From a virus (lineage: Duplodnaviria > Caudoviricetes), in the IMG/VR virus record IMGVR_UViG_3300030329_003406, positions 1 through 55,990 of that record: a stretch of DNA of 55,990 bases. One strand, given 5' to 3'. Every line of letters begins with the position of its first letter. Within the stretch, counting starts at the first letter, position 1. The position numbers were made by a program, and so were the translations under genes. The notes under the pieces were generated by a model. It saw nothing but the letters and a program-made list of their open reading frames with translations. It was not told the DNA's origin and did not search any database. This document shows positions 1 to 55,990 of this stretch, in pieces.

Positions 1-98
1 ATGCTTTCCTAGCTTCTCTTGTAGTTATATCAAACCCAGGGTATGGTAGCTCTCCAGGATACATCCTAAAGTAATGTCTAGCTGCATCCCAACCTCTT
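1..98. repeat. Terminal direct repeat, copy 1 (assembly circularity overlap)
   Basis: Bases 1-98 are identical to 55892-55989, and an ORF reads through the junction in frame. Confidence 0.95.
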
Positions 99-2626
99 CC
101 TTCTTCAAATGCTGGGAGTAATTTAGATTTCCATCTACCAACTTCAGTATTTAACTGATACCAATTAAGTCTGTTGCCTGGTTCTTTAGTGAAATCAACA
201 TTACCTAATATAATCTTAGCTAAAGCAGAATTATCTGTATTGAGAACACCTGATACCATTAATCCCCATTTAATAGTACCTACAGTAGGCCCTGATACTT
301 CACTTAAAAGACCATAGGTTTCTTCTTGTCTCTTTTTACTCTTATCTAAAGGAACTAAGATATCATCTTCTATGTTTTTAATTCTCTCTAATGTTTCATT
401 AGGCATTATACCATTAAGATTAAGGTTAGTTAGTACAGATCCTAATTGTAATGCTGCAAATAAACCTGCATATCGATATAGATACATAGCTTCAGATGCA
501 TCCCACTGTCCAACTCTGATAGCATTAACACCACCCCTTATATTCCTAGATTGTTGTTGCATTAAAGACATAGGGTAATGTAATAATTGGAATACCTGTT
601 GTCCAGCTGCACCCATAGCTACTTTAGATGTAACAACCTTATTACCTACAGTATCAACTGCTGGTATACCACGTGCTGCCTTTGGTTTAGCATGTATAGC
701 ATACTCAAATGCATATCTATTAACGAATTCTAACGCCCAGTCCTTAGCTTTAGCTTCAGCTGCAGCATATCCTGTCTTGCCAGCATACTGCAATGTATCT
801 ATATATTCTTTTTGACTAGTATATTGATTATATTTATCTATAAACGCTGTTCTAAACATATGCTTACGAGTAAAATTCTCTGTAAGTCTATGAAAAACAA
901 GAGATTTTTCAATAGTCCAATTACCAGCAGCTTTTAAAGCATCTAAGGCTGGAGATCCTTTGACTGTAAACTCACCCTTGTTCATATCATATCTATAATC
1001 TGCATTATTAATACCTTTAGCTGGTAGCAATCCTTCAGATACAAGTTCAGCAGCAACATCATTAAATAAGAAACCAGATTCTGTTTCAACTTTATCAACT
1101 AATCTTCTCATACTAACAGGTTTACCTTCTTTTGTAACTTGTCCTGTTATTCCATGTAGATACTCTTTATTGGTCCTTAATATCTTACTGAGTCCCATAT
1201 GAGCAGCAGCCATTTGAACACTAGTAGCATTAACAATAGCTCCTGTTAAGTTAAGTCCCATAGTCCTAACAACCTGTATACCCTGTAAAGTTCTGGTTAC
1301 ATTATTAACCCAGTCTGGTCTACTTGTTAATCCTTCAGTAGCTATTTGGAATTCTTCACTAATCCATTTCTCCATGCCTTTTACCCATTCCCCATCTTTT
1401 AATTTGGATTCAGATAAATGTTTCATAGTCTTAAGATAATTAGATTGTATAAAGCTTAGTTTATTGAAACCAATAGCATCTGACGCGTATTGTTGTAGTA
1501 CAAATATAGGATTCTCATTATATAACTGCTTAATCTTAGCATGAGCGGGTCTAGCATGCTCAGGAATAGCTTCATATGTGATAGAGTTTATAGTATCCTC
1601 TAATGTAGATAGCTCTCTATTTTGAGTTCTTCTATCGGAAACATTATTATTCATATATTCTGTCATAACATCTTTCATCTTAACTAGATCGGACATGACA
1701 TGACTAGGTAAATATCCGCCTTCCTTCATACCAATTTTAATTCTTTGAATAGCTTCATTAATAGTTTTATCAAAGTTTCTATACTTCCCATTAGCTTCTA
1801 ATAGCTTCTGATCATTTGTGCCCATATACTTCCATTTAACGGCATCTCTAAGGTATCCAAGGCCATTAATCATAACATTACCCATCTCACCCAGCATAGC
1901 CCTGCTATTCTTTGCAGCTAAATATACATTATCATCATATCTTTGACCATCAGACCTTCTTAAGTTCTTACCTGCAAAAGATTTATTATCTAAAGTCATA
2001 AGCTCTTTAAATTGATTTAATATACTACCATGACCACGCTTATTATCTGCATCTAATGCCTTTACCAAAGCTTCTTCATATTTATGGCGTAAATCTATAT
2101 TGTCATTTTTCTGTAATTCTATTTGGAGTCTTTGAATTTCCTTAAAATGCTTTACTCCTAATGTAAACCTTCCCTGTAATCCAGCCTGTATATAAGCTTC
2201 CCTCATATGATATCCTAAAGCCTTATTATAACCATTAGCTTTACTTAAATTAACACGTTCAAAATTAGTTGCTTTATGTAATTGTTGATAGAAATTTCTA
2301 GCTAATGGATCCTTCCTAGATATACCTTCTGGTACAAAAAAGTAGTCTTCAGTTTTATTATTTATAAATCTTCCAGCTATTTTCTTATCATATTTCTTCA
2401 TTTCTAATTCTAATCTAGCTATCTCTGGTTTAGTTAAAATAAAATTAGGATCTACAGGTTTCTCAAGTATAGCTTCTCCCCACTCTTTAAATAATCTTTC
2501 AGATACTGGACCATCACCATGGATTTTAAAGATATTACCTCTATAATCTTGCCATTTCCTAGTTAAACGATCTATTTCTGATCTATTATTCTCTAAGTCT
2601 GAATCTGCGCATATAAAACTTGTCAT
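1..2626 (-). CDS. Large internal virion/ejection protein, 904 aa when joined across the circular junction (stop at 55803-55805); absent from the ORF track
   Basis: ATG at 2626 overlaps the TAA of the 2996-aa gene (TAATG). The frame MTSFICADSDLENN... stays open to base 1 and continues ...REARKALGLQKKRKSK...EALARL*. Function inferred from position. Confidence 0.8.
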   Translation of the reverse strand, partial: MTSFICADSDLENNRSEIDRLTRKWQDYRGNIFKIHGDGPVSERLFKEWGEAILEKPVDPNFILTKPEIARLELEMKKYDKKIAGRFINNKTEDYFFVPEGISRKDPLARNFYQQLHKATNFERVNLSKANGYNKALGYHMREAYIQAGLQGRFTLGVKHFKEIQRLQIELQKNDNIDLRHKYEEALVKALDADNKRGHGSILNQFKELMTLDNKSFAGKNLRRSDGQRYDDNVYLAAKNSRAMLGEMGNVMINGLGYLRDAVKWKYMGTNDQKLLEANGKYRNFDKTINEAIQRIKIGMKEGGYLPSHVMSDLVKMKDVMTEYMNNNVSDRRTQNRELSTLEDTINSITYEAIPEHARPAHAKIKQLYNENPIFVLQQYASDAIGFNKLSFIQSNYLKTMKHLSESKLKDGEWVKGMEKWISEEFQIATEGLTSRPDWVNNVTRTLQGIQVVRTMGLNLTGAIVNATSVQMAAAHMGLSKILRTNKEYLHGITGQVTKEGKPVSMRRLVDKVETESGFLFNDVAAELVSEGLLPAKGINNADYRYDMNKGEFTVKGSPALDALKAAGNWTIEKSLVFHRLTENFTRKHMFRTAFIDKYNQYTSQKEYIDTLQYAGKTGYAAAEAKAKDWALEFVNRYAFEYAIHAKPKAARGIPAVDTVGNKVVTSKVAMGAAGQQVFQLLHYPMSLMQQQSRNIRGGVNAIRVGQWDASEAMYLYRYAGLFAALQLGSVLTNLNLNGIMPNETLERIKNIEDDILVPLDKSKKRQEETYGLLSEVSGPTVGTIKWGLMVSGVLNTDNSALAKIILGNVDFTKEPGNRLNWYQLNTEVGRWKSKLLPAFEEGRGWDAARHYFRMYPGELPYPGFDITTREARKA

Positions 2627-5600
2627 TATTCACAAACCTTTCTTGATTTCTTAGGCTGCCTTATTTTGTATTTATCTTTACCAGTACCACCCTTCATAGT
2701 ACTAGTCTTCCAGTGCTCAAGTCCGTATCTATTAGCTTGAACTTCAATCCATGGACTATGGAAGCCTGGGCCAAGTAAATTTTTAATAAAAGACATATTC
2801 TCACCAAGCTTATTAAAATTATATTTATTAGTATACATCATTTGATGCCCTGATATAAAGTCATCTACATTTATATCACCACCATCAGCAACTCTTTGCC
2901 ATTCTTTAGCAAATTTATCTGCAATCTTATCTGTACCTTTTGTATTGTAGTAATACCGTAGCATTGTACGTACAAGGCGCTTATTCATGCCATAAAACGG
3001 TAGATCTATTCTCTCTGGACGTTTACCTTCACCTGGCATAGTAACGGTCTTATATCGACCAGTTAATGCAGTTGGTTTAACTATATGATGTAACAGAAAT
3101 TCATATGCATCTTGTTCACCGAGTCCTAATTCTGACAATCTTTCTAACCAACCTCTTCTTTTTCCATCTTTAGTACCATGGAAGAACTCTCTTATAATAG
3201 CTTCCTCTCTAGCTGACGATGCAGACCATTGAAGATTAGCCATATTTCTATCCTTCTGAGTTAAGCTCATAGTATCTCTATAGTTTGTGCTTAATTCCCC
3301 TTTAAGTATACCAACTGAATCTAAAAACTCAAGTCTTAAACTATAATCCCTAAATACAGCTTGTGCATCACCTACTGGGAATGTTAATTTCTGTAAGGCA
3401 TCAGCATACTTAGCTTCAGCAGTATTAACAGACTCTCTTATTGATGGATTCTTTGTCTCTATATAATAATACCCTTCATCCCTTTGATAACTTCTATCAG
3501 AAGATTTATAAGATTTAGGATCTACCCATCCAACTCTTTCAATTTTCTTCCAATCAATTGTACGATCTGCAGCATTAAAAAAGTCAGATCTTACCTTATA
3601 TACATAAACCTTACTTGATGGCTTTGTAGTTTTGGAGAATACCCCAGCAGCTTTCTGTTCAGGACTAAATGTAACAGGCCTTCTTACTCTTTGATTTTTA
3701 GTATCTTTTGCAACTAAGTTTTCATAGTATTGCTTATTAAATGAATCTAACGCTGAAGATATAGCATCTTTACGATCTCTCATCCTTGTAATTTTCTCTG
3801 GGTTAGTAAATCTTTCTTCAGCTAAATATCTTAATTGATTAGCTAAGTTATTATTCTCAACCTCTAATATATTATGCACTAATCCTCTGTTAACAGCGTT
3901 GTCATTATATACGTCTCTCTCAAATTTAACTAAGCTACCATAATTAAAGTCACCATCAGCAATATTCTCTCCAAACAATCTTAAGAATTCAACCCTATTA
4001 ACTATATCATCAACGGCTATACCAGCATTCCTGAAAAGCTTACCATCAGAATTTGTATAATCAGCATATTGAAAATCAGTATAAAACTTTCTATTAACCA
4101 TATCAACTAAACTATTAGCACCTAAATGCTCAGCTGCGCCAATCTTAAGCTTTTGAGTTATACTAGGTTCTTTTGATATATCATCCCTAAAGGCGAATCT
4201 TCTTCTGGTCTGTGGTAATCTCCAAGCTTTACCTGATCGTAACATTTTAATAAAATCTGCTCTTTGTGTTGGATGAGTAATAGCATCAACTTTGTAACCA
4301 TAAAAGAATCCCATCAATTCACTCAATCTCTGCTCTCTTAAAGCTGAATCTGTTATCCTTGAGTACTCTCTAACTAATTTAGAAACTAAAAATTGATCTG
4401 GGTTCGAAAGGAATAATCTTAAATCTTTAACTATAGCCCGTAATTCTGATGGCTCAGGAGGTCTTTTCCCAGCAGTATCATATGTTTCGTTAGTAATGGC
4501 ATTAGTTTTCTTTAATGTTCTAAGTACAATCCTTACAATATCCTTACCTACTGTCTGGTCAGTCCAATGTTGTAAATTTTTCTGCCCTTCATTTTTATCT
4601 GGATTCCATCCCTTTTTAAATACGTTTAACCTGGAAGCATTATGTGTTGTAGGATCCGCTATTTCTCCAGCAACAGCCCTCGAAGGTCTATCCCCTAAAA
4701 CTGAAAAATTAGTAATAGTATTTCTTCCATGCTTAGGATTCATAACCTCAGGTGTAGCTGTATGTACATCTACTCCAGTTTGGGCGGCATACAACATCCT
4801 TAATGCTATGCCAAATTCGTCGCCACCGACCTCTAAGTTTTTGATATTATTTAAATCAAAAATCTCTGTCTTATCTTTAGTATTATGAAACCCAAGTCTA
4901 GTTAAGAAAGATAGTGCACTTCTATTTCCTATATTGGCACCGATAGCTTTCTGCTTTTGATGGACTATAGCTCCATATTTAGAATGCCCTATTTCACCAT
5001 CAACCTCACCAGCAACAAATCTATTCTCATTTAAATTAAAGCCATACTGATTAGATTCATGCCCAGTCTTCATCTCTGCCTTGTATTGCCTAAAATCAAC
5101 TACCCTTCCATTCACTTGTACATCTTCAGATATAGCCCTAAGAGATTTATCTAAATAAACATAAAAGTGATCACCATCATAATCTCTTTGATGAATTATA
5201 CGAGTATCATAATCATTAATCTCTACTAATCCATTCTTATTTTCATTTAAAACTTTCCCAATTCTATGGAATGCTTTATCATAACCTTTAAGTGGTATGG
5301 CTATACCTGATGCCCCCATCTCAAGATTTAATTTATCAAGCTCTACCTTCTTAACACCTGATAGTTTAGATAAGACATATGTCTGCCCATTCTTAGTCAG
5401 TACACCATTCTTTATAAAGTTATGTACTTGCAATGCAGTAAGATTACGAATGGAGTTAATTGATTTTAATACCTTTGAAATTGTTGCTAATTTAGATTTA
5501 TCTGCTTTTGGTATTACAGCTCCAGTATCATCACCACGAACATTATATCCTGCATATTTATCATGCAATGGACTGGTTGTTCTAAAGTTTTTCCCATCAT

Positions 5601-8600
5601 AATTTATTATCACATCAATGCCAGAATCATTATATACGAATGAGTATTTAGATATATCTCTATGCTTAGTTCTATTCATCATATAATGTGATACACCTAT
5701 CTGACCATGCGTAGCGTTAATTCTATCAGTGATAATCTCAGATCCTCTTTCGTTTAAAGGTTTATCTTTGTATAATTTAGCACTTTGAACCTCAACTATA
5801 TTAGGCATAGATAAATCACCCTTTGAATTAGGTATTATGAATGCATCTTCCCCATTCTTTGTTGTAGGCCTTTTTATAAACTCAAAATCTTTGCTTCTAA
5901 TTAACCTGTCAACAGCTGTCTTTAATACAGGATTATCTATACTCATCCTAGATTGTACCATAGCTTTAGCTAAGCCCATAGAACCTTGTGTATATTGAAA
6001 CCCTTGGTCTTCTTTAAGTTGAAATAAATACTCAGCGATCTGTTGTTTAGCTCCAGAATGATCTCTATGGAAATTACTTAGTTTTTCAATAGTTGACTCT
6101 AAACCCTGCCAAGCCCTTAATTCTGCAATATAAGCAGAACTTTGAAGGTCTCCAGTTGAATTAGATATAGTAACACCATCAACTTTCTTACCTGTAAATC
6201 CTATTCCAACAGAAGAAAAGTCAATACTCATTATATTATCCTTTGATATGCTACCTAACTCAGCCATCCAATCACTACTATTCTTTGATATTTTGAGAGC
6301 TTGTATATCTTTACCTGAAAGAGATATGCCAGCCATAGATTTAGCTGCAGATTCTGGCACTAACATATGAACATTCTTAGGTATGTTGATAGCTGGATCA
6401 TAATACAAGAATCCCTTACCTAAGAGATTGTTACCAGCACCTACTGACATTATATAAGGCTTCATGCCATTAAAGTCTTCTATACGACCACCATTAGCTT
6501 CCCATAGATATTTAGCATATTCTTTGCTAATAGGTATACCTCCATCAACACTAGACGATTCGAGACTGTCAAACCTTCCTCTTTCCACATCAGCTCTATG
6601 TTGATTTAAAGATATCTTTTCAAACTCTGAGATATTAGGATCTTTAAGCTTATTATCTATAGCCCTAATAACTCTTTCTTTATTATAAAATGGATCATCA
6701 ACTCCACCCATTGCTTCGTCACGTAATGCTGCTATATTTAATGAATTAGGATCTTTTGCAAACCTTCTAGATAATGCTCTTACATCAGCATCAGCAGTTA
6801 TATCGCCAATATATCTGTTCATATCTTTATTAATAATATTACTTGTACCGCCATCAGCTATATACCCACGCTTATACATATTAGCTAATGTTTTCCTTAC
6901 ATCAATATTTGCTGCATTATCTTTAACCTGGTTAACCATCTTATCAAACTCACCACGCATTGTATGATCGCTATGCATTAATAGCATTTTAAGTTCTAAC
7001 GACCTAGATGAATCTCCCTTTTCCAGAACACCCTCAAACATCTCTTTAAATACATCGCCTAAAGATTTGTTCTTTTTATTATAATAAGATAGCTTTTTAT
7101 TATACCATGCTTCATAATCTTTATTAAGAAGATCTATATTCTTTTGAGAGCCAACAAATAATATTCTAGCCTTAGGAGATAGATTCATAAATGTTAAATA
7201 ATTTGTAGCAGCAGTGGTAACATCATTCCACATTTTAATATCTTTGGCAGTTACTGGCTCACCTGCTGCTAATCTTTCATTAACAAACTCTCTTAAGGCT
7301 CTAGGAGTCATAGTAGAATTATTAATTGCGTTCTGTATATATTTATAAACCCCCTCTGGAGTTACACCACTTGGACCTCCAACTATATCATTGATAGATA
7401 AAGTTCTATCTCTTCCTCCTTCTGTTACTACTAAAGTATTATCAAGAAAGAAGACATCGTATTTAAATTGATCTGCATCTGGTTGATGCTTCCTATTAAA
7501 GAAATCACTATTAGCATTCTTCCTCCCAGTAGCATCACCTACTTCTGTGTTGCCCTTTCTAAATGTCATAGTAGGTACAACCTCTGAATTAGTTAATCTT
7601 AATAGCATGAATTGAGAATCTTTGTCCACCCATTGATCAAAGAGTTCAGTTTTCTCTTTATTGCTTAAATCTTTTATTTCTAAAATCTTAGTCACTCCAT
7701 GATCCACAGCCTCATTAAGCTTACCTTGAGCAACTAAGTCAGCAAATGTCTCATCAACCTTATTAGGATCTTTAAGACTTAATAAATTATACCTCTTCGC
7801 AACTTCCAATGGATTCTTGGATGAACTATGCACAACAGATTGAACTTCTAATTCATTGTATATATTATTAAACTCTGCTGCGTGTGGATCTTTCTCTGCT
7901 CTAGCTTGGGCTATCCTTAAATTAATAGACTCTGCAAGATCCATAAATTTAGTCCAACTCCCAGATTCATTATATGCATTAACTAAATCTTCAAATGGAA
8001 CCTCTTTATCGCCTAGATTTTTAAGCTCTTTCATAAGCTCTTTAGTTAGAGTATTGTAATAATCTTCTGATTCCGATCTACTATATCCCTCTTTTCCAGC
8101 TCTAGTTTTATTTATCAGCTGATTAACTATCCCAATGAATGCATCCTCAGATAACTGGGTATTAGTAATTAATTTATTTATCACCTCATTTACGCTAGGT
8201 ATAGTCTCATCAGCTTTAAATTGCTCAATCCCCTCATCTGGAATTCTTTTCATTCTCTTCTCTATTATTTCCAATTGAGTTAATGCAGTATCAAAAAGCT
8301 CTTGATTTTTATCTCTCATTTCAGACTTCTCAGAGTCTTTATTCCTTGTGGAAAGTATTTCTACTTCATCTTTAATAGTTTTAATCGCTGCTTCATGGTC
8401 ATACCCAGACTTCCCGATATCTTCAGCTAGTCTACCTATATCTAATTGTAATTGGAAGAGTCTCTTATTTAATTTTGACCCCTCAAATTGTATATTTGCT
8501 AATGATTCTTTACCAAAGTTAACAAAATCTTGGAACGATCTATCCTTTAAAGTGCTATGTATACTAGCTATATCAGAAAGATCAAACTTTCTGAATGCAT

Positions 8601-11600
8601 CAGCTGCAGTATTCTCAATTATATAATCAGAAAACTCAATATGCTCTCTACCAATAGCTCTAATAATATTTGTATACATCTCCCCAGCTTTAAGTCTGTC
8701 GCCTTCAGAAGTCTCTGGGCCCAACATTCTCTCTAAGCCTTCCTCTGAAAACATTTTTATTTTACCTTCTTTAGTAATTTCTAGGTTCCATTTATCTCTT
8801 ATCTCTAATACAGTATTAAGTGATCGTCTATCATAGTTCCTAGTTTCCATTACTCTTTTTATAAAATAATCCTTAGCAACACCATCAAAGTTTGCTCTAA
8901 ATTCTACTGGCATTTGCAACCTAAATTTATCAAACTGTTCTGCTAATAACTTTGCATCTTTATAGCTTATCTCAGTTTTGCCTTGTATATTTCTAGATGG
9001 AGCTCCAGCTGTCCATTTCATTAATTCAAATAAAGGAGATAATGAATCTCTTACACTATCAGCACGGTCCCTTACTTCATTTGCTCCCATAGTTTCAAGC
9101 TCTTTATCTGTAAATTTTATCTCATAATCATTAATATTACGTCTATACCTACTGCCATTATCGTTAACTATAAATAATTGATCTGCTGAAATACCAATAG
9201 CTTCATCTGCTACACTTCCAATCTCTTCAGATGTTCTTCTAGTCATTATCTTAAACATCTTATCTAATGCTTCAGATGTCTTTCCAGCTTTAACAAGTTG
9301 CGTGTATGGGTTATTTAGAATATCAAAATTATAGTTACCTACTCCATGTTCTCTGTTTAGAACACCCTTAGTAGATTCTATTATCTCCTCAACGACTTTC
9401 TCTGTATCAGCATTAAATTTATATTTCCTTGTGCTAGCACCTGTTTCTATATAGCCTCTATCAGCAAAGAATTTTACAATATTATGCACATCAGATAAAT
9501 TACTAGCATTATCCCATGTAAAATCATCAATTCTTAATCTTCCATTATTTAATTCTTCAACTTTTAGCCCAGCAGAATCTCTGAACTGTAAAATCATATC
9601 TCTATATACCCTCCATACACCAGCAGCAGTATCTTGAGTTAATCTACTTTGAACACCACCAGCATGAAGGTCTTTAAGTGATGTTCCGTCTTCAAATTTT
9701 AATCCTTTAAGTTGACTTTCAAGCCATGTCAATCCTTCTTTACCTAAAAATCTAGCATCTCTAGGTGTGTATGAACCTTGTATACCAGGGTCCTGCATAG
9801 AAGTTTCCATCATTTTATTTATATCATTTAGCTCAGCAATTAATCTATGCGCTTTCATAGGATCATAATCTTTACTTGTACCAGTAAATGATTTCATATT
9901 AAATGCTTCGTTAAATAGTCTATGTATCTCAGCTCCTACTGGATGCGTATTGATAGAGCTACCAAACTTAGCACTAACATCATTAGCATTATACATTGGG
10001 ATAATATCTTTTAATCCATTACCACTTAATCCTAATAGGTGTAATGTCTCCATTTCTGGAGTAAAGTCAGCCATATACTGATTTAACTCTTGGCGTCCCC
10101 AATGACCTCTACTCTTAGTCATAGCGGCAGACATTAATAAATGTATACCTAATTCTTCTGGATTTAAATCATTAAATGCACCAGTAGAGAATAAACCATA
10201 GTTCATAACAGCTACACCAGCAGCCATACGACCAGAGGATGCCATAAAGTCATAAGCATACTTACCATACCATTCTTTGTTAAGCTTTCTAGCAGTTAAA
10301 TCCCTAACACTGTTCAGTAAAGAATGCACATGGTCCATAGGGACTTCACCTTTATCCATCTTCCTAATTATATCTTCTGCATTTTTATAAGTAGTTTTTC
10401 CTACCTTCCAATGTCTTTTAGCTAACTCTGATGAGTTTAATATATCGAATTTACCACCCTTAAGCATTATCTTTAACAATCCTTTAGTAGCATCTTCTCC
10501 AGCTTCTTCTGTAATTTTTGCATAATTAGACTTACCATAGGTTGCTTTTAATAATCTAACTTTCCTAGCAAGAGATTCGTTTCCACCTCCAGGGAATGCT
10601 CTTATAATAGGAAATGCTAATCCCATTAATAAAGAATGATTTGCTACATGCCCAGCTTCAGCTAAACCAAACTCTTCGCCTCTAGCATGAGCCATAACAG
10701 CTCCACTTATAAGACCATGAGCCCCCATCATCATAACGTCTTGAGATGCCATGCCTAAGTATTTACCTAATACATCTCTTAATGGCCCTGCAGATTCACC
10801 TGCAAACTTAGTAGCAACCCATTCACTTAATTCATTGATATGTTTACCGCTACCCATGTGCTCCATAAAATCGTCCGATATCCTGCTTAAATCGTCTGCA
10901 CCTATGTTCTTTATACCTACATCTTCAAAAGCCTTTTTAATGGCATGCTGTGAGCGTAGAGTAAGCATTTGTAGGCCTTCTCTTCTTTGATCTGCATTAC
11001 CCTTTAGGTTATATATCCATTTTAAACTACCATCATCTGTACCAGTTTTAATTAATCCAAGCTTAACTTTATTATCAAGCTCACTTAACACGGAACTAGT
11101 CTTCTTGCCAGTATTCTTAGCTATCTCAGCAGCAGCTTTAACAACAGCAATAGACTCTTTCTTGCCTTTAACATTGCTTACTGCTTTCCCAGCAGAAGCA
11201 GCACCTCTTTTTATAATACTTTCTACACCCTCTGTAGCTACCTTTCTAGTGACAAGGCTACCAGCCTTACCCATAGCAGCAAAAGGACCAACGATAGGAG
11301 CAAATAATCCAGCAGTTTCACCTATTATTCTCCCAGCTTGACCTAATCTAGATCGTTCTTGACCTTCTTCCATATCAGGTTCAAGATATTCTGTAGCTCC
11401 CCATGATATACCAGACGCAAGACCTAGTCCTGTCTGGCTAATAAAATCCCATGCACTACCCCAATTCTCATCTTTTGAGGCAGAGTCCATAACTTGATCA
11501 AATGTTGGTAGATTAGGAAGAGTAGGATTTACTCTTCTCTCTGTACGTTTGCGGTCTCTTTCGACTCTATTCTTATCTTCTTGTAATTTATCGAAATACC

Positions 11601-11616
11601 TAGTTGGTAAAGGCAT
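2626..11616 (-). CDS. Giant (2996 aa) virion protein containing a putative single-subunit double-psi beta-barrel RNA polymerase
   Basis: Motifs in correct order: VDGGIPISKEYAKYLW (~aa1690), GKGFLYYDP...VPESAAK (~aa1733) and HQRDYDGDHFYVY (D2145-D2149, nt 5170-5184). They resemble QDE-1/RdRP, YonO and crAss-type RNAP motifs. Confidence 0.75.
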   Translation of the reverse strand: MPLPTRYFDKLQEDKNRVERDRKRTERRVNPTLPNLPTFDQVMDSASKDENWGSAWDFISQTGLGLASGISWGATEYLEPDMEEGQERSRLGQAGRIIGETAGLFAPIVGPFAAMGKAGSLVTRKVATEGVESIIKRGAASAGKAVSNVKGKKESIAVVKAAAEIAKNTGKKTSSVLSELDNKVKLGLIKTGTDDGSLKWIYNLKGNADQRREGLQMLTLRSQHAIKKAFEDVGIKNIGADDLSRISDDFMEHMGSGKHINELSEWVATKFAGESAGPLRDVLGKYLGMASQDVMMMGAHGLISGAVMAHARGEEFGLAEAGHVANHSLLMGLAFPIIRAFPGGGNESLARKVRLLKATYGKSNYAKITEEAGEDATKGLLKIMLKGGKFDILNSSELAKRHWKVGKTTYKNAEDIIRKMDKGEVPMDHVHSLLNSVRDLTARKLNKEWYGKYAYDFMASSGRMAAGVAVMNYGLFSTGAFNDLNPEELGIHLLMSAAMTKSRGHWGRQELNQYMADFTPEMETLHLLGLSGNGLKDIIPMYNANDVSAKFGSSINTHPVGAEIHRLFNEAFNMKSFTGTSKDYDPMKAHRLIAELNDINKMMETSMQDPGIQGSYTPRDARFLGKEGLTWLESQLKGLKFEDGTSLKDLHAGGVQSRLTQDTAAGVWRVYRDMILQFRDSAGLKVEELNNGRLRIDDFTWDNASNLSDVHNIVKFFADRGYIETGASTRKYKFNADTEKVVEEIIESTKGVLNREHGVGNYNFDILNNPYTQLVKAGKTSEALDKMFKIMTRRTSEEIGSVADEAIGISADQLFIVNDNGSRYRRNINDYEIKFTDKELETMGANEVRDRADSVRDSLSPLFELMKWTAGAPSRNIQGKTEISYKDAKLLAEQFDKFRLQMPVEFRANFDGVAKDYFIKRVMETRNYDRRSLNTVLEIRDKWNLEITKEGKIKMFSEEGLERMLGPETSEGDRLKAGEMYTNIIRAIGREHIEFSDYIIENTAADAFRKFDLSDIASIHSTLKDRSFQDFVNFGKESLANIQFEGSKLNKRLFQLQLDIGRLAEDIGKSGYDHEAAIKTIKDEVEILSTRNKDSEKSEMRDKNQELFDTALTQLEIIEKRMKRIPDEGIEQFKADETIPSVNEVINKLITNTQLSEDAFIGIVNQLINKTRAGKEGYSRSESEDYYNTLTKELMKELKNLGDKEVPFEDLVNAYNESGSWTKFMDLAESINLRIAQARAEKDPHAAEFNNIYNELEVQSVVHSSSKNPLEVAKRYNLLSLKDPNKVDETFADLVAQGKLNEAVDHGVTKILEIKDLSNKEKTELFDQWVDKDSQFMLLRLTNSEVVPTMTFRKGNTEVGDATGRKNANSDFFNRKHQPDADQFKYDVFFLDNTLVVTEGGRDRTLSINDIVGGPSGVTPEGVYKYIQNAINNSTMTPRALREFVNERLAAGEPVTAKDIKMWNDVTTAATNYLTFMNLSPKARILFVGSQKNIDLLNKDYEAWYNKKLSYYNKKNKSLGDVFKEMFEGVLEKGDSSRSLELKMLLMHSDHTMRGEFDKMVNQVKDNAANIDVRKTLANMYKRGYIADGGTSNIINKDMNRYIGDITADADVRALSRRFAKDPNSLNIAALRDEAMGGVDDPFYNKERVIRAIDNKLKDPNISEFEKISLNQHRADVERGRFDSLESSSVDGGIPISKEYAKYLWEANGGRIEDFNGMKPYIMSVGAGNNLLGKGFLYYDPAINIPKNVHMLVPESAAKSMAGISLSGKDIQALKISKNSSDWMAELGSISKDNIMSIDFSSVGIGFTGKKVDGVTISNSTGDLQSSAYIAELRAWQGLESTIEKLSNFHRDHSGAKQQIAEYLFQLKEDQGFQYTQGSMGLAKAMVQSRMSIDNPVLKTAVDRLIRSKDFEFIKRPTTKNGEDAFIIPNSKGDLSMPNIVEVQSAKLYKDKPLNERGSEIITDRINATHGQIGVSHYMMNRTKHRDISKYSFVYNDSGIDVIINYDGKNFRTTSPLHDKYAGYNVRGDDTGAVIPKADKSKLATISKVLKSINSIRNLTALQVHNFIKNGVLTKNGQTYVLSKLSGVKKVELDKLNLEMGASGIAIPLKGYDKAFHRIGKVLNENKNGLVEINDYDTRIIHQRDYDGDHFYVYLDKSLRAISEDVQVNGRVVDFRQYKAEMKTGHESNQYGFNLNENRFVAGEVDGEIGHSKYGAIVHQKQKAIGANIGNRSALSFLTRLGFHNTKDKTEIFDLNNIKNLEVGGDEFGIALRMLYAAQTGVDVHTATPEVMNPKHGRNTITNFSVLGDRPSRAVAGEIADPTTHNASRLNVFKKGWNPDKNEGQKNLQHWTDQTVGKDIVRIVLRTLKKTNAITNETYDTAGKRPPEPSELRAIVKDLRLFLSNPDQFLVSKLVREYSRITDSALREQRLSELMGFFYGYKVDAITHPTQRADFIKMLRSGKAWRLPQTRRRFAFRDDISKEPSITQKLKIGAAEHLGANSLVDMVNRKFYTDFQYADYTNSDGKLFRNAGIAVDDIVNRVEFLRLFGENIADGDFNYGSLVKFERDVYNDNAVNRGLVHNILEVENNNLANQLRYLAEERFTNPEKITRMRDRKDAISSALDSFNKQYYENLVAKDTKNQRVRRPVTFSPEQKAAGVFSKTTKPSSKVYVYKVRSDFFNAADRTIDWKKIERVGWVDPKSYKSSDRSYQRDEGYYYIETKNPSIRESVNTAEAKYADALQKLTFPVGDAQAVFRDYSLRLEFLDSVGILKGELSTNYRDTMSLTQKDRNMANLQWSASSAREEAIIREFFHGTKDGKRRGWLERLSELGLGEQDAYEFLLHHIVKPTALTGRYKTVTMPGEGKRPERIDLPFYGMNKRLVRTMLRYYYNTKGTDKIADKFAKEWQRVADGGDINVDDFISGHQMMYTNKYNFNKLGENMSFIKNLLGPGFHSPWIEVQANRYGLEHWKTSTMKGGTGKDKYKIRQPKKSRKVCE

Positions 11617-11619
11617 TAT

Positions 11620-13530
11620 CTACTCTCCAATTTTTTCTAAAGCTTTTAGCGCAGCAGACCTATCTATAGGTGTACCTGTCAAGCTCGTATATTCCATAAT
11701 ATCTTCTTCAAAATCTTTCCAGGCAGTTAATATTTGCTCTGCATCTTCTGGGTCCCCTAATAAGCCAATCTTGGTACCAACCCAAGAAAAAGGATTATCG
11801 CTAAGTCCTCTGCCAGCCCACTCTTTAGCTTCTGATCTGACAATGCTAAGTAATTCATTTAACATATTAGGATTTTGCTTTGCTCTATTTATAATTTCAT
11901 TTGCTAAGCCAGTATCCCCTAACTCTAAAAGCCTACGACCACTAATTCCTACTATATCCGCCATTGCTTTTCTTAACTTTGGAGATTCTGACATAGCAGA
12001 AGTTAATCCACTAATAGCTCCCTTTTTAGCTGTTGTGATCTTTGCTCTCTTTGATTGAATATCTTTGGTAGCTGATACTAATTCTGCTATATTAGCTATA
12101 TCTTCAGCTCCAGATCTCTGTCTTTCTAAATTCTTTATTTGATTATTTAATGATATTAATTGATTTTCATCTGGATTCTCACTATTACGTATTAAATCTC
12201 TCTTAGCTATAAGTGCATCAATATCACCAGATAGCATCTCAAGTTCTGTAGATGCATCGTCACCCTCACCTAATGCTACTTGATATATAGCATCTGAAAA
12301 TCCTGGTGATACAGCTTCACCACCTGCAGCTAGACTGTCATATAAAGCATCCATAGTAGCACTATCTGTAATTCCTTGCTCACTATATATATTCTCTAAT
12401 AATCTAAATGCTTCTTTAGGGTCTGTTGTTTGATTTAATATATCACCTACAGCATTATTTACATTAAAGCCTTCTAGCTGCTTAGTTAGGTTTAATGGAT
12501 TCATATAACCTGAATAATCATCTTGCATATTATTTAATGCTATATCAAATCCTCTCATCATTCTTAAGTATGGTTCAATTGTTTTACCTTCAGGTGAATT
12601 TAAGTAACCCATAAATGTTATACCATCAGGTTGCATAAGAGACGCTGATATCTCTCCACCTAATGAAAGCTTCTGTTCGTCTGTTAATGCATCAAATGCA
12701 TCTTCTCCCTCTTCAGAAATAGACATTAAGGACTCTAATGCATCTATATCTGTTCCCTCTTCGCCTTTAAGGGCAGCCCAAGAGGCTCCTATGGTAGCAT
12801 AATTTGTATCTAATCTAGTTGTAAGTTCACCAGTAACATGCTCTTTAAATCTTTCTTCTACCTCTTGTTTAGTTGGAGTATCTAATGCCATGCCTGACCA
12901 TATACGTCTAGCATTTGCTATCTCCAATTCGCCCTTCCCTTCAGCTTCAAGCTTTGGAGCGATAGTATTTTCAAAGTATAATGATTTATCTCCCTGTTCA
13001 AATCTATATGGCATATCTCCTTGAGCAGCTATAATATCTAAACTATGTGAAAGTTCTAAATTTAATCTATCAGCCATAGCATTATTAGCAGCCGCAGCAT
13101 TATATCTAGCTTGCCATGTAGCTCTTTCATCTGCAAGAGCTTTTGTATTTAATACTGATGTTTTAATCCCAGATTCTAATACACCTTCATATCCGCCAAG
13201 TATTTGATCCATAACCTCAACTGAATTATAATTTGAAGTAGCATTAATATCAGACAGATCTTGAAGCGATGTAGTTATTGCACCTGTCTGCTCTTGTAGA
13301 TCAATTGTTTTTTGCTTATAGTCTTCTGCCTTCTCTAACTCTATTTGCCTAGTAGTAGCAAGATTACTTAATTCTAATTCAGCTAGTGCCATCATCTCTT
13401 GGCTACGCATCTTTTCTCTCTCTAATGCATTACGACTAGCATTAGCTTGCATGCTTATCATTAACTGAGGTAAGTCAGCTACAAAATTCTCCAACATACT
13501 AACTGCTCTTGATTGTCTTTTAATGGCCAT
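11620..13530 (-). CDS. Internal virion/ejection protein, acidic and helical (636 aa)
   Basis: Long ORF with coiled-coil character, directly upstream of the giant protein. Confidence 0.55.
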   Translation of the reverse strand: MAIKRQSRAVSMLENFVADLPQLMISMQANASRNALEREKMRSQEMMALAELELSNLATTRQIELEKAEDYKQKTIDLQEQTGAITTSLQDLSDINATSNYNSVEVMDQILGGYEGVLESGIKTSVLNTKALADERATWQARYNAAAANNAMADRLNLELSHSLDIIAAQGDMPYRFEQGDKSLYFENTIAPKLEAEGKGELEIANARRIWSGMALDTPTKQEVEERFKEHVTGELTTRLDTNYATIGASWAALKGEEGTDIDALESLMSISEEGEDAFDALTDEQKLSLGGEISASLMQPDGITFMGYLNSPEGKTIEPYLRMMRGFDIALNNMQDDYSGYMNPLNLTKQLEGFNVNNAVGDILNQTTDPKEAFRLLENIYSEQGITDSATMDALYDSLAAGGEAVSPGFSDAIYQVALGEGDDASTELEMLSGDIDALIAKRDLIRNSENPDENQLISLNNQIKNLERQRSGAEDIANIAELVSATKDIQSKRAKITTAKKGAISGLTSAMSESPKLRKAMADIVGISGRRLLELGDTGLANEIINRAKQNPNMLNELLSIVRSEAKEWAGRGLSDNPFSWVGTKIGLLGDPEDAEQILTAWKDFEEDIMEYTSLTGTPIDRSAALKALEKIGE

Positions 13531-13533
13531 AAT

Positions 13534-14166
13534 CTACCAGCAATTCCAATCCCATGGAGGACAGTCGTCATTCCATGGAGTAATACTCTCATAGATATCA
13601 CTAACAGTAACACCTGCCTGATCTAATATATCCGAAAAAAATCCACCCAAATCTTGGCCAATTACTGGATAACTTCCCACTGAATCTTCGCTTCTTAATT
13701 CTGGATCTGTAAGCAAGAAGTCTGTATATAGCCCCCATAAGTCATCCACATGCTCTTCTCTTAAATTACTGATTCCCTTTTTAGCGCTTATTAACTCTGA
13801 AGCTATACCTATATTTTTAGACATAGCATCAGAAGTTATTGAATTTACAAGAATATTATTCATATCTTGCCATGCACCTGCGCCTGAGAAACCTCCTTTA
13901 GATTTGGCTTTCCCAACCTCTCTTAAAGAATTTAAAGCTGCTAATTTATCAGATTCATATTTTAACTGAGATTGTTCTGCACCCAACTTAGCTTGATTCT
14001 TTAGCATATTTTCCCTAAATGGATCATAGTCAGATATAAATGGAAGAAATTTTCCTCTCGCCTCATCTGAATATTGATAAGTTAAGGCATCAAAATCAGG
14101 GATTTCTTCTAATGGATCTAAAGGAAGATCTAAATCTTCAAATTCTTCAGGGTTATATCCGTTCAT
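13534..14166 (-). CDS. Putative internal virion protein, paralog of 14179-14796
   Basis: Shares YDP..E, G(F)xGxG and RE...DLW..Y..F motifs with its neighbour. Confidence 0.55.
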   Translation of the reverse strand: MNGYNPEEFEDLDLPLDPLEEIPDFDALTYQYSDEARGKFLPFISDYDPFRENMLKNQAKLGAEQSQLKYESDKLAALNSLREVGKAKSKGGFSGAGAWQDMNNILVNSITSDAMSKNIGIASELISAKKGISNLREEHVDDLWGLYTDFLLTDPELRSEDSVGSYPVIGQDLGGFFSDILDQAGVTVSDIYESITPWNDDCPPWDWNCW

Positions 14167-14178
14167 TATTCTCCTAAT

Positions 14179-14796
14179 TTACCAAACATCATCTTGTAAT
14201 CTTTCCCATAGCAACCTATCATCACCCTCCATAGCTGCACCTATTTCATCTCTGTATTGCTCTGTTCCTATAAACTCAGAAAGATTAGCTTTAGTAGCAA
14301 ATGCTTGATATCTATTCCATAGATCTTCTCTATACTTTTCTCTCTTTGAATATATATCTTCAGTATGGCCTAATTGTGTAGCTTCCCATCCCTTTTTTGC
14401 CGCTTTCTTTGCTAGTTCGCTAGATTTAAGCCCACTAAAAATACCCTTAGAAGCTCCACCTCCGCCAGCAAATCCAGATCTACCTATTGAGCCACGAGTA
14501 GATTTTAAATTTTGTCTGCTTTGTACATCTATATCTTTTAAGCTTTGTCTATATGATTTATAGTCTAATCCATACTGATCTCTAATAAGTTCTTCTTCGC
14601 TAGACGGATCATATTGTGCCCCTAAAGCATAGTCATACATTTCAGGAACAAGATCAGAATTCCAAACATTTGCATACACATCATAAATACTTTTAAATCC
14701 AGCATAAAGTTCGTCAAGATCTTCTACTCCATAACCTTGAGAATAATCACTAACAGTGCCTAAACTACCACTTTCATAATATTCTGGTAAAGTCAT
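14179..14796 (-). CDS. Putative internal virion protein, paralog of 13534-14166
   Basis: YDPSSEEELIRDQ, GRSGFAGGGG and REKYREDLWNRYQAF motifs; TAATG coupling. Confidence 0.55.
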   Translation of the reverse strand: MTLPEYYESGSLGTVSDYSQGYGVEDLDELYAGFKSIYDVYANVWNSDLVPEMYDYALGAQYDPSSEEELIRDQYGLDYKSYRQSLKDIDVQSRQNLKSTRGSIGRSGFAGGGGASKGIFSGLKSSELAKKAAKKGWEATQLGHTEDIYSKREKYREDLWNRYQAFATKANLSEFIGTEQYRDEIGAAMEGDDRLLWERLQDDVW

Positions 14797-15374
14797 TATC
14801 TACCTTCTTGCTTTCTTTGAATAAAAGATAAAGGATCAAATTTATATTTACTACCTAATGTTTTACCAATTCTAGCACCAAAAGGTACTGCTCCAGATGG
14901 AACTTCAACTCCTGCTGCTAGTTCTTCTGGAGTGAAAGCACTTGCCTCCCATGCGTCACCTACTCCTCCAGCTATTGCTGTTGTGATAGCTGCTTGACCA
15001 GCATCCATCCATTGTTTCTCGTCAAACCCGCCATATACATCTTCTAAATTTTGTTCATAAGCTAATCTTTGTTCAGTGCCAAAACCTCTATTAGTTAATG
15101 GACCTGCATCTACTCCCCCTCCATACTGCTCTCCTATCTCAGAACCAGCATAACTACCAATACCTGCCAATGCAGAAGTAGCCCCTAAAGATAAACCTCC
15201 TGTTGCCCATGCAGCAAGAGCTGGTATTCCTATTTGACCCATAAGTCCACCCCAAAAAGAAGCTTCAGCAGCAGCTTGATTTTGGTTCATTCTATCTTCA
15301 TATTCTTTTCTGGCTTCTCTTTGAGCACTCATTTGAGCTTCGGCTAACATTGCTCTGGCTTTTGCTTGTGACAT
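14796..15374 (-). CDS. Putative pilot/ejection protein with a Gly/Ala-rich hydrophobic segment
   Basis: FWGGLMGQIGIPALAAWATGGLSLGATSALAGIG segment; first gene after a promoter; AGGAG RBS. Confidence 0.55.
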   Translation of the reverse strand: MSQAKARAMLAEAQMSAQREARKEYEDRMNQNQAAAEASFWGGLMGQIGIPALAAWATGGLSLGATSALAGIGSYAGSEIGEQYGGGVDAGPLTNRGFGTEQRLAYEQNLEDVYGGFDEKQWMDAGQAAITTAIAGGVGDAWEASAFTPEELAAGVEVPSGAVPFGARIGKTLGSKYKFDPLSFIQRKQEGR

Positions 15375-15408
15375 GTTTATCTCCTAAATCGATATAAGTT
15401 ATCCAAGG

Positions 15409-15438
15409 AATTTAATATATTCTCTGATATAAAAGCAA
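15409..15438 (-). promoter_or_regulatory. Sigma70-like promoter for the internal-protein operon
   Basis: TTGCTT-N18-TAAATT on the minus strand in the intergenic gap. Confidence 0.45.
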
Positions 15439-15969
15439 CTAAAAATTTGTCCCAAAAAATATTGCATTATCACTAGGGGCTGCTGCTGCTGACACATACA
15501 CAACTTCAACAGCAAAGTATGATATATGAACTAATGCTGTTCCATTCTTGGTAATATTGAATAATAAATTTTCAATATCAGAATAACTCCAAGCACTAGA
15601 ATCAGGTTTTGCTGTTCTTGTAGTTCCATATTCAACTTCATAATTTAAGTTATTAAAAAAGTTTAATGTTTCTGAAAAGCCTGATGGAGTATCAAATTCA
15701 AAATCAACATCACTCCCACCAGAACCTCTTGCAGGACATCTGCCAGTAGCTAAGAATCTAACAGAAGTAATTGAATCTATATCACCAGATGAAACACTTG
15801 GATTTGTTACCGATATATCAGTAATTGTCCCACCATTAGTACTAGAATGGACATAAGATGAGCCAGCAGCTGTTGTTCCATCATTAGATGTAAGAGGATT
15901 AGTGCCACTGTCAGACCAATCTCCTGAACCACCACCAATAGCATCAACAGTTAATGTCATAGTCGGCAT
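15439..15969 (-). CDS. Beta-rich tail-associated protein
   Basis: Ser/Thr/Gly-rich ORF downstream of the tail spike gene. Confidence 0.5.
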   Translation of the reverse strand: MPTMTLTVDAIGGGSGDWSDSGTNPLTSNDGTTAAGSSYVHSSTNGGTITDISVTNPSVSSGDIDSITSVRFLATGRCPARGSGGSDVDFEFDTPSGFSETLNFFNNLNYEVEYGTTRTAKPDSSAWSYSDIENLLFNITKNGTALVHISYFAVEVVYVSAAAAPSDNAIFFGTNF

Positions 15970-15997
15970 GTCTTACCTATCCATTCTTGCTTAATCA

Positions 15998-18265
15998 TTA
16001 TGGTGTAGCAAATGCTAGAGATGCAACTCCATAGCATTGTTCTTCAGTAGAATCCCAATAAAAAGTAACTATATCTATACCGTTATTAGTAAACGCAGGT
16101 ACACTTCCACCTGCCCACATAACATCTGTAGTAGTTGCAGCTGATTCGTCAGACTCATATACTTTCCAATTAGAAACATCATGATCACCATTAGTTGTGC
16201 ATACTAAAGTAAAATTACCTGATGCATTTGGGAATATTAAATTCATATTAATTATATCGCCTGTCATTTCAAGTCTATATTTATTGCTAAATCTAAAATC
16301 TATATCTGTATCATCTGTTCCACCTGATCCTATAACTGTTGTTGCGCTAAATGTTGCTTCTTTTCTAGTAAAACCAACAGCTCCAGCCCTAAAAAGAGAA
16401 AGCTGCCCATCAGATCCATTCTCATTGAACCTAAACATGCAAACTCCACCAACAAAGAATGATAACTCATCTGCATTAGTTTCTACAATATATGTATCTC
16501 CAAACGTATCAAAATTTAACTTAGCTCCAGTAGCTATAGAACAATCAACAATGTCATTAGTATCTGTACCTTGAAGAGAGAATCCAGTTTGTATTCCATC
16601 TCCAGTACCACCACTATCTTTAGTAAGTACTCCAAGGTACATTTTACCAGCACCAGTACCATCTGTCTCATCTCCAATTTGAACTTTTATATTTCCATAT
16701 TCATTACTCTCTGGATTAGGACTTGCATCATTCTTTCCATAGAATCTAATTTGACCTACAGTATCATTAACTGCAGGACTATCTGAATTATGCATGAATG
16801 CAAGCCATCCTGCTTCAGTACCATTATCATTTGTTTCTACTACTAAATTAGGTCTTGATGCGCTACCTGTTGTAGATAAAGTCAGCTGCCCACCAGCTGG
16901 AGTTATAGTTAGATTGCCTGGGGCTGTTATTGCGTCCCCATCTATATCCAAATCACCTGCTATAGTAGTTACTGACGCTGTACCAGCTCCAATCCATGCA
17001 TTAACCTCATCATTAGTATTACTTCCTGCTAATATAAATCCAGTAGTCAATACTGGCGCTGAAGAATTTTCAGTGATAACTTTCATTTTAAGCAAACCTG
17101 ATTCTGTATCACTAGTTACATCACCTATAAGCACTTCCATTTCAGCATAAGTAGTTGTGTTATTATCTGAATCTCTACCTATAAAATGCAATCTACCTAA
17201 CTTATCATTCATTGCTTCAGAACTATCAATAGGTATATGTATAAATTCTAATATAGGGCCACCAGAACCATTATGGGTACTATATATACTTACCTTAGGG
17301 TCAGCCGTATCATTAACACCAGCTATAGTAAGAGTGTTTAAATTAAGAAATGACGCATCATTACCACCTGGATTAATAGTTAAATCTCCTGTTGGATTAA
17401 TAGTTAAGTTACCTGCTGCTGTTATTTCAGTTCCATCTATATCTAAATTCCCAGCTACAGTTGTAGTGGATGTAGTCCCAGACCCTATATTTGCATTAAC
17501 TACATCGTCAGTAGTACTGCCTGCTAATGCTAATCCTGTTATTAAACCTGACCCTCCACCGCTAGCTGAATTAGTCATGACTTGCCAATAAAAATGACCT
17601 CTCTCATCACCATCAGTTACATCAAGAGCTTGGCACATCAAGCGACCATATTGCGTTCTATCGCCATTATCATTATATCCAAAATAATCTAAAGCACCTA
17701 AAATATCATTATCTTGGCTGTTATCAGTACCATTCCTATGAGCCTCAAATTGAAGTGTTGGGCATCCTGCTGCACTGTTATGTTGGCCTATAAGTATTAA
17801 GTCTGGGTCAAGAGCGCCAGCAGCAGAACTCTCTATTGTAAACTGTCCTCCTTTAACATCTACAGTTAAATCTCCTGCAACATCAAAGTTAACATTACCA
17901 CTACCAGCAGCATATAATTTTGATTGAGCTTCTCCCTTTTGAGCTACACCTGTATTAACCTTACCAAATACAATAGCTCCACCCATATTAAGGTTACCAG
18001 TTCTAGAGTTTATTGTAGTCCCAGAAGCCATATTATGCACCTGTAAGCTCTCATCTCCATCTCTACCACCTAATATCCCAAGAGACTGTTCTCCGACGAT
18101 ATACCATCGATTTCTATGTTTTGCGAATAATTTTAAACCACTCTTTGTAGATCTTAATGCTAACTCTCCATCAGATCCTTCATTATTCCTAGGAGGGCCT
18201 GAGCCTATACGAACTCTAAAAGCCTTCTGATGTTCAAGTCTTCTAGTGGTTCTATTAGATGCCAT
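15998..18265 (-). CDS. Tail fibre/spike protein with three internal repeats
   Basis: Repeats ILGALDYFGYND / KLGRLHFIGRDS / TVGQIRFYGKND, and AGNLDIDG..ITA.GNLTI.P twice. Confidence 0.65.
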   Translation of the reverse strand: MASNRTTRRLEHQKAFRVRIGSGPPRNNEGSDGELALRSTKSGLKLFAKHRNRWYIVGEQSLGILGGRDGDESLQVHNMASGTTINSRTGNLNMGGAIVFGKVNTGVAQKGEAQSKLYAAGSGNVNFDVAGDLTVDVKGGQFTIESSAAGALDPDLILIGQHNSAAGCPTLQFEAHRNGTDNSQDNDILGALDYFGYNDNGDRTQYGRLMCQALDVTDGDERGHFYWQVMTNSASGGGSGLITGLALAGSTTDDVVNANIGSGTTSTTTVAGNLDIDGTEITAAGNLTINPTGDLTINPGGNDASFLNLNTLTIAGVNDTADPKVSIYSTHNGSGGPILEFIHIPIDSSEAMNDKLGRLHFIGRDSDNNTTTYAEMEVLIGDVTSDTESGLLKMKVITENSSAPVLTTGFILAGSNTNDEVNAWIGAGTASVTTIAGDLDIDGDAITAPGNLTITPAGGQLTLSTTGSASRPNLVVETNDNGTEAGWLAFMHNSDSPAVNDTVGQIRFYGKNDASPNPESNEYGNIKVQIGDETDGTGAGKMYLGVLTKDSGGTGDGIQTGFSLQGTDTNDIVDCSIATGAKLNFDTFGDTYIVETNADELSFFVGGVCMFRFNENGSDGQLSLFRAGAVGFTRKEATFSATTVIGSGGTDDTDIDFRFSNKYRLEMTGDIINMNLIFPNASGNFTLVCTTNGDHDVSNWKVYESDESAATTTDVMWAGGSVPAFTNNGIDIVTFYWDSTEEQCYGVASLAFATP

Positions 18266-21200
18266 TAAACTGCCCTATATACTATAGATATATCATTGAT
18301 TTCAAAAAATTCAGCAGTTTCACATTCAAATTCTATCATAAGAGAAAATTGTTTTACTGGAGCCCCAGAACCAGAGAAAGTAATTTCTTTAGTAGTCCAT
18401 GAATTAGAAGGAGAAAGAGTCCCTAAATCTGTAAATCCTAAACCACTATTATATGAGGATTTCACATTCACTAGAGATGATGATTTATAAGTTACTATAA
18501 CACCATATAATGCTTTCTTAGAATTAGGAGAACCAAAATCTATATCTCTAGTTCTTACATTAATAGGAGCAGAAATTCTATGAGAATACCCATTGTCAAA
18601 ATCTCTTACTCCTAAATTTAAAACAACCCAACCAGCTGCAGCTAAAGGTACACTAGTAGCAGAAGGAGCATTGCCTATAATTCTTATAGAAGAAAATGTT
18701 ACAGTTACATTACTAAATGATTCGTTAGTACCACAAGCACCTCCCTCTTTAACTATAGCATGAGTAATTCCAGTTGACCCAGCAGCTCCGCCCCAAGGAT
18801 CAGTTGTTGCGCTGGCAATACCTATAGAAGTAAAACCTGCATCACTATCTGCTCCATACTCACTTATAGTTTTAACTCGAAATATATTATCACCAGTATT
18901 GGCTCCGCCAAAATCATCACCAGTATCATCAAATGTAAATAAATCACCTACTTTTATATAGCCTGCATTTGGTCCAGTTGGAGAGTAATCACCAGCAACC
19001 TTTAATGTTAAACCACTATCATCAACTTTAATAGTCCCTGGTCCAATAGTATTTTTAGCTTCAGATGCCCATGCCCCGCCAGCAGCTCTCGCTTCTTGAA
19101 TCAAGGGAAGCAATGAATTAGTTACATTCATATCATTATCATCTGAACTAGTTGTATATGGTCCAATTCTATTATCATCGTCATCATTATCTTTAATTAT
19201 AACAGAGAAATTACTGCCTCCTGATAAATTTCCAGTTCTTCTTGGATGTAATAACCATTCTCCAGGACTAGCTGCAGAACCAGGAACATGTATACTATTT
19301 ACAGGTCCACTGCCAACAGTAAAGGTTACAGTATTATGCTCTCCATAAGTAACATAAGTATCCCAATTAGATACTATGTCACTTTGCTGTGAACTTTGTT
19401 CAAACGTTAACCTTGTAATATAAGCATTATCTCCCCAATTTTCTGCTGGAGCTTCAGGTATCTCATACAGTGCGCCTGCTGCAAATCCCGATGCAATAGT
19501 ATCAAAAGGCATATATTCAACAGATTCATCTAAAAAGAATGCGTCACCATTCATAGTGCCTTGACTGCAACCGCTTAAAGTATAAAGAGCTCCTGGAACA
19601 AATAAGTCAGCTTTTCTTCCTAACATAGTTATAATCATTTTATCTCCAGTCACCCTAAAAACTAATCCTGGAACTGTCCAGATACAACTTGTAGGAGTAA
19701 CACTAGTAATAGCATCTGGAATCAATGAATCCCAATGACCTGTTGATCCGAAAGATAATGCAGTACCTGACCCATTAATACCGTCAACATTAATACTAGA
19801 AATATCTTGAAGCATATTCTTTGGAATATATGTATTTATTCCCCATGAAGGTGTATGAGATGAATTCCATCCAAACATAGCATTATCAGCTCTACCATAC
19901 CCTAGTTGAAAATAAGCTTTCTGGAAGTGAAATAAAGTGCCAGCGTTTTCAAGTCCATATCCAGTATCATTGGTACCAATATTAGATAGCCCATCAATAC
20001 TTTCAACTCCATCCCAAAAATCTACATGGCTTAATGCAGTATCTAAAACAAGCTGTGAGTTACTTCCTGGAAGACCAGCAAAGTTACCACCAGCAGCCTT
20101 AGTTACTTTAATCTGAATTGCATTAGGATTTATAAATATAGTATCTCCATTAGAATGATACTGTTGTGGCTCTATGCCATATAATCCACTAGACACACTA
20201 TTAATAGCACTACCAATAGGAGCAAAGACATTATATAAATCAAGATGACAATGATAAAATAATACCATCTGCGGATAGTTACTATAGTCAGAACCTGTCA
20301 CCTCACTAGTCGATGCCAAGTGAAGAGCATAAGTGTCAGCAACGTTATCTGGCAACTCAGGAGGACTTACCTCGTATACTAAGGCATTTTCAAAATGGCT
20401 TGCTGCAACAGTATCTTTAGTTATTTCGCCTTTTGCTACAACTATAGTAGCCCCGCTAGGAGTATTTGTAAAAACTATATTATTACCATTAAACGTATCT
20501 GAGCTTTCAATTTCCCAAGAAGGCCTAACAAGAGTAAAATCATCTGGGTTGCCTTGATCTACCAAAAAGGATCCAGAACCATATGTATTAATAAAATCCG
20601 TAGCATTTATATATGACTGTATCTGAAATGCTAATTCCTCTCTAAATGTGCGATCATTTTCTGCAGTAGCACTATAGCTAAATGTATTAGTTATATTTAC
20701 TCCATTAATAGTAAGATAGGTATTACTGGCATTCATATTTTGATTGGTATTTGTTATAGTCCAATGTGCATTAACCCCTGCATATGCTGGCACTATATTG
20801 TCAGATAATATAACCTCACTATTATTTGTGCTATGACTTAAGAACATACAAGTATTATCATAATTTGCAACTATATTAGATTTAGGGAGCCCACTTACAC
20901 GCCCTTCCCCTCTAGTCCATGATTGGGTCATAATATCATAAATCATAACATCACCAGTATTCTCATAAAGATCATCACTAAGGATAGCTGATGCAGGGTC
21001 TTGCATAATAACTATCTGTTTTAATTCTTGTATATATCCTACCATACCATTAGACCCAATAAACTCACTCCATCCTAAAGATATTGCTGTAGATGATTCT
21101 GTTGGATTTAATTTGCCTAATATTAAATTATTTATTTTCTCTCCATCATACAAATAGCAACCATTCTTATTTACCCACACAGGTCCAAATTCAGTTGTAC

Positions 21201-22797
21201 ATACTTGATAATCATGATTTACACCCATAAACCTATGTTCAGACTCTAACCTCTCATAGTCTTCAGATATATTTATAATATATAGATTTTCATTTTTGAA
21301 TTGAAGTAATCTATCTGAGAAGGAAACTAATGCTGTTATTTTTTCTCCATCATTAATAGCAACATCTATAAAGTTAGATTTAGGGAATATATCAAACGCA
21401 TTAACTGGAGAAACCAACATTCTATCATGCTCGGTATCAATCGCTCTAGTCCTGCATTGCTTCTTGCAATTCCCAGTAGTATAAAAATCACCATCATCGG
21501 TGACATTAGAATCTGTAAGGAACTTAACTCTTTTAACCCCACCTATATAGGTACGTCTATTAACAACTACAGCTGATGCATATCTGGCCGCCGTAGACTC
21601 TTCTCCATGCGTAATACCAGTCCTGAGTTCATATGTCAAAGCAGGCAATTTAGGTATTACCAATGCATTAGTATTCTTCACCGCATTATTCTGACCGCCA
21701 ATAACATCATCCGCAGTAAATGCCGTTTGCTTATCGCCTGCATGAGATTCAAAATAAGGCTTATCATCATCGCTAGTACCAAAATGCATATATGCCATAA
21801 ACAAAGGATCATCAAATACTCCTAGAGAATCTCCCATCCAATAAATATTGACACCTTTTAGTCTTGGGTCAAAAGGAATACTACTAGCATCTTCAGATGC
21901 ATCATCAAATCCTACACCTACTTGGAGCTTTATAGATCCATCTGCTGCACCACCACCGCTAGTAGTATCTAATACACAAGCTGTACCATTAGCTTTTAAA
22001 AATTGAGTAATAGGAGATTCCTGATCATCATCATAGACAAAAGAAGCTCCAAATTGAAGAGAACTATCTTGCTCCCATTCTCCAGCTGTACTATCGTAAT
22101 CAGCATACAAGAAAACGCTTCCAGTTCCCAACTTGCCATAAGCAGCAGTATCACCATGGGCAGTATTCTCTACAGCAAAATCATCTCTATTAACTAATTG
22201 ACCATTATTATTGTCAGCCCCAGAAGCAGATGGTGGAAATATATAAGAGTCTAAATCATACCAATCTGCTGGAACTACATAACCTAAGCCAGCGGTAGCA
22301 TTTGGAAAGCTAGAAACTCCATAAAACCATGTTTTATCTATAAATTGATATCTTCTAGGATAAACGGATTTAACATTGCTAAGGCTTAAGTCAGAAACCC
22401 TTAACCTTCCATCAACATAATAAAATACAGGTCGTATATTACTAACATCAGCAGCAGTACTAATACGAATTTCATCAGTATGCATAGATCCATCATATAT
22501 TGTAATACCAGTACCATTTTGTATAGCAAGTAATTTAGTCTCCTTGGCTTCGTTAGATATATTATGATCTGCATTAAATGCAAATAATCCATATCCAGGA
22601 GAAAAGAATCCCTCGATTTCACCACCACTATTTATTATAGCATGAGTCTTAGAGCCACCCATATTGCGTATCTTACCTTGAACATCAACCATTACTCCAT
22701 TCGCATCTGATAATGCATTTTCTGGGAGGTCTCTAGGGTCATACTGATTTACTAAGCCACCTTCAAACTTATTTATTAGTAGTACTGATTTTGGCAC
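18265..22797 (-). CDS. Tail hub/stabilisation (tail tubular B-like) protein, 1510 aa
   Basis: N-terminal INKFEGGLVNQYDPRDLP, propeller-like DGEKITALVSFSDRLLQFK and C-terminal TRDIDFGSPNSKK are typical of podoviral tail hub proteins. GTG start. Confidence 0.65.
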   Translation of the reverse strand: MPKSVLLINKFEGGLVNQYDPRDLPENALSDANGVMVDVQGKIRNMGGSKTHAIINSGGEIEGFFSPGYGLFAFNADHNISNEAKETKLLAIQNGTGITIYDGSMHTDEIRISTAADVSNIRPVFYYVDGRLRVSDLSLSNVKSVYPRRYQFIDKTWFYGVSSFPNATAGLGYVVPADWYDLDSYIFPPSASGADNNNGQLVNRDDFAVENTAHGDTAAYGKLGTGSVFLYADYDSTAGEWEQDSSLQFGASFVYDDDQESPITQFLKANGTACVLDTTSGGGAADGSIKLQVGVGFDDASEDASSIPFDPRLKGVNIYWMGDSLGVFDDPLFMAYMHFGTSDDDKPYFESHAGDKQTAFTADDVIGGQNNAVKNTNALVIPKLPALTYELRTGITHGEESTAARYASAVVVNRRTYIGGVKRVKFLTDSNVTDDGDFYTTGNCKKQCRTRAIDTEHDRMLVSPVNAFDIFPKSNFIDVAINDGEKITALVSFSDRLLQFKNENLYIINISEDYERLESEHRFMGVNHDYQVCTTEFGPVWVNKNGCYLYDGEKINNLILGKLNPTESSTAISLGWSEFIGSNGMVGYIQELKQIVIMQDPASAILSDDLYENTGDVMIYDIMTQSWTRGEGRVSGLPKSNIVANYDNTCMFLSHSTNNSEVILSDNIVPAYAGVNAHWTITNTNQNMNASNTYLTINGVNITNTFSYSATAENDRTFREELAFQIQSYINATDFINTYGSGSFLVDQGNPDDFTLVRPSWEIESSDTFNGNNIVFTNTPSGATIVVAKGEITKDTVAASHFENALVYEVSPPELPDNVADTYALHLASTSEVTGSDYSNYPQMVLFYHCHLDLYNVFAPIGSAINSVSSGLYGIEPQQYHSNGDTIFINPNAIQIKVTKAAGGNFAGLPGSNSQLVLDTALSHVDFWDGVESIDGLSNIGTNDTGYGLENAGTLFHFQKAYFQLGYGRADNAMFGWNSSHTPSWGINTYIPKNMLQDISSINVDGINGSGTALSFGSTGHWDSLIPDAITSVTPTSCIWTVPGLVFRVTGDKMIITMLGRKADLFVPGALYTLSGCSQGTMNGDAFFLDESVEYMPFDTIASGFAAGALYEIPEAPAENWGDNAYITRLTFEQSSQQSDIVSNWDTYVTYGEHNTVTFTVGSGPVNSIHVPGSAASPGEWLLHPRRTGNLSGGSNFSVIIKDNDDDDNRIGPYTTSSDDNDMNVTNSLLPLIQEARAAGGAWASEAKNTIGPGTIKVDDSGLTLKVAGDYSPTGPNAGYIKVGDLFTFDDTGDDFGGANTGDNIFRVKTISEYGADSDAGFTSIGIASATTDPWGGAAGSTGITHAIVKEGGACGTNESFSNVTVTFSSIRIIGNAPSATSVPLAAAGWVVLNLGVRDFDNGYSHRISAPINVRTRDIDFGSPNSKKALYGVIVTYKSSSLVNVKSSYNSGLGFTDLGTLSPSNSWTTKEITFSGSGAPVKQFSLMIEFECETAEFFEINDISIVYRAV

Positions 22798-22906
22798 GTT
22801 TGTGCTTACCTTTCTTCTTTATATATGAAAATCTAACATCACCCTTCTCATCTTTCCATTCATATAAGTCATCCATTACTGAATAAACTTTCTTCTTCTT
22901 AGCCAT
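22769..22906 (-). CDS. Small basic hypothetical protein (45 aa)
   Basis: MAKKKKVYSVMDDLYEWKDEKGDVRFSY...; fills the gap between genes. Confidence 0.45.
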   Translation of the reverse strand: MAKKKKVYSVMDDLYEWKDEKGDVRFSYIKKKGKHKRAKISTTNK

Positions 22907-22908
22907 TA

Positions 22909-23202
22909 TTAATTATCTGATCTTAATCCTTTGATGAATCCTCTTACTAATCCACCCATAATATTATCAAATAGGTCAATAAACCATGGCTCTATTGTGC
23001 CATTCCAGAACTTCTTACTGAAGCTCCATTTACCAAATCCTAATGTCATAACCTTACCGCAAGTTTCTGCAAATGTTTCTACCATATTTGCTAGCTGGTC
23101 ATTAGGAACTTTCTTAAGTACAAATAAGATGATACCTGCTGTACCACCTCCCATTAGCAATCCTGAATTACCTGATGCTAGCCCTATTAATGAATCAAAC
23201 AT
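22909..23202 (-). CDS. Membrane protein, holin-like candidate
   Basis: Hydrophobic N-terminal segment; AGGAG RBS; lies in a cluster of small TM genes. Confidence 0.45.
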   Translation of the reverse strand: MFDSLIGLASGNSGLLMGGGTAGIILFVLKKVPNDQLANMVETFAETCGKVMTLGFGKWSFSKKFWNGTIEPWFIDLFDNIMGGLVRGFIKGLRSDN

Positions 23203-23203
23203 A

Positions 23204-23464
23204 TTACTTCTCCTTTTTTAATAAATTTGTTACAATCTCTACTAAAGATTGATACGATTTTAATATACCTCGTTGTTCTATCTGCATTTTCTTCTGTTGG
23301 TCTATAAGCTTTATAATGATCATTTCTAGACGTTTAAAGTCTTGATCTAACTCCTCCATCAGCTCGTTCTGAATAAATTGATTCTGACGCCAAATAAAGA
23401 AGCCAAAGGCCATAGCTACTGCAACGGGTATCCCAAACTTTTCTAATACTGCAAATAAATCCAT
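23204..23464 (-). CDS. Holin-like protein (one TM helix plus coiled coil)
   Basis: EKFGIPVAVAMAFGFFIW TM segment followed by an amphipathic helix. Confidence 0.55.
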   Translation of the reverse strand: MDLFAVLEKFGIPVAVAMAFGFFIWRQNQFIQNELMEELDQDFKRLEMIIIKLIDQQKKMQIEQRGILKSYQSLVEIVTNLLKKEK

Positions 23465-24246
23465 TATTTATTCCCATCTACCATCTCTCCCCAAACGCAA
23501 CAGCGTCCATCTATAATTTGAACTACATCTACTGTAAAATTACCTCGACCATAGAAATCTATTATAGCAAATGCATGTGCCCAGTTTATTCTCCTATTCG
23601 AAAGCCATTCATTGGCACTAGCTTTCATATTCTTTAAGCATCCAATACTCCATGCTGACTTAGGTCCATCCATATGAGTAGCAGACATTTGTTGTAGATC
23701 ATGCCAATGTCCATACATTACATTGCATCCAAGTTTTCTTAAATGATTTGATGTATGATACTGGCCTCCATATTGATGCCCATGATAAAAATATAATTTA
23801 CCAATCTTTAAATGCTTTCCAAAAGGGTAATACGTATACCCCCTATCAGCCAAGTTAACGGCATTAGCAAACTTATACTGTGGAATATAAGGATACTTCT
23901 CAACTGCAAGATTAAGCCAATCATCATGGTTTCCTTCAGTAATATACTTCTTTCCACAACCTGACTTATCAAGAGCCTCATCTATAATATCCATTCCTGC
24001 ATTTACTGCCTTTACATCTTTATCAAAATCTTTTATCAAGAACTCTAATGGAGGGGCTTTCTTACGTTTCCACTTCCAATGAGAAAAAGCTTCCCACTCT
24101 CCCACATCTCCCAGATCAACATATATATCTGGCTTAACAATCTCAATCGCTTTACAAAGAGCGTTTATTGCTGGCATATCCGCTAACGGAAAATGCTTAT
24201 CTGGAGTGGCAATTGCTCGCTTGATCACCCCTTTATCATTAGGCAT
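23464..24246 (-). CDS. Calcineurin-like metallophosphoesterase
   Basis: PDKH, LGD, EGNHD, YHGH and GHWH motifs. Confidence 0.85.
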   Translation of the reverse strand: MPNDKGVIKRAIATPDKHFPLADMPAINALCKAIEIVKPDIYVDLGDVGEWEAFSHWKWKRKKAPPLEFLIKDFDKDVKAVNAGMDIIDEALDKSGCGKKYITEGNHDDWLNLAVEKYPYIPQYKFANAVNLADRGYTYYPFGKHLKIGKLYFYHGHQYGGQYHTSNHLRKLGCNVMYGHWHDLQQMSATHMDGPKSAWSIGCLKNMKASANEWLSNRRINWAHAFAIIDFYGRGNFTVDVVQIIDGRCCVWGEMVDGNK

Positions 24247-24254
24247 AGTCTCTC

Positions 24255-24407
24255 CTATTTAGACTTCTTAGATTTTCCTTCTTTTTTAACTTCTTCCTCT
24301 TCAGGATTTTCAGTTAATACCTCTATAGCACCTTGAAGTTTATAATATATTACTTCACATTCTTTAAGTTGCTTATTAAGGTTTTGAAGTTTTTCTTCAT
24401 TAGTCAT
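24255..24407 (-). CDS. Small coiled-coil protein (50 aa)
   Basis: MTNEEKLQNLNKQ...KLQGAIEVL; AGGAG RBS. Confidence 0.6.
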   Translation of the reverse strand: MTNEEKLQNLNKQLKECEVIYYKLQGAIEVLTENPEEEEVKKEGKSKKSK

Positions 24408-24432
24408 CTTGATTTCTCTCCTTGTTTGTTTA

Positions 24433-24576
24433 TTATAATTCTTTTCTTATTTTTATAATTAAATATACTAAGGTAGCTATACCAACAGCAACAGAAACAA
24501 CTTCTGGTAACAACTGAAAACAATTGATCCATGTAGCTGCAACTCCAGCTCCAGCTGTCCTCAATGTATCTAGCAT
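24433..24576 (-). CDS. Small membrane protein, holin-like (47 aa)
   Basis: ...LLPEVVSVAVGIATLVYLIIKIRKEL*; TAATG coupling. Confidence 0.6.
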   Translation of the reverse strand: MLDTLRTAGAGVAATWINCFQLLPEVVSVAVGIATLVYLIIKIRKEL

Positions 24577-24839
24577 TATAGTGCGTTAATGTCTGATATA
24601 ATTGCAGTTAATCCTGTGATTTGAGATTCAATTTTACTTTTCTCTGCTTCAAGTCTTGCTTTGTCACGTTCATAATCTGTAACTCTAACTACATTAACTG
24701 CATCATCTGCAGCTTCACCTGTAGCACTATTGTACCTTTTTTCAGTTAAACTTATTATATCATTGCCATCATCATCAGCACTTTTTGAAAAGCTAACCTT
24801 TGATGCTGATTTTAATGAACTATAGTTTTCTGGTCTCAT
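24576..24839 (-). CDS. Hypothetical protein with C-terminal coiled coil
   Basis: ORF with AGGAG RBS following the tail fibre gene. Confidence 0.6.
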   Translation of the reverse strand: MRPENYSSLKSASKVSFSKSADDDGNDIISLTEKRYNSATGEAADDAVNVVRVTDYERDKARLEAEKSKIESQITGLTAIISDINAL

Positions 24840-24854
24840 TTATCTTTCTCCTTG

Positions 24855-27800
24855 TTAATTACATTTACATTTAGATTTTAATTTTTCCATTTCTTCTGAT
24901 AACTCTTGAACTGCTTTCACAAGAGGAGTTATTAATTCTGCTTCTGCTAATTCTTGCATACTATCTTTATTTTCACTCCACATAGGAAAATTAGAATGTC
25001 CAACTTTATCCATCGCTTCCTTTACCTCTTGGGCAATAAATCCATAATGAATTCTATTCGGATTCTTTCTTTCAGTTTCATTTGGGTTATATCCTTTAAA
25101 TTCTTTAGGATATTCACTTGGAGCTTTCTTTTTATAACTCACAGTTCTTAATCCATTAATAAAATCAAGACCTAATTCATTATCACTTATATCTTTTTTA
25201 ATCCTAATATCTGATGAATGTGACCAAGTAGCATTTTCTCCAAAATCAACTGTTATGTAATCACTCGCCCTTCCTATCCTGCAAGTTTCTGTTCCAGCAC
25301 CATCAAAATCATTACTAACATCAGCACCAGCACCTATAACAATTTCATGTGTTACGTCAGCAGCCGAAGCATTTAAATGAAATCCAAGCATAACATTATT
25401 ACTACCAGTTGCTATATTTTCTCCAGAACGAGAACCTATGCAAATATTAAAATCTCCAGTTGTTATACTTTCACCTGCTTCATATCCCACAGCAGTATTA
25501 TGCTGTGCATCTGTAATTACAGCAGTTAAAGCTTCCCATCCAACACCAACATTACCTTGACCAGTCAATGGTGTTCCAGTAACTGATTCTAAAGCATAAG
25601 TTCCTATTGCAATATTTTTTTCTGCATCACCAATAAACTCACCTGCTTTATGACCTATAGCAACATTATCGCCCTCATTATCAGAGTTTGTGCATTGATA
25701 TAAAGCTTTCATACCTATAGCAATATTCCTATCTCCTGTAGATTGAGAGCCTAATGCCTGATAACCTAAAGCAACATTTTTATCACCTGCAGTTAAATTT
25801 GTACCTGCTTGGTATCCAATTCCTATATTTTGACCTGATGTATTATCCTCAAGTGCAAGTCTACCAATACCAATACAATCATCTGCTGAAACTATGCCTG
25901 TGCCCATAGCACCTTTTCCCATAGCAATATTATAATAACCTTCATTATCAGCAGTGTCTAAAGTATTAGAGCCAATAGCTATACAGTCTCTTTGACCATC
26001 TACATGAGTACCACCCATTAAGGCTTGATAACCAATAGCAATATTGTAGTCATATTCAGGGTCATTAGCTGTACTCATAGCTTGATGACCAATAGCAACG
26101 TTATAATTTTCACCACTATCTGCAGCATCAAGAGCTTGATGTCCTATAACCACATTTCCAACATTATTAGTCATAGTGCCACCTGAATCAGCACCTATCA
26201 ATATATTCTTAGTAGCATCAGCTAATTCATCACCTGAAGCATATCCAATACAAACATTGTAATCACCACTAGAAACTAGTGTGCCTGCATAATATCCTAG
26301 ATAAACACCTCCTGTTGCTGTTAATGCAGATGTTGATGTACCACCACCTGCATAAGCACCTACTGCAGTACTATACACTGTTGTATTATTAGCAGCAGTT
26401 GAAGTATCTCCACCAATAAGAGTTTTAAATCCAATAGCAGTATTACCTCTATTATAATTATTATCTGTATCTCCTAAATATTTACCTGCATAACCACCAA
26501 CATATGTGCCTGAAAAAACTTCATTACTTGCTCCAGATAGACCAACTGCACTATAAGCTGCTTCATGACCAATTGCTACACATGCATTCCCTGAATCATC
26601 ATTCAAAGTATACAAAGCATTAGAACCAATTGCAACACAATCACTAACAGCTTGAGCACTTCCCATAGCTCTATAGCCCAAAGCAGTATTATTTCCACCA
26701 CTAGTCGCAGCAGTCAAAGCACTATTACCTATAGCAGTATTTGCATTACCTGAAGTTAAATTAGCAGCTGCTGAGTATCCTACATAAACACCATTACCTG
26801 CAGTGAAATGGTCAGCAGTACCACCTGCAGCTAAACCTCCACCTGCATAATGACCAACACCAACACTATAAGATGCTGTGTTATTAGTTACATCATCTGT
26901 TTCACCACCTGACATAGCTAAATATCCTATAGCAGTTATACCTACATTACCAGCAGTGCTACTTCCATTATCTATAGTTCCTAAATACCTTGCAGCTCTA
27001 TAACCTACAGCAGTTATTGCTGAAGCACCTGCAGCTCCATTTTGTGAATTATTATGATAAGCTGCTTCAAATCCAATAGCAACACTTCTATCTAAAGATT
27101 CATCATTAGCAGTATATAAAGAACCATATCCGAGGGTAGCGCAATTGTCTACAGCTGTAGAAGTATACATACTCAAATAACCAACTGCAGTATTTAAAGT
27201 ACCAGTACAAGCTGGAGCAGCTTGTCTTCCCATTACAGTATTTCCCTCTCCACAATCAGCACTTAATGCATCATACCCAACAGCTGTATTTCCATTAGCA
27301 CTTGTTAAACCATGAAGGGCTGTACTCCCTACTGCAGTATTTCCAACACCAGTACTAACAGTACTCATAGCTGCAAAACCAACTGCAGTATTACCACCTG
27401 AATCTTCTGCAGGCTCAAAAACTTTCATTGTATCTGCTCCAATAGCAGTATTGCTATTTCCATCAACATTTGCAGCTAAAGCTTGATAACCAAATGCAGT
27501 ATTACTTTCACCATCTGCATTAGCAGCCAAGGCTTGATATCCAACTGCAGCATTTTTTGTTCCTACAGTTAATGCTTTTAATGCTTCGAAACCAACTGCT
27601 ACAGCACCATCTGCTGCTGATGTTACAGCACCTTGCATAGCATCATGCCCTATAGCAATGCAATCATCTCCTGCAAAAGAAGCATTATTCATAACATTAG
27701 CACCGATAGCTATATTATTACCATCTACAGAAGTACCACCTTTTAATGCCTCAAAACCAATAGCTATATTATAATCAGCATCATCAGTATTTATATCACC

Positions 27801-28205
27801 ACCTGCTGATTTTCCAATCAATATATTATATGCTTCACCACCATCTGCTGCATCAAAAGCATAAGAACCAACAGCTATATTATTAGAACCATTACCTGCT
27901 GCACCTGCTGAACGACCAATATAAACATTATCATCTGCTGTTGTTTGGTCTTTTCCTGCATGATGCCCAATTAATACATTATTGTCACCACCAGTTATAT
28001 CTTCCCCTGCTTTTGAACCTATTGCTATATTCGCATCTGCACCACTATCTGCATCTGTTGTACTTGATAAAGCATCAGTTCCAATTGCTATATTACTGCC
28101 ATCATCTGCATCTAAAAGAGCTCCTGCACCCTCACCAATAGCCATACTATCTGTAGTGCTATCAATTTTTATTGGAGGTACTGAGCTTAACATTCCATTT
28201 AACAT
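24855..28205 (-). CDS. Tail fibre with YadA-head-like ~14-aa repeats and a C-terminal peptidase S74 intramolecular chaperone
   Basis: Dozens of N(T/I)A(V/I)G..A(L) repeats; SSDIRIKKDI...YGFIAQEV...LVKAVQEL at the C-terminus. Confidence 0.85.
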   Translation of the reverse strand: MLNGMLSSVPPIKIDSTTDSMAIGEGAGALLDADDGSNIAIGTDALSSTTDADSGADANIAIGSKAGEDITGGDNNVLIGHHAGKDQTTADDNVYIGRSAGAAGNGSNNIAVGSYAFDAADGGEAYNILIGKSAGGDINTDDADYNIAIGFEALKGGTSVDGNNIAIGANVMNNASFAGDDCIAIGHDAMQGAVTSAADGAVAVGFEALKALTVGTKNAAVGYQALAANADGESNTAFGYQALAANVDGNSNTAIGADTMKVFEPAEDSGGNTAVGFAAMSTVSTGVGNTAVGSTALHGLTSANGNTAVGYDALSADCGEGNTVMGRQAAPACTGTLNTAVGYLSMYTSTAVDNCATLGYGSLYTANDESLDRSVAIGFEAAYHNNSQNGAAGASAITAVGYRAARYLGTIDNGSSTAGNVGITAIGYLAMSGGETDDVTNNTASYSVGVGHYAGGGLAAGGTADHFTAGNGVYVGYSAAANLTSGNANTAIGNSALTAATSGGNNTALGYRAMGSAQAVSDCVAIGSNALYTLNDDSGNACVAIGHEAAYSAVGLSGASNEVFSGTYVGGYAGKYLGDTDNNYNRGNTAIGFKTLIGGDTSTAANNTTVYSTAVGAYAGGGTSTSALTATGGVYLGYYAGTLVSSGDYNVCIGYASGDELADATKNILIGADSGGTMTNNVGNVVIGHQALDAADSGENYNVAIGHQAMSTANDPEYDYNIAIGYQALMGGTHVDGQRDCIAIGSNTLDTADNEGYYNIAMGKGAMGTGIVSADDCIGIGRLALEDNTSGQNIGIGYQAGTNLTAGDKNVALGYQALGSQSTGDRNIAIGMKALYQCTNSDNEGDNVAIGHKAGEFIGDAEKNIAIGTYALESVTGTPLTGQGNVGVGWEALTAVITDAQHNTAVGYEAGESITTGDFNICIGSRSGENIATGSNNVMLGFHLNASAADVTHEIVIGAGADVSNDFDGAGTETCRIGRASDYITVDFGENATWSHSSDIRIKKDISDNELGLDFINGLRTVSYKKKAPSEYPKEFKGYNPNETERKNPNRIHYGFIAQEVKEAMDKVGHSNFPMWSENKDSMQELAEAELITPLVKAVQELSEEMEKLKSKCKCN

Positions 28206-28206
28206 A

Positions 28207-28545
28207 TTATACCTCCACTATTCTTACAGCTACAGCACTTAACCCTAAATGGTTAAAGTATATAGTGCTCCCTAATCCTCTTGGGACTGTTATAAAAGTT
28301 AATGTTGAACCTGGGATTATAAGGTCATTTGATGTATTACAATCTACTCCTTCATCTGCAGAGAATCTAAAATAAATACTTCCAGCAGCATATATTCCAA
28401 GTTGACTTGCTCCTGATACATCTAAATGAATAGTATCTGTTGTTCCCGTTCCACCATGAGTAGCTGCAGCATTAGTAGTCCAAACACCACCTGGACCAGT
28501 AGAGTTTAGTGCTTCTTGCACAGTAAGTTTGTGTAAATTAGCCAT
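28207..28545 (-). CDS. Small beta-rich virion protein
   Basis: ORF with AGGAG RBS immediately before the tail fibre gene. Confidence 0.55.
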   Translation of the reverse strand: MANLHKLTVQEALNSTGPGGVWTTNAAATHGGTGTTDTIHLDVSGASQLGIYAAGSIYFRFSADEGVDCNTSNDLIIPGSTLTFITVPRGLGSTIYFNHLGLSAVAVRIVEV

Positions 28546-28608
28546 TTTATTCTCCTTTCGAGTCGCACTTTAAGGTCTTGACTTGACCGTGAATGTGCTA
28601 TTTTATAA

Positions 28609-29034
28609 TTATCTTATTGCCATATTCCCAGACATTATAATTCTGGGGCCAGCAACTTTAGCATTTTCATGCTTTTCTACCATTTTCCTAAATTCTCGCA
28701 TGAAGTATTCTTTTTTTTCTAAATCCATTAGGTCTTCTGCGACCCTAGCTTTAACGTAATAAACTAATGCTTTTTGTATATATGATGCAACTGGAATATC
28801 ATCTGATTCATCGCTTATAGAACTATATGTAGCATATTCTATTTCTAGCCCATCAGTAACACTTTCTATTGGACTTTTATAATGACTTGATCCAGAAGGT
28901 ATATCATCTGTTATGCCATCTCCAGACACTCCAGAGTAAACATAATTTAATCCATCTGTAGTAGTAAAGTCTTTCTCAATAAGAGATAGCTTATTAGCTT
29001 TAATTTGATATGAATATTCTTTTCTATTTGCCAT
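28609..29034 (-). CDS. Ring/adaptor-like protein (resembles the C-terminal half)
   Basis: LEIEY...SDDIPV..YIQKALVYYV resembles head-tail ring protein C-termini. Confidence 0.55.
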   Translation of the reverse strand: MANRKEYSYQIKANKLSLIEKDFTTTDGLNYVYSGVSGDGITDDIPSGSSHYKSPIESVTDGLEIEYATYSSISDESDDIPVASYIQKALVYYVKARVAEDLMDLEKKEYFMREFRKMVEKHENAKVAGPRIIMSGNMAIR

Positions 29035-29303
29035 TAAAACCTCTTACTAAATGTTAGTTTATAATCTACAGGCATATTACCCATTCTAGTATTATAGCCA
29101 AAATCTAAACTATGACTATCATCAAAGTCATAACCTATATTAAATGTCCCTCTATCTCTAGCTATATCTGAAATCATTCCAAGTTCCATCCTGCCAGAAT
29201 TAAATGCCTCTATTAATGCTAAGCCTAATAGATCATTTAAATTATGCCTAAATCTAAAACTATCATCATTTTGTTGAAATGTAGGTATTATACTATTTGC
29301 CAT
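29034..29303 (-). CDS. Inserted (moron-like) hypothetical protein, 89 aa, flanked by 11-bp direct repeats
   Basis: Starts at ATGGCAAATAG, identical to the start of the next gene. Confidence 0.55.
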   Translation of the reverse strand: MANSIIPTFQQNDDSFRFRHNLNDLLGLALIEAFNSGRMELGMISDIARDRGTFNIGYDFDDSHSLDFGYNTRMGNMPVDYKLTFSKRF

Positions 29304-29577
29304 CTGCATCCTTTGTTGGAACATTGCCTATCGCTCTTGGTATACTTCTATATTCATCTTTATTATTTAAATGGTTCTTGCACCTAACATCTACTATTTT
29401 AATAGCATCAGGAGGTAGATCATAAAATCTTTTATTTTCCTCTATATCTATTCTGGTAGTTTGTATATCTGTTTCGGATATTATATTCAATTCTTCCAAC
29501 CCATCTTTTAAATATGCGATTAATCTTCCTGTCGCTATTCCCTCTCCTACTCTTTCTGAAAATTCTCTTATTTTCAT
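29293..29577 (-). CDS. Ring/adaptor-like protein (resembles the N-terminal half)
   Basis: LIAYLKDGLEEL...RFYDLPPDAIKIVDV motif. Confidence 0.55.
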   Translation of the reverse strand: MKIREFSERVGEGIATGRLIAYLKDGLEELNIISETDIQTTRIDIEENKRFYDLPPDAIKIVDVRCKNHLNNKDEYRSIPRAIGNVPTKDADGK

Positions 29578-30530
29578 CTTCTAGCTCCTTGAGCTTGTTG
29601 TTGTTGTTTTGGAGCCATTAATGCAAATGCTCCATCATACTCAGCTTTCAATTCATTATATCTGGCGATTCTAGAAGCTATTTCTGCCATATATCCTTGC
29701 GCTTCTTTTAATGGTAAATCAGCAAGAGATGTAACTTCTTTAATAGCTGTATCTGCATGTACCAATTCTACCTGAATTGCCTCTAAACTTGTTTTAACCA
29801 TCTCTGGATCTTCCATCATTAAAAATGATGATGTATCGCTAGATGATGATGGATAATCTCCATCAAATAATTTACCTGCATTATCTAATGCAGTCTTTAC
29901 TTGCTTAAATCTTTTTGCTCCCAAATCTCTATTATCTAAAGCATTATAAAGAGAATCACTTATCTTGTCTAATGCTGTCTCTACAGTCTTATGCATACTT
30001 CCTATCTTATTCTGTAAGGATCTCATACCTGCATATAACACTACCAAGTACTCATACTCATATGGGAAGTTAAGAATTCCATCTGCTGCAGTGCCAAAAG
30101 CAACACTTTGATCATAATAAACTTGAGATACTTGCCCTCTATTATCGCCAGTCGAAGTTCCTTCTGGTACTACAAATATCTTACCATTTAATTGATAATA
30201 TCCAGGATTAAATTTAGATCTAAAATGAAGACTATTTACATCTGTAGCTTCATACCTTTCAGTAGGATCTATTCTTGTGCATGACCTAAGTACTGTAGTA
30301 CTATCATGTTCTCTCATAACATGAAATACCCTACCTGATTGAGCTACTCCAGCCCCAGTATCTTCAGTAGTCGTACTAAACTTATTTATCTCTTGAGGTC
30401 TTAGCTGTATAATTCTATTAACTACCTCAACTACCCCACTCTTAAGATATTCAGTAATATCTCCTGTAGTAGGGTTAGTCCCGACAGTTAGATCGGTTAA
30501 AGACTCTATTTGATTTTGAAAATTTGCCAT
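29574..30530 (-). CDS. Head-tail adaptor/ring protein
   Basis: ITEYLKSGVVEV, PGYYQLNGKIFVVP and FPYEYEYLVVLYA motifs; follows the capsid genes. Confidence 0.6.
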   Translation of the reverse strand: MANFQNQIESLTDLTVGTNPTTGDITEYLKSGVVEVVNRIIQLRPQEINKFSTTTEDTGAGVAQSGRVFHVMREHDSTTVLRSCTRIDPTERYEATDVNSLHFRSKFNPGYYQLNGKIFVVPEGTSTGDNRGQVSQVYYDQSVAFGTAADGILNFPYEYEYLVVLYAGMRSLQNKIGSMHKTVETALDKISDSLYNALDNRDLGAKRFKQVKTALDNAGKLFDGDYPSSSSDTSSFLMMEDPEMVKTSLEAIQVELVHADTAIKEVTSLADLPLKEAQGYMAEIASRIARYNELKAEYDGAFALMAPKQQQQAQGARR

Positions 30531-30550
30531 TTATCCTTTTCTTTAAATAA

Positions 30551-30600
30551 AGCCCACCCCCTCCTACGGGGAGAGAATATCCCTGAGGAAGGGGCAGACC
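30551..30600 (-). terminator. Stem-loop/terminator after the capsid genes
   Basis: GGTCTGCCCCTTCCT / AGGAGGGGGTGGGCT 15-bp stem (with G-U pairs) followed by TTATTT. Confidence 0.6.
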
Positions 30601-30609
30601 TATTTTTAT

Positions 30610-31095
30610 TTATGAAGCTACGTAAGTAGAAGACACTGTGTCAGTTGGTTTAGACCAGATAACAAGAAATCTTGTTTCTCCAGTTGTACCAGCCCCACCA
30701 GACGTTATCTTTGCAGTTATCGTCCTGGCAGATGCTGAATAACCTCCTAATGCACCGTCATCATCAGTTACATAAGCACCTTTTTCTCCACCATCATGAT
30801 TGAATGCAAAGACTTCACCCGCGGCTAAAGCGCCACCAGATAAAAGATTAGTGGCTTCATAAAAGCCATTATCATCATCTCCGTCACCTACAATCATAGA
30901 ACATGAAGAAGCAGAATCCCATAAAGTTACACCATGAACTTGAACGTCATTGACATAAGCTCCTGCTGGAATGGTCACCGAAGCAGTATATACACCTGCA
31001 GCTGCACCACCATTACCATCTGTAATCTTAATAACCATTTCAGCGGTATTAGGATTCCAACTTGATTTGTATGTTTGTCTATCTAAGGTTGCCAT
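30610..31095 (-). CDS. Capsid decoration/cement-like protein
   Basis: TIPAGAYVNDVQV...MIVGDGDDDNGF; downstream of MCP; AGGAGG RBS. Confidence 0.6.
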   Translation of the reverse strand: MATLDRQTYKSSWNPNTAEMVIKITDGNGGAAAGVYTASVTIPAGAYVNDVQVHGVTLWDSASSCSMIVGDGDDDNGFYEATNLLSGGALAAGEVFAFNHDGGEKGAYVTDDDGALGGYSASARTITAKITSGGAGTTGETRFLVIWSKPTDTVSSTYVAS

Positions 31096-31106
31096 TATCT
31101 ACCTCC

Positions 31107-31610
31107 TTAACTAAATGGAGTAGCTAAAGATCCACTTCCATAAAGAAAGCCTTCAACAGTCCAATAGCCATTTTCATTAACAGTAAACTTAGCCCAACTT
31201 CCAATTAACCCTCCTGTTGTACCACCGTTCATAGAGAATACAAGATCATTAGATTCATCAGCTGCAAATTCAGCCGCATTAGCAACTGCATCAGAAGCTT
31301 TAGTTATGATAATACTACCTTCAAGTAAATCGCCTGATTGAGCTGTTACAGAAATTAAATCAGCTGATGTAACTGTCACAGCAGTTTCTATCTTGATCCA
31401 TAATCCAGCATCTTCAGCAGATACAGCAGGCAATGTAATATCCATACCATTAGCGTGATGACTTGCATATGTTGCACAACAATCATCTTTTTCTAATGTG
31501 AACTGAGTATTATCACCAGCAACCTTTACATCTAAAGAACCTCTGAAAGCATTTCTAGCTTTATCTAAAGCATTATCAGCCTTATTTTGTCCATACATTG
31601 GATTTGCCAT
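31107..31610 (-). CDS. Capsid accessory protein (start revised to MANPMYGQ)
   Basis: AGGAGG RBS before ATG 31610; ITLPAV...GLWIKI motif. Confidence 0.6.
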   Translation of the reverse strand: MANPMYGQNKADNALDKARNAFRGSLDVKVAGDNTQFTLEKDDCCATYASHHANGMDITLPAVSAEDAGLWIKIETAVTVTSADLISVTAQSGDLLEGSIIITKASDAVANAAEFAADESNDLVFSMNGGTTGGLIGSWAKFTVNENGYWTVEGFLYGSGSLATPFS

Positions 31611-31621
31611 AATTAACCTCC

Positions 31622-33181
31622 TTATACCCAGATAGCGTGACACTCAGGCATACTTAGCTCAAGTCCAGCTTCTGTTAAGATTAAGTCAACTCTACGGTCA
31701 ATACCACTGTTTTCAAGCGTTTGAACGCCTACATAAACAGATGTATCTCTGTTAACACCGTTGCCTACTAGAGGGCGATAATGTGCATACTTCATATTAA
31801 TACCTAGCATTTTAATATTTGTACCATCTAAGTGAATATTACGAGCAACATTCATATCACCATAAGGTGTTGAGAATGTAGTAATATCTACACCTAAGAT
31901 CTTTTTCTTTCCTGTCATAGCAAAGTCAGCTCTAAAGTTAGGAGAAACCTCAAGATTGTTCTTAAAATATCCACCTAATTTATGCATCCAATTATAAACA
32001 GAAGTGCTTACAAAAAATACATTAGCTGTACTATTATTATAACGAGGATCAAGATAATTAGACATGTCATCTAAAAAGTCATCAGCTGTTTTAGTGGCTA
32101 CATCTAATGAGAATTGGTTACCATAGTTAATAATATAATCTACACAACCTTGTGTCGTGTAATAATCATCACTTTGAGAACCAAACAATAATGAGTTTTC
32201 AATATCCCATTTATGCTCAACTAACTTATCTTTCCAAACACGAGCCCACTCATTGGAATCATATTTTAATACTGTAGCTCTGGCTGTATTAGTCATTGCC
32301 ATAGATGTTTTCCATATTTGAGTACGTCCATAGTTTGTTGAGTAAGGTTGATCTTTCCATGTTTCAGGATAACCAGATCCTTCATCGTGAGCAGTTCCAA
32401 CAACATAACATCTTGATGCTTCTAATCCTGCACCTGCACTAGCACCTGCAATAGAAGTCGAAGCTACACTATCGCCAACAGGAGCATTAACTCCTAAAGG
32501 ACCAGCAAAATAATCATCACCAGCATCTTTTGCTTTAACTACTGTACCTTTTAGAATTACAGCCTCACCGTGCGTATGCGCAGTTGGTGTTCCTGTAGAT
32601 TCATCTTGCTCTGTTACTGTAACAACCTTAATTAAAGAATAAGAACCCATAGCTCCAGCTGCACTAGCAGCAAATGGTATCTTAACTAATTGTCCTGGTA
32701 AGAAGAATTTAGGCATAGTTCCATCATGGCCTAATTTTACTTCATTAGCTGTATTACTGTAAATGTTTTGAATGTTGCCAGAATTCTTATAATCACCAGC
32801 CATTTTAACATATACCGTGCTTCCAGCAGTCTCATATGTATCATATTGAGTAGTAGCATTAGTAGATTGATCTTCTACCCATGTAATATTATCATTACTA
32901 AATGCTGTTGGATACGCATAGCGTTTATGCCATGAGTCTCTTTTTTCTGTCCACTTGAATTGTGGATCGTCTGTAGGTTTCTTACCTACCTTACTTACGA
33001 ATCTAAAGAACGGATCTTGTGGGATAGCTAACTCTGATACTCTATCACCAAAATTATACTTTCTACGCAGATCACCAGTACCCCCACCAGGAATACTAGG
33101 ACCAGCACCAGGACCATTACCTGCTACATCCGTTGTACTAAGATTCGATAACTGAGCTAAATCACCATTAAATGAAGACAT
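31622..33181 (-). CDS. Major capsid protein
   Basis: Follows portal and scaffold; QFKWTE, TQIWKT.M.MTNTA and EAGLEL..PECHA are HK97-fold capsid motifs; strong RBS. Confidence 0.85.
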   Translation of the reverse strand: MSSFNGDLAQLSNLSTTDVAGNGPGAGPSIPGGGTGDLRRKYNFGDRVSELAIPQDPFFRFVSKVGKKPTDDPQFKWTEKRDSWHKRYAYPTAFSNDNITWVEDQSTNATTQYDTYETAGSTVYVKMAGDYKNSGNIQNIYSNTANEVKLGHDGTMPKFFLPGQLVKIPFAASAAGAMGSYSLIKVVTVTEQDESTGTPTAHTHGEAVILKGTVVKAKDAGDDYFAGPLGVNAPVGDSVASTSIAGASAGAGLEASRCYVVGTAHDEGSGYPETWKDQPYSTNYGRTQIWKTSMAMTNTARATVLKYDSNEWARVWKDKLVEHKWDIENSLLFGSQSDDYYTTQGCVDYIINYGNQFSLDVATKTADDFLDDMSNYLDPRYNNSTANVFFVSTSVYNWMHKLGGYFKNNLEVSPNFRADFAMTGKKKILGVDITTFSTPYGDMNVARNIHLDGTNIKMLGINMKYAHYRPLVGNGVNRDTSVYVGVQTLENSGIDRRVDLILTEAGLELSMPECHAIWV

Positions 33182-33239
33182 TCAGTTACCTCCTTTTCGT
33201 TTTATGTTAAGCTCGAATAGGAGTTTTTAAATTTTTTAC

Positions 33240-34100
33240 CTACCCGAACAGTTCGTCTATATTGCCATCCGAGCCTAACAATGCATCAAATACATCATCT
33301 TCAAATGAGTTTGATTTATCGTTTTGGCTATTGGCTCCACTCGCACTTGCAGGTATATCTCTGACATTTTTCATTTGGTTTAGCATATCAGCTTTAGTTG
33401 AATTAGCTACATTTTGATTAGCTTGATCTCTATTAACTAGATAATGAACATCATCTAATGTTAATATATGAGATTTAGCTTTATTAACTAATTCTCCAAA
33501 TTGTTCATCTGACATATTATGTTTCTTTTTAAACTCTATCTCTTGTCTCCTTTGAGCAATTTGACGTTGAGTTATTTGCGCTTTTTGCTTCTCTTTTCCA
33601 AGAACGTCATTAACTCGCCCTTGAACCATTGAATCGATATGCGCATTAAACACTTTAGCAGAATCTGAATCTGGATTTTCTATTGCTTCTGTTTGATCAT
33701 ACTCAAAATCCTCAGCTAAACCAAGTCTTTCTTGTACGCTCTTTACAGGAGCTCCACCATTTTCAAAATAGTCACGTACATGCTGCACGAGTCCACTATC
33801 TTCTTTCATTGCATTAAGCACGGGCACAAAAGGTTTTAAATTCTTAAGCTCATCATTCATTGCTTGAGCTCCTTTTTGAGAATCTTTATACCTCTTTTCC
33901 CAATCCACGCTATTATTGGAGCCTTCCGATGCCTTTATGTGGGTTGCCTGTTCGGGGCCACTTTCTATCGGAGGGGTTACCTCTGTGGTTTCGAATGGAT
34001 CTTGTATGCCTCCATTCACGGCATTTTCCATTTCTTCAAAGAAATCACCACCAGAGCTAGATTGATCTAGGTTACCAGCAGTTTGTTCGTTATCAGTCAT
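33240..34100 (-). CDS. Capsid scaffolding protein
   Basis: Acidic N-terminus, WEKRYKDSQ coiled coil, position between portal and MCP. Confidence 0.75.
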   Translation of the reverse strand: MTDNEQTAGNLDQSSSGGDFFEEMENAVNGGIQDPFETTEVTPPIESGPEQATHIKASEGSNNSVDWEKRYKDSQKGAQAMNDELKNLKPFVPVLNAMKEDSGLVQHVRDYFENGGAPVKSVQERLGLAEDFEYDQTEAIENPDSDSAKVFNAHIDSMVQGRVNDVLGKEKQKAQITQRQIAQRRQEIEFKKKHNMSDEQFGELVNKAKSHILTLDDVHYLVNRDQANQNVANSTKADMLNQMKNVRDIPASASGANSQNDKSNSFEDDVFDALLGSDGNIDELFG

Positions 34101-34125
34101 GTTTCTCTCCTTTTATAAGTTTTAT

Positions 34126-34155
34126 AATATAACTATAATTCTATTCTTTTGTCAA
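34126..34155 (-). promoter_or_regulatory. Sigma70-like promoter for scaffold/capsid genes
   Basis: TTGACA-N18-TATATT. Confidence 0.6.
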
Positions 34156-36453
34156 GTTTTCTTTTTGTTGCGCTTTTGCTTCTCTCTCTACTTCATTAAT
34201 CATCATATTAGCTTGAGTATTTTGAGCGGCAACATTATTTTTCATTTGACCTTGTATTACATTCATAGCTGCAGATCCTTTAACAACTTCTGATTCAAGG
34301 TCACCTTTAACTTCTTCTTTCTTTTTATTGATCTCAACAGAAGCTTGCATAACTTTATTTTTAATTCCAGCTTGAACTAACTGTCTTTCTAATGTTTCTA
34401 TAGTGCCTTCTCTGTCTTTTAGCGCATCTTCCATAGATGATACTTGACCTTGTAACTGAGAGTACAAAGATTTCCTTTTTGCAATTTTCTCTTTATTTCT
34501 TATATCAGTTTCTGCTAATAGCGCTATATCATCTATAACCCCAAGTTGCATTAATTGCTTAAGTTCGTCTAAATATGCCCATCTATTTACAGGAAGAGTT
34601 GATCCAGCTATAATTCGAACATCAAACTTTGCAACATTATAATCTTTAAACTTCCCAATTACTTGACCATAGTCATTATACATAGGTACATTAATTTCTA
34701 CTTCCCTCTCTTCTTGTATAGCACTAGGCTGTACAATTCTAAATACTTTATGCGCAGTATAAACAGCTTGAGAAAATTGCATTACCACTTCACCTACTTG
34801 CATTAATGCTGTTTCTATAGAGTTCTTCATCCATTGCTTAACTCTTCTGGTTCCATATTCGTCCATTGCTAACATACCACGATAAGTCTCATGTTGTGAG
34901 CTAACATCTCCTTGCATGGCTCCATATATACCAGCTAAATACTCCATATCACCTTTGCCTTCCTGTACTATACTAAAAAATGCATTGGATAAAGGTGCTG
35001 GTTGTACTGGAGTTGGAGGAGTAGCCCCTGGTCTAATAGGAAGTAATGCCCCAGGAGAACTTGCATATTGTTCCCAATAATCTGTATCAACAGATCCTTC
35101 TTCATGCATCCATCTTAATGAGGATCCCAATGAAGCATTGTGCACCATTATTTGATGAGCTTTATTTAACTCCATTTGCTTTCCTATTAATGGAGATACT
35201 GCTGATATAGGAAATGGTGTACCTGTCCATTTAAAATGAAATGGAACAATAGGATATTCTGTTACTTTATCAGGTAGAACTTTTTCATATAAAGTTTTAT
35301 CTCCAGCAACGCAAGTTAGTTTTACCCTATCTCCATAAAACTTAACGCTATCAACTAAAGATTTCTTAAATTCTTGACTCTTCATCATAATTTTAAATTC
35401 TTTTTCAGTTACAATAACATTCTCTATTTTAGACATTTGAGCCTGTAGTTCACTCATGTATTGCTGTTCAGCAGACTGTAGTTGTTGAACTTGCATTTGT
35501 TGGGCTTTCTCCATTTCCAACTTAAATCTCTCTGGTAACATCTCTCCTTTTTGAACAGCTTCTTGCATAGCAGCCTGTTGTTCAAGTAGTTCAACATCCA
35601 TCTCCTTTTTCATTTCCATCATTTTAACTTTAACTTGCTCTTGTATTTGTACCAACATTTCTTTACTAGGAGGTATTCTATAAAATACATTCATATATGG
35701 AACTTTAATTTTTTCATAAAACTCATATAGCTCTATAACTTCATCATGATCTCCTGAGTCTGGATTTATTGCTTCTGTTTCAGTTACATCTTTATAATGA
35801 AAGTCTTTCTTAAGAGGACCGCCAGACTTCTCTGAATAAAAATCTTCTCTTTGCCTATCTCCAGATATATTCTTTATCTTCCTGGCAAGACTAGGAAACA
35901 TCTTCATTAAATGATGCTTAGGTAATAATTTTCTGATCAATATATATGCAGCGTCTCTAAACATTATATCCCTAGATTTAGGGTCAACAAATACATCGAA
36001 TGGATCTGGTTGTTCTATTTTAACCTCTCCCATTCCATGATCAGCATCCTGATCTACTGTTACTAAAAGATAGCCAATAGATTTAGTAATTGCATCATTA
36101 ACGGCATTTGCATATCTACATTGACCATCTGATTGATGCCATATATAATCTGCTAAATCAGAAAATACTGCAGCTACATCTACATCAGAACCTTCAGCTC
36201 CAACTGCTTGCCATCTTGGACTTTGAGCGGTAGCATAAAAATTCAACATTTCAACAACAGGCATTATTCTATTAATTGTAAAGGTAGGCATACCTTGTGA
36301 TTCTAATGATATTCTCTCTTCTTCCGTTAACTGATTGTCATTAGAAAAGTCATAACCTTTTTGATTGATATATTCCCATTGAGCCCTAGTATGGGTTTTG
36401 GTTTTATTATATATCTCCTTTATTCTATCTGCTTTTTTATCCTTTTTAGGCAT
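34141..36453 (-). CDS. Portal protein (P22-like)
   Basis: PTFTINRIMP, DPFDVFVDP.S and YPIVPF...LIGKQMELNK motifs; C-terminal coiled coil. Confidence 0.85.
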   Translation of the reverse strand: MPKKDKKADRIKEIYNKTKTHTRAQWEYINQKGYDFSNDNQLTEEERISLESQGMPTFTINRIMPVVEMLNFYATAQSPRWQAVGAEGSDVDVAAVFSDLADYIWHQSDGQCRYANAVNDAITKSIGYLLVTVDQDADHGMGEVKIEQPDPFDVFVDPKSRDIMFRDAAYILIRKLLPKHHLMKMFPSLARKIKNISGDRQREDFYSEKSGGPLKKDFHYKDVTETEAINPDSGDHDEVIELYEFYEKIKVPYMNVFYRIPPSKEMLVQIQEQVKVKMMEMKKEMDVELLEQQAAMQEAVQKGEMLPERFKLEMEKAQQMQVQQLQSAEQQYMSELQAQMSKIENVIVTEKEFKIMMKSQEFKKSLVDSVKFYGDRVKLTCVAGDKTLYEKVLPDKVTEYPIVPFHFKWTGTPFPISAVSPLIGKQMELNKAHQIMVHNASLGSSLRWMHEEGSVDTDYWEQYASSPGALLPIRPGATPPTPVQPAPLSNAFFSIVQEGKGDMEYLAGIYGAMQGDVSSQHETYRGMLAMDEYGTRRVKQWMKNSIETALMQVGEVVMQFSQAVYTAHKVFRIVQPSAIQEEREVEINVPMYNDYGQVIGKFKDYNVAKFDVRIIAGSTLPVNRWAYLDELKQLMQLGVIDDIALLAETDIRNKEKIAKRKSLYSQLQGQVSSMEDALKDREGTIETLERQLVQAGIKNKVMQASVEINKKKEEVKGDLESEVVKGSAAMNVIQGQMKNNVAAQNTQANMMINEVEREAKAQQKENLTKE

Positions 36454-36548
36454 TACTCTTCCTCTTCTTCGTTAGTATTAGTAGGATCGTTCTCTCTTTG
36501 AGAAGGAATCTCTACCGTTAAATCTTTCAATGTGAATAAATCTGGCAT
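36453..36548 (-). CDS. Tiny acidic protein (31 aa)
   Basis: TAATG coupling at both ends; MPDLFTLKDLTVEIP...EEEEE. Confidence 0.45.
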   Translation of the reverse strand: MPDLFTLKDLTVEIPSQRENDPTNTNEEEEE

Positions 36549-36925
36549 TATTCTTCTATTATTAAATATTCTACTTCAACATTCTCTGCAGCAGAAGCTA
36601 TAACATATAAAGCTGCAATACTATTTTTAGCTCTTACTAAACATGATTCACCAACTTTTAGTTTCCCACCATAATTAGTATCATTAGTGTATCCCCATTC
36701 TATATAAGTAGATGCTGTAGGTGCACTTAATAATTTTAAATAAAAATATCCTATAGCCCCTATGTCACCATTATCCATTATATCTTCCCTAGAATTAGCT
36801 ACAACTTGAACTCCTTGATGATAAGCATTGCCAGTCACATCTATCGTAAAACTTTCAGACTTACTTGTACTGGCACTATTCTTACTAAATGTTAAACTTA
36901 AACTTCCCTTTAATTCATCTGCCAT
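36548..36925 (-). CDS. Small beta-rich virion protein
   Basis: Loosely similar to the 41552 and 42082 paralogs; AGGAG RBS. Confidence 0.55.
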   Translation of the reverse strand: MADELKGSLSLTFSKNSASTSKSESFTIDVTGNAYHQGVQVVANSREDIMDNGDIGAIGYFYLKLLSAPTASTYIEWGYTNDTNYGGKLKVGESCLVRAKNSIAALYVIASAAENVEVEYLIIEE

Positions 36926-36934
36926 ACTTTACTC

Positions 36935-37615
36935 CTAATATCTTTTTGAGGTATCTGGTATAATACCCATTTCTTTATTTACTTTATCATCAGGATAATC
37001 ATCCATATCTCTCTTAAAAGAAGCCAATCTCTTAGGTACTTCAGAACCTGCTGTTTTATTATGATTCTTTAACCACCATTTAGATAACTCCTTATGATTA
37101 GTGCTAATTCCCTCGAAACTATCATGTTTAGCCATTAATTTATCCGCCATAAATAATATCTTTTGCTGTTTTGCACTTAAATTTGAAAAATCCACATCAA
37201 CCAATGTAGCATCTCTACGTTTAGTATTAGGATTCCTAGGAAAGTATGCCAGCATCCAATCTGGTAAATTAGATGGCTCCACACCACTAGCTAAACTACC
37301 TCCCATATAATGATACAATCTATTCATTGCGGATCTTCCTGCGCCTTGCTTGCCATTATGACTTATTTCATACTGGAATAAACCTCTACCTCGTCCAATA
37401 GCACCGCCACCTAATTCTTGCTTCGAATCTACCTTGCCTTTACTTTCATGATACGCTATCATATCCATAGCCTTTTCAATATCTGACGGAGACACTCCCG
37501 ATCTATGAGATGCTGTACTTAATAATTGGTTGTACAATTGATCAATGTCGCCTCTAAAGATATCCATATCCTTAGTTGCATTATTCATCGCATCAAATGC
37601 TCTATTATTACTCAT
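36935..37615 (-). CDS. Lysozyme-like/lytic transglycosylase, endolysin candidate (start revised to MSNNRAF)
   Basis: IAYHESKG (catalytic Glu-Ser) and GRGLFQYE motifs; ATG lies just after the TerL stop. Confidence 0.6.
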   Translation of the reverse strand: MSNNRAFDAMNNATKDMDIFRGDIDQLYNQLLSTASHRSGVSPSDIEKAMDMIAYHESKGKVDSKQELGGGAIGRGRGLFQYEISHNGKQGAGRSAMNRLYHYMGGSLASGVEPSNLPDWMLAYFPRNPNTKRRDATLVDVDFSNLSAKQQKILFMADKLMAKHDSFEGISTNHKELSKWWLKNHNKTAGSEVPKRLASFKRDMDDYPDDKVNKEMGIIPDTSKRY

Positions 37616-37616
37616 G

Positions 37617-39173
37617 CTATGCTGTAACCCAAGACTTTGCTTGTGGTTTATGTTTATACCAATCTCCGTCTTTTCTCTGTTTAATAGACTTAGGAGGATT
37701 AGCGTACTTGCAAGCATATGCCAGCGCGTCAATCGTATCATCATGTCCCATCCTTGGTCCAAATGTTAATATCTCATGTTGTAAATCGTACATACTTTTT
37801 TTAATATGTACGCTCCCTATTGCAAATCTTTGTGCCATTATCTCTTGAATACGATCTCTTTTAGACATCCTATTACCTGGCTTTTCTGCTGTGTACTTCA
37901 CTGTAAAATCATTCCTCCTACGCATCTCTGCATTTATTGCTTGGAAAACGGGTTTCGACATCGTAGTATCTTCAATAGTATACAAACTAGGTTTGTAGAT
38001 TTCGTTATAATCAAAGATATAATCAACAATACCTTTTTTAGCATCACCTGGAATACCGAGGACAGGAATAGAACGATAGCGCAAATAATCAAGTACGTAA
38101 ACATTATTATCAACATCAACGGCCACAAATAATATAACGCTAAAATCGCTGTCCCTACGAGTAGAGTCCGTAGCAGGGTCAACGCCTGCAAAAACATTGA
38201 CAGGCTTGACATCACCTTCTTTAGTGAAGATAAAAGATACCTCACCTTCTTCATCATATTTAAAATCTCCCTCCCAATACTTTAAGTGATTTCTATTAAA
38301 AATAGAATCTTCCTCATTTTGAACTTCCATCATATACTCTTGATAGAACTTCTGAGGTTGACCACTATCAGCATAAAACTTTTTCTTTCTCTCCATCTCT
38401 TTTTGACCAAACCAACTAGGCCAAAGCGGAGTGCCATCAGGCTGGAGAGCTTTATAAGTTACAACATCCCAACTATATTTATCACCTAGTTTTTTTGATT
38501 TCTGGTATCCATTAAGGATATTGGTAATAAAAGCATCAAAATGAACGGGAGTACCATTAATACGTAACCGACCAGTACCAGGTTCGAGAGCAGGGAATAC
38601 AACAGCCGTAACAAGGTTAGCAATTTTACTTCTAGACTCAGGCGTAACGGTATTATTCTCGTCTTCAAAATCGTCAAGCACGATAAGATCGTACCGTTTA
38701 TGGAGCTTAGCTCCTCCCCTAATGCCTGAGAGATTGGATTTACTAATGAGCTTACAGCCATTTTTAAGTTCGATATCATCTTCTGTCCATTTCTTTCCTT
38801 TAAGATCTCCAAAATAATATGAAAATCTATCATTGTATTCTAAGTGATATTTTATATAATCTAAGTTTGGTATCGATATTTTACTAGATGCAGCTACCCA
38901 TCCATAAAATAATGGACCTTCTGCAAAAACAAAATCATGTAATATTGAGCATTTAGTTAATACCGTCTTTCCGTGGCCACGTGGCAATACAACAGCTAAC
39001 TGTCGTTTATCTAAATCATTTAAGAGGTCTGCAACTTCATAATGAAAAAACGGAGTCTCGCTCCGCATAAAATCGTCTGGTAAAAATAATTTTCCGAAAG
39101 CTATTAAATCATTCTTTGCCATTAATAACTGCTCTTCCATATCGGAAACATTATTTAAAATTATATTAGACAT
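37617..39173 (-). CDS. terL: Terminase large subunit
   Basis: Walker A PRGHGKT, Walker B LIVLDDFED, nuclease GVDPA and HDDTIDALAY. Confidence 0.92.
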   Translation of the reverse strand: MSNIILNNVSDMEEQLLMAKNDLIAFGKLFLPDDFMRSETPFFHYEVADLLNDLDKRQLAVVLPRGHGKTVLTKCSILHDFVFAEGPLFYGWVAASSKISIPNLDYIKYHLEYNDRFSYYFGDLKGKKWTEDDIELKNGCKLISKSNLSGIRGGAKLHKRYDLIVLDDFEDENNTVTPESRSKIANLVTAVVFPALEPGTGRLRINGTPVHFDAFITNILNGYQKSKKLGDKYSWDVVTYKALQPDGTPLWPSWFGQKEMERKKKFYADSGQPQKFYQEYMMEVQNEEDSIFNRNHLKYWEGDFKYDEEGEVSFIFTKEGDVKPVNVFAGVDPATDSTRRDSDFSVILFVAVDVDNNVYVLDYLRYRSIPVLGIPGDAKKGIVDYIFDYNEIYKPSLYTIEDTTMSKPVFQAINAEMRRRNDFTVKYTAEKPGNRMSKRDRIQEIMAQRFAIGSVHIKKSMYDLQHEILTFGPRMGHDDTIDALAYACKYANPPKSIKQRKDGDWYKHKPQAKSWVTA

Positions 39174-39337
39174 TATTTAAACCATTTTTTAATAAATTCT
39201 TTCCCAACATATATAGCTAATATAACAATAAGAATAGAAGCAACATCTACTAGATGATTTCCACTATCACTTTCTAGTGAACCCATTGGTGTATCAACTT
39301 TAAATCTTTTAGGTACTGTAGATTCTAACGGCTCCAT
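39173..39337 (-). CDS. Small membrane protein (54 aa)
   Basis: TAATG coupling at both ends; VASILIVILAIYVG TM segment. Confidence 0.6.
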   Translation of the reverse strand: MEPLESTVPKRFKVDTPMGSLESDSGNHLVDVASILIVILAIYVGKEFIKKWFK

Positions 39338-40152
39338 TACCTACAGTTAGGATCTCCTGGTGGGCAAACAATGCCTTTTCTTCTATAGATAGGTCTAGGA
39401 GATTGCATAGATTCTCCAGTTCCTACTAACGTTGGATCATATGAATCTGAGGGATTAAAAGCTCCGCCAGGTCTAGGTGAATCCATAAAGTCTTCAAAAT
39501 CATAAGATCCAGGAAGACCAGGAGGTCTGAGCATACTAGCTGCACCACCAGATTCTGAAGCTCCTGGTTTTATTTTATCTGGCATGAACTGTTCAAATCC
39601 CTGCCTAGGATCTACATAATCTTCTTGCATATAATCTCCACCCGCTAAGCCTTGACCAGGACCATAAATAGGATCGTCAATTACATAACCTCCGCCAGGT
39701 AATCCAAATATTGGACTCTTGCCTGTTAAGTTGAAACCAGGTGGCATATCTGCTGCAAGATTTTTTCCAAGATTATATGGACCCTCATAGCTTCCACTAC
39801 CCTGTTCCCATAAATCTCCAGCACCTCCAGGTCCGCCACCATACTCAGACATAAAACCTGAACCATAGCCTTCATATCCAGTACCTACTCCAGTCCCAGG
39901 AGGGATATAATCAAAATCACCACCAACCATACCTGCAGCGTATGGAGACATTTCATCTCCTACAGGCCTTCCTAACATGCTATATAAATCTTGTTCTCCT
40001 CTAAGTGGCTTACCAATAAATGGTCTTGATTGGCCAGAAGCGGTTTTTGGCATAGTATATCCTCTAGTTCCACTAAATCTGCCTCTAACTCCTGAACTAC
40101 TTCTAGATCCTCTTCCCCAATTACCTGGTGTAGTATTGAACCCTTGTGCCAT
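39337..40152 (-). CDS. Gly/Pro-rich low-complexity protein
   Basis: Composition; ends CPPGDPNCR. Confidence 0.65.
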   Translation of the reverse strand: MAQGFNTTPGNWGRGSRSSSGVRGRFSGTRGYTMPKTASGQSRPFIGKPLRGEQDLYSMLGRPVGDEMSPYAAGMVGGDFDYIPPGTGVGTGYEGYGSGFMSEYGGGPGGAGDLWEQGSGSYEGPYNLGKNLAADMPPGFNLTGKSPIFGLPGGGYVIDDPIYGPGQGLAGGDYMQEDYVDPRQGFEQFMPDKIKPGASESGGAASMLRPPGLPGSYDFEDFMDSPRPGGAFNPSDSYDPTLVGTGESMQSPRPIYRRKGIVCPPGDPNCR

Positions 40153-40997
40153 TATTTAATTTCCTTTGGTCTTTCTGCCACTTCTAACTCCTTATTCGTA
40201 AATCCTTGAAATAATGCACCTGTTACTTGAGTAACTTTAGTGCTATTCTTATCCTCTAAGTCCATAATATCAGCCAGTTTAAAAAGAGCTTTCAACCTAG
40301 TCTCATCCTTTTCGGATGTAGAGATCACCTCCTTTATAGTTTTAAGTACAAACCGCTCATCAATGTCTAACTCCTCCAAAACTGGCTTAAGTTCTTCTTT
40401 CATAGCTGTTTTTACCCTCTCCGTTCTAACTAATGTCCCAGCCTTCTCAAATGCATACTTCCTATTGTTAGTAGGAAAAGCTTTAAGATATGCTTCTTCT
40501 GGACTAACCTTATTTCCTAATAAAGTTACAAAATATTCTTCACATTTACTAAGATTCTTTTTATCAAAAATTCTATCTTGAACTTTTCGTCCGCCAAATG
40601 AGTAGATGTCTTCTCTCCTACTTGTATCCATCTTAACAGTTTTGACTGCTGGAAAAGTTCCTGTACATGTTCCTATATACTCCCTGACTTTATTCTTTCC
40701 TTTCCTCCTAAGCATTTCACCTCTCCTGAGGACTTGAATGATGCAATCATCATCTGCTCTGACCCAATCACCCACTTGGCCTTCTCGCCAATTAGCCTGA
40801 ACAATCAAGCTGTCTGGTAAGGTATCATCTGGGTCATAAACTTTATGCTCTGCCCGATTTGCTTTATATATCCTCATAACACAATTATGATCTACCCTAC
40901 AGTACGTAGGACAAGGAGTCTTCTCTGGATAATGATCTGGAAGATTGTTGGTCACGAAAGCAAATAACCATGTTAATATCATTTGCTCGATATTCAA
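40152..40997 (-). CDS. Terminase small subunit-like protein (start uncertain; alternative ATG at 40877)
   Basis: C-terminal EEAYLKAFP...YAFEKAGTLVRTERVK and RLKALFKLADI are TerS-like helices; upstream of terL. Confidence 0.55.
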   Translation of the reverse strand: MNIEQMILTWLFAFVTNNLPDHYPEKTPCPTYCRVDHNCVMRIYKANRAEHKVYDPDDTLPDSLIVQANWREGQVGDWVRADDDCIIQVLRRGEMLRRKGKNKVREYIGTCTGTFPAVKTVKMDTSRREDIYSFGGRKVQDRIFDKKNLSKCEEYFVTLLGNKVSPEEAYLKAFPTNNRKYAFEKAGTLVRTERVKTAMKEELKPVLEELDIDERFVLKTIKEVISTSEKDETRLKALFKLADIMDLEDKNSTKVTQVTGALFQGFTNKELEVAERPKEIK

Positions 40998-41158
40998 GTG
41001 CCGTCTCCACTTTCAAAATGTTACACTCCTTCTTTATACTTACTCCTACCAACTTTATAATCTGTTTTTGCCAAATTAGTTTTTTTATGCTTCTTCCCAA
41101 CTGGATGAGGCTTACCTGAATTTGGTCATGTATGATAGCCCTTTTTCATTAATACTTC

Positions 41159-41419
41159 TTATACGCTTTCTTTGGCATCTTCAAGCTTACTTTCTTTTTT
41201 GAGCTTGACTTCTTTGACTTTACCGCTTTCTTTCTTGGCATTATTGCTCCCCTTTATAGGTTTTATTGTTTTAATATAAGACTTTAATTCATTAAACTCT
41301 AAATTGATAGCTGTTAATTCATTGTCTATCTTATTTCTTAGTTGTTTTATTTCATTATCTATTCTATCGATGTTTTGATCCATCTTCTCATTTAATGAAT
41401 AACCATCTAAACTAGGCAT
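41159..41419 (-). CDS. Hypothetical coiled-coil protein
   Basis: ORF with GGAG RBS. Confidence 0.6.
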   Translation of the reverse strand: MPSLDGYSLNEKMDQNIDRIDNEIKQLRNKIDNELTAINLEFNELKSYIKTIKPIKGSNNAKKESGKVKEVKLKKESKLEDAKESV

Positions 41420-41555
41420 TACTCTCTCCTTCTATTATATATGCGTTTATTTTTGCTATTGCTTCTTCAAGTTGGTCTATTTTATACTGCACTTCTACTA
41501 ATGCACTATCTATTTTACCAACTGCATCTACTAACTTTATATCATCAAGCATCAT
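41412..41555 (-). CDS. Small coiled-coil protein (47 aa)
   Basis: ATGA overlap with the upstream stop; MMLDDIKLVDAVGKID... Confidence 0.5.
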   Translation of the reverse strand: MMLDDIKLVDAVGKIDSALVEVQYKIDQLEEAIAKINAYIIEGESNA

Positions 41556-42073
41556 GAACTCGCTACAAAAACTTCTAAATCGACAGCATTACTTGTATGT
41601 TCATTTACAACCCTAATATCAGTAATTGCATCTAATGTTGGAGCGTCAGCGTCAGCATTATCTGCATCAAAGGCAGCATCAAAAGTATTAATTATCATAG
41701 ACTTTCCTTCTTCAAGTAATAACCATGCACCTTCATCATCAGTCCCATCACTATCATCATCTCTAGCTATATTCACTATAAGACCCTCTCCTGCCCCTGT
41801 ATTTAAATTTGTTAATCTGCAATATTTTATATCGCCTACTATAAATTTGCCAGCTTCAACTGCACTTCCAGAATCCCCAGTAGTAGTAATAATAGTGACA
41901 TGATCATCTGAACCTATAGATCCATCATTAACAGGTATCGTCATTATTCTTTTATATATTTGAGATATACTAGATATAGTATCTGTAGTAGTATTCCCTT
42001 GCTGTACTCCATTTAGAGTAATATCTTCTGTAATCTTTACAGTCAAAGTTTTTGCTGTTGCTAAAGTTGCCAT
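41552..42073 (-). CDS. Beta-rich virion protein, tandem paralog
   Basis: LTVKITEDITLNGVQQG, KYCRLTNL and VDLEVFVAS. Confidence 0.65.
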   Translation of the reverse strand: MATLATAKTLTVKITEDITLNGVQQGNTTTDTISSISQIYKRIMTIPVNDGSIGSDDHVTIITTTGDSGSAVEAGKFIVGDIKYCRLTNLNTGAGEGLIVNIARDDDSDGTDDEGAWLLLEEGKSMIINTFDAAFDADNADADAPTLDAITDIRVVNEHTSNAVDLEVFVASS

Positions 42074-42081
42074 CTACCCTC

Positions 42082-42543
42082 CTATTTGCATGCTACTACA
42101 ACTTCTAAGTTGCACGCACCTGTATTTGCTATTGCTTTAATTGTATTTATTGCCTCTAGAGTCGCTGCACTTATGTCTGCATAGTCATCCATACCAAGAC
42201 TTGCATGATTTAATGTAGCCAAGTATGTTCCTCTATTCTTATCTAATCTAACGCAAAAGTCTACTGAGTCATCTCCCTCAAAGCTTAATGTAACATAGTT
42301 AGTATCATCTAGATTAGTAATTCTTATATATTGAACATCTGTATCATGGAATGTACCAGCAGAATTAGCATCACCAAGAGAGATTAAATTAACTTCACTT
42401 GTAGGTATTGTCACGATCCTTCTTGAGAATTCAGCTATATTAGCTGTAGTTATTGTATTAGTAGTACCTTGTTGTTGACCATTAAGAGTAATATCTTCAG
42501 TTATCTTAATGGTTAATGGTGCTGCTGTAATGCTTGATGCCAT
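42082..42543 (-). CDS. Beta-rich virion protein, tandem paralog
   Basis: LTIKITEDITLNGQQQG, QYIRITNL and CNLEVVVAC. Confidence 0.65.
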   Translation of the reverse strand: MASSITAAPLTIKITEDITLNGQQQGTTNTITTANIAEFSRRIVTIPTSEVNLISLGDANSAGTFHDTDVQYIRITNLDDTNYVTLSFEGDDSVDFCVRLDKNRGTYLATLNHASLGMDDYADISAATLEAINTIKAIANTGACNLEVVVACK

Positions 42544-42590
42544 ACGTACCTTCTCCTATACTATTTAATTCTTTCTAGAATGATATTGCG

Positions 42591-42639
42591 CGAGCGTAGC
42601 GAGTAAGACGCTGCGAAGCAGCAAATCCCGAAGGGATTT
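42591..42639 (+). other. Cluster of GNA-triloop DNA mini-hairpins (origin/primosome-site-like or hairpin promoter)
   Basis: CGAGCGTAGCGAGT, GCTGC-GAA-GCAGC and AAATCCC-GAA-GGGATTT. Confidence 0.5.
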
Positions 42640-42640
42640 A

Positions 42641-42832
42641 TTAAGTTTCTCCTACTATATAATGCTCCCGAATATAATCTAATGTTTCTTTATCAAATCT
42701 TGATTCTAGATCTATAGCTCCTAATGTCTTAGTCTCTAAAGAGTCATCTTCAAGTATTTCTTCCTGTAGATACTCAATAGTGTCAGTATCGCTATCATAT
42801 TCTATAGTTAACAAATATGTTTTCTTAGCCAT
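42641..42832 (-). CDS. Small acidic hypothetical protein
   Basis: AGGAGG RBS; first gene of the leftward arm. Confidence 0.65.
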   Translation of the reverse strand: MAKKTYLLTIEYDSDTDTIEYLQEEILEDDSLETKTLGAIDLESRFDKETLDYIREHYIVGET

Positions 42833-42870
42833 GATAACCTCCTATCTTTGTTCTACAATTTAGTCCTACT

Positions 42871-42899
42871 AGTTTACTAAACCTATATAAATTAATCAA
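42871..42899 (-). promoter_or_regulatory. Sigma70-like leftward promoter
   Basis: TTGATT-N17-TAAACT. Confidence 0.55.
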
Positions 42900-43142
42900 G
42901 AATTATTTTCATGCTATAACTACCTGAAAAATAAGCACTTATGATTTTAAGAGGTCCCCCTTTTTAATCGCGATTGCAAATCCAAAACGTTAACTTTCAA
43001 AAATTATAGAATTTCTATGTGTGGTGTTTCAATACACCCCTACCCCCTTGAAAAGGGTTTTTCCCAAATGGGATTTAGTTATTTTTGATTTCATATTAAA
43101 TGTGGTTTTTAGTCGTTAATTAATTAAAGAAAGGGAAGTAAC

Positions 43143-43415
43143 ATGTTATTATATGAGGAACCAACAACAGATGCTGAGGCAGCTATAGTATTAGATGACC
43201 TATGCTCAGAGGCTGAAGTTATTATGTATCCAGCTACTAGAGGTGATAGACGTGGCCTTAATCAAAAGAGACGTAAGGTTAATGCATTGCTTGATAGACT
43301 TATTGCATCATGCTTTCGTAAAGGTTGGAAAGATGTAGCAGATAAAGCTGTATCTACTAGGGATAAGATGATACAAATGAAGGAAGCTGTGCAAGAACTC
43401 AACAGTATATTTTAA
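43143..43415 (+). CDS. First early gene, hypothetical
   Basis: ORF with an AGGGA RBS, followed by a terminator. Confidence 0.65.
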   Translation: MLLYEEPTTDAEAAIVLDDLCSEAEVIMYPATRGDRRGLNQKRRKVNALLDRLIASCFRKGWKDVADKAVSTRDKMIQMKEAVQELNSIF

Positions 43416-43424
43416 TTGCTCAAT

Positions 43425-43452
43425 AAGGGATGGTATAACTACTGTCCCTTTT
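43425..43452 (+). terminator. Intrinsic terminator
   Basis: AAGGGATGGTA-TAAC-TACTGTCCCTT followed by TT. Confidence 0.65.
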
Positions 43453-43505
43453 CCTTATTATATAATACACTTATACTTCACATAACATAACAGGGAGATA
43501 ATGAT

Positions 43506-43850
43506 ATGGACATACAACCTAAGAATAATGAACATAGAATATTTATAAATAATCGTTTAACACCAATAAGTCGTTACCATCTACTTAAAGTTAAAGATGA
43601 GTATAGTATTACTAATAGCGTAAGTAAATTACAAATGAATGAGGCAGTACCTGCAATTGAACTGATCATGAGTAAAGCTTTATGGGAGAAGTTTAAAGTA
43701 TTAACAGTAAGCGATGTGTATAATGGAGAACATCTAATGCTTCCAAGATTTGGAGCTACTAAACATAGAAAGGTAATGAAATGCTTGCTGTTATCTAATA
43801 ATCTTTTAAATACTACAGATAAACGAAAATTCTTAATAAAATACTTATAG
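43506..43850 (+). CDS. Hypothetical early protein
   Basis: GGGAGATAA RBS. Confidence 0.65.
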   Translation: MDIQPKNNEHRIFINNRLTPISRYHLLKVKDEYSITNSVSKLQMNEAVPAIELIMSKALWEKFKVLTVSDVYNGEHLMLPRFGATKHRKVMKCLLLSNNLLNTTDKRKFLIKYL

Positions 43851-43861
43851 AAAGGATCAAC

Positions 43862-43996
43862 ATGCCTAATAATCGATATAGATTAACTGAAAAAGGTAAG
43901 AACATACTTAAAGATTTAAAGCCAACAAAGTGTAAGCCAGGGTTTATAGATAGGCTTAATGAACGAATCAAAAGAATAGATAGGGGAGAAGAATGA
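43862..43996 (+). CDS. Small basic protein (44 aa)
   Basis: AAGGA RBS; MPNNRYRLTEKGKNILKDL... Confidence 0.5.
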   Translation: MPNNRYRLTEKGKNILKDLKPTKCKPGFIDRLNERIKRIDRGEE

Positions 43997-44172
43997 TAAC
44001 AAGAACATTAGACTCAATACTAGATTTCTTAATGCTTAGGGAGGATAGATCTTATTGGGCACATTGGTTTATTTATGTATACTTTATGATAGGTGTATGT
44101 ATTCATTGTCCACAAGTAGCAAAGGCTATTCTTTGGCCATTTATGATCATACATAGTATTGTAAGAGGTTAA
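43993..44172 (+). CDS. Small membrane protein (59 aa)
   Basis: GGGGAG RBS; ATGA overlap; hydrophobic WFIYVYFMIGVCI and AILWPFMII segments. Confidence 0.55.
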   Translation: MITRTLDSILDFLMLREDRSYWAHWFIYVYFMIGVCIHCPQVAKAILWPFMIIHSIVRG

Positions 44173-44196
44173 AAGATTTAAATAATATTTATCGAT

Positions 44197-44440
44197 CGTG
44201 ATGGCTGTAACCACCGATACTATCATGGAATAATCCTTACAGGGATATAACAAGTGATTGGAAGATAAATAACTAACAGACCTTGACGAAGGCGGCTCCT
44301 GAGTAAGAGTTAGTAAAAGGCTCAATAATTTCAAACTTGGTTAGTACGACCCTAATGCGCAATGATGTCAACTTTCATGAGAGTTCTGACTATAATCATT
44401 TGATGAGATATTAAGCTATCTCTAGGGCAGAAAGCCTCTA
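44197..44440 (+). ncRNA. Putative structured non-coding RNA, unknown family
   Basis: Six or more consecutive stems, several with G-U pairs, in a non-coding gap. Confidence 0.45.
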
Positions 44441-44441
44441 A

Positions 44442-44508
44442 GGGGATATTGACAGGCGAGATAACCAAGGGTACACTTCAAGTACATGACTAACGAGGGT
44501 CAAGCCCC
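44442..44508 (+). ncRNA. Repeated structured RNA motif, copy 1
   Basis: GGGGATATTGACAGGCGAGATAAC...ATGACTAACGAGGGTCAAGCCCC. Confidence 0.6.
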
Positions 44509-44535
44509 AAAGAATTAAATAAAAGGGAGAACAAT

Positions 44536-44727
44536 ATGAATGAAGACGATAAGATACATGTTATACAAGTAAAACTAACTAGAAAGTTTAGGAAGAGGCT
44601 GCAAGAAGATGCTGAGAAACATTTTAGGAGTGTTGGTATGCATGTTAAAGCTATAATAACTAAGTATTTTAATGATAAGTCATTACCTAGTAATAATTAT
44701 GATGCTAGGGACATGGAAAACTTATAA
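44536..44727 (+). CDS. Ribbon-helix-helix (Arc-like) DNA-binding protein
   Basis: VIQVKLTRKFRKRLQEDAEKHFRSVGMHVKAII pattern. Confidence 0.65.
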   Translation: MNEDDKIHVIQVKLTRKFRKRLQEDAEKHFRSVGMHVKAIITKYFNDKSLPSNNYDARDMENL

Positions 44728-44742
44728 ACAAAGGGAGATAAC

Positions 44743-45171
44743 ATGGAAAGAGGATTTTGGATAGTAATAACAGTAGTATTATCAATGCCAATATGGTTAT
44801 TGATGTATGATGAACTAGTACCAGATGTAATAAATGAGACAAATACTGTGTATGTTGAGCCTGATGTAGATTGTGCTGAATGTATTGAGGTATGTCATGG
44901 TGGTACTTATGAGGAAGTGGCAGTAATTAATACTGTGCAAGATATTACTCCTACAATGAGTGATAAAGAACGTATGAAGACAGATCATCCAGTGTTATGG
45001 AATGATATGAGTCCTAAATACTTTAATGATACTAGTGATGGAGCATTTAATGATGCATTTAAGGCAGCTAGAGCTGAGCTTGGTCCTGGTAATACCTTCA
45101 CTTGGAATTATAAAGAGTATAATACGTATTACAAAGAAGAACTAGAAGTAACAAATCAATCGATCGACTAA
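44743..45171 (+). CDS. Membrane-anchored protein with CxxCxxxC and FxxAFxxARxxLGxGxxFxW motifs
   Basis: N-terminal TM helix; C-terminal AFNDAFKAARAELGPGNTFTW. Confidence 0.65.
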   Translation: MERGFWIVITVVLSMPIWLLMYDELVPDVINETNTVYVEPDVDCAECIEVCHGGTYEEVAVINTVQDITPTMSDKERMKTDHPVLWNDMSPKYFNDTSDGAFNDAFKAARAELGPGNTFTWNYKEYNTYYKEELEVTNQSID

Positions 45172-45185
45172 TACTTCTAACATTG

Positions 45186-45278
45186 GGGGGATATTGAAAG
45201 GCGAGTAACAGTTCTATGAGCAAGATTAAATTACGGGTTTAATGCGCCGTAAACTATGCTAACGAGGGTCAAGCCCCC
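45186..45278 (+). ncRNA. Repeated structured RNA motif, copy 2
   Basis: GGGGGATATTGAAAGGCGAGTAAC...ATGCTAACGAGGGTCAAGCCCCC. Confidence 0.6.
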
Positions 45279-45302
45279 TGATCAAACTAAAGGGAGATAA
45301 CA

Positions 45303-45980
45303 ATGGCATATAGTTTAGAATATCAAAGAGAATGGCAAAGGAATAACAAAGATAAGATGAAAAAATACAAAGATAAATATAGATCATCTGAGAAAGGAAA
45401 GACTACAACTAAAGCTTATACAAAGAAATATACAGAAAGCGGAAGAAGAGCCAAGATGCAAGCTATAAGAATGGCTAATCCTGATTATAGAGCTAAGGCA
45501 AGTAAATGGCATAAAGAAAACTCTAAAAGACCTGAAGTAATAAAAAGAAGAAGAGAATTACATTATATATGGTCAAAGAATAATCCTAATTATATGATGA
45601 AGAGAAGAATTAAAGCTTGTTTTAAAAATGCTATAAATATTTATACTGAAAAAGGCAAAACTTTATCTTCAAGAGATTATGGGCTAGATTACTCTAAATG
45701 TATTGATAAATTAACCAAAGATGCTAAAGAAATGGGTTGCACTCTTAAAGAGATAAAAGACATGGATTATCATATAGATCATATAATACCTATGTCTATC
45801 TATGATTTAGAAGATAGAAATGAGATTAAAAAATGTTGCAATCCAGCAAATATGAGATGGCTTAATTCTATTGAAAACATAGTTAAAGGTAACAATTTAA
45901 GACCTGAAGATATAAAGGTTATAGAAACTCTTCCAAAGAGTATATATCCTAAACAATGGGGCGGAATAATACCAAGTTAA
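45303..45980 (+). CDS. HNH (homing-type) endonuclease
   Basis: YHIDHIIP...NPANMRWL..IENIVKGN; basic helical N-terminus. Confidence 0.8.
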   Translation: MAYSLEYQREWQRNNKDKMKKYKDKYRSSEKGKTTTKAYTKKYTESGRRAKMQAIRMANPDYRAKASKWHKENSKRPEVIKRRRELHYIWSKNNPNYMMKRRIKACFKNAINIYTEKGKTLSSRDYGLDYSKCIDKLTKDAKEMGCTLKEIKDMDYHIDHIIPMSIYDLEDRNEIKKCCNPANMRWLNSIENIVKGNNLRPEDIKVIETLPKSIYPKQWGGIIPS

Positions 45981-46028
45981 ACTAATAGGGAGATAAAAAT
46001 GATTTAAATATAATAAGATACTAACAAA

Positions 46029-46256
46029 CTTCCCTAGCATACGGAAGGGCAACGCTTAAGATGTGCACAGGCTGCGTCATATAGTATGCTAAGAATTAGA
46101 GAGAGTTACGGCTAAAACCACCATCTCGTTAAATAAGTCGATGAAGCATGATAGTGATGGCCGCAGGTGTCATTAATGTTCATAGCGGGTGAGCAGCTAA
46201 ACACTGCATACGCAAGCGTGGTCTCTCTCTGAAATTATGCTGAGATTAATATCTCA
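46029..46256 (+). ncRNA. Putative structured ncRNA(s): a three-way junction plus a large multibranch element
   Basis: TAGCATAC/GTATGCTA; AGAGAGAGTTACG/CGTGGTCTCTCTCT enclosing three helices; TGAGAT/ATCTCA. Confidence 0.5.
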
Positions 46257-46332
46257 CTAGTAATAAATATGAAGTTATTGGAGAAAACAACAAATAAATA
46301 TAATAAAACACAACAAAACAGGGAGATAATAG

Positions 46333-46503
46333 ATGCAACTAGATGAAACAATATTGCAGACCAGGACTGTCACTACTATAGTTGATATCCTGAAGAAGAT
46401 CGTGGATGATATGAACCCACTGATCAGAGAGACACAAGATGTCTATGAAATTATCAAAGAACATGATAAAGCTAAAGCAAAGGTAAAATTTCAATATGAG
46501 TGA
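46333..46503 (+). CDS. Small hypothetical protein (56 aa)
   Basis: GGGAGATAA RBS; MQLDETILQTRTV... Confidence 0.6.
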   Translation: MQLDETILQTRTVTTIVDILKKIVDDMNPLIRETQDVYEIIKEHDKAKAKVKFQYE

Positions 46504-46741
46504 TGCGGCTTATGTCGTGTTCATCTCCCTAAAGGAGGAGGGGAAGGTAGTCGACCATCCCCTTTGTCCTTGCTCAACGGAGATAGAGGCGAGAGCATAC
46601 CGTGACGGTTACGTGGATGCTATAGTCAATCATACAGGAAAAGCCAACCGAGCCGAAGTATATGGACAGTTTAGTATACGAAAAGTTGGTGAAGAATTAG
46701 CTAATAATAACAAAAAAGAAGAAGGGAGTAAGAATGCCTGA
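46496..46741 (+). CDS. Hypothetical protein coupled to the Ubl gene
   Basis: Overlaps both neighbours by 8 nt. Confidence 0.6.
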   Translation: MSDAAYVVFISLKEEGKVVDHPLCPCSTEIEARAYRDGYVDAIVNHTGKANRAEVYGQFSIRKVGEELANNNKKEEGSKNA

Positions 46742-46937
46742 CATAAAAATACTAGAAGGTGGCGGCTTTGTAGACCATAGTGTAACATCAACAACAGTAG
46801 GTGGATTAAGAACTGAGAAGAGTATACCTCAGGGCTCATCTATATCTGTTGGTGGTAGAACTGTAGGTGATGATCATGCTTTAACAGATGGTGATCTAGT
46901 AGCTGCAGTACATAATGATAAAACTGGTGGAAAATAG
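46734..46937 (+). CDS. Ubiquitin-like (ThiS/MoaD beta-grasp) protein with C-terminal GG-K
   Basis: TTVGGLR, ISVGG and LTDGDLV MoaD-like motifs; ends DKTGGK; GGGAG RBS; near E2, JAB and E1 genes. Confidence 0.8.
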   Translation: MPDIKILEGGGFVDHSVTSTTVGGLRTEKSIPQGSSISVGGRTVGDDHALTDGDLVAAVHNDKTGGK

Positions 46938-46965
46938 AATGGCTAACCACGCAAGGTGAATTCTA

Positions 46966-47058
46966 GAGGGACTAATTGATTATTTGGGGGATGCTGAATG
47001 AGAAGGCAGTATCAGATTAGGCTTTTACGTGACTAAAGCTATAATTAATTAGTTCCTC
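46966..47058 (+). ncRNA. Three-way-junction RNA element with an 18-bp closing stem
   Basis: GAGGGACTAATTGATTAT/ATAATTAATTAGTTCCTC; inner GATGCTG/CAGTATC and GGCTTT/AAAGCT. Confidence 0.55.
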
Positions 47059-47082
47059 CCATCATAAACATAAGGAGATAAT

Positions 47083-47328
47083 ATGGCAAGATTAACAAAT
47101 TTAGATGCATTAAAGAGTGATCTCAATGCTTTAGTAGTAAAGATATTGACTTTAGGTAAAGCGGAAGAGAATGCAGGGAAATATGAGTATTATAAAGAGA
47201 AATTAAACATTGCAAGCGCATTAGAAGATATAATAAAGAAACATTTTAATAATACGGTATTCGGTGAAATGACTAATGAAGAAGCTAGAGATATAGCTGT
47301 TAATGGCTATAAACATAAAAAATGTTAG
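47083..47328 (+). CDS. Hypothetical helical protein
   Basis: AGGAGATAA RBS. Confidence 0.65.
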   Translation: MARLTNLDALKSDLNALVVKILTLGKAEENAGKYEYYKEKLNIASALEDIIKKHFNNTVFGEMTNEEARDIAVNGYKHKKC

Positions 47329-47510
47329 TGCCAGATAAAAATGGATATTTATGTCCAGAATGTGGAGAAGATTATCTTGAAGAAGGTGAAGCTGGTAATC
47401 TAGGCACAGGCCCTGATGGTATTCCTATAATGTGGTGTCCAACCTGTGAACTTATGTTAGATGAGCATGATTTTATGGATTATTATGAACCAGGGAGGGA
47501 TGATGAGTGA
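47322..47510 (+). CDS. Acidic zinc-ribbon protein
   Basis: CPEC...CPTC. Confidence 0.65.
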   Translation: MLVPDKNGYLCPECGEDYLEEGEAGNLGTGPDGIPIMWCPTCELMLDEHDFMDYYEPGRDDE

Positions 47511-47736
47511 ATATGTATCAGTATTAGATGGACATAACTTAAGATTTTGTAAAAAATGTAGTTCAGTATGGGAAGGACCATGGAAGAGGTTATATGGCCT
47601 AACTATCATAAAATACAGCAACTTAAGTTCATATAAGTTAAAAAGAGAACGTTGTTTAGAATGTGAAAGGGAGATAAATGGAACAAAAACTAACGCATGT
47701 ATCGGAGGCAAGAGATTGGTCACCAAATATTACTAA
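47503..47736 (+). CDS. Basic zinc-finger protein (start revised)
   Basis: CKKC...CLEC; GGAGG RBS before ATG 47500/47503. Confidence 0.6.
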   Translation: MSEYVSVLDGHNLRFCKKCSSVWEGPWKRLYGLTIIKYSNLSSYKLKRERCLECEREINGTKTNACIGGKRLVTKYY

Positions 47737-49108
47737 TCTAAATGAGCAGTTGTTATTAGGGCCTCAAAGAGAAATACTGGAATTAATTCAAGAAATTAAT
47801 AGAAGGTGGACTTTAGACCTAAATGCAACTAAAACATATAGATGGGGACCAGGATATATGGATAAAATAAAGAGATGGTATCGTGATCACTATGTTGAAG
47901 AGCATATGAAGAGAAAAATATCAACATTCTTTAATAAAGTAGCCGAAAAACACTGGTCAGTTAAGGAATTAGAGAAGAAATTAAGAGTTGTTGATGAGAA
48001 AATGGCCTCTAGACGTAGAAATGGTGCAGTTTTCCAAGATAATAGTGGTTTATTGGAAGAAAAACTAGAAATATTATCAAATAGAGTGGAATCTCAGTTG
48101 AGTGAAGCTAATAAACAGTTTAATTCTTCAGGAATACATATAAATGCAAGTTTATATCGCTATCAAAATACTAATAGGTATGATGCTGCAATTAAAGATG
48201 AATATGTAATACAGGTTTCTCTTCCACCAGGTAAAATGAACTTATTTGTGGGAGATACACCATATCAAATAGAGATAGGAGGCTCAATAATATGGTTTAG
48301 GCTTGACTTAATGAAACTTATATATACAATTTGCAATGAAAACTCAAGAATAGTTAATGATAATACATTTAAACTTAATTATACACCTTATGCTGAAACA
48401 GGTAGTAAGATTATAGCTCATTATTTTCCTGAATGGGAAGAAAATAGTGAAGGTAAAGAGTTGAAACATCCATATATAAGCGGTAGAAATGCATGGAATC
48501 AATTGAGAATTAATGATGAACTTATTGGATCACATGTATGTTTAGGTGAATTAACTGGTCATGTAGATAGACAAATGAAGAAATTAGACTTAGTTTCTCT
48601 ATGTGCAACACTAATGTTATGGAATTCTACGTTCCATATAGGTAGAACGCACCCATTAAACCAAATAAAGAAGGTATTTTGGGGTATTTCACCTGAAAAT
48701 AACACAGATGAGTTCAAAAATGCTGTAAATATGGTGAGTGCTGGTGATTGTGAGCATAATAATTGGGACGATCGATCTAATATAGACACCATGTATTGCG
48801 ATGAAACACAATGTGTATTTAGAGATAGTTGTACTACTTATAGAGTAGGCATGGATGTAGATCAAGAAGAACCTCAAGAAGAGCCTAGTGTTGGTGGCGT
48901 AATAGAGGTATTGCAGGCTATGGAAGAAGATTCTAGGGAAATTAATGCTCAAAGAACAGAAATAGAAGAAAGAATGAGACAAGAGAACCCTAATGGTCAA
49001 ATCGATGTAGATGAAGTGGCTAGATGGATTGAATTAGAAACACCTGAAGAACGGGTAATAAGATGGGCTGCCGAAAACGGTGGTGCAATTAACATAGGAG
49101 AAAGATAA
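47678..49108 (+). CDS. Prokaryotic E2 (ubiquitin-conjugating)-like protein with N-terminal coiled coil and Cys-rich C-terminal segment
   Basis: KHPYISG (H264)...HVCLG (C288) matches the E2 HPx...CLG pattern; translationally coupled to JAB. Confidence 0.65.
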   Translation: MEQKLTHVSEARDWSPNITNLNEQLLLGPQREILELIQEINRRWTLDLNATKTYRWGPGYMDKIKRWYRDHYVEEHMKRKISTFFNKVAEKHWSVKELEKKLRVVDEKMASRRRNGAVFQDNSGLLEEKLEILSNRVESQLSEANKQFNSSGIHINASLYRYQNTNRYDAAIKDEYVIQVSLPPGKMNLFVGDTPYQIEIGGSIIWFRLDLMKLIYTICNENSRIVNDNTFKLNYTPYAETGSKIIAHYFPEWEENSEGKELKHPYISGRNAWNQLRINDELIGSHVCLGELTGHVDRQMKKLDLVSLCATLMLWNSTFHIGRTHPLNQIKKVFWGISPENNTDEFKNAVNMVSAGDCEHNNWDDRSNIDTMYCDETQCVFRDSCTTYRVGMDVDQEEPQEEPSVGGVIEVLQAMEEDSREINAQRTEIEERMRQENPNGQIDVDEVARWIELETPEERVIRWAAENGGAINIGER

Positions 49109-49962
49109 TGGAATCAGAGTTTTATATAGAAGGTAAGGCCTGGGATAAAGTGATAAACTATGCACGATCTGCTTATGGTCAGTTTAAAGCTGAAATAGGT
49201 GGAATGATGGTAGTTGTTAAAGATCAGGATGGTGATTGGGAGTTAAAAGATCCAGTGATCATGAAACAAGAAGTGACTGCAGGTAATACTCATTTAGATA
49301 AAGATGAACTTGCTAAATATTATACTAAAGCAGCGATGAAATATGCCAAAGAAGAATTTAGATTCTGTTGGTGGCATTCTCATCATACAATGGGAGCTTT
49401 CTGGAGTGGTACTGACACTAATACTATAGATGAGTTTAGTGATGGAGACTTTAGCTTTGCTTTAGTAGTTAATCTTAAGGAAGAATATAAGTTTAGAGTA
49501 TCTGTATGGAAACCTATAGAGGCACATGAAGATGTTGAGCTTAATATACTTACTAAAGAAAAGAAAGTTCCAAAGAAAATAGAAGATGAGGTAAAAGAAA
49601 TGTGTCAAGCTGGAAATACAGCATGGAGGCATAAGTCCCTTAATAACAATTACTTACGTCCACAAGAAACACTATTTAATTTACCTTATGAACAAAATGA
49701 AGTGCCGTATGCACAGGTATATAAACTAATAGATAGACTACATAGAAATCTTATAGCTGGTGAAGTTACTTATGGTGATTACTATAGAAAGATACAAGAT
49801 GAAAATGAACGTCTAAAGACAGAAAATCTTGGCATGCGAATAAAGGTACTTAAAGAAGAAGAGTTAGCTAATGAATTATTATTCTCTACTCCTACAGATT
49901 TCATAGAAGAAGAAATAATAGATGATGAGTTAACCGATTGGAATAGGGGCTTCTTATGTTAA
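49108..49962 (+). CDS. JAB/MPN+ (JAMM) metallopeptidase
   Basis: E29 (KAEIGG) and WWHSHHTMGAFWSGTD (H90, H92, S100, D103). Confidence 0.88.
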   Translation: MESEFYIEGKAWDKVINYARSAYGQFKAEIGGMMVVVKDQDGDWELKDPVIMKQEVTAGNTHLDKDELAKYYTKAAMKYAKEEFRFCWWHSHHTMGAFWSGTDTNTIDEFSDGDFSFALVVNLKEEYKFRVSVWKPIEAHEDVELNILTKEKKVPKKIEDEVKEMCQAGNTAWRHKSLNNNYLRPQETLFNLPYEQNEVPYAQVYKLIDRLHRNLIAGEVTYGDYYRKIQDENERLKTENLGMRIKVLKEEELANELLFSTPTDFIEEEIIDDELTDWNRGFLC

Positions 49963-50624
49963 ATGCAAGGTATTCTGGAATAGTAGATAATGCTAACCAG
50001 TTTGTCTTTCATATCTTGGGCTGTGGAGCTATTGGTAGTTCTGCAGCCACCCAGATATGCAGGATGGGCGGTGAGAAGTTCTATCTATATGATTATGATC
50101 AAGTAGAGAGCGTTAATATAGGCGTGTCTCAATACAATCATGATGATATAGGTAAAAATAAAGTAGATGCTTTAAAAGAACATCTATTAAGTATCAATCC
50201 TAATATAAAAGTAGAGGTAGAACATGCTTTATTTGAGCATTATTCATACCAAGGTGAGAATGATATAGCTATATTAGGGTTTGATAGTATGAAATCAAGA
50301 TTAGATGCAGTAGAAGCGCTTTGTAGATTCAAGAATGCTAAGCCTAAATATATTATTGACGGTCGTATGGGAGCTGAACATTATCAGCAATATATAATAG
50401 ATAAGCCGACAGTCGCTAAATATACAAAATGTTGGTATTCTGATGAGACAGGAAGCACAGAACCTTGTAATGCAAAAGCTACAAGTTACTGCTCTAATAT
50501 GAGTGGCTCATTTATAGCTAACTCAGTTAGAAAGCTGATCATGAACCAGCCATATAATAGAGAGTTCTCGTTTAACTTCCCAATTATGTTGTTGGAAAAA
50601 ACAAAAATGATTAGTAAATTATAG
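49956..50624 (+). CDS. E1-like ThiF/MoeB adenylating enzyme
   Basis: GCGAIG, DYDQVESVN, GKNKV, GFDSMKSR and IDGRMG; candidate catalytic C171 (EPCNAK). Confidence 0.92.
   Translation: MLNARYSGIVDNANQFVFHILGCGAIGSSAATQICRMGGEKFYLYDYDQVESVNIGVSQYNHDDIGKNKVDALKEHLLSINPNIKVEVEHALFEHYSYQGENDIAILGFDSMKSRLDAVEALCRFKNAKPKYIIDGRMGAEHYQQYIIDKPTVAKYTKCWYSDETGSTEPCNAKATSYCSNMSGSFIANSVRKLIMNQPYNREFSFNFPIMLLEKTKMISKL
50592..50620 (+). promoter_or_regulatory. Sigma70-like promoter of the recombination/replication operon
   Basis: TTGGAA-N17-TAAATT. Confidence 0.5.
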
Positions 50625-50628
50625 GTAC

Positions 50629-50826
50629 AAGAGGTTGATATAAATCAATAACTGATCCTCCTGGAACAACAGTGATATTAAATGTAATCGCGGCTTATAG
50701 GTATGGGCATTCCCTACTAATACATTTAGCGAACCTGAGTGTAGCGCATTTAATATATAAATCTGGCGGCGAAAGGGTAATAAGTCCTGTATGGCAAGGA
50801 AAATGTGAGATTTATTTCTGCCTCTT
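50629..50826 (+). ncRNA. ~200-nt multibranched RNA leader
   Basis: AAGAGGT/GCCTCTT closes TTGAT/ATCAA, ACTG/CAGT, ATATTAAATGT/GCATTTAATAT and ATAAATCT/AGATTTAT. Confidence 0.55.
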
Positions 50827-50850
50827 TCCTATCTAATAAAAGGAGTAACA

Positions 50851-51354
50851 ATGGAAGAAAATACAACACCTGAAGTTCAGGTGAAGGAAACTTCGTCCCC
50901 TCAAGATAATGTATGGAAATCAGATACTATAGGTAAGCTATCAGCTGCGCTATCTAAAGCTCAAGGTGAAATGAAAGGTGCTGCTAGTAAGAGTACCAAT
51001 CCTTTCTTTAATAGCTCGTATGCTGACTTACACACAGTAATAGAATCATCTGTACCATATCTATCTAAGCATGGGATATCGGTAATACAAGGAACTGAAT
51101 TTGATATGGTTTGTGGATACTTTGTAACTACAAGGTTAATGCATGAATCAGGCGAATGGGTTCAAACAAGAGTAAGATGCCCTCTCGGTGGCAAGAAGGA
51201 TATACAGGCTGTGGGTAGTGCAATAACTTACGGGAGAAGATACGGCTTATCAGCTATGGCTGGTATAGCACAACATGATGATGATGGGAACTCAAATACA
51301 AATAGAAGTTTGAGCAAACAACATCAACAACAAATGCAAAAACAAGGAGCTTAA
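50851..51354 (+). CDS. erf: ERF-family single-strand annealing protein
   Basis: NPFFNSSYADL, LMHESGEW and GSAITYGRRYGLSAMAGI. Confidence 0.9.
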   Translation: MEENTTPEVQVKETSSPQDNVWKSDTIGKLSAALSKAQGEMKGAASKSTNPFFNSSYADLHTVIESSVPYLSKHGISVIQGTEFDMVCGYFVTTRLMHESGEWVQTRVRCPLGGKKDIQAVGSAITYGRRYGLSAMAGIAQHDDDGNSNTNRSLSKQHQQQMQKQGA

Positions 51355-51355
51355 T

Positions 51356-51880
51356 ATGGCTAGAACATTGACAGTTAGAAAAGGTAATGGAGCTAATCCT
51401 TATTCAGAAGGTTGGCATAGAGTAACTATCTCTAGTGCTAAATATGGAGAATGGAATGGATCTAAATTCCTAGACGTATGTTTCGAAGGATATTCTGAGA
51501 AATGTAACATGAGAGTATACGAGAAAATGGGGAAAGATGGAGAAGAATTTGCTATAGGGCAAGTATTCCGCTTTGCAGATGCTGGTATAACTGATGGGTT
51601 AGAAGATGCTGATGGTAACGTGACTATTAAAATGGATGATTCACCTGATACTTTGGTAGGAAAAGAAGTAAACATATTCCTATATAAAGATGGTGAGTAC
51701 TCAAGAGTATTAAGTCAAGTTGCACCAGTTACATTTAAAAATATAATAGAAGAGTTTACTGATAGTGATGTAGATTTCTGGAAAGGTAAAGCTGATACCT
51801 ATTATACTAAATACATACAACCGAAGTTGTCTAATACTACTACGGAGACAAATGATGTAACGGCAGATATGCCATTCTAA
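51356..51880 (+). CDS. Putative single-stranded DNA-binding protein
   Basis: Follows ERF; EGWHRVTI start; acidic tail ending DMPF. Confidence 0.65.
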   Translation: MARTLTVRKGNGANPYSEGWHRVTISSAKYGEWNGSKFLDVCFEGYSEKCNMRVYEKMGKDGEEFAIGQVFRFADAGITDGLEDADGNVTIKMDDSPDTLVGKEVNIFLYKDGEYSRVLSQVAPVTFKNIIEEFTDSDVDFWKGKADTYYTKYIQPKLSNTTTETNDVTADMPF

Positions 51881-51884
51881 TAAA

Positions 51885-51972
51885 TAATTATAGAGTGAGT
51901 ACGTTTCCTGCCAACAGGCAATACCAAAGTAGAAAGATCGCACAAGTTCTTAACTGCTCACTCTATTAATTA
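51885..51972 (+). ncRNA. Cloverleaf-like (four-way) RNA element with a ~20-bp closing stem
   Basis: ATAGAGTGAGTA/TGCTCACTCTAT; inner CCTG/CAGG, TAC/GTA and AAGA/TCTT. Confidence 0.5.
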
Positions 51973-51985
51973 ACAGGGAGAAAAA

Positions 51986-52159
51986 ATGATAAAAGATTTG
52001 ATAAAAATTATTGATACATATTTAGATGTAGAACAAAGACATTACGAAGAAAATCCAAAGAAAGATCATGTGTTTCATTCATTATTAAATTTATCTTTAT
52101 GGGTAAAAGAAAATCATACTATGAAGGAGGATAATAATGATAAAAGAGTTCGCATTTAG
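51986..52159 (+). CDS. Small hypothetical protein (57 aa)
   Basis: GGGAG RBS; start sequence duplicates that of the primase gene. Confidence 0.55.
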   Translation: MIKDLIKIIDTYLDVEQRHYEENPKKDHVFHSLLNLSLWVKENHTMKEDNNDKRVRI

Positions 52160-53897
52160 CTTATCAAAGAGGCATTACTTTCAAGATGCATCTGAAGAAG
52201 CTAATTGGCATAGACTAGATAGCGATACGTTTATGTCTTTATATGACTATGATGAATATGTCAAAGAATACTTCGCTAAGCACAACACACTAGCTGGATA
52301 TGATGGCTTATTATATATGCCTGATCAGTTTATATTAGATGTAGATGGATCTTCATTTGAACAAGCTGTAAAGAAATCAATAGGATTAAAGGTATTATTA
52401 AGCGATATGGATATACCATACAGACTATTCTTTAGCGGAACAGGGTTTCACTTTAGCATACCAGCTGAAGCATTTAGATGGAAGCCAGATCCTAACTTAC
52501 ACTTAAAGGTAAAAGATGCATTAACTAAATCAGGTATATTTGAATATGCAGACCCATCAGTAACTGATAAAATTAGGCTCATAAGGGTACCAAATACATT
52601 GAATAGTAAGTCAAGGCTATACAAAGTTGAAGTGCCAGGAAATTGGCTTGAAATGGACAATTTAGAAGACAAGATATCTAAGTATGCTAAAGCACCAAAA
52701 GAGCTAGATGATACTCCACTAGAGTGTAATCCTGTATTTGATGTACTATCTAGGGAGAAAGCAAAGATAGAAAGTAAACCAGAGTTTATATCACAAGGAC
52801 GTAATCCTGATCCAGTGAACTATCCATGTATAAGTAGTATGCTTAATTCTATACCTATGGGTAGAAGGCATGGTGTAGCATTAAGATTAGCTGCATGGTT
52901 CAGATGGTTATATCCAGAAGAAACAGTAAGATTACTAATGGAAAACTGGAGACAGCAAGTAGATGATAATAAATCTGAGTTTTCAATTAAAGAAATGGAA
53001 AGCATAGTATCTAATTGCTATGATGGTCACAATGGACAGGGATATAGGTATGGCTGTACTGATCCTATTATGGATGAATATTGCAAGAATACATGTAAAC
53101 TCTATAAGTCTAAGAAAAATCAAACACTTATGACCTCTTCAGATATGGAAACACATCTAATAGAATTCTTAAGATCAGATGCTAAGCCTATTAATTTAGG
53201 AGATATGTATCCAGGCCAAGACTTTCCTATATATCCAGGTGAAGTTGTTATGATACAAGCTCCACCTAAGAGTATGAAGACTATGTTATTACAGAACTGG
53301 ATGAATGGCTTTAAGAAACCTACATACTTTATTGAAATGGAGATGTCTCCACGACAAATATGGTCTAGGTTTGTAATGATAGAGATGAAATGGAATGAAG
53401 AGCAATTAAAAGATCACTATCAACAGATGTTTAATGGCATGGATGATAGGTTTAAATGGTTAACAGTAGATTATTCTACTCCTTATGCACATGAGCTAGA
53501 GAAAAGAATATCTATGCTGCCAGTAAAACCAGAGATAGTTGTTATTGATCATATGGGCTTATTCAGATCCAACCAGAGAGACTCTAATATGAAAATAGAA
53601 GAAGCATCTCAAGCTATAATGGAAGTTGCTGTTAAGTATAACATAATAGTATTTGCTGTTAGTGAGATAACTAAACAAGCATTCCATGAAGGTATGAATA
53701 TAGCATCATCTAAAGGATCATTTAGAACAGCATACAATACCAATAAACTTTTGTCAGTTAATCCTAAGAAGAGTATAGCTACAGGATTAATAGAGGAATT
53801 GAATATTAGATGCGAAGCTAATAGAGAAAGAGAGAATATTAACATAAACCTAAAAGTAGAAAATACGAGGATATACCATGAAGAAACTACACTTTGA
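52137..53897 (+). CDS. AEP primase-polymerase fused to a DnaB-like (SF4) helicase
   Basis: ILDVD, FSGTGFH, RLIRVPNTLNSKS, Cys cluster (YPC, YGC, YCKNTC), atypical Walker A APPKSMKT, Walker B VVIDH. Confidence 0.8.
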   Translation: MIKEFAFSLSKRHYFQDASEEANWHRLDSDTFMSLYDYDEYVKEYFAKHNTLAGYDGLLYMPDQFILDVDGSSFEQAVKKSIGLKVLLSDMDIPYRLFFSGTGFHFSIPAEAFRWKPDPNLHLKVKDALTKSGIFEYADPSVTDKIRLIRVPNTLNSKSRLYKVEVPGNWLEMDNLEDKISKYAKAPKELDDTPLECNPVFDVLSREKAKIESKPEFISQGRNPDPVNYPCISSMLNSIPMGRRHGVALRLAAWFRWLYPEETVRLLMENWRQQVDDNKSEFSIKEMESIVSNCYDGHNGQGYRYGCTDPIMDEYCKNTCKLYKSKKNQTLMTSSDMETHLIEFLRSDAKPINLGDMYPGQDFPIYPGEVVMIQAPPKSMKTMLLQNWMNGFKKPTYFIEMEMSPRQIWSRFVMIEMKWNEEQLKDHYQQMFNGMDDRFKWLTVDYSTPYAHELEKRISMLPVKPEIVVIDHMGLFRSNQRDSNMKIEEASQAIMEVAVKYNIIVFAVSEITKQAFHEGMNIASSKGSFRTAYNTNKLLSVNPKKSIATGLIEELNIRCEANRERENININLKVENTRIYHEETTL

Positions 53898-54207
53898 TGT
53901 ATTCTTTGACCATATAATAGGAGAAGTTAAAAACACTAGAGATGAAGGTCAGAAAGAATATGCAAGAACTGAAGATAATATATTTGCAAACTTCGAAAGA
54001 GTAGCAGATTGTCTTAAAATAGAAAGAGAGAAAGTCTTGATGGTTTATCTCTTAAAACATATAGATGGCATATCATCCTATATAGATGGACATAAATCTC
54101 AAAGAGAAGATGTTACAGGAAGAGTTAAAGATGCAATTGTGTATTTATTATTGCTCTGGGCTATGGTTATAGGCGATGATACATTTAAAAAGCTAAAGGA
54201 GGGATAA
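53878..54207 (+). CDS. Small helical protein resembling phage nucleotide-modification-associated/MazG-like domains
   Basis: KEYA...FANFERVA...KH...DAIVYLLL pattern. Confidence 0.5.
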   Translation: MKKLHFDVFFDHIIGEVKNTRDEGQKEYARTEDNIFANFERVADCLKIEREKVLMVYLLKHIDGISSYIDGHKSQREDVTGRVKDAIVYLLLLWAMVIGDDTFKKLKEG

Positions 54208-54407
54208 TGGGCTTAAGAGATAAGTTGTTTCAAAAAGGTCTAAAGATAATAGATGACACAATAGGGAAAGATGTTAAGGTAGTAGATCAAATAACAGATA
54301 TATTCCAAGATGAGCAAGTTAAGCTACTTGAGGAATTTGATAAACGATTAACTAAAATAGAGAAATATATAGAAAGGGAGAGAGATGAGAATAAAGATGC
54401 AGGATAA
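54207..54407 (+). CDS. Hypothetical protein
   Basis: TAATG coupling; GGAGG RBS. Confidence 0.6.
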   Translation: MGLRDKLFQKGLKIIDDTIGKDVKVVDQITDIFQDEQVKLLEEFDKRLTKIEKYIERERDENKDAG

Positions 54408-54738
54408 AGTTAAAGCGATACTTTTAGAGAAGGCTGTAACTAGAGATAATGATTTCTATTTAATGTATTCTCTATGGCAAGATGAATTTAATGGTTTAAA
54501 AACTGAAAAGATGAACCATTTAGATTCATTCGATCATGTAGATGTGCTTAGACTTATGAGATTACTTAACGAGAAGAAGTTAACACATCCTAGTGCTATA
54601 ACTAGAGCTAGGAGAAAGGTTCAGGAGGTTCACCCAGAAACACGTGGAAGTTTATGGGAGAAAAGGCATAAGCGTCAAGCTCAAGTAAAAGCTGACCTGG
54701 GATATACATATCAATCTATGGGTGATGAAGTAATATGA
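54385..54738 (+). CDS. Hypothetical protein, HTH-like
   Basis: TRDND...SAITRARRKVQE motif. Confidence 0.65.
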   Translation: MRIKMQDKVKAILLEKAVTRDNDFYLMYSLWQDEFNGLKTEKMNHLDSFDHVDVLRLMRLLNEKKLTHPSAITRARRKVQEVHPETRGSLWEKRHKRQAQVKADLGYTYQSMGDEVI

Positions 54739-54893
54739 GCTTATTTGATAGAATAGCAGCAGATCAAGACTGGAGAGATGGGCATGATATGTTTAGACTG
54801 CGAGTAACTGAAGAGTTAAAGGAGATCAGGCGACAATTAAAGGAGCTTAAAGATGGAAGTAATAACACCACTCGGCAAAAGACTAAACTTTAA
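54735..54893 (+). CDS. Small hypothetical protein (52 aa)
   Basis: ATGA overlap; MSLFDRIAADQDWRDGHDMF... Confidence 0.5.
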   Translation: MSLFDRIAADQDWRDGHDMFRLRVTEELKEIRRQLKELKDGSNNTTRQKTKL

Positions 54894-55062
54894 ATGTCAA
54901 ATGTGTGACAGGTACCTAGTGAGGGGGAATGTCTATATGTGGCATCCCCCTCTCAAGAGCTTAACGGGAACACCTGATATGGAAATATGTGAGAAGTGTG
55001 CAAAGAGAGAGTTTGGAAGTAAAAGAACTAAACAATGGAAGGAACTAAATGGAATTGAATAA
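54853..55062 (+). CDS. Zinc-finger protein
   Basis: CQMC...CEKC; AGGAG RBS. Confidence 0.65.
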   Translation: MEVITPLGKRLNFKCQMCDRYLVRGNVYMWHPPLKSLTGTPDMEICEKCAKREFGSKRTKQWKELNGIE

Positions 55063-55351
55063 CAAAACACTTGAGATAATATATAAAGTATTGGATCGTG
55101 CTGAATTATGCATGGATGATTACATGAAGTGTGTTAATGAGATCGTAAGACTAGATGCATTAGACACTAAAAAGAAACCACATCTTGGCGATAACAGCAT
55201 GGAAACAATAGCACGTTCATTAAAGAAGCTAGAACTAGAAATGGGGTTTGGAATAAAAAATGACGAAAACAAGCAGCAGGAAAGCAAAAGGGAGACGGTT
55301 ACAGAACTTTGTGAGGGATATATTGAGGGAACTATATCCACAACTACATGA
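55049..55351 (+). CDS. Hypothetical protein
   Basis: AAGGA RBS; tail overlaps the resolvase gene. Confidence 0.5.
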   Translation: MELNNKTLEIIYKVLDRAELCMDDYMKCVNEIVRLDALDTKKKPHLGDNSMETIARSLKKLELEMGFGIKNDENKQQESKRETVTELCEGYIEGTISTTT

Positions 55352-55610
55352 GGATGATATAAAATCCCAAACGATGGGTATGTCTGGTGAAGACATTGTA
55401 CTATCTCCAGCAGCAAGGAAGCTAATACCATTTAGCTTTGAATGTAAGAATCAAGAAGCACTACCTTTATGGAAATCTTTAGCTCAGGCTGAAGATAATT
55501 CTAATGGTAGAGATCCAGTATTGGTAATTAAAAGAAACAGAAGTGGTATATATGCAGTAATACCATTTGATGTTTTTACTAAATTAATAGAAGGGAAGGT
55601 GGATGAGTGA
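55260..55610 (+). CDS. Holliday junction resolvase, PD-(D/E)xK (Hjc-like)
   Basis: KAKGRRLQ, GEDIVL, FSFECKNQE and LVIKRNRS. Confidence 0.8.
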   Translation: MTKTSSRKAKGRRLQNFVRDILRELYPQLHEDDIKSQTMGMSGEDIVLSPAARKLIPFSFECKNQEALPLWKSLAQAEDNSNGRDPVLVIKRNRSGIYAVIPFDVFTKLIEGKVDE

Positions 55611-55770
55611 ACTAGCAGCGTTTAATTGTGATAAAGAAAGTATATATATAAAACTATTTCCAGTATGGTTTCATGTATTATACTTAGGGAACTTTATAAC
55701 ATTCAATGTAGGATTCTTAATAATATCCCTATCATTTAGTATATCAATAGATGAGAGTGAATTTAGTTAA
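55603..55770 (+). CDS. Small hydrophobic protein (55 aa)
   Basis: Overlaps the resolvase stop; hydrophobic core. Confidence 0.5.
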   Translation: MSELAAFNCDKESIYIKLFPVWFHVLYLGNFITFNVGFLIISLSFSISIDESEFS

Positions 55771-55775
55771 CGACA

Positions 55776-55806
55776 GTAGGGGGAGGTTTTTCCTGCCTTC
55801 CCTTAC
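55776..55806. terminator. Hairpin between the convergent arms (probable terminator)
   Basis: GTAGGGGGAGGT/GCCTTCCCTTAC, 12 bp. Confidence 0.55.
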
Positions 55807-55990
55807 AACCTAGCTAATGCTTCTATCACAGCTTTTCTTTTATTTTCAGCAGATTTAGATTGCTTAGATTTTCTTTTCTTCTGTAATCCTAATGCTTTCC
55901 TAGCTTCTCTTGTAGTTATATCAAACCCAGGGTATGGTAGCTCTCCAGGATACATCCTAAAGTAATGTCTAGCTGCATCCCAACCTCTTA
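55803..55990 (-). CDS. 3' end of the 904-aa internal protein that begins at 2626
   Basis: In-frame continuation across the terminal overlap; TAA at 55803-55805. Confidence 0.8.
   Translation of the reverse strand, partial: RGWDAARHYFRMYPGELPYPGFDITTREARKALGLQKKRKSKQSKSAENKRKAVIEALARL
55892..55989. repeat. Terminal direct repeat, copy 2
   Basis: Identical to bases 1-98. Confidence 0.95.

Follow-up and report, generated by a model that had tools for sequence, protein, structure and literature searches.

The window, the whole 55,990-nucleotide stretch of phage DNA analysed here, carries two copies of a short structured element, which we call motif A, in an early operon. Four small + strand open reading frames (ORFs) lie upstream of copy 1, two small ORFs are bracketed by the copies, and each copy leads directly into a ribosome binding site (RBS). 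Two further wrapper motifs, B and C, lie downstream. The features are as follows.

44442..44508, + strand: motif A copy 1, whole element (covariance model R1, 68.1 bits, E 3e-15)
44442..44445, + strand: copy 1, P1 5' strand GGGG, pairing with CCCC at 44505-44508 in the minimum-energy fold
44446..44448, + strand: copy 1, AUA bulge facing a single G at 44504, each base invariant in 56 of 56 distinct rows
44449..44453, + strand: copy 1, P2 5' strand UUGAC, with partner GUCAA at 44499-44503
44454..44460, + strand: copy 1, 5' core AGG-CG-AG (from the folds of 8 homologues and column counts)
44461..44489, + strand: copy 1, variable apex, one hairpin GUAC-ACUUCAA-GUAC
44490..44504, + strand: copy 1, 3' core CU-AA-CG-AGG-GUCAA-G, repeated exactly at 45259-45273
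44536..45171, + strand: two small ORFs of 63 and 142 aa between copies 1 and 2
45185..45279, + strand: motif A copy 2, whole element (R1, 52.1 bits, E 4e-11)
45211..45251, + strand: copy 2 apex module, 97.6% identical over 41 nt to L147:5277-5317 (record G013)
46096..46233, + strand: motif C, wrapper class with outer stem GAGAGAG/UCUCUC and variable cargo
50636..50820, + strand: motif B, wrapper class, CAAUAACUGAUCCU ... GGCAAGGAAAAUGUGAG, between the ThiF and Erf genes

The initial annotation had placed two copies of one element at this locus, and both fit one covariance model. The model was built from 19 homologues and run over the whole window on both strands with filters off; the third-ranked site scores just 15.6 bits, against 68.1 and 52.1 for the two copies. 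The boundaries of copy 1 stood as first drawn, and copy 2 was redrawn to 45185-45279 with one extra G-C pair each side. The gap to the RBS, first given as 12-16 nt, is now 16 nt (copy 1) and 13 nt (copy 2) to GGGAG. The window has exactly two occurrences of the 3' half, CTAACGAGGGTCAAGCCCC, where 100 shuffles predict 0.00. The 5' half, GATATTGAMAGGCGAG, also occurs twice, and alone is weak evidence because chance gives 0.66 occurrences with three mismatches permitted. A candidate degenerate third copy at about 44283-44330, spotted by eye, found no model support with filters off, and the two copies are not in the 20 largest families of direct repeats given by a repeat search of the window. In runs X1 and X4, DNA contigs cover both copies with no joints and no deletions; being intact there, they give no sign of an excised or one-copy form. 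Among the sequencing runs listed as containing the stretch, none is an RNA run. Neither the 63-aa nor the 142-aa ORF matches a known family, and a tblastn search of L001-L079 gave no homologous protein. At the nucleotide level, part of the 63-aa ORF shares 80% identity with L182.

Homologue comparison predicts that motif A folds as a rod: P1, an AUA-G loop, P2 (UUGAC:GUCAA), an AGG-AGG loop, CG:CG, an AA bulge, and P3 with the apex. One continuous P1-P2-P3 architecture is common to the folds of eight homologues. The AGG x AGG loop is most likely symmetric, followed by CG:CG and then the AA bulge, and the CG:CG centre with its flanking purines reads as pseudo-symmetric in the homologue folds. 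In copy 1, the AGG of the 5' core is unpaired, the CG pairs with CG at 44494-44495, and the AG opens P3 with CU at 44490-44491. In copy 2, P1 is GGGGGG/CCCCCU, P2 is UUGAA/GUCAA with a C-to-A change that leaves an A.G pair, and the apex spans 45206-45258. The pairings GGGG/CCCC and TTGA/TCAA first proposed are correct. The purine-rich loop AGGCG/AACGAGG had been described as invariant and unpaired; its invariance held up, and two C-G pairs most likely form inside it. An A insertion in copy 1, taken to be matched on both strands, proved to be an A.A mismatch within P3 and not a compensatory pair. P1 is 4-16 bp long, P2 5 bp, CG 2 bp, and P3 at least 4 bp. The total helix (P1 + P2 + CG + P3) exceeds 20 bp in many instances, and the minimal form, L013:6389-6446, is 58 nt long.

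The single-sequence folding energies of both copies are unremarkable (z -0.94 and -1.01), so the structural support comes from comparing homologues, not from thermodynamics. Across 56 distinct rows, 90.1% of cells are base-paired versus 78.5% in shuffles, and 117 cells carry double changes versus 40.7; these values were reached by 0 of 500 shuffles, and slid controls were only 28-49% paired. The covariation check proposed at the outset thus came out in favour of the fold: P1 covaries across the family, with both sides changing in 4 of 7 pairs, P3 covaries likewise, and the core is invariant. Internal G.U exceeds A.C by 21 to 5 in P1 and P3 (57 instances), which indicates that the gene-sense strand is the folding strand. 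The 5' strand of P1 is purine-rich in composition (G 255, A 113, U 73, C 2), and its 3' strand is always pyrimidine-rich and anti-Shine-Dalgarno-like.

The core consists of two halves of 16 + 16 nt, and motif A has 33 invariant nucleotides, including the whole of helix P2. G001 and G002 keep the core unchanged even though their terminases share just 29-40% identity with that of the window phage. Its invariance is partly an effect of ascertainment, because most instances were found through exact core strings. The 3' core is invariant in 56 of 56 rows, which were retrieved using that very string; the loop variants AUG and AGU appear when the search specified the 5' half only, and a UAG/AU variant of the AUA/G loop occurs in L111, L137, and L149. 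P2 and both loops are invariant even where the search pattern left them free.

No Rfam 15 model (4227 models, among them riboswitches, ribozymes, 6S, SRP, Y RNA, and phage motifs) matched at gathering score anywhere in the window on either strand. With E up to 10 over 44300-45400, the sole match was a 14.9-bit snoRNA, a chance match outside the motif. The remark in the initial annotation that the element belongs to no recognised family is borne out by this search, and the loci carrying motifs A, B, and C gave nothing relevant in Rfam either. In the literature, core 11-12-mers of motif A were met only by chance (e.g., in the Neisseria tuf gene and in primers), 16-18-mers of motif B were not found, and word searches gave no description. 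Judged against Rfam 15 and the article text searched, motif A appears from its sequence to be a folded RNA element without an earlier description. A set of 10,006 candidate structured RNAs has been predicted from IMG/VR (Fremin et al. 2023, PMC10690425); the examples named in the parts of that article drawn on here are motifs upstream of GP20 and GP32. Motif A resembles the candidates as described there in being a covarying intergenic motif of uncultivated phages from the same data source.

Several simpler readings of the sequence were rejected. If the conserved TTGACA belonged to a promoter, the -10 box would fall in the variable apex and is not conserved. A mini-ORF starting from the UUG in the motif has neither a conserved stop nor a conserved frame, and apex lengths are not multiples of three. 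A CRISPR repeat mimic or mini-array found no permuted halves within 30 nt in 241 million metagenome records and no true match in 185,579 species genomes. An integron attC site (CTAAC-GAGG-GTCAAGCC) lacks the R''/R' pairing, and no recombinase family among the clustered ORFs tracks motif A; we take the likeness to attC to be superficial. A tRNA or tRNA-like element is rejected by ARAGORN, which found no cloverleaf at motif A, including six long-apex loci, and no tRNA in the window. tRNA genes do occur in the same region of the relatives L024, L112, and L113, and the tRNA-Met of L024 lies 350 nt upstream of motif A.

Motif A was found at 167 loci in ocean viral and metagenome collections. It occurs in 0 of 185,579 bacterial and archaeal species genomes, where two scans gave 0 matches and then 2 chance matches without the 5' half, which argues against mimicry of a host RNA sequence. 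The element is accessory, being present in 1 of 10 complete close relatives and absent from the other 9. The description of the motif as repeated did not carry over to its relatives: all five complete motif-bearing relatives have a single copy, and among the 167 loci more than one copy is seen only in the window and in one other sequence, L235/L245. The abundant ocean phage group concerned comprises at least 597 terminase-related contigs in IMG/VR. No near-identical cultured phage was found, and no annotated relative is informative because the best cultured terminase match is only about 25% identical.

The motif is intergenic in nearly all instances, oriented as its flanking genes, and always within the first kilobases of the early operon, about 1-3 kb in. 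In all 7 complete carriers it has the terminase-side divergent region on one side and the Ubl-JAB-ThiF-Erf-primase module on the other, and in 8 loci the small Ubl gene is bracketed by motifs A and B. No gene accompanies it consistently: the commonest downstream family follows 22 of 71 instances and the rest are diverse, the best association of any ORF family is 7/7 genomes with the motif versus 3/9 without, and no transposase or recombinase among the clustered ORFs tracks it (7 genomes with versus 9 without).

Of 73 instances, 53 are followed by an RBS and start codon no more than 90 nt away. This proximity and the pyrimidine-rich, anti-Shine-Dalgarno-like 3' strand of P1 would suit a riboswitch, a function raised in the initial annotation, in which the conserved loops bind a small ligand and that CCUCC-like strand controls the RBS. 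We consider it very unlikely because the downstream genes differ, coming from many unrelated families. Moreover, 20 of 73 instances have no RBS near, complementarity to the real Shine-Dalgarno sequence was only 3-5 bp in the cases inspected by eye, and motifs B and C share the P1 polarity.

A processive antiterminator, also suggested initially, would bind host RNA polymerase as nascent RNA and let it pass early-operon terminators, in the style of HK022 put. The put RNA consists of two adjacent stem-loops, about 70 nt in all, between the early promoter and the terminators that it suppresses. Like put, motif A is a structured RNA of the early operon with a proposed cis role and conserved unpaired bases, put does without a phage protein, as motif A appears to, and both are carried by only some group members. 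The single sense-oriented copy about 1-3 kb into the operon fits such a role, invariant unpaired purines suit a fixed conserved target such as RNA polymerase, and alternative solutions in relatives would account for the patchiness. However, the two-hairpin, put-like architecture gave way to one rod, and a simple scan of 44509-48000 yields no predicted intrinsic terminator on the + strand. Four small + strand ORFs already precede copy 1, and where two copies occur they are only about 230-750 nt apart in the same operon. We regard antitermination as quite improbable.

The apical domain, described from the outset as variable, is hypervariable and draws on a pool of hairpins common to motifs B and C. 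Apexes fall into 82 unrelated families with no common sub-motif (GATAAC occurs in 6 of 54 families). At some loci the flanks are 90-99% identical yet the apexes are unrelated, and an identical apex is found with different P1 stems. Apex hairpins also stand free or sit inside motifs B and C, neither of them described before. The copy 2 apex module, for example, is free-standing in the L147 phage (G013), which lacks motif A, and its flanks there are unrelated. The outer stem of motif C is in the same style as that of motif A, and both B and C have cargo hairpins in common with A. All three share P1 polarity and orientation, with no cargo match on the minus strand. They sometimes form tandems without an intervening gene: C-A in L182, L086, L019, and L059, A-B in L008 and L017, and A-C-B' in L085. 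Whole-element replacement inside conserved flanks is seen between L149 and L130; this was the sole case in an empty-site search, which found no precise empty site. Breakpoints of homology coincide with the element in the apex swaps and in the L149/L130 replacement. Sequence comparison thus indicates that motif A apexes are exchanged between phages.

This exchange raises the idea that motif A is mainly a selfish or recombinogenic palindrome at the DNA level (REP/MITE-like or PeSL-like), persisting because its halves promote exchange or through spread into hairpin centres, with the RNA fold as a by-product. REP/BIME elements are conserved imperfect palindromes that are co-transcribed, clustered, nested, and patchy; REP elements number in the hundreds and depend on a dedicated transposase for their mobility. 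Motif A is likewise a patchy imperfect palindrome with a nested layout of outer stem, core, and cargo hairpin, the cargo being common to three wrappers. Its near-identical core in divergent genomes, the L149/L130 replacement, and the Erf-type annealing protein encoded by phages of the window group add to the case. Unlike REP, motif A has no such transposase among the genes found, is absent from bacterial genomes, and mostly has one copy per genome. The stems vary but the unpaired loop bases do not change, a constraint that pure homology arms would not impose. The G.U excess over A.C (21 to 5) and the single orientation of modules and cargo relative to transcription imply selection on one strand. 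A palindrome of this kind is thus rather unlikely as the main explanation. Of the 73 instances, 20 have a TATAAAT box no more than 90 nt downstream, which recalls the PeSLs (promoter-early stem-loops) of T4-type phages, terminator/promoter composites (PMC4122927) present in many copies per genome. Unlike those, motif A has an elaborate invariant core and is usually single, the box is near only those 20 instances, and a U-rich tail (at least 6 T in 10) follows only 15 of the 54 instances with P1 of at least 4 bp. Neither window copy has the box or the tail.

Tandems with other structured modules also bear on two further readings. In the first, a small RNA made early and acting in trans would sequester a host protein, such as an RNA-sensing defence or a global regulator that binds RNA, as a decoy or inhibitor whose binding surface is the core. 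Host-takeover genes are usually located in the leading early operon, where this accessory and apparently horizontally exchanged element lies among small unknown ORFs. Distantly related phages keep the core unchanged, the search for a partner protein encoded by the phage gave none, and the motif stands in tandem arrays with other structured modules, in a region that holds tRNA genes in L024, L112, and L113. On the other side, no own promoter or terminator is evident, and the window copies continue into an RBS. The absence from all bacterial genomes searched argues against a host RNA mimic, and a CRISPR-repeat mimic should show a permuted form, which the search did not find. A decoy is, in our judgement, unlikely.

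The second is a new class of small self-cleaving ribozyme, with the loops and P2 as the active site, P1 and P3 as structural stems of free sequence, the apex of free length as well, and cleavage separating the early cistrons. Like the hammerhead, twister, pistol, hatchet, and hairpin ribozymes, motif A has invariant loops, covarying stems, a periphery of free length, and a patchy, clustered occurrence. Its invariant internal loops sit beside an invariant short helix, the peripheral hairpin is replaceable, no partner protein tracks the motif, and the conserved classes A, B, and C lie side by side; known small ribozyme classes likewise cluster. The arrangement UGAC-AGGC / GAGG-GUCA may resemble the loop-A/helix-2 part of the hairpin ribozyme. 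Unlike these five classes, however, motif A matches none of their Rfam models, and no Rfam 15 ribozyme family matches even with E up to 10. We found no conserved second domain or pseudoknot partner, a rigid 5-bp helix separates the two conserved irregularities, and a conserved motif is, a priori, seldom a new class of ribozyme. Self-cleavage is accordingly an improbable account of the motif. In a broader form, motifs A, B, and C could be three new small-RNA classes (ribozymes or anti-defence, protein-titrating decoys) in a modular RNA cassette system, with an invariant scaffold, a common purine/pyrimidine outer stem, and hairpin cargo traded by recombination through the scaffold halves. We hold this to be possible but doubtful.

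With the structure, folding strand, conservation, intergenic early-operon position, patchy accessory distribution, and apex exchange read from sequence, we tentatively favour, at less than even confidence, the view that motif A is a protein-recognised module for processing or stabilising early transcripts and, in addition, a recombination joint. Motif A would be transcribed as a non-coding module together with the early genes and would act in cis as a sequence-specific recognition site. Sequence-specific recognition is favoured because P2 and the loops are invariant when left free and identical in G001 and G002. The recognising protein would not be carried with the motif and may be a host factor or a core phage factor, most plausibly a double-strand- or structure-specific endoribonuclease or a stabilising binder. 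At the boundaries between cassettes, this protein would cleave or shield the polycistronic early transcript. In the DNA, the invariant 16-nt halves may double as short homology arms, through which co-infecting phages could swap apex hairpins and adjoining gene cassettes.

The RNase III sites of T7 are a close parallel for the processing or stability module. These hairpins of early and late mRNAs are irregular, span about two helical turns, and contain an internal loop; they are intercistronic, sense-oriented, individually dispensable, and about ten per genome. Motif A is likewise an intercistronic, co-oriented irregular hairpin of about 20 bp or more. Unlike the T7 sites, it usually occurs once per genome, keeps 33 invariant nucleotides including a whole helix across terminases only 29-40% identical, and has a hypervariable apex common to other motifs. 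An RNase III-type site needs neither the 33 invariant nucleotides nor an invariant helix P2, which counts against the processing reading. Tandems of A, B, and C with no gene in between would be unexpected for signals at cistron boundaries and are more in keeping with independent small RNAs or selfish elements. The absence of motif A from 9 of 10 complete close relatives also counts against the processing or stability module.

Defined structures are known for few non-coding RNAs of uncultivated ocean phages, and functions for fewer still. The signature of motif A is unusually clean, with 33 invariant nucleotides, covarying stems, and a free apex, and shared cargo hairpins tie it to the sister motifs B and C. 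At under 60 nt, the minimal form lends itself to inexpensive self-cleavage, nuclease-mapping, and binding assays. If motif A turns out to be an ordinary RNase III-type site, it would still be a useful annotation for many marine viral genomes. The element may offer an entry to how lytic phages organise, process, or protect their early transcripts and to intergenic modules as drivers of mosaic evolution, and possibly to a new RNA activity.

Motif A, the folded RNA element that the initial annotation had reported at two positions in the window, is present at both on the plus strand. The record is complete (55,990 bp, from ocean metagenomes), with structural genes occupying 1-42832 of the minus strand and an early and replication operon on the plus strand from ~43143 onward. 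Nineteen homologues were used to build a covariance model, which, run over the whole window with filters off, recovered the two copies (68.1 and 52.1 bits) and no other site, the next best scoring 15.6 bits. The claim of a repeat was borne out for the 3' half, whose 19 nt occur exactly twice against 0.00 expected from shuffles; the 5' half is likewise present twice, although with mismatches allowed it is weak evidence alone. Folding energies of the single copies are unexceptional. The window also holds motifs B and C, which like motif A are wrappers, conserved scaffolds around a variable inner hairpin (cargo).

Non-coding elements of the window
44442-44508, plus strand: motif A copy 1 (covariance model)
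45185-45279, plus strand: motif A copy 2 (covariance model)
46096-46233, plus strand: motif C, wrapper of the third conserved class, GAGAGAG-UUACGGCUAAAACCACCAUCUCGUUAA ... AAGCGUGGUC-UCUCUC, cargo variable
about 50636-50820, plus strand: motif B, rod-like, CAAUAACUGAUCCU ... GGCAAGGAAAAUGUGAG, between the ThiF and Erf genes

The folds of eight homologues have one architecture in common.

Architecture of motif A, base to tip
P1: 4 to 16 bp, base of the rod
Between P1 and P2: AUA on the 5' side against a single G opposite
P2: UUGAC:GUCAA, above AUA/G
Above P2: symmetric AGG x AGG loop
Above the loop: two C-G pairs
Above the C-G pairs: AA bulge on the 3' strand
P3: opens with AG:CU, followed by the apex, the variable tip hairpin region

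Motif A folds in a conserved way on the sense strand, keeps its core invariant and lies between genes of the early region. The proposed structure was supported in 56 distinct rows, retrieved by exact match to the core and then aligned to the model: 90.1% of cells pair against 78.5% in shuffles, and double-sided changes number 117 cells against 40.7 (neither figure was reached in any of 500 shuffles). As a control, shifting the partner columns lowered pairing to 28-49%. Four pairs covary in P1 and three in P3, which is informative despite the exact-core retrieval, and P2 shows no variation. Since the rows were found with exact core strings, core invariance is informative only where the search left the core free; where P2 was left free, it stayed constant. 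A new self-cleaving ribozyme, one reading of such a core, is unlikely. Internal G.U pairs exceed A.C pairs (21 vs 5 in 57 instances, leaving out 12 with an extra hairpin between P1 and P2 and 4 with a variant junction), and therefore the fold belongs to the gene-sense strand. C is almost missing from the 5' strand of P1 (G 255, A 113, U 73, C 2), a purine-rich polarity common to motifs A, B and C.

An exact 16-mer of the 3' half matched 67 stretches in IMG/VR; read by eye, 61 have the 5' half at a distance of 20-230 nt upstream, and the other 6 are chance. Loop-only patterns that left P2 free gave 9 new loci (8 true), and P2 was UUGAC/GUCAA in all loci so gained. Of 15 new loci from a scan with the 5' half only, four are true, and three of those four have single 3'-loop changes (AACGAUG twice, AACGAGU once). 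A model search of 80 terminase-related loci added three more diverged members, in which UAG-UGAC ... GUCA-AU replaces AUA-UUGAC ... GUCAA-G, and a metagenome scan added 89 further stretches. The pooled set comprises 167 loci and 170 elements (131 distinct), whose 108 different apexes fall into 82 unrelated apex families. Two scans of bacterial and archaeal genomes (one genome per species, 185,579 species) gave no true match. The proposed novelty stood against Rfam 15, which has no matching family. In the searchable literature the core strings gave chance matches only, and an earlier unnamed prediction may be among the 10,006 candidate structured RNAs that a 2023 survey drew from IMG/VR (PMC10690425). 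Motif A is real and well supported and, as far as searched, undescribed as an RNA family.

The carriers are phages of 50-57 kb that make up a single broad group; related terminases are encoded on at least 597 contigs. Motif A is accessory, and its distribution looks horizontally exchanged: it occurs in 1/10 close relatives with complete or near-complete genomes (77-87% terminase identity) and, by hand count, in 3/24 terminase-anchored loci reaching at least 5.5 kb upstream. Duplication, described for the window, is true of only one other sequence among the 167 loci (L235/L245), and 5/5 complete carriers are single-copy. All seven complete carriers have motif A in early-gene sense, with the terminase-side divergent region on one side of it and the Ubl-JAB-ThiF-Erf-primase module on the other. 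Two of them, G001 and G002, have terminases 29-40% identical to that of the window and the same placement, with no letter of the core changed. A put-like antiterminator is very unlikely. No ORF family tracks motif A (best, 7/7 carriers vs 3/9 non-carriers), nor is any neighbour gene constant in 71 instances; the commonest, an 88-aa ubiquitin-like protein, starts ~59 nt downstream in 22. A riboswitch, for which neighbouring genes matter, is highly improbable.

A 286-aa protein with a CxxxCxxC radical-SAM-type motif lies downstream of motif A in seven instances (L010, L016, L024, L053 and others). Some relatives have tRNA genes in the same early region (L024:2830-2904, L112:7101-7173, L113:7547-7617), that of L024 being a tRNA-Met ~350 nt upstream of motif A. 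Just after copy 1, a 63-aa ORF (44536-44727, plus strand) reads by eye like a ribbon-helix-helix DNA-binding protein and matched nothing in Pfam or PHROGs. A gene set at 46734-50624 (plus strand), kept in most relatives, encodes a JAB-domain protein, a ThiF/E1-like protein, a small ubiquitin-like protein whose last residues are Gly-Gly and a 476-aa protein that matched no family, and looks like a phage-borne ubiquitin-like conjugation system. The divergent region at the structural/early boundary (42992-43134) is 69-77% conserved in about 20 relatives, its core (about 42989-43029) 92-100% in some, and contains a near-consensus minus-strand promoter (TTGAAA, 18-nt spacer, TATAAT). Two giant minus-strand ORFs of the structural module, 2626-11616 (2996 aa) and 18265-22797 (1510 aa), had no PHROG match.

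Motif B has the layout P1 - CAAUAACUGGUCCU - GUAAGUCCUA - cargo - UAGGCAAAGGAAUAUGUGAG - P1' and motif C P1 - UUACGGCUAAAACCACCAU..CGUUAA - cargo - AAGCGUGGUC - P1'; neither has an Rfam family. In the related loci searched, B occurs in 25 places and C in 14 instances, often adjoining A; 7/16 complete genomes carry B, some without A. The three are always co-oriented and frequently in tandem or on either side of the ubiquitin-like gene. Near motif C, summed contig depth reaches 199.7 at 46036-46122 in sequencing run X1, stays raised to 46200 in runs X3 and X4, and many contigs break there, as expected of a module common to many co-occurring phages. A further conserved non-coding hairpin region, CUUCCCUAGCAUACGGAAGGG ... 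GUAUGCUAAG (46028-46095, plus strand), shares ~79% identity with L182:5278-5362, a stretch that comes after motif A in that locus.

The entirely different interiors noted for the two copies proved to be family-wide: flanks can be 90-98% identical yet enclose unrelated apexes of 7 to 84 nt, and conversely one apex occurs with several P1 stems. Apex hairpins travel among wrappers. Searching 2.7 Mb of loci gave 35 apex matches outside motif A; some apexes are cargo of B and others of C, and the apex of copy 2 stands free, with its own 7-bp closing stem, in a phage without motif A. Twelve cargo pairs are common to different classes, all in the same orientation, with no opposite-strand match between classes. 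Seven loci (L036, L060, L067, L050, L055, L046, L177) have in common the cargo hairpin (G)CCUCAUGGGCAAGUCCC(G/A)UGGAC, which lies inside A, B and C and in three other places. One pair of relatives, L149 and L130, shows replacement of the entire motif, P1 included, while the flanks are conserved: in the slot that motif A fills in L149, L130 has an unrelated, hairpin-rich ~190 nt (L130:667-860, minus strand) that is closed by a 13-bp stem, GUAGUGGAAGUAG / CUAUUUCCACUAC, and matches nothing in Rfam. A recombinogenic palindrome acting at the DNA level is distinctly unlikely.

We tentatively prefer a putative cis-acting protein-recognition module of early polycistronic RNA, whose invariant halves may double as recombination joints; its likeliest form is a site at cassette boundaries where the RNA would be cut by an endonuclease or stabilised; phages with motif A encode an Erf-type annealing protein. 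However, processing or stabilising sites need no 33 fixed nucleotides, and gene-free tandem arrays suit independent RNAs or selfish elements better. A trans-acting decoy RNA is, like the ribozyme, unlikely. The systems used for comparison are T7 RNase III sites, REP elements, HK022 put, the hairpin ribozyme and PeSL (PMC4122927). Motif A is part of a larger modular system, likewise undescribed, of non-coding elements that abundant ocean phages carry.

Follow-up and report, generated by a model that had tools for sequence, protein, structure and literature searches.

Does the replication region of a marine tailed phage encode a ubiquitin-like (Ubl) conjugation system of the phage's own, or do these genes serve another chemistry? 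The question is raised by the DNA analysed here (hereafter the window, 55,990 nt in full; IMG/VR record IMGVR_UViG_3300030329_003406), which represents a complete marine tailed-phage genome without a detected integrase. An earlier note, made from the DNA sequence only, had read four of its genes as a Ubl, an E2, a JAB peptidase and an E1. We consider that this cassette is a phage-borne Ubl conjugation system, a variant of the known prokaryotic ones, with a probability of roughly 0.6.

Organization of the locus

The cassette lies within the replication block, adjoining Erf and primase-helicase, and these gene neighbours suggest the 'early' placement that had been proposed for it. The four ORFs are on the plus strand where the earlier note had located them, and each contains the motifs attributed to it (Table 1); the Ubl ORF ends in TGGK. 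The translational coupling of the last three genes was likewise borne out, the stop codon of the 476-aa gene and the JAB start lying within TAATG, and the JAB stop and E1 start overlapping by 7 nt (ATGTTAA).

Table 1. Genes of the cassette and accompanying small ORFs in the window
Feature	Position	Strand	Remarks
81-aa ORF	46496..46741	+	3' end overlaps Ubl start by 8 nt
Ubl, 67 aa, ending ...NDKTGG-K	46734..46937	+	beta-grasp; precursor, a single residue following the di-glycine
81-aa small ORF	47083..47328	+	first in an overlapping gene chain running to E1
62-aa zinc-ribbon protein (CPEC ... CPTC)	47322..47510	+	
CxxC...CxxC zinc-ribbon ORF	47461..47736	+	59-nt overlap with the beginning of the 476-aa gene
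476-aa multidomain protein, putative UBC/E2-like core	47678..49108	+	
JAB/JAMM metallopeptidase, 284 aa	49108..49962	+	C-terminal extension
Minimal ThiF-type E1 adenylating enzyme, 222 aa	49956..50624	+	

Three small ORFs separate the Ubl and E2-like genes in the window, and in one related locus (L016) the four genes are contiguous. Beyond what the earlier note had listed, the locus holds further small conserved genes, namely the 81-aa ORF upstream of Ubl, the 62-aa zinc ribbon and the CxxC...CxxC ORF. The first has no Pfam family and has homologues directly upstream of Ubl in five related loci (L002-L006, 48-94% identity by tblastn); its coupling and co-conservation suggest that it may be part of the system. 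The 62-aa protein gives weak matches to zinc-ribbon Pfam families (best E 5e-4, under cut-off), and its copies are 85% identical in L002 and 36% identical in L005. The CxxC...CxxC ORF, also without a Pfam family, overlaps the 476-aa gene in L002, L005 and L006 just as it does in the window, with C30, C33, W37, C65 and C68 invariant in all four sequences, and its translation probably begins at an internal Met. The 81-aa ORF at 47083..47328 gave no tblastn match in related loci at E<=1e-3 and no family above noise in Pfam, PADLOC, NCBIfam or PHROGs; its membership of the system is uncertain.

Components of the cassette

The predicted model of the 67-aa protein has the beta-grasp fold that had been proposed for it. 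Its structural matches include ubiquitin, SUMO and NEDD8 together with ThiS and MoaD, and the best among them are these two sulfur carriers. Both the fold and the C-terminal glycine expected of beta-grasp modifiers are therefore present: all 17 sequences compared retain G65 and G66, whereas the residues that follow (0-9) are not conserved, 11 of 44 homologues stopping at GG and 32 of 44 carrying 1-9 extra residues.

The JAB peptidase has all the JAMM residues assigned to it (E29, H90-S91-H92, S100, D103). Its best solved relative is a Caldiarchaeum Rpn11-like protein (E 0.002), with whose JAMM residues E29, H90, H92, S100 and D103 align. It scores just below the 25-bit cut-off of Pfam Prok-JAB (24.4 bits, E 2.8e-5) and is also recognised by five JAB models of PADLOC (best E 4.7e-5).

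The E1 is a clear member of the ThiF family in Pfam (residues 19-207, E 2.5e-20, 73.1 bits, the cut-off being 28.1), with MccB, UBA5, PaaA and MoeB as solved relatives by sequence. At E<=1e-5 it has 1345 clusters of homologues, and the best 120 of these 1345 are 63-93% identical. R5, the GCGAIG motif (G22-G27), D46, N54, K69, D110, C171 and C179 are invariant in 26 sequences, and the elements of an adenylation domain (GxGxxG, Asp, Lys and Arg finger) are thus in place. The assignment as a ThiF-type enzyme with GCGAIG at 22-27 stands, but C171 is not the only candidate for the catalytic cysteine, since C171 and C179 are both invariant. The two lie in the crossover region of the E1, after the last core strand and before the next helix, and are presumably equivalent to the ThiF/MoeB cysteines.

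The 476-aa protein comprises an N-terminal helical domain (~1-120), a putative, diverged UBC/E2-like core (~125-335), a cluster of four cysteines (C358, C374, C379, C385) and a C-terminal part made of an acidic linker followed by a W..GG tail. HPY264-266 and C288-L-G290 are present as the earlier note had described, but H264 is not invariant. C288 and G290, on the other hand, are unchanged in 71 family sequences, so that an invariant cysteine lies downstream of an HPN-like motif. The pattern HP[YF]-x9..37-C-x-G occurs in 83 of 105 full-length homologues, F/Y-P-[YF] replacing HP[YF] in most of the 22 other listed ones. Classic E2 enzymes have the spacing HPN-x7-C. A homologue encoded by a Nitrospirota element (L017; hhalign E 6.6e-4, prob 27% against the family) has HPH-x7-CLG, which we take to be this classic spacing.

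Concerning the fold of the 476-aa protein, all 15 matches that reach the beta-rich core of its model are chains of the UBC superfamily (UBC/RWD), and among language-model clusters the closest ones that bear a Pfam name are viral, with Prok-E2_D. A Foldseek search of the model against the PDB returned no match. At the sequence level, none of the 71 family members matches the curated E2 models of Pfam (UQ_con, Prok-E2_A to E) at E<=1, and PADLOC, NCBIfam and PHROGs gave no match for the 476-aa protein; one family member aligns with the UBC-like domain 3 of FANCL at E 0.065.

Sulfur transfer or protein conjugation

The likeness of the Ubl model to ThiS and MoaD invites a different reading, in which the ThiF-like E1 adenylates a ThiS-like protein to form a thiocarboxylate whose sulfur ends in the modification of a small molecule, a nucleotide or a nucleic acid. 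The 476-aa Cys-rich protein would then accept or insert the sulfur, and the JAB would merely mature the carrier; JAB peptidases also work in sulfur-carrier pathways (CysO/Mec). The earlier note had held that the E2 argues for conjugation over sulfur transfer, an argument undercut by the presence of ThiS and MoaD among the closest structures of the Ubl model. Two features of the E1 also count against conjugation: among NCBIfam models ThiF fits it best, and it reads NIGVSQ, so that it lacks the arginine present in N-L-x-R-Q, a motif of MoeB-type enzymes. However, its ThiF score lies far under the equivalog cut-off (75.9 against 159 bits), as does that for MoeB (33.2 against 266 bits), and no rhodanese domain was found in it with Pfam. 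As the earlier note had remarked, sulfur-partner genes are missing: Pfam searches of the 56 window ORFs found no thiamine or molybdopterin family, and none for cysteine desulfurase, rhodanese, PP-loop, ThiG, ThiH or MoaE, although host enzymes could serve instead. The scores below cut-off and the lack of partner synthase genes lower the case for membership in a ThiF/ThiS or MoeB/MoaD pair, though sulfur-carrier chemistry as such keeps some probability. Finally, UBC/RWD folds are the only ones that match the core of the model of the 476-aa protein. Sulfur transfer therefore appears to us rather unlikely.

About equally unlikely, in our view, is that the E1 attaches the Ubl without an E2, as in the archaeal SAMP/UbaA system, with the 476-aa protein acting as an adaptor, a scaffold or the main substrate. 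The weakness of the UBC-like assignment at the sequence level would fit this. So would the conserved tail of the 476-aa protein, which has GG 1-16 residues from the end in 37 of 105 full-length homologues and brings to mind how Cap2 conjugates CD-NTases at their C terminus, as reported in the available excerpts on type II CBASS; this W..GG tail might possibly be activated too, like the CD-NTase tail. Against it, all 71 family sequences keep Cys288-x-Gly290 but the tail is found in just 37 of 105, and an invariant cysteine after HPx on a UBC-like fold is a feature of catalytic E2 enzymes. A second activated tail would also be unnecessary, given a separate and always-present Ubl.

Conservation in related loci

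A search of 1.84 billion representatives with the 476-aa protein gave 203 homologues at E<=1e-3. A survey of synteny, as the earlier note had proposed, showed that all 13 loci with such a homologue have, within 1.3 kb upstream, an ORF of 68-111 aa ending in [KN][TKR]GG plus 0-9 residues. Downstream, 10 of the 12 viral loci also encode homologues of JAB and E1, the available sequence of the other two ending just past the big gene. Together, the 203 homologues, the GG-ended ORF at 13/13 loci and the JAB and E1 homologues that follow indicate that the cassette is more than a chance association.

Identities to the window for Ubl, 476-aa protein, JAB and E1 are, respectively, 71, 40, 63 and 83% in L002, 88, 33, 57 and 75% in L004, 68, 29, 53 and 63% in L005, and 49, 25, 48 and 68% in L006. 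The 476-aa protein thus diverges much faster than its partners, which fits a part in target recognition. In the L017 element, an ArdA anti-restriction gene lies between the JAB and E1 genes.

Comparison with known systems

The cassette reaches none of the curated cut-offs for Bil, Bub, Cap2/Cap3, PRTRC or ThiF (equivalog). The parallel with PRTRC drawn in the earlier note is apt, as both share the gene order E2 (Prok-E2_D in PRTRC), JAB and short ThiF, the last a single-domain protein of ~245 aa in PRTRC. The 476-aa family aligns with four PRTRC_B (Prok-E2_D) sequences at an hhalign E of 0.033 (prob 1.6%, not significant), the site of this best match being an invariant C-x-G in PRTRC_B. However, the NCBIfam PRTRC_B model does not match the 476-aa protein, which is twice as long and has added domains; the phage JAB scores 14.7 against 101.8 bits for PRTRC_A and the E1 27.1 against 144.75 for PRTRC_ThiF; and neither PRTRC_F nor a ParB family (Pfam) was detected in the window. 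Assignment to PRTRC was rejected on these scores and the lack of ParB. PRTRC itself is, to our knowledge, uncharacterised.

The Bil system (types I and II), as far as the available parts of the Bil papers describe it, also has four separate genes in the order bilA-bilB-bilC-bilD, that is Ubl, E2, JAB and E1. BilA precursors carry a similar C-terminal extension, the JAB BilC cutting off as many as nine variable residues that come after a conserved glycine, and there is no E3, the E2 being thought to choose targets. By contrast, the phage E1 is a 222-aa protein with one ThiF domain only, an architecture that excludes membership in BilABCD as described there. BilB also has a histidine downstream of its catalytic cysteine, for which the family has no conserved counterpart, H295 being variable. 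Bil is bacterial and defensive, whereas the phage cassette lies within phage replication modules.

Bub (6E/DUF6527) pathways are described, in the accessible sources, as using a minimal ThiF/UBA5-like E1 homodimer that lacks a distinct cysteine domain, an E2 with a diverged UBC fold, and a JAB for exposing the glycine of the Ubl, much as we propose for the cassette. They differ in having JAB-E1 and Ubl-E2 fusions, serine/oxyester intermediates and a DUF6527 serine protease. The phage genes are separate, an invariant cysteine is present in the E1 as well as in the E2-like protein (Cys288), and Pfam scans of the window gave no DUF6527 match; we thus rejected Bub. Type II CBASS resembles the cassette in having a JAB partner and in its E1 Rossmann region, which matches 33 PADLOC 'E1-E2' (Cap2) models (best E 8.3e-16), though these matches span only ~residues 2-130 of the phage E1. 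Cap2 is, in the excerpts consulted, an E2-E1 fusion that conjugates a CD-NTase without a Ubl; the phage E1 stands alone and no CD-NTase family was found in the window with Pfam, and this candidate was set aside as well.

Since the bacterial systems characterised in these partial sources are anti-phage, and ArdA accompanies the L017 cassette, the JAB might instead strip host Bil-, Bub- or CBASS-type conjugates while the phage Ubl and E1 compete with host Ubl systems and tag no targets of their own, but this is very improbable, because a deconjugase or decoy needs no conserved E1, no E2-like protein with an invariant cysteine and no Ubl of its own (13/13 loci), and comparison with PADLOC and solved structures found no likeness of the JAB to Cap3 or BilC past the general JAB fold.

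Among phages, E1 proteins ~28-37% identical over the matched part occur in 76 records, and Crassvirales and Flavobacterium Fipvunavirus phages have distantly related JAB-E1 genes in the same order beside a primase. In crAss001, bajarodcaudo virus 1, cr128_1 and FpV4, a 420-444 aa protein is followed by one of 381-423 aa and then by ThiF, near primase/toprim and UDG genes; in the crAss001 cassette (gp79-gp76), a JAB domain was confirmed in the middle protein. The crAss E1 differs from that of the window by a long N-terminal extension. In the 420-444 aa family, an invariant His motif precedes a C-x-G, and Foldseek gave weak matches of the 476-aa model to a crAss-like virus protein (prob 0.99) and to the cr128_1 protein of this length (0.85); hhalign between the two families is not significant (E 0.27), and crAss001 gp79 is not recognisable as the Ubl (E 0.2). 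In the records, the E1 gene mostly bears the label 'thiamine biosynthesis protein', some giving it as ThiF, as 'E1 enzyme family protein' or as hypothetical; crAss001 gp77 is labelled 'metalloprotease'.

The sole phage-encoded pairing of Ubl and JAB that we found described, in the part of the literature accessible to us, is that of Lambda/T1 tail assembly, with TAPI (Ubl) and TAPK (JAB+NlpC) (PMC1779556). This pair belongs to the tail module and has neither E1 nor E2, whereas the cassette of the window has both and belongs to the replication module.

A possible pathway and its implications

If the cassette is indeed a conjugation system, family knowledge suggests the following pathway. The JAB is predicted to expose the di-glycine by cutting off the residue(s) after Gly66 of the beta-grasp protein, and the minimal ThiF-type E1, probably a homodimer, would adenylate the exposed glycine and may carry the Ubl on one of its two crossover-region cysteines, Cys179 or Cys171. 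The Ubl would then move to Cys288 in the UBC-like core of the 476-aa protein, whose helical N-domain, cysteine cluster and C-terminal tail would pick the target to which it is attached, in the manner of an E2/E3 hybrid. Possibly, the JAB also removes conjugates and so undoes the mark. Presumably expressed with the replication genes, the system may target host or phage proteins, and it might conceivably serve host takeover, anti-defence or the exclusion of competing phages, as the earlier note had conjectured. A Ubl toolkit that has so far been studied solely as a bacterial defence against phages would here be found among a phage's own replication genes.

Genomic setting of the cassette

The window record has a CheckV completeness estimate of 100 for its 55,990 bases. 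Structural genes occupy the minus strand from about 2 to 42.8 kb; among them are those for a large terminase, a P22-like portal and an SU10-like major capsid protein, and for a tail spike that bears an S74 chaperone domain. From about 43 kb, where the sign of the GC skew switches together with the coding strand, a plus-strand block carries the cassette along with genes for Erf, a primase-helicase and a RusA/PDDEXK resolvase. The five giant minus-strand ORFs downstream of the tail genes (Table) had no match in Pfam, nor had the four complete ones in PHROG, and they may code for ejected or virion-borne proteins. A Pfam scan of the 56 window ORFs, many of which have no match at all, detected no integrase; it also bore out the reported absence of thiamine and molybdopterin genes, and returned no desulfurase, rhodanese or PP-loop family. 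A promoter scan was uninformative, because it returned 41 sites against 40.7 expected.

The four cassette ORFs and every residue named in the earlier note are present in the window, and the last three genes are indeed translationally coupled, the 476-aa and JAB genes overlapping in TAATG and the JAB and E1 genes in ATGTTAA. Three small ORFs had been overlooked: an 81-aa ORF, a 62-aa zinc-ribbon ORF and a CxxC...CxxC ORF. The 81-aa ORF is always directly upstream of Ubl in the related viral loci L002-L006 (48-94% identity). The CxxC...CxxC ORF keeps the same overlap with the start of the big gene in L002, L005 and L006, with C30, C33, W37, C65 and C68 invariant (four invariant cysteines), and it could have an accessory, E3-like or regulatory role in the cassette. 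A simple scan called no terminator-like site in the gap that follows the Ubl gene; this gap could raise the expression of Ubl relative to the enzymes.

Positions of features of the cassette, its surroundings and related loci
Feature	Record	Position	Strand	Remarks
Giant ORFs	window	2-22797	-	875+ aa (open at window end), 2996, 636, 755 and 1510 aa
81-aa ORF	window	46496-46741	+	no known family; 3' end overlaps Ubl start (translationally coupled)
Non-coding gap, 145 nt	window	46938-47082		after Ubl gene, before overlapping six-gene chain ending with E1
CxxC...CxxC zinc-ribbon ORF	window	47461-47736	+	other frame; overlaps first 59 nt of 476-aa gene
C-terminal tail of 476-aa protein	window	49040-49105		
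174-aa gene after Erf	window	51356-51880	+	ends ...ADMPF; no library match
Related cassette	L017 (Nitrospirota MAG contig)	3696-9152		Ubl and 512-aa E2-like protein (HPH-x7-CLG), JAB, ArdA, E1; tyrosine integrase adjoins
Distantly related set	L014 (crAss001)	76475-87035		

The Ubl, JAB and E1 components

Every sequence-family library searched failed to recognise the 67-aa Ubl. Its proposed beta-grasp fold is supported by a model derived from 17 sequences (pLDDT 83.4), which has the beta-grasp order of elements and whose listed Foldseek matches in the PDB are mostly beta-grasp proteins, the top one being Caldiarchaeum ubiquitin (E 1e-3, prob 1.0), with Mth1743, SUMO, NEDD8, ThiS and MoaD among the others. 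Across 44 homologues, the C-terminus is exactly ...KTGG in 11, carries 1-9 extra varied residues in 32, and is cut short in one. The ORF immediately 5' of the big gene in distant viral loci codes for 99-111 aa, and its ...KRGG or ...KKGG terminus is extended by three residues; V56, A57, K63, G65 and G66 are invariant across both the short and the long forms. According to the accessible text of two preprints, the Ubl of Bil systems has a conserved glycine, and the JAB removes the residues after it, which number up to nine and are not conserved (bioRxiv 10.1101/2023.09.26.559546; 10.1101/2023.09.04.556158), and the phage precursors resemble it in their variable residues after the glycine.

The JAB protein scores 24.4 bits against a cut-off of 25 for Prok-JAB (Pfam), and is also matched by five PADLOC JAB models. 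Its JAMM motif, which had been read from the sequence, aligns through E, HxH, S and D with the Caldiarchaeum Rpn11-like peptidase, its best solved relative by sequence, and tblastn with the JAB found no match among 50,697 phage records. The E1 consists of a single ThiF domain (222 aa; Pfam E 2.5e-20) without a separate cysteine domain, and PADLOC Cap2-type 'E1-E2' models match its Rossmann part only. R5, GCGAIG, D46, N54, K69, D110, C171 and C179 are invariant in 26 sequences. It falls under every curated equivalog cut-off, namely those for ThiF, MoeB, PRTRC_ThiF, SAMP E1 and the 6A-MBL Cap2 protein. Its size is comparable to that of homodimeric minimal E1s such as UBA5, ThiF and BubCD, as these are described in the accessible part of PMC11601596.

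A sulfur-carrier pathway in place of conjugation would accord with the ThiF-like E1 and with a Ubl shaped like ThiS/MoaD. We consider this unlikely, given the partner protein with a UBC-like core and an invariant cysteine, and given that no sulfur enzyme was found among the 56 window ORFs scanned.

The 476-aa protein

By sequence, the relatives of the 476-aa protein are unnamed metagenomic proteins only, 13 in one database and 203 (E<=1e-3) in another. Seven residues are invariant in 71 full-length sequences (G28, G59, C288, G290, P326, C379 and C385), and P265, W315, T324, N328, C358 and C374 are nearly so. No Pfam E2 family matched any of these 71 members, an hmmsearch of their profile against PDB sequences gave coiled-coil noise only, and tblastn of the 476-aa protein against 50,697 phage records found no match.

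The AlphaFold model is confident (pLDDT 85.5, pTM 0.77). Foldseek retrieved nothing from the PDB at E<=0.001. Among the 50 matches listed by VIA-align against 48,161 chains, 35 are helical bundles on residues 15-120, and the 15 with coverage of the beta-rich core all belong to the UBC superfamily, twelve of them within about 121-341 and three spanning 8-322. These listed core matches include the E2s UBE2E1, UbcH10, 1yrv, UBE2S, Ube2K, UbcH5b/c, 4ccg and 8jwu, as well as the non-E2 UEV-like FTS and the RWD domain of Knl1; a further RWD domain is, from the entry titles, presumably that of listerin/Ltn1. The nearest Pfam-named clusters by language-model features (scores 0.86-0.87) are viral and have Prok-E2_D in 14-39% of their members, a proximity that the tool itself treats as a lead only.

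The classic E2 spacing is HPN-x7-Cys. It is seen as HPH-x7-CLG in the 512-aa homologue of the Nitrospirota element, which aligns with the 476-aa family at E 6.6e-4 (prob 27%). Within the phage family, 9-37 residues (mode 21) separate the histidine motif from the cysteine, and HP[YF] is found in 83 of the 105 full-length sequences, with the histidine replaced in most others. The E2-like assignment of the earlier note stands in part: the UBC-superfamily matches to the model core and the invariant C288 speak for it, as do, weakly, the Prok-E2_D clusters, the Nitrospirota homologue and an alignment with PRTRC_B (below); the lack of any Pfam E2 match and the variable HP histidine speak against it. 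E2-independent tagging, with the big protein as an adaptor or a substrate, seems to us improbable.

The 476-aa protein ends in a conserved tail, ETPEERVIRWAAENGGAINIGER, preceded by an acidic low-confidence linker. Such a W..GG tail is present in 37/105 full-length homologues, the one in the window included, with GG at 1-16 residues from the end, and could serve as a docking peptide or as a second activatable tail. Ten of the 105 end instead in an acidic ...PF tip. Homologues of the 174-aa gene have an [MI]PF end in 5/5 loci (window, L002, L004, L005 and L006). A C-terminal tip of this kind is the partner-binding end of bacterial SSB, and because of this likeness the 174-aa product is probably a phage SSB. 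Big-protein relatives with the SSB-like tip may therefore share a recruitment hub with it. The constant position of the cassette in the replication block, together with the shared ...PF tips, hints at a link with the replication machinery.

Conservation and distribution

A homologue of the big protein is encoded in 12 viral loci of IMG/VR and in a short MAG contig (L016). A GG-ended ORF lies upstream of the big gene in 13/13 loci, and JAB and E1 lie downstream in 10 of the 12 viral ones, the other two stopping right after the big gene. The four genes are contiguous in L016, the cassette is always located in the replication block in the loci examined, and closer loci have Erf, an SSB-like gene and a primase-helicase after it. 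A pure deconjugase or decoy role would leave this conserved full set unexplained, and is very unlikely.

The big protein changes by far the fastest, at 25-40% identity against 63-83% for E1 and 49-88% for Ubl. The sequencing runs listed for the cassette are marine DNA metagenomes only, none RNA, and megablast of the window cassette against 50,697 phage records gave no match. A pattern scan of 185,579 species genomes (one per species) provided no confirmed relative of the 476-aa protein and, for this E1 type, only the L016 contig and two 29%-identical MAG cassettes. In one of these two, the Nitrospirota contig L017, the Ubl is a 139-aa tandem protein with a terminal GGI, matched by Pfam ThiS over two stretches and by SAMP2, and the gene inserted between JAB and E1 is an anti-restriction one. 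This cassette probably sits on an integrated element, since a tyrosine integrase adjoins it.

Probable relatives in Crassvirales and Flavobacterium phages

We found E1 relatives of about 28-37% identity in 76 phage records (by name 29 Bacteroides, 29 Flavobacterium, 12 'uncultured' and 6 others), most of which label the gene 'thiamine biosynthesis protein'. In crAss001, bajarodcaudo virus 1, cr128_1 and FpV4 (L014, L015, L029 and L030), three genes share an order in which an unknown protein (420-444 aa) comes first, one of 381-423 aa second and ThiF last, with primase/toprim and UDG genes nearby. In crAss001, the only record for which the JAB domain of the middle protein was confirmed, the E1 is extended at its N-terminus by about 160 aa. 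YMHSH ... C-x-G is invariant in the 420-444 aa family.

Foldseek matched the 476-aa model weakly to a crAss-like virus protein (E 0.012, prob 0.99) and to a 435-aa cr128_1 protein (E 0.25, prob 0.85), which matches in length the product of the second gene upstream of E1 in cr128_1. Alignment of the 476-aa family by hhalign was not significant with crAss001 gp78 alone (E 0.57), nor with four gp78-like sequences (E 0.27), where it was centred on the C-x-G cysteine. A Ubl at the start of crAss001 gp79 was unsupported (hhalign E 0.2 over 12 columns). Overall, the crAss cassette is probably related to that of the window. A literature search for crAss with ThiF or ubiquitin gave unrelated papers only.

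Comparison with known systems

In the accessible text of the papers describing them, the characterised prokaryotic Ubl conjugation pathways (Bil, Bub and type II CBASS) each act in bacterial anti-phage defence (bioRxiv 10.1101/2023.09.26.559546; 10.1101/2023.09.04.556158; PMC11601596; PMC11601603). As far as these texts go, the phage cassette is like Bil in its four roles, gene order, Ubl precursor tails and absence of an E3, and its single-domain E1 is nearer in size to PRTRC ThiF (roughly 245 aa) and the minimal BubCD E1 domain. The cassette fell below the membership cut-offs for Bil, Bub, Cap2/Cap3, PRTRC and ThiF/MoeB. Four Prok-E2_D proteins that we retrieved are PRTRC_B, in the gene order PRTRC_F, B, A (JAB), ThiF, and share an invariant C-x-G with the phage big-protein family. 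An hhalign comparison of that family with them was not significant (E 0.033, prob 1.6%); its top match pairs the PRTRC_B cysteine with C288.

Concerning phages, the accessible part of PMC1779556 describes the Ubl-JAB pair of lambda/T1 tail assembly. Within the openly accessible literature, an exact-phrase search for phage-encoded ubiquitin, Ubl or E1 was empty and a broader one gave this pair only; the supplementary operon tables on Bil and Bub possibly list phage-borne operons. What appears to be new here is a putative Ubl conjugation set on the viral side, seemingly widespread.

A possible viral tagging system

The cassette has its parts, catalytic residues, gene order, coupling and co-conservation in place. 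From what is known of these families, JAB would trim the Ubl after G66 and E1 would adenylate it, possibly forming a thioester on C171 or C179; the Ubl would then pass to C288 of the 476-aa protein and be attached to targets picked by the non-catalytic parts of that protein, and JAB might reverse the mark. Tentatively, with a probability of roughly 0.3, we propose that a large, hitherto undescribed group of phages of Bacteroidota-type hosts run their own Ubl tagging from the replication module, with targets picked by a fast-evolving E2/E3-hybrid protein, Ubl conjugation thus being also a viral-side weapon or regulator. Among its members would be podovirus-like phages abundant in marine waters and, at a greater distance, Crassvirales such as the cultured crAss001. 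The big protein may be recruited to the hub of the SSB-like protein and tag replisome, recombination or host defence proteins.

A complete set in lytic-looking phages would show the same Ubl chemistry in use from the viral side. Conservation of the set extends to many marine viral contigs (203 E2-like representatives, 1345 E1 clusters). With likely relatives present in crAss001 and Flavobacterium phages that are in culture, the question is open to bench testing, and this relationship would replace the thiamine label that the E1 gene has in most of their records. For learning what phages need tagged, the fast-evolving E2-like protein would be a natural starting point.

Follow-up and report, generated by a model that had tools for sequence, protein, structure and literature searches.

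The 67-residue ubiquitin-like protein (Ubl) of a gene cassette carried by a phage ends in a diglycine followed by a single lysine, and we put at about 0.7 the probability that this capped precursor is cut between G66 and K67 by the JAB/JAMM metallopeptidase of the same cassette, then adenylated by the ThiF-type E1 and transferred to C288 of an E2-like protein. The window, by which we mean the whole stretch of DNA that was analysed, is an entire IMG/VR virus record of 55,990 bp that is rated complete and has a G+C content of 35 %. The cassette is phage-borne and is widespread in marine viromes. The positions of its genes and of the residues discussed below are listed in Table 1.

A preliminary description of this DNA had read the end of the Ubl as D-K-T-G65-G66-K67-stop, and this was confirmed from both the sequence and the open reading frame (ORF). 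Bases 46917..46937 (gat aaa act ggt gga aaa tag) encode D62, K63, T64, G65, G66 and K67 followed by the stop codon, and the scissile bond is predicted to be that between G66 and K67. Scans of Pfam, PHROGs, PADLOC and NCBIfam found no family match to the Ubl. Modelled by itself with AF2 from a shallow alignment, the Ubl gave a poor model (pLDDT 55) with a topology of strand, strand, short helix and strands.

Table 1. Positions of the cassette genes, their accessory ORFs and key residues in the window
Feature	Position	Strand	Basis
81-aa ORF, clade-specific accessory, 8-nt overlap with the Ubl start	46496..46741	+	
GGGAG Shine-Dalgarno/ribosome-binding site of the Ubl gene	46724..46728	+	sequence; ATG 5 nt later
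Ubl gene, 67 aa, ThiS/MoaD-like, end ...NDKTGG-K-stop	46734..46937	+	ORF
Ubl G65-G66 codons	46926..46931	+	sequence
Ubl cap residue K67 codon	46932..46934	+	sequence
Ubl stop codon	46935..46937	+	sequence
Small CxxC...CxxC zinc-ribbon ORF, clade-specific accessory, overlaps the E2-like start	47461..47736	+	
E2-like protein, 476 aa	47678..49108	+	structural comparison, conserved Cys
JAB/JAMM metallopeptidase, 284 aa, predicted maturase and deconjugase	49108..49962	+	motif, PADLOC, PDB match
JAB catalytic E29	49192..49194	+	
JAB catalytic H90, H92, S100, D103	49375..49416	+	
ThiF-type E1 adenylating enzyme, 222 aa	49956..50624	+	Pfam ThiF 73.1 bits against a cut-off of 28.1

Conserved diglycine and variable tails

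Three sets of Ubl sequences were compared. The close set consisted of the window Ubl and 44 homologues with 70–93 % identity in the alignment. The distant set came from searching 1.84 billion representatives with a profile, which yielded 91 Ubl matches, or 88 after giant proteins were left out. The third set was made up of the 57 Ubl ORFs detected at 80 loci reached via JAB, plus the window; these loci were all sampled through the JAB alignment and hence contain JAB by selection.

Conservation of the GG in homologues, which the preliminary description had named as a test of its reading, was found in all three sets. The GG was kept in 44 of the 45 close Ubls, the remaining one (P0028) having a single terminal G, and a K/E-x-G-G/A motif was present in 75 of the 88 distant representatives and in all 57 of the Ubl ORFs from phage loci. 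Of the 13 distant Ubls with no match to the motif, most seem to be truncated or to contain a frameshift, and a few were missed by the pattern used. In both Ubl alignments G65 was invariant and G66 at least 90 % conserved.

Residues after the GG, for which the same description had proposed a check, were also kept in homologues. Between one and nine residues were found beyond the GG in 33 of the 45 close Ubls, where tails of zero (11 proteins), one (seven), two (one), three (six), seven (two) and nine (17) residues were seen, and five of the 45, the window Ubl and four other cluster representatives, end in GG-K. Amongst the 75 distant Ubls bearing the motif, a tail was present in 56, with K the commonest first residue after the GG in this wider family (11/56 tails); 19 stop exactly at GG/GA, 14 have one further residue, six have two, eight have three and the longest tail is 128 residues. 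At the phage loci 55 of the 57 Ubls have 1–60 extra residues and two stop at the GG. Removal of the cap, which had been called obligatory, is therefore needed for the allele of the window phage but not for the family, of which 19/75 representatives end exactly at GG/GA.

The sequence of the tail is not conserved. When the DNA of five loci was compared, identity held through the GG codons and collapsed right after them. The lengths of the tails are a different matter, as 47 of the 75 have three residues or fewer against the 25 % expected under neutral read-through (p ~7e-12, with a stop-trinucleotide frequency of 0.069 and with representatives that are not fully independent). The possibility that the cap reflects neutral read-through only was rejected, since the tails are shorter than expected by drift. 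Ubl tails are thus kept short, and a tail of zero length is not required.

At the other extreme, the region beyond the GG can be a domain. An HTH-like domain follows the GG in three Ubl representatives (P0104, P0108 and P0131), with Pfam HTH families scoring over the cut-off in the tails of P0108 and P0131 but not in that of P0104, and P0066 has a DUF7303 match after the GG. Tails of 60–128 residues and fused HTH domains call for an endopeptidase that recognises Ubl-GG, rather than for a carboxypeptidase.

The four-gene cassette and its enzymes

In the window, the structural genes, including those for the terminase, portal, major head protein and tail spike and a 2,996-aa ORF, occupy the minus strand from approximately 2.6 to 42.5 kb. 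On the plus strand, from ~43 kb onwards, there are small early genes together with the cassette and genes for an ERF recombinase and a primase-helicase. The cassette is located in the early/replication arm, beside the ERF and primase-helicase genes and outside the structural genes. Relatives of its JAB are encoded by 269 viral stretches in IMG/VR, whereas a set of genomes with one genome for each of 185,579 species yielded only five, all of them on short MAG contigs. No match was found when the Ubl, the E2-like protein, JAB and the portal were compared by tblastn with 50,697 deposited phage records, nor was a description of a phage-borne Ubl-E2-JAB-E1 cassette found in the literature searched, outside the supplementary homologue tables of the Bil papers.

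The organisation of the cassette was examined at the 47 loci whose sequence extends 3.5 kb or more upstream of JAB. The Ubl and the E2-like gene were each found in 47/47 and the gene order Ubl, E2-like, JAB in 46. All four genes were present in 42 loci, while in the other five no E1 ORF of this type was detected downstream of JAB; in the three of these five that were checked (L050, L078 and L080) the contig stops just past JAB. The cap had been put forward as support for the four genes forming a single system, and that they do so is borne out by the synteny (47/47), the cap alone being weak evidence of it.

The preliminary description had placed JAB adjacent to the Ubl, which is wrong, as 2.2 kb separate the Ubl from JAB, which is downstream of it on the same strand, past three small ORFs and the E2-like gene. 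The E2-like gene and JAB overlap by 1 nt and JAB and the E1 gene by 7 nt, so the three proteins are probably co-translated. In a scan of bases 46000..51000, promoter-like and terminator-like sites were not above the numbers in shuffled sequence (19 vs 21.4 and 4 vs 2.1, respectively), and nothing in the scan pointed to the Ubl and JAB being expressed at different times. Neither these features nor the tails support the suggestion that the cap acts as a timing switch, as its sequence is not conserved and a quarter of the representatives have no cap.

Two small ORFs are clade-specific accessory genes. The 81-aa ORF is found directly upstream of the Ubl in 10 loci, including the window, and had no match in the family scans (Pfam and PHROGs). 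The zinc-ribbon ORF was found in 12 loci using jackhmmer, in 10 of them directly upstream of the E2-like gene, and is a possible adaptor.

The JAB protein contains the JAMM motif E...HxHx7Sx2D, in which H90, H92, S100 and D103 were invariant and E29 at least 90 % conserved among 38 sequences; the numbering of H90 and H92 given previously was right, these residues forming the HxH of the motif. The score with Pfam Prok-JAB was 24.4 bits, just under the cut-off of 25, and many homologues have a precomputed PF14464 match. The PADLOC JAB models were matched at ~5e-5. The best PDB match was to an Rpn11-like ('N11-like') protein (6fjv, which we take to be CsRpn11), at an E value of 0.002 and with the JAMM motif aligned.

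A complex predicted for JAB residues 1–175 and the Ubl had an ipSAE of 0.67 (0.65–0.71 in three runs; three controls reached 0.01 at most). Part of this score may stem from a resemblance to JAMM-ubiquitin complexes that have been solved, and would then not be independent evidence. At least 98 % of the contacts agreed between runs, the partner pLDDT was at least 88, and the predicted interface places Ubl residues 55–67 against JAB E29, H90, H92, S100 and D103. In the calibration of this score, which is only rough where a complex is predicted with its own alignments, 58 of 80 solved complexes attained the mark, as did 2 of 110 mismatched pairs. Together with the precedents described below, the predicted complex suggests cleavage by the cassette's own JAB as the best reading of how the cap would be removed.

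The JAB could instead be a deconjugase only, acting on the cassette's own conjugates or on those of a Bil- or CBASS-type host defence, with K67 removed by a host peptidase or simply irrelevant. At two loci (L047 and L078) JAB is retained although the Ubl stops exactly at the GG, and it follows that maturation is neither the only role of JAB nor universal. Trimming is likewise unneeded in 19/75 representatives, a carboxypeptidase could take off a single Lys, and the nearest relatives amongst defence proteins are the PADLOC JAB and Cap2-type E1 models. However, the tails found at 55/57 loci include several that are too long for a carboxypeptidase, the predicted complex seats the tail of the Ubl in the JAB active site (0.67 vs 0.01 for the best control), JAB and the Ubl occur together in 47/47 loci, and, in the passages cited below, one Bil enzyme performs both jobs. 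This makes a JAB confined to deconjugation unlikely. A JAB that uncaps the Ubl would probably also reverse Ubl conjugates.

The E1 contains a set of residues that were invariant in 64 sequences, namely G22-x-G24-x-x-G27, R5, D46, K69, D110, C171 and C179. The nearest NCBIfam models were short ThiF models, all of them far below their cut-offs, and the model '6A-MBL cap2_3' was matched at 1.5e-12, also far below its cut-off. MccB, UBA5, PaaA and MoeB were the nearest solved chains. In the PADLOC defence library the E1-E2 models were nearest, with a best value of 8.3e-16 that covers the Rossmann part only. At 222 aa, the E1 has no space for a large inserted Cys domain.

The E2-like protein had no match in Pfam, PHROGs, PADLOC or NCBIfam. 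Its N-terminal part is helical and is followed by a UBC-like core (residues ~125–340) that includes H264-P265 and the invariant C288 and, on the C-terminal side, by a cluster of Cys residues (358/374/379/385) and a variable acidic tail. The AF2 model has a pLDDT of 70. When this model was compared with known structures using VIA-align, E2 enzymes and E2 fusions made up 13 of the 24 rows with a Z of at least 5 (Z 5.0–5.9, rmsd 3.5–4.2, 123–135 residues aligned, model residues ~124–341), which is middling and not decisive alone, as a Z below 8 may represent a common arrangement; the other rows cover only the N-terminal helices. Foldseek found no PDB match at an E value of 0.001 or below, with the TSG101 UEV domain appearing at 0.43, and a BFVD search with the model returned only unnamed viral proteins. 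A match to Prok-E2_D in the Atlas, with a score of 0.83, is a lead only.

Both P265 and C288 of the E2-like protein were conserved in 54/54 sequences, and H264 in at least 90 % of 13 sequences. Judged from conservation, the arrangement H264-P265...C288 recalls the HPx...Cys signature of E2 enzymes. The tail of the E2-like protein contains a sequence (...NGG-AINIGER) that was considered as a second processing or conjugation site and rejected, as GG[AS][ILV] was present in only 4/54.

The size of the E1 and its likeness to ThiF, MccB and UBA5 rather than to the Bil E1 also fit a role that does not involve conjugation to proteins. The Ubl may be a carrier of sulfur or of an acyl-adenylate in the style of ThiS, MoaD, QbsE or CysO, for which the E1 makes a thiocarboxylate and JAB does no more than uncap or recycle. 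Pfam ThiS was weakly matched by 27 of 64 members of the Ubl family (best 2.3e-5, the window protein itself having none) and Pfam ThiS-like by eight of 64, while MoaD (E 0.1) and SAMP2 were the top rows, none of them significant, when the family profile was compared with the PDB. The E1 is closest to short ThiF models and lacks an obvious inserted Cys domain, and sulfur clusters combining JAB, a ThiS/MoaD protein and an E1 have been described (Iyer et al. 2006, PMC1779556). Set against this are the E2-like protein with its invariant Cys and HP motif, present in 47/47 loci, and the tails, which reach 128 aa and can include fused HTH domains, both untypical of sulfur carriers. Among the window proteins scanned, moreover, there was neither a rhodanese nor a cysteine desulfurase, nor any protein of sulfur assimilation. 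A carrier function is accordingly improbable. If it were true, K67 would still have to go and only the analogy with Bil-type systems would be wrong.

The short length of the ORF (67 aa), its lack of a family match of its own and the single G that ends P0028 might suggest that the end of the Ubl arose as an artefact of assembly or gene calling, or that the small ORF is no real gene. This is highly improbable given 44 homologues, spread over many contigs, in which the N-terminus and the core are conserved, 91 profile matches, a fixed position in the cassette, a Shine-Dalgarno site and a GG-K end in four other cluster representatives.

Comparison with known systems

In its working, the closest system is BilABCD, an anti-phage system with a bacterial ISG15-like protein that, in the passages cited here, is encoded by four separate genes in the order Ubl, E2, JAB DUB and E1, as given for the Bil system of Collimonas. 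Chambers et al. and Hör et al. describe how, in E. aridi BilA, Ala98 after the reactive Gly97 blocks adenylation and is cleaved off by BilC, and how twelve BilA homologues have overhangs of 2–9 aa past the conserved Gly (10.1101/2023.09.26.559546; 10.1101/2023.09.04.556158). The analogy with Bil-type processing drawn in the preliminary description would be upheld by this precedent of Gly97-Ala98 and BilC, by the intact JAMM site and by the predicted complex. However, BilABCD is found in a bacterial defence island and the cassette in the early/replication arm of a phage genome. The proteins also differ, with the phage encoding a single-domain, ThiS-like Ubl of 66 aa, a ThiF-like E1 of 222 aa and an E2-like protein of 476 aa that has extra domains. 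Among the PADLOC matches listed, and among the PDB chains that passed the search thresholds, none to the cassette proteins bore a Bil name. With no Bil sequence match seen, a viral locus and an E1 of ThiF size, membership of the Bil group is not supported, and anti-phage defence in the Bil sense cannot be the function of the cassette.

Other JAB enzymes that act on a precursor have been described. In Caldiarchaeum subterraneum, CsRpn11 processes the ubiquitin precursor and also deubiquitinates, according to Fuchs et al. (2018, PMC6043591). That archaeal system differs from the cassette in being cellular; its modifier is a true ubiquitin, it has a RING E3 and it is linked to the proteasome. The likeness of the two JAB proteins is marginal. 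In the Bub (6E/DUF6527) system, the JAB-type peptidase BubCD cleaves the BubAB precursor to give a functional Ubl, in the passages cited from Ye et al. (2024, PMC11601596). As presented there, Bub uses oxyester (Ser) intermediates and a fusion of the peptidase to an E1 without the catalytic Cys, whereas in the phage cassette the Cys of the E2-like protein is invariant (54/54) and JAB and the E1 are encoded by separate genes. Type II CBASS, with Cap2 and the JAB protein Cap3, resembles the cassette in that the PADLOC E1-E2 and JAB models are the nearest to the phage E1 and JAB. It differs in that Cap2 is an E2-E1 fusion, where the phage E1 and E2-like protein are separate ORFs, and the cassette has a dedicated Ubl, not a CD-NTase; neither a CD-NTase nor an effector was found among the window proteins scanned.

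Residues after the GG of a ThiS-like protein are also cut off by a JAMM peptidase before a ThiF-type E1 acts in the QbsE/QbsD and CysO/Mec+ clusters. These clusters, which act in the biosynthesis of small molecules, are not known to include an E2-like protein. A phage example is TAPI, a ThiS/MoaD-like Ubl of lambdoid and T1 phages that, in the section cited, has a conserved C-terminal Gly followed by more sequence (Iyer, Burroughs and Aravind 2006, PMC1779556), and the JAB-NlpC/P60 protein TAPK was predicted there to cleave TAPI at that Gly (PMC1779556). As described in that section, TAPI and TAPK are phage-encoded like the cassette but are found without E1 and E2 in a tail gene cluster and are not a conjugation system.

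Proposed pathway and its meaning

In the pathway that we propose, the 67-aa Ubl would be a minimal modifier of the ThiS/MoaD type that is made as a pro-form. JAB would grip the beta-grasp body of the Ubl and thread its C-terminal tail into the zinc site, and a cut between G66 and K67 would free the carboxylate of G66. The ThiF-type E1 would adenylate G66 only after this uncapping, and the Ubl would then be handed, possibly via C171 or C179 of the E1, to the E2-like protein at C288 and from there to a target. Cleavage by the cassette's JAB is what the predicted complex and the precedents point to, and from the enzymes present we infer a thioester relay and conjugation to protein by the cassette.

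The cap is real and the reading of it is sound, but the mechanism is unremarkable, as C-terminal caps are routine in ubiquitin, SUMO, NEDD8 and Atg8 and occur in BilA too. The interest lies in the phage-borne cassette, in the novelty of the Ubl and E2-like sequences and in the range of caps and fusions. For experimenters, the cap indicates that a 66-aa Ubl should be used, or JAB added, when the pathway is reconstituted.

Type II CBASS, Bil and Bub, the prokaryotic ubiquitination-like pathways of the papers cited, belong to bacteria, and those that have been characterised act against phages. Here the four-part logic of Ubl, E2, JAB and E1 is found on phage genomes instead, at the 269 IMG/VR loci. 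A wider reading, which is possible but can only be offered tentatively, is that hundreds of uncultured marine phages encode a complete ubiquitination-like cascade (pro-Ubl, E2-like protein, JAB and E1) that would tag host or phage proteins during infection and mirror Bil, CBASS and Bub. Nearly all copies of the Ubl would be capped, some as Ubl-HTH or other Ubl-domain fusions resembling the ubiquitin-fusion genes of eukaryotes; the JAB cut would be a built-in licensing step and may set free another functional protein. Should the cassette prove to work in conjugation, its Ubl and E1 would form a very small pair suited to mechanistic work, its natural cap and fusion variants a series with which to probe the specificity of JAB, and the system as a whole a test of offensive Ubl tagging by phages.

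Residues following the Gly-Gly in Ubl homologues

A recurrent hydrophobic tail of nine residues, of the type L-C/Y-L-T-P-L-L-N-K/R/G, was found after the GG in 17 of the 45 close homologues of the ubiquitin-like protein (Ubl), counting that of the window. Related tails, I-Y-L-A-P-L-L and I-I-H-L-A-P-L-L, were present in others. The nine-residue tail, in contrast to the short polar caps, looks to be conserved at the protein level.

In some members of the family, Ubl-GG is joined to 60–128 additional residues, a layout similar to that of ubiquitin-fusion precursors. Three of these fusions include an HTH-like domain, with a Pfam match (HTH_psq or HTH_23) above the cut-off only in P0108 and P0131, and one other match, to DUF7303, was found in a single fusion. 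The long fusions may instead be the product of frameshift or gene-merging errors in the metagenome contigs.

Small ORFs and the E2-like protein

The ORF of 81 aa that overlaps the start of the Ubl gene matched no family. It may be a fifth component of the cassette, as it is found directly upstream of Ubl in 10 loci of the clade to which the window belongs. Two further small ORFs, each with a CxxC...CxxC zinc ribbon, could encode adaptor or E3-like factors. The second of these overlaps the start of the E2-like gene and is directly upstream of that gene in 10 loci. In most other loci the Ubl gene is immediately 5' of the E2-like gene.

Among the 54 E2-like sequences compared, C358 and C379 were conserved in 53, C385 in 49 and C374 in 44, and this cluster may bind zinc. 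A C-terminal helix of the type T-P-E-E-R-x-I-x-W-A is conserved in part of the E2-like family. Both the cluster and the helix fall within low-confidence regions of the model.

Features noted in the window and in related sequences (P, Ubl homologues; L, loci found through JAB relatives)
Feature	Location	Strand	Remark
E2-like Cys cluster and C-terminal helix	47678..49108	+	residues 358-385 and 455-476
2,996-aa ORF	2626..11616	-	structural arm
225-aa basic protein	45303..45980	+	sub-threshold nuclease matches only
81-aa ORF	46496..46741	+	8-nt overlap with Ubl start
Two CxxC...CxxC zinc-ribbon ORFs	47322..47510 and 47461..47736	+	between Ubl and E2-like genes
9-residue hydrophobic Ubl tail	P0007-P0038; L002:5995-6225; L003:6001-6228		close relatives of window 46734..46937
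Long Ubl-GG fusions	P0104, P0108, P0131, P0066, P0077; L013:674-1111; L040:2575-2952
L087	3,859-bp contig		MAG titled uncultured Nisaea sp.; JAB match

Remaining ORFs, distribution and possible host

The 2,996-aa ORF had no PHROG match at E<=1e-5, and the adjoining ORFs of 1,475, 755 and 636 aa were likewise unmatched. For the 225-aa basic protein, the sub-threshold matches were to HNH endonucleases (HNH_5, HNH_4) and a pPIWI-associated nuclease.

No relative of the portal, JAB, E2-like or Ubl proteins of the window was detectable in 50,697 deposited phage records searched with tblastn. Related contigs of about 48–57 kb are common in the marine samples of IMG/VR. The sole match to JAB with substantial identity in a cellular genome (42% over residues 2-253) was in L087, which is probably binned phage DNA because the MAG contig is very short. 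It provides at best a weak hint to the host.
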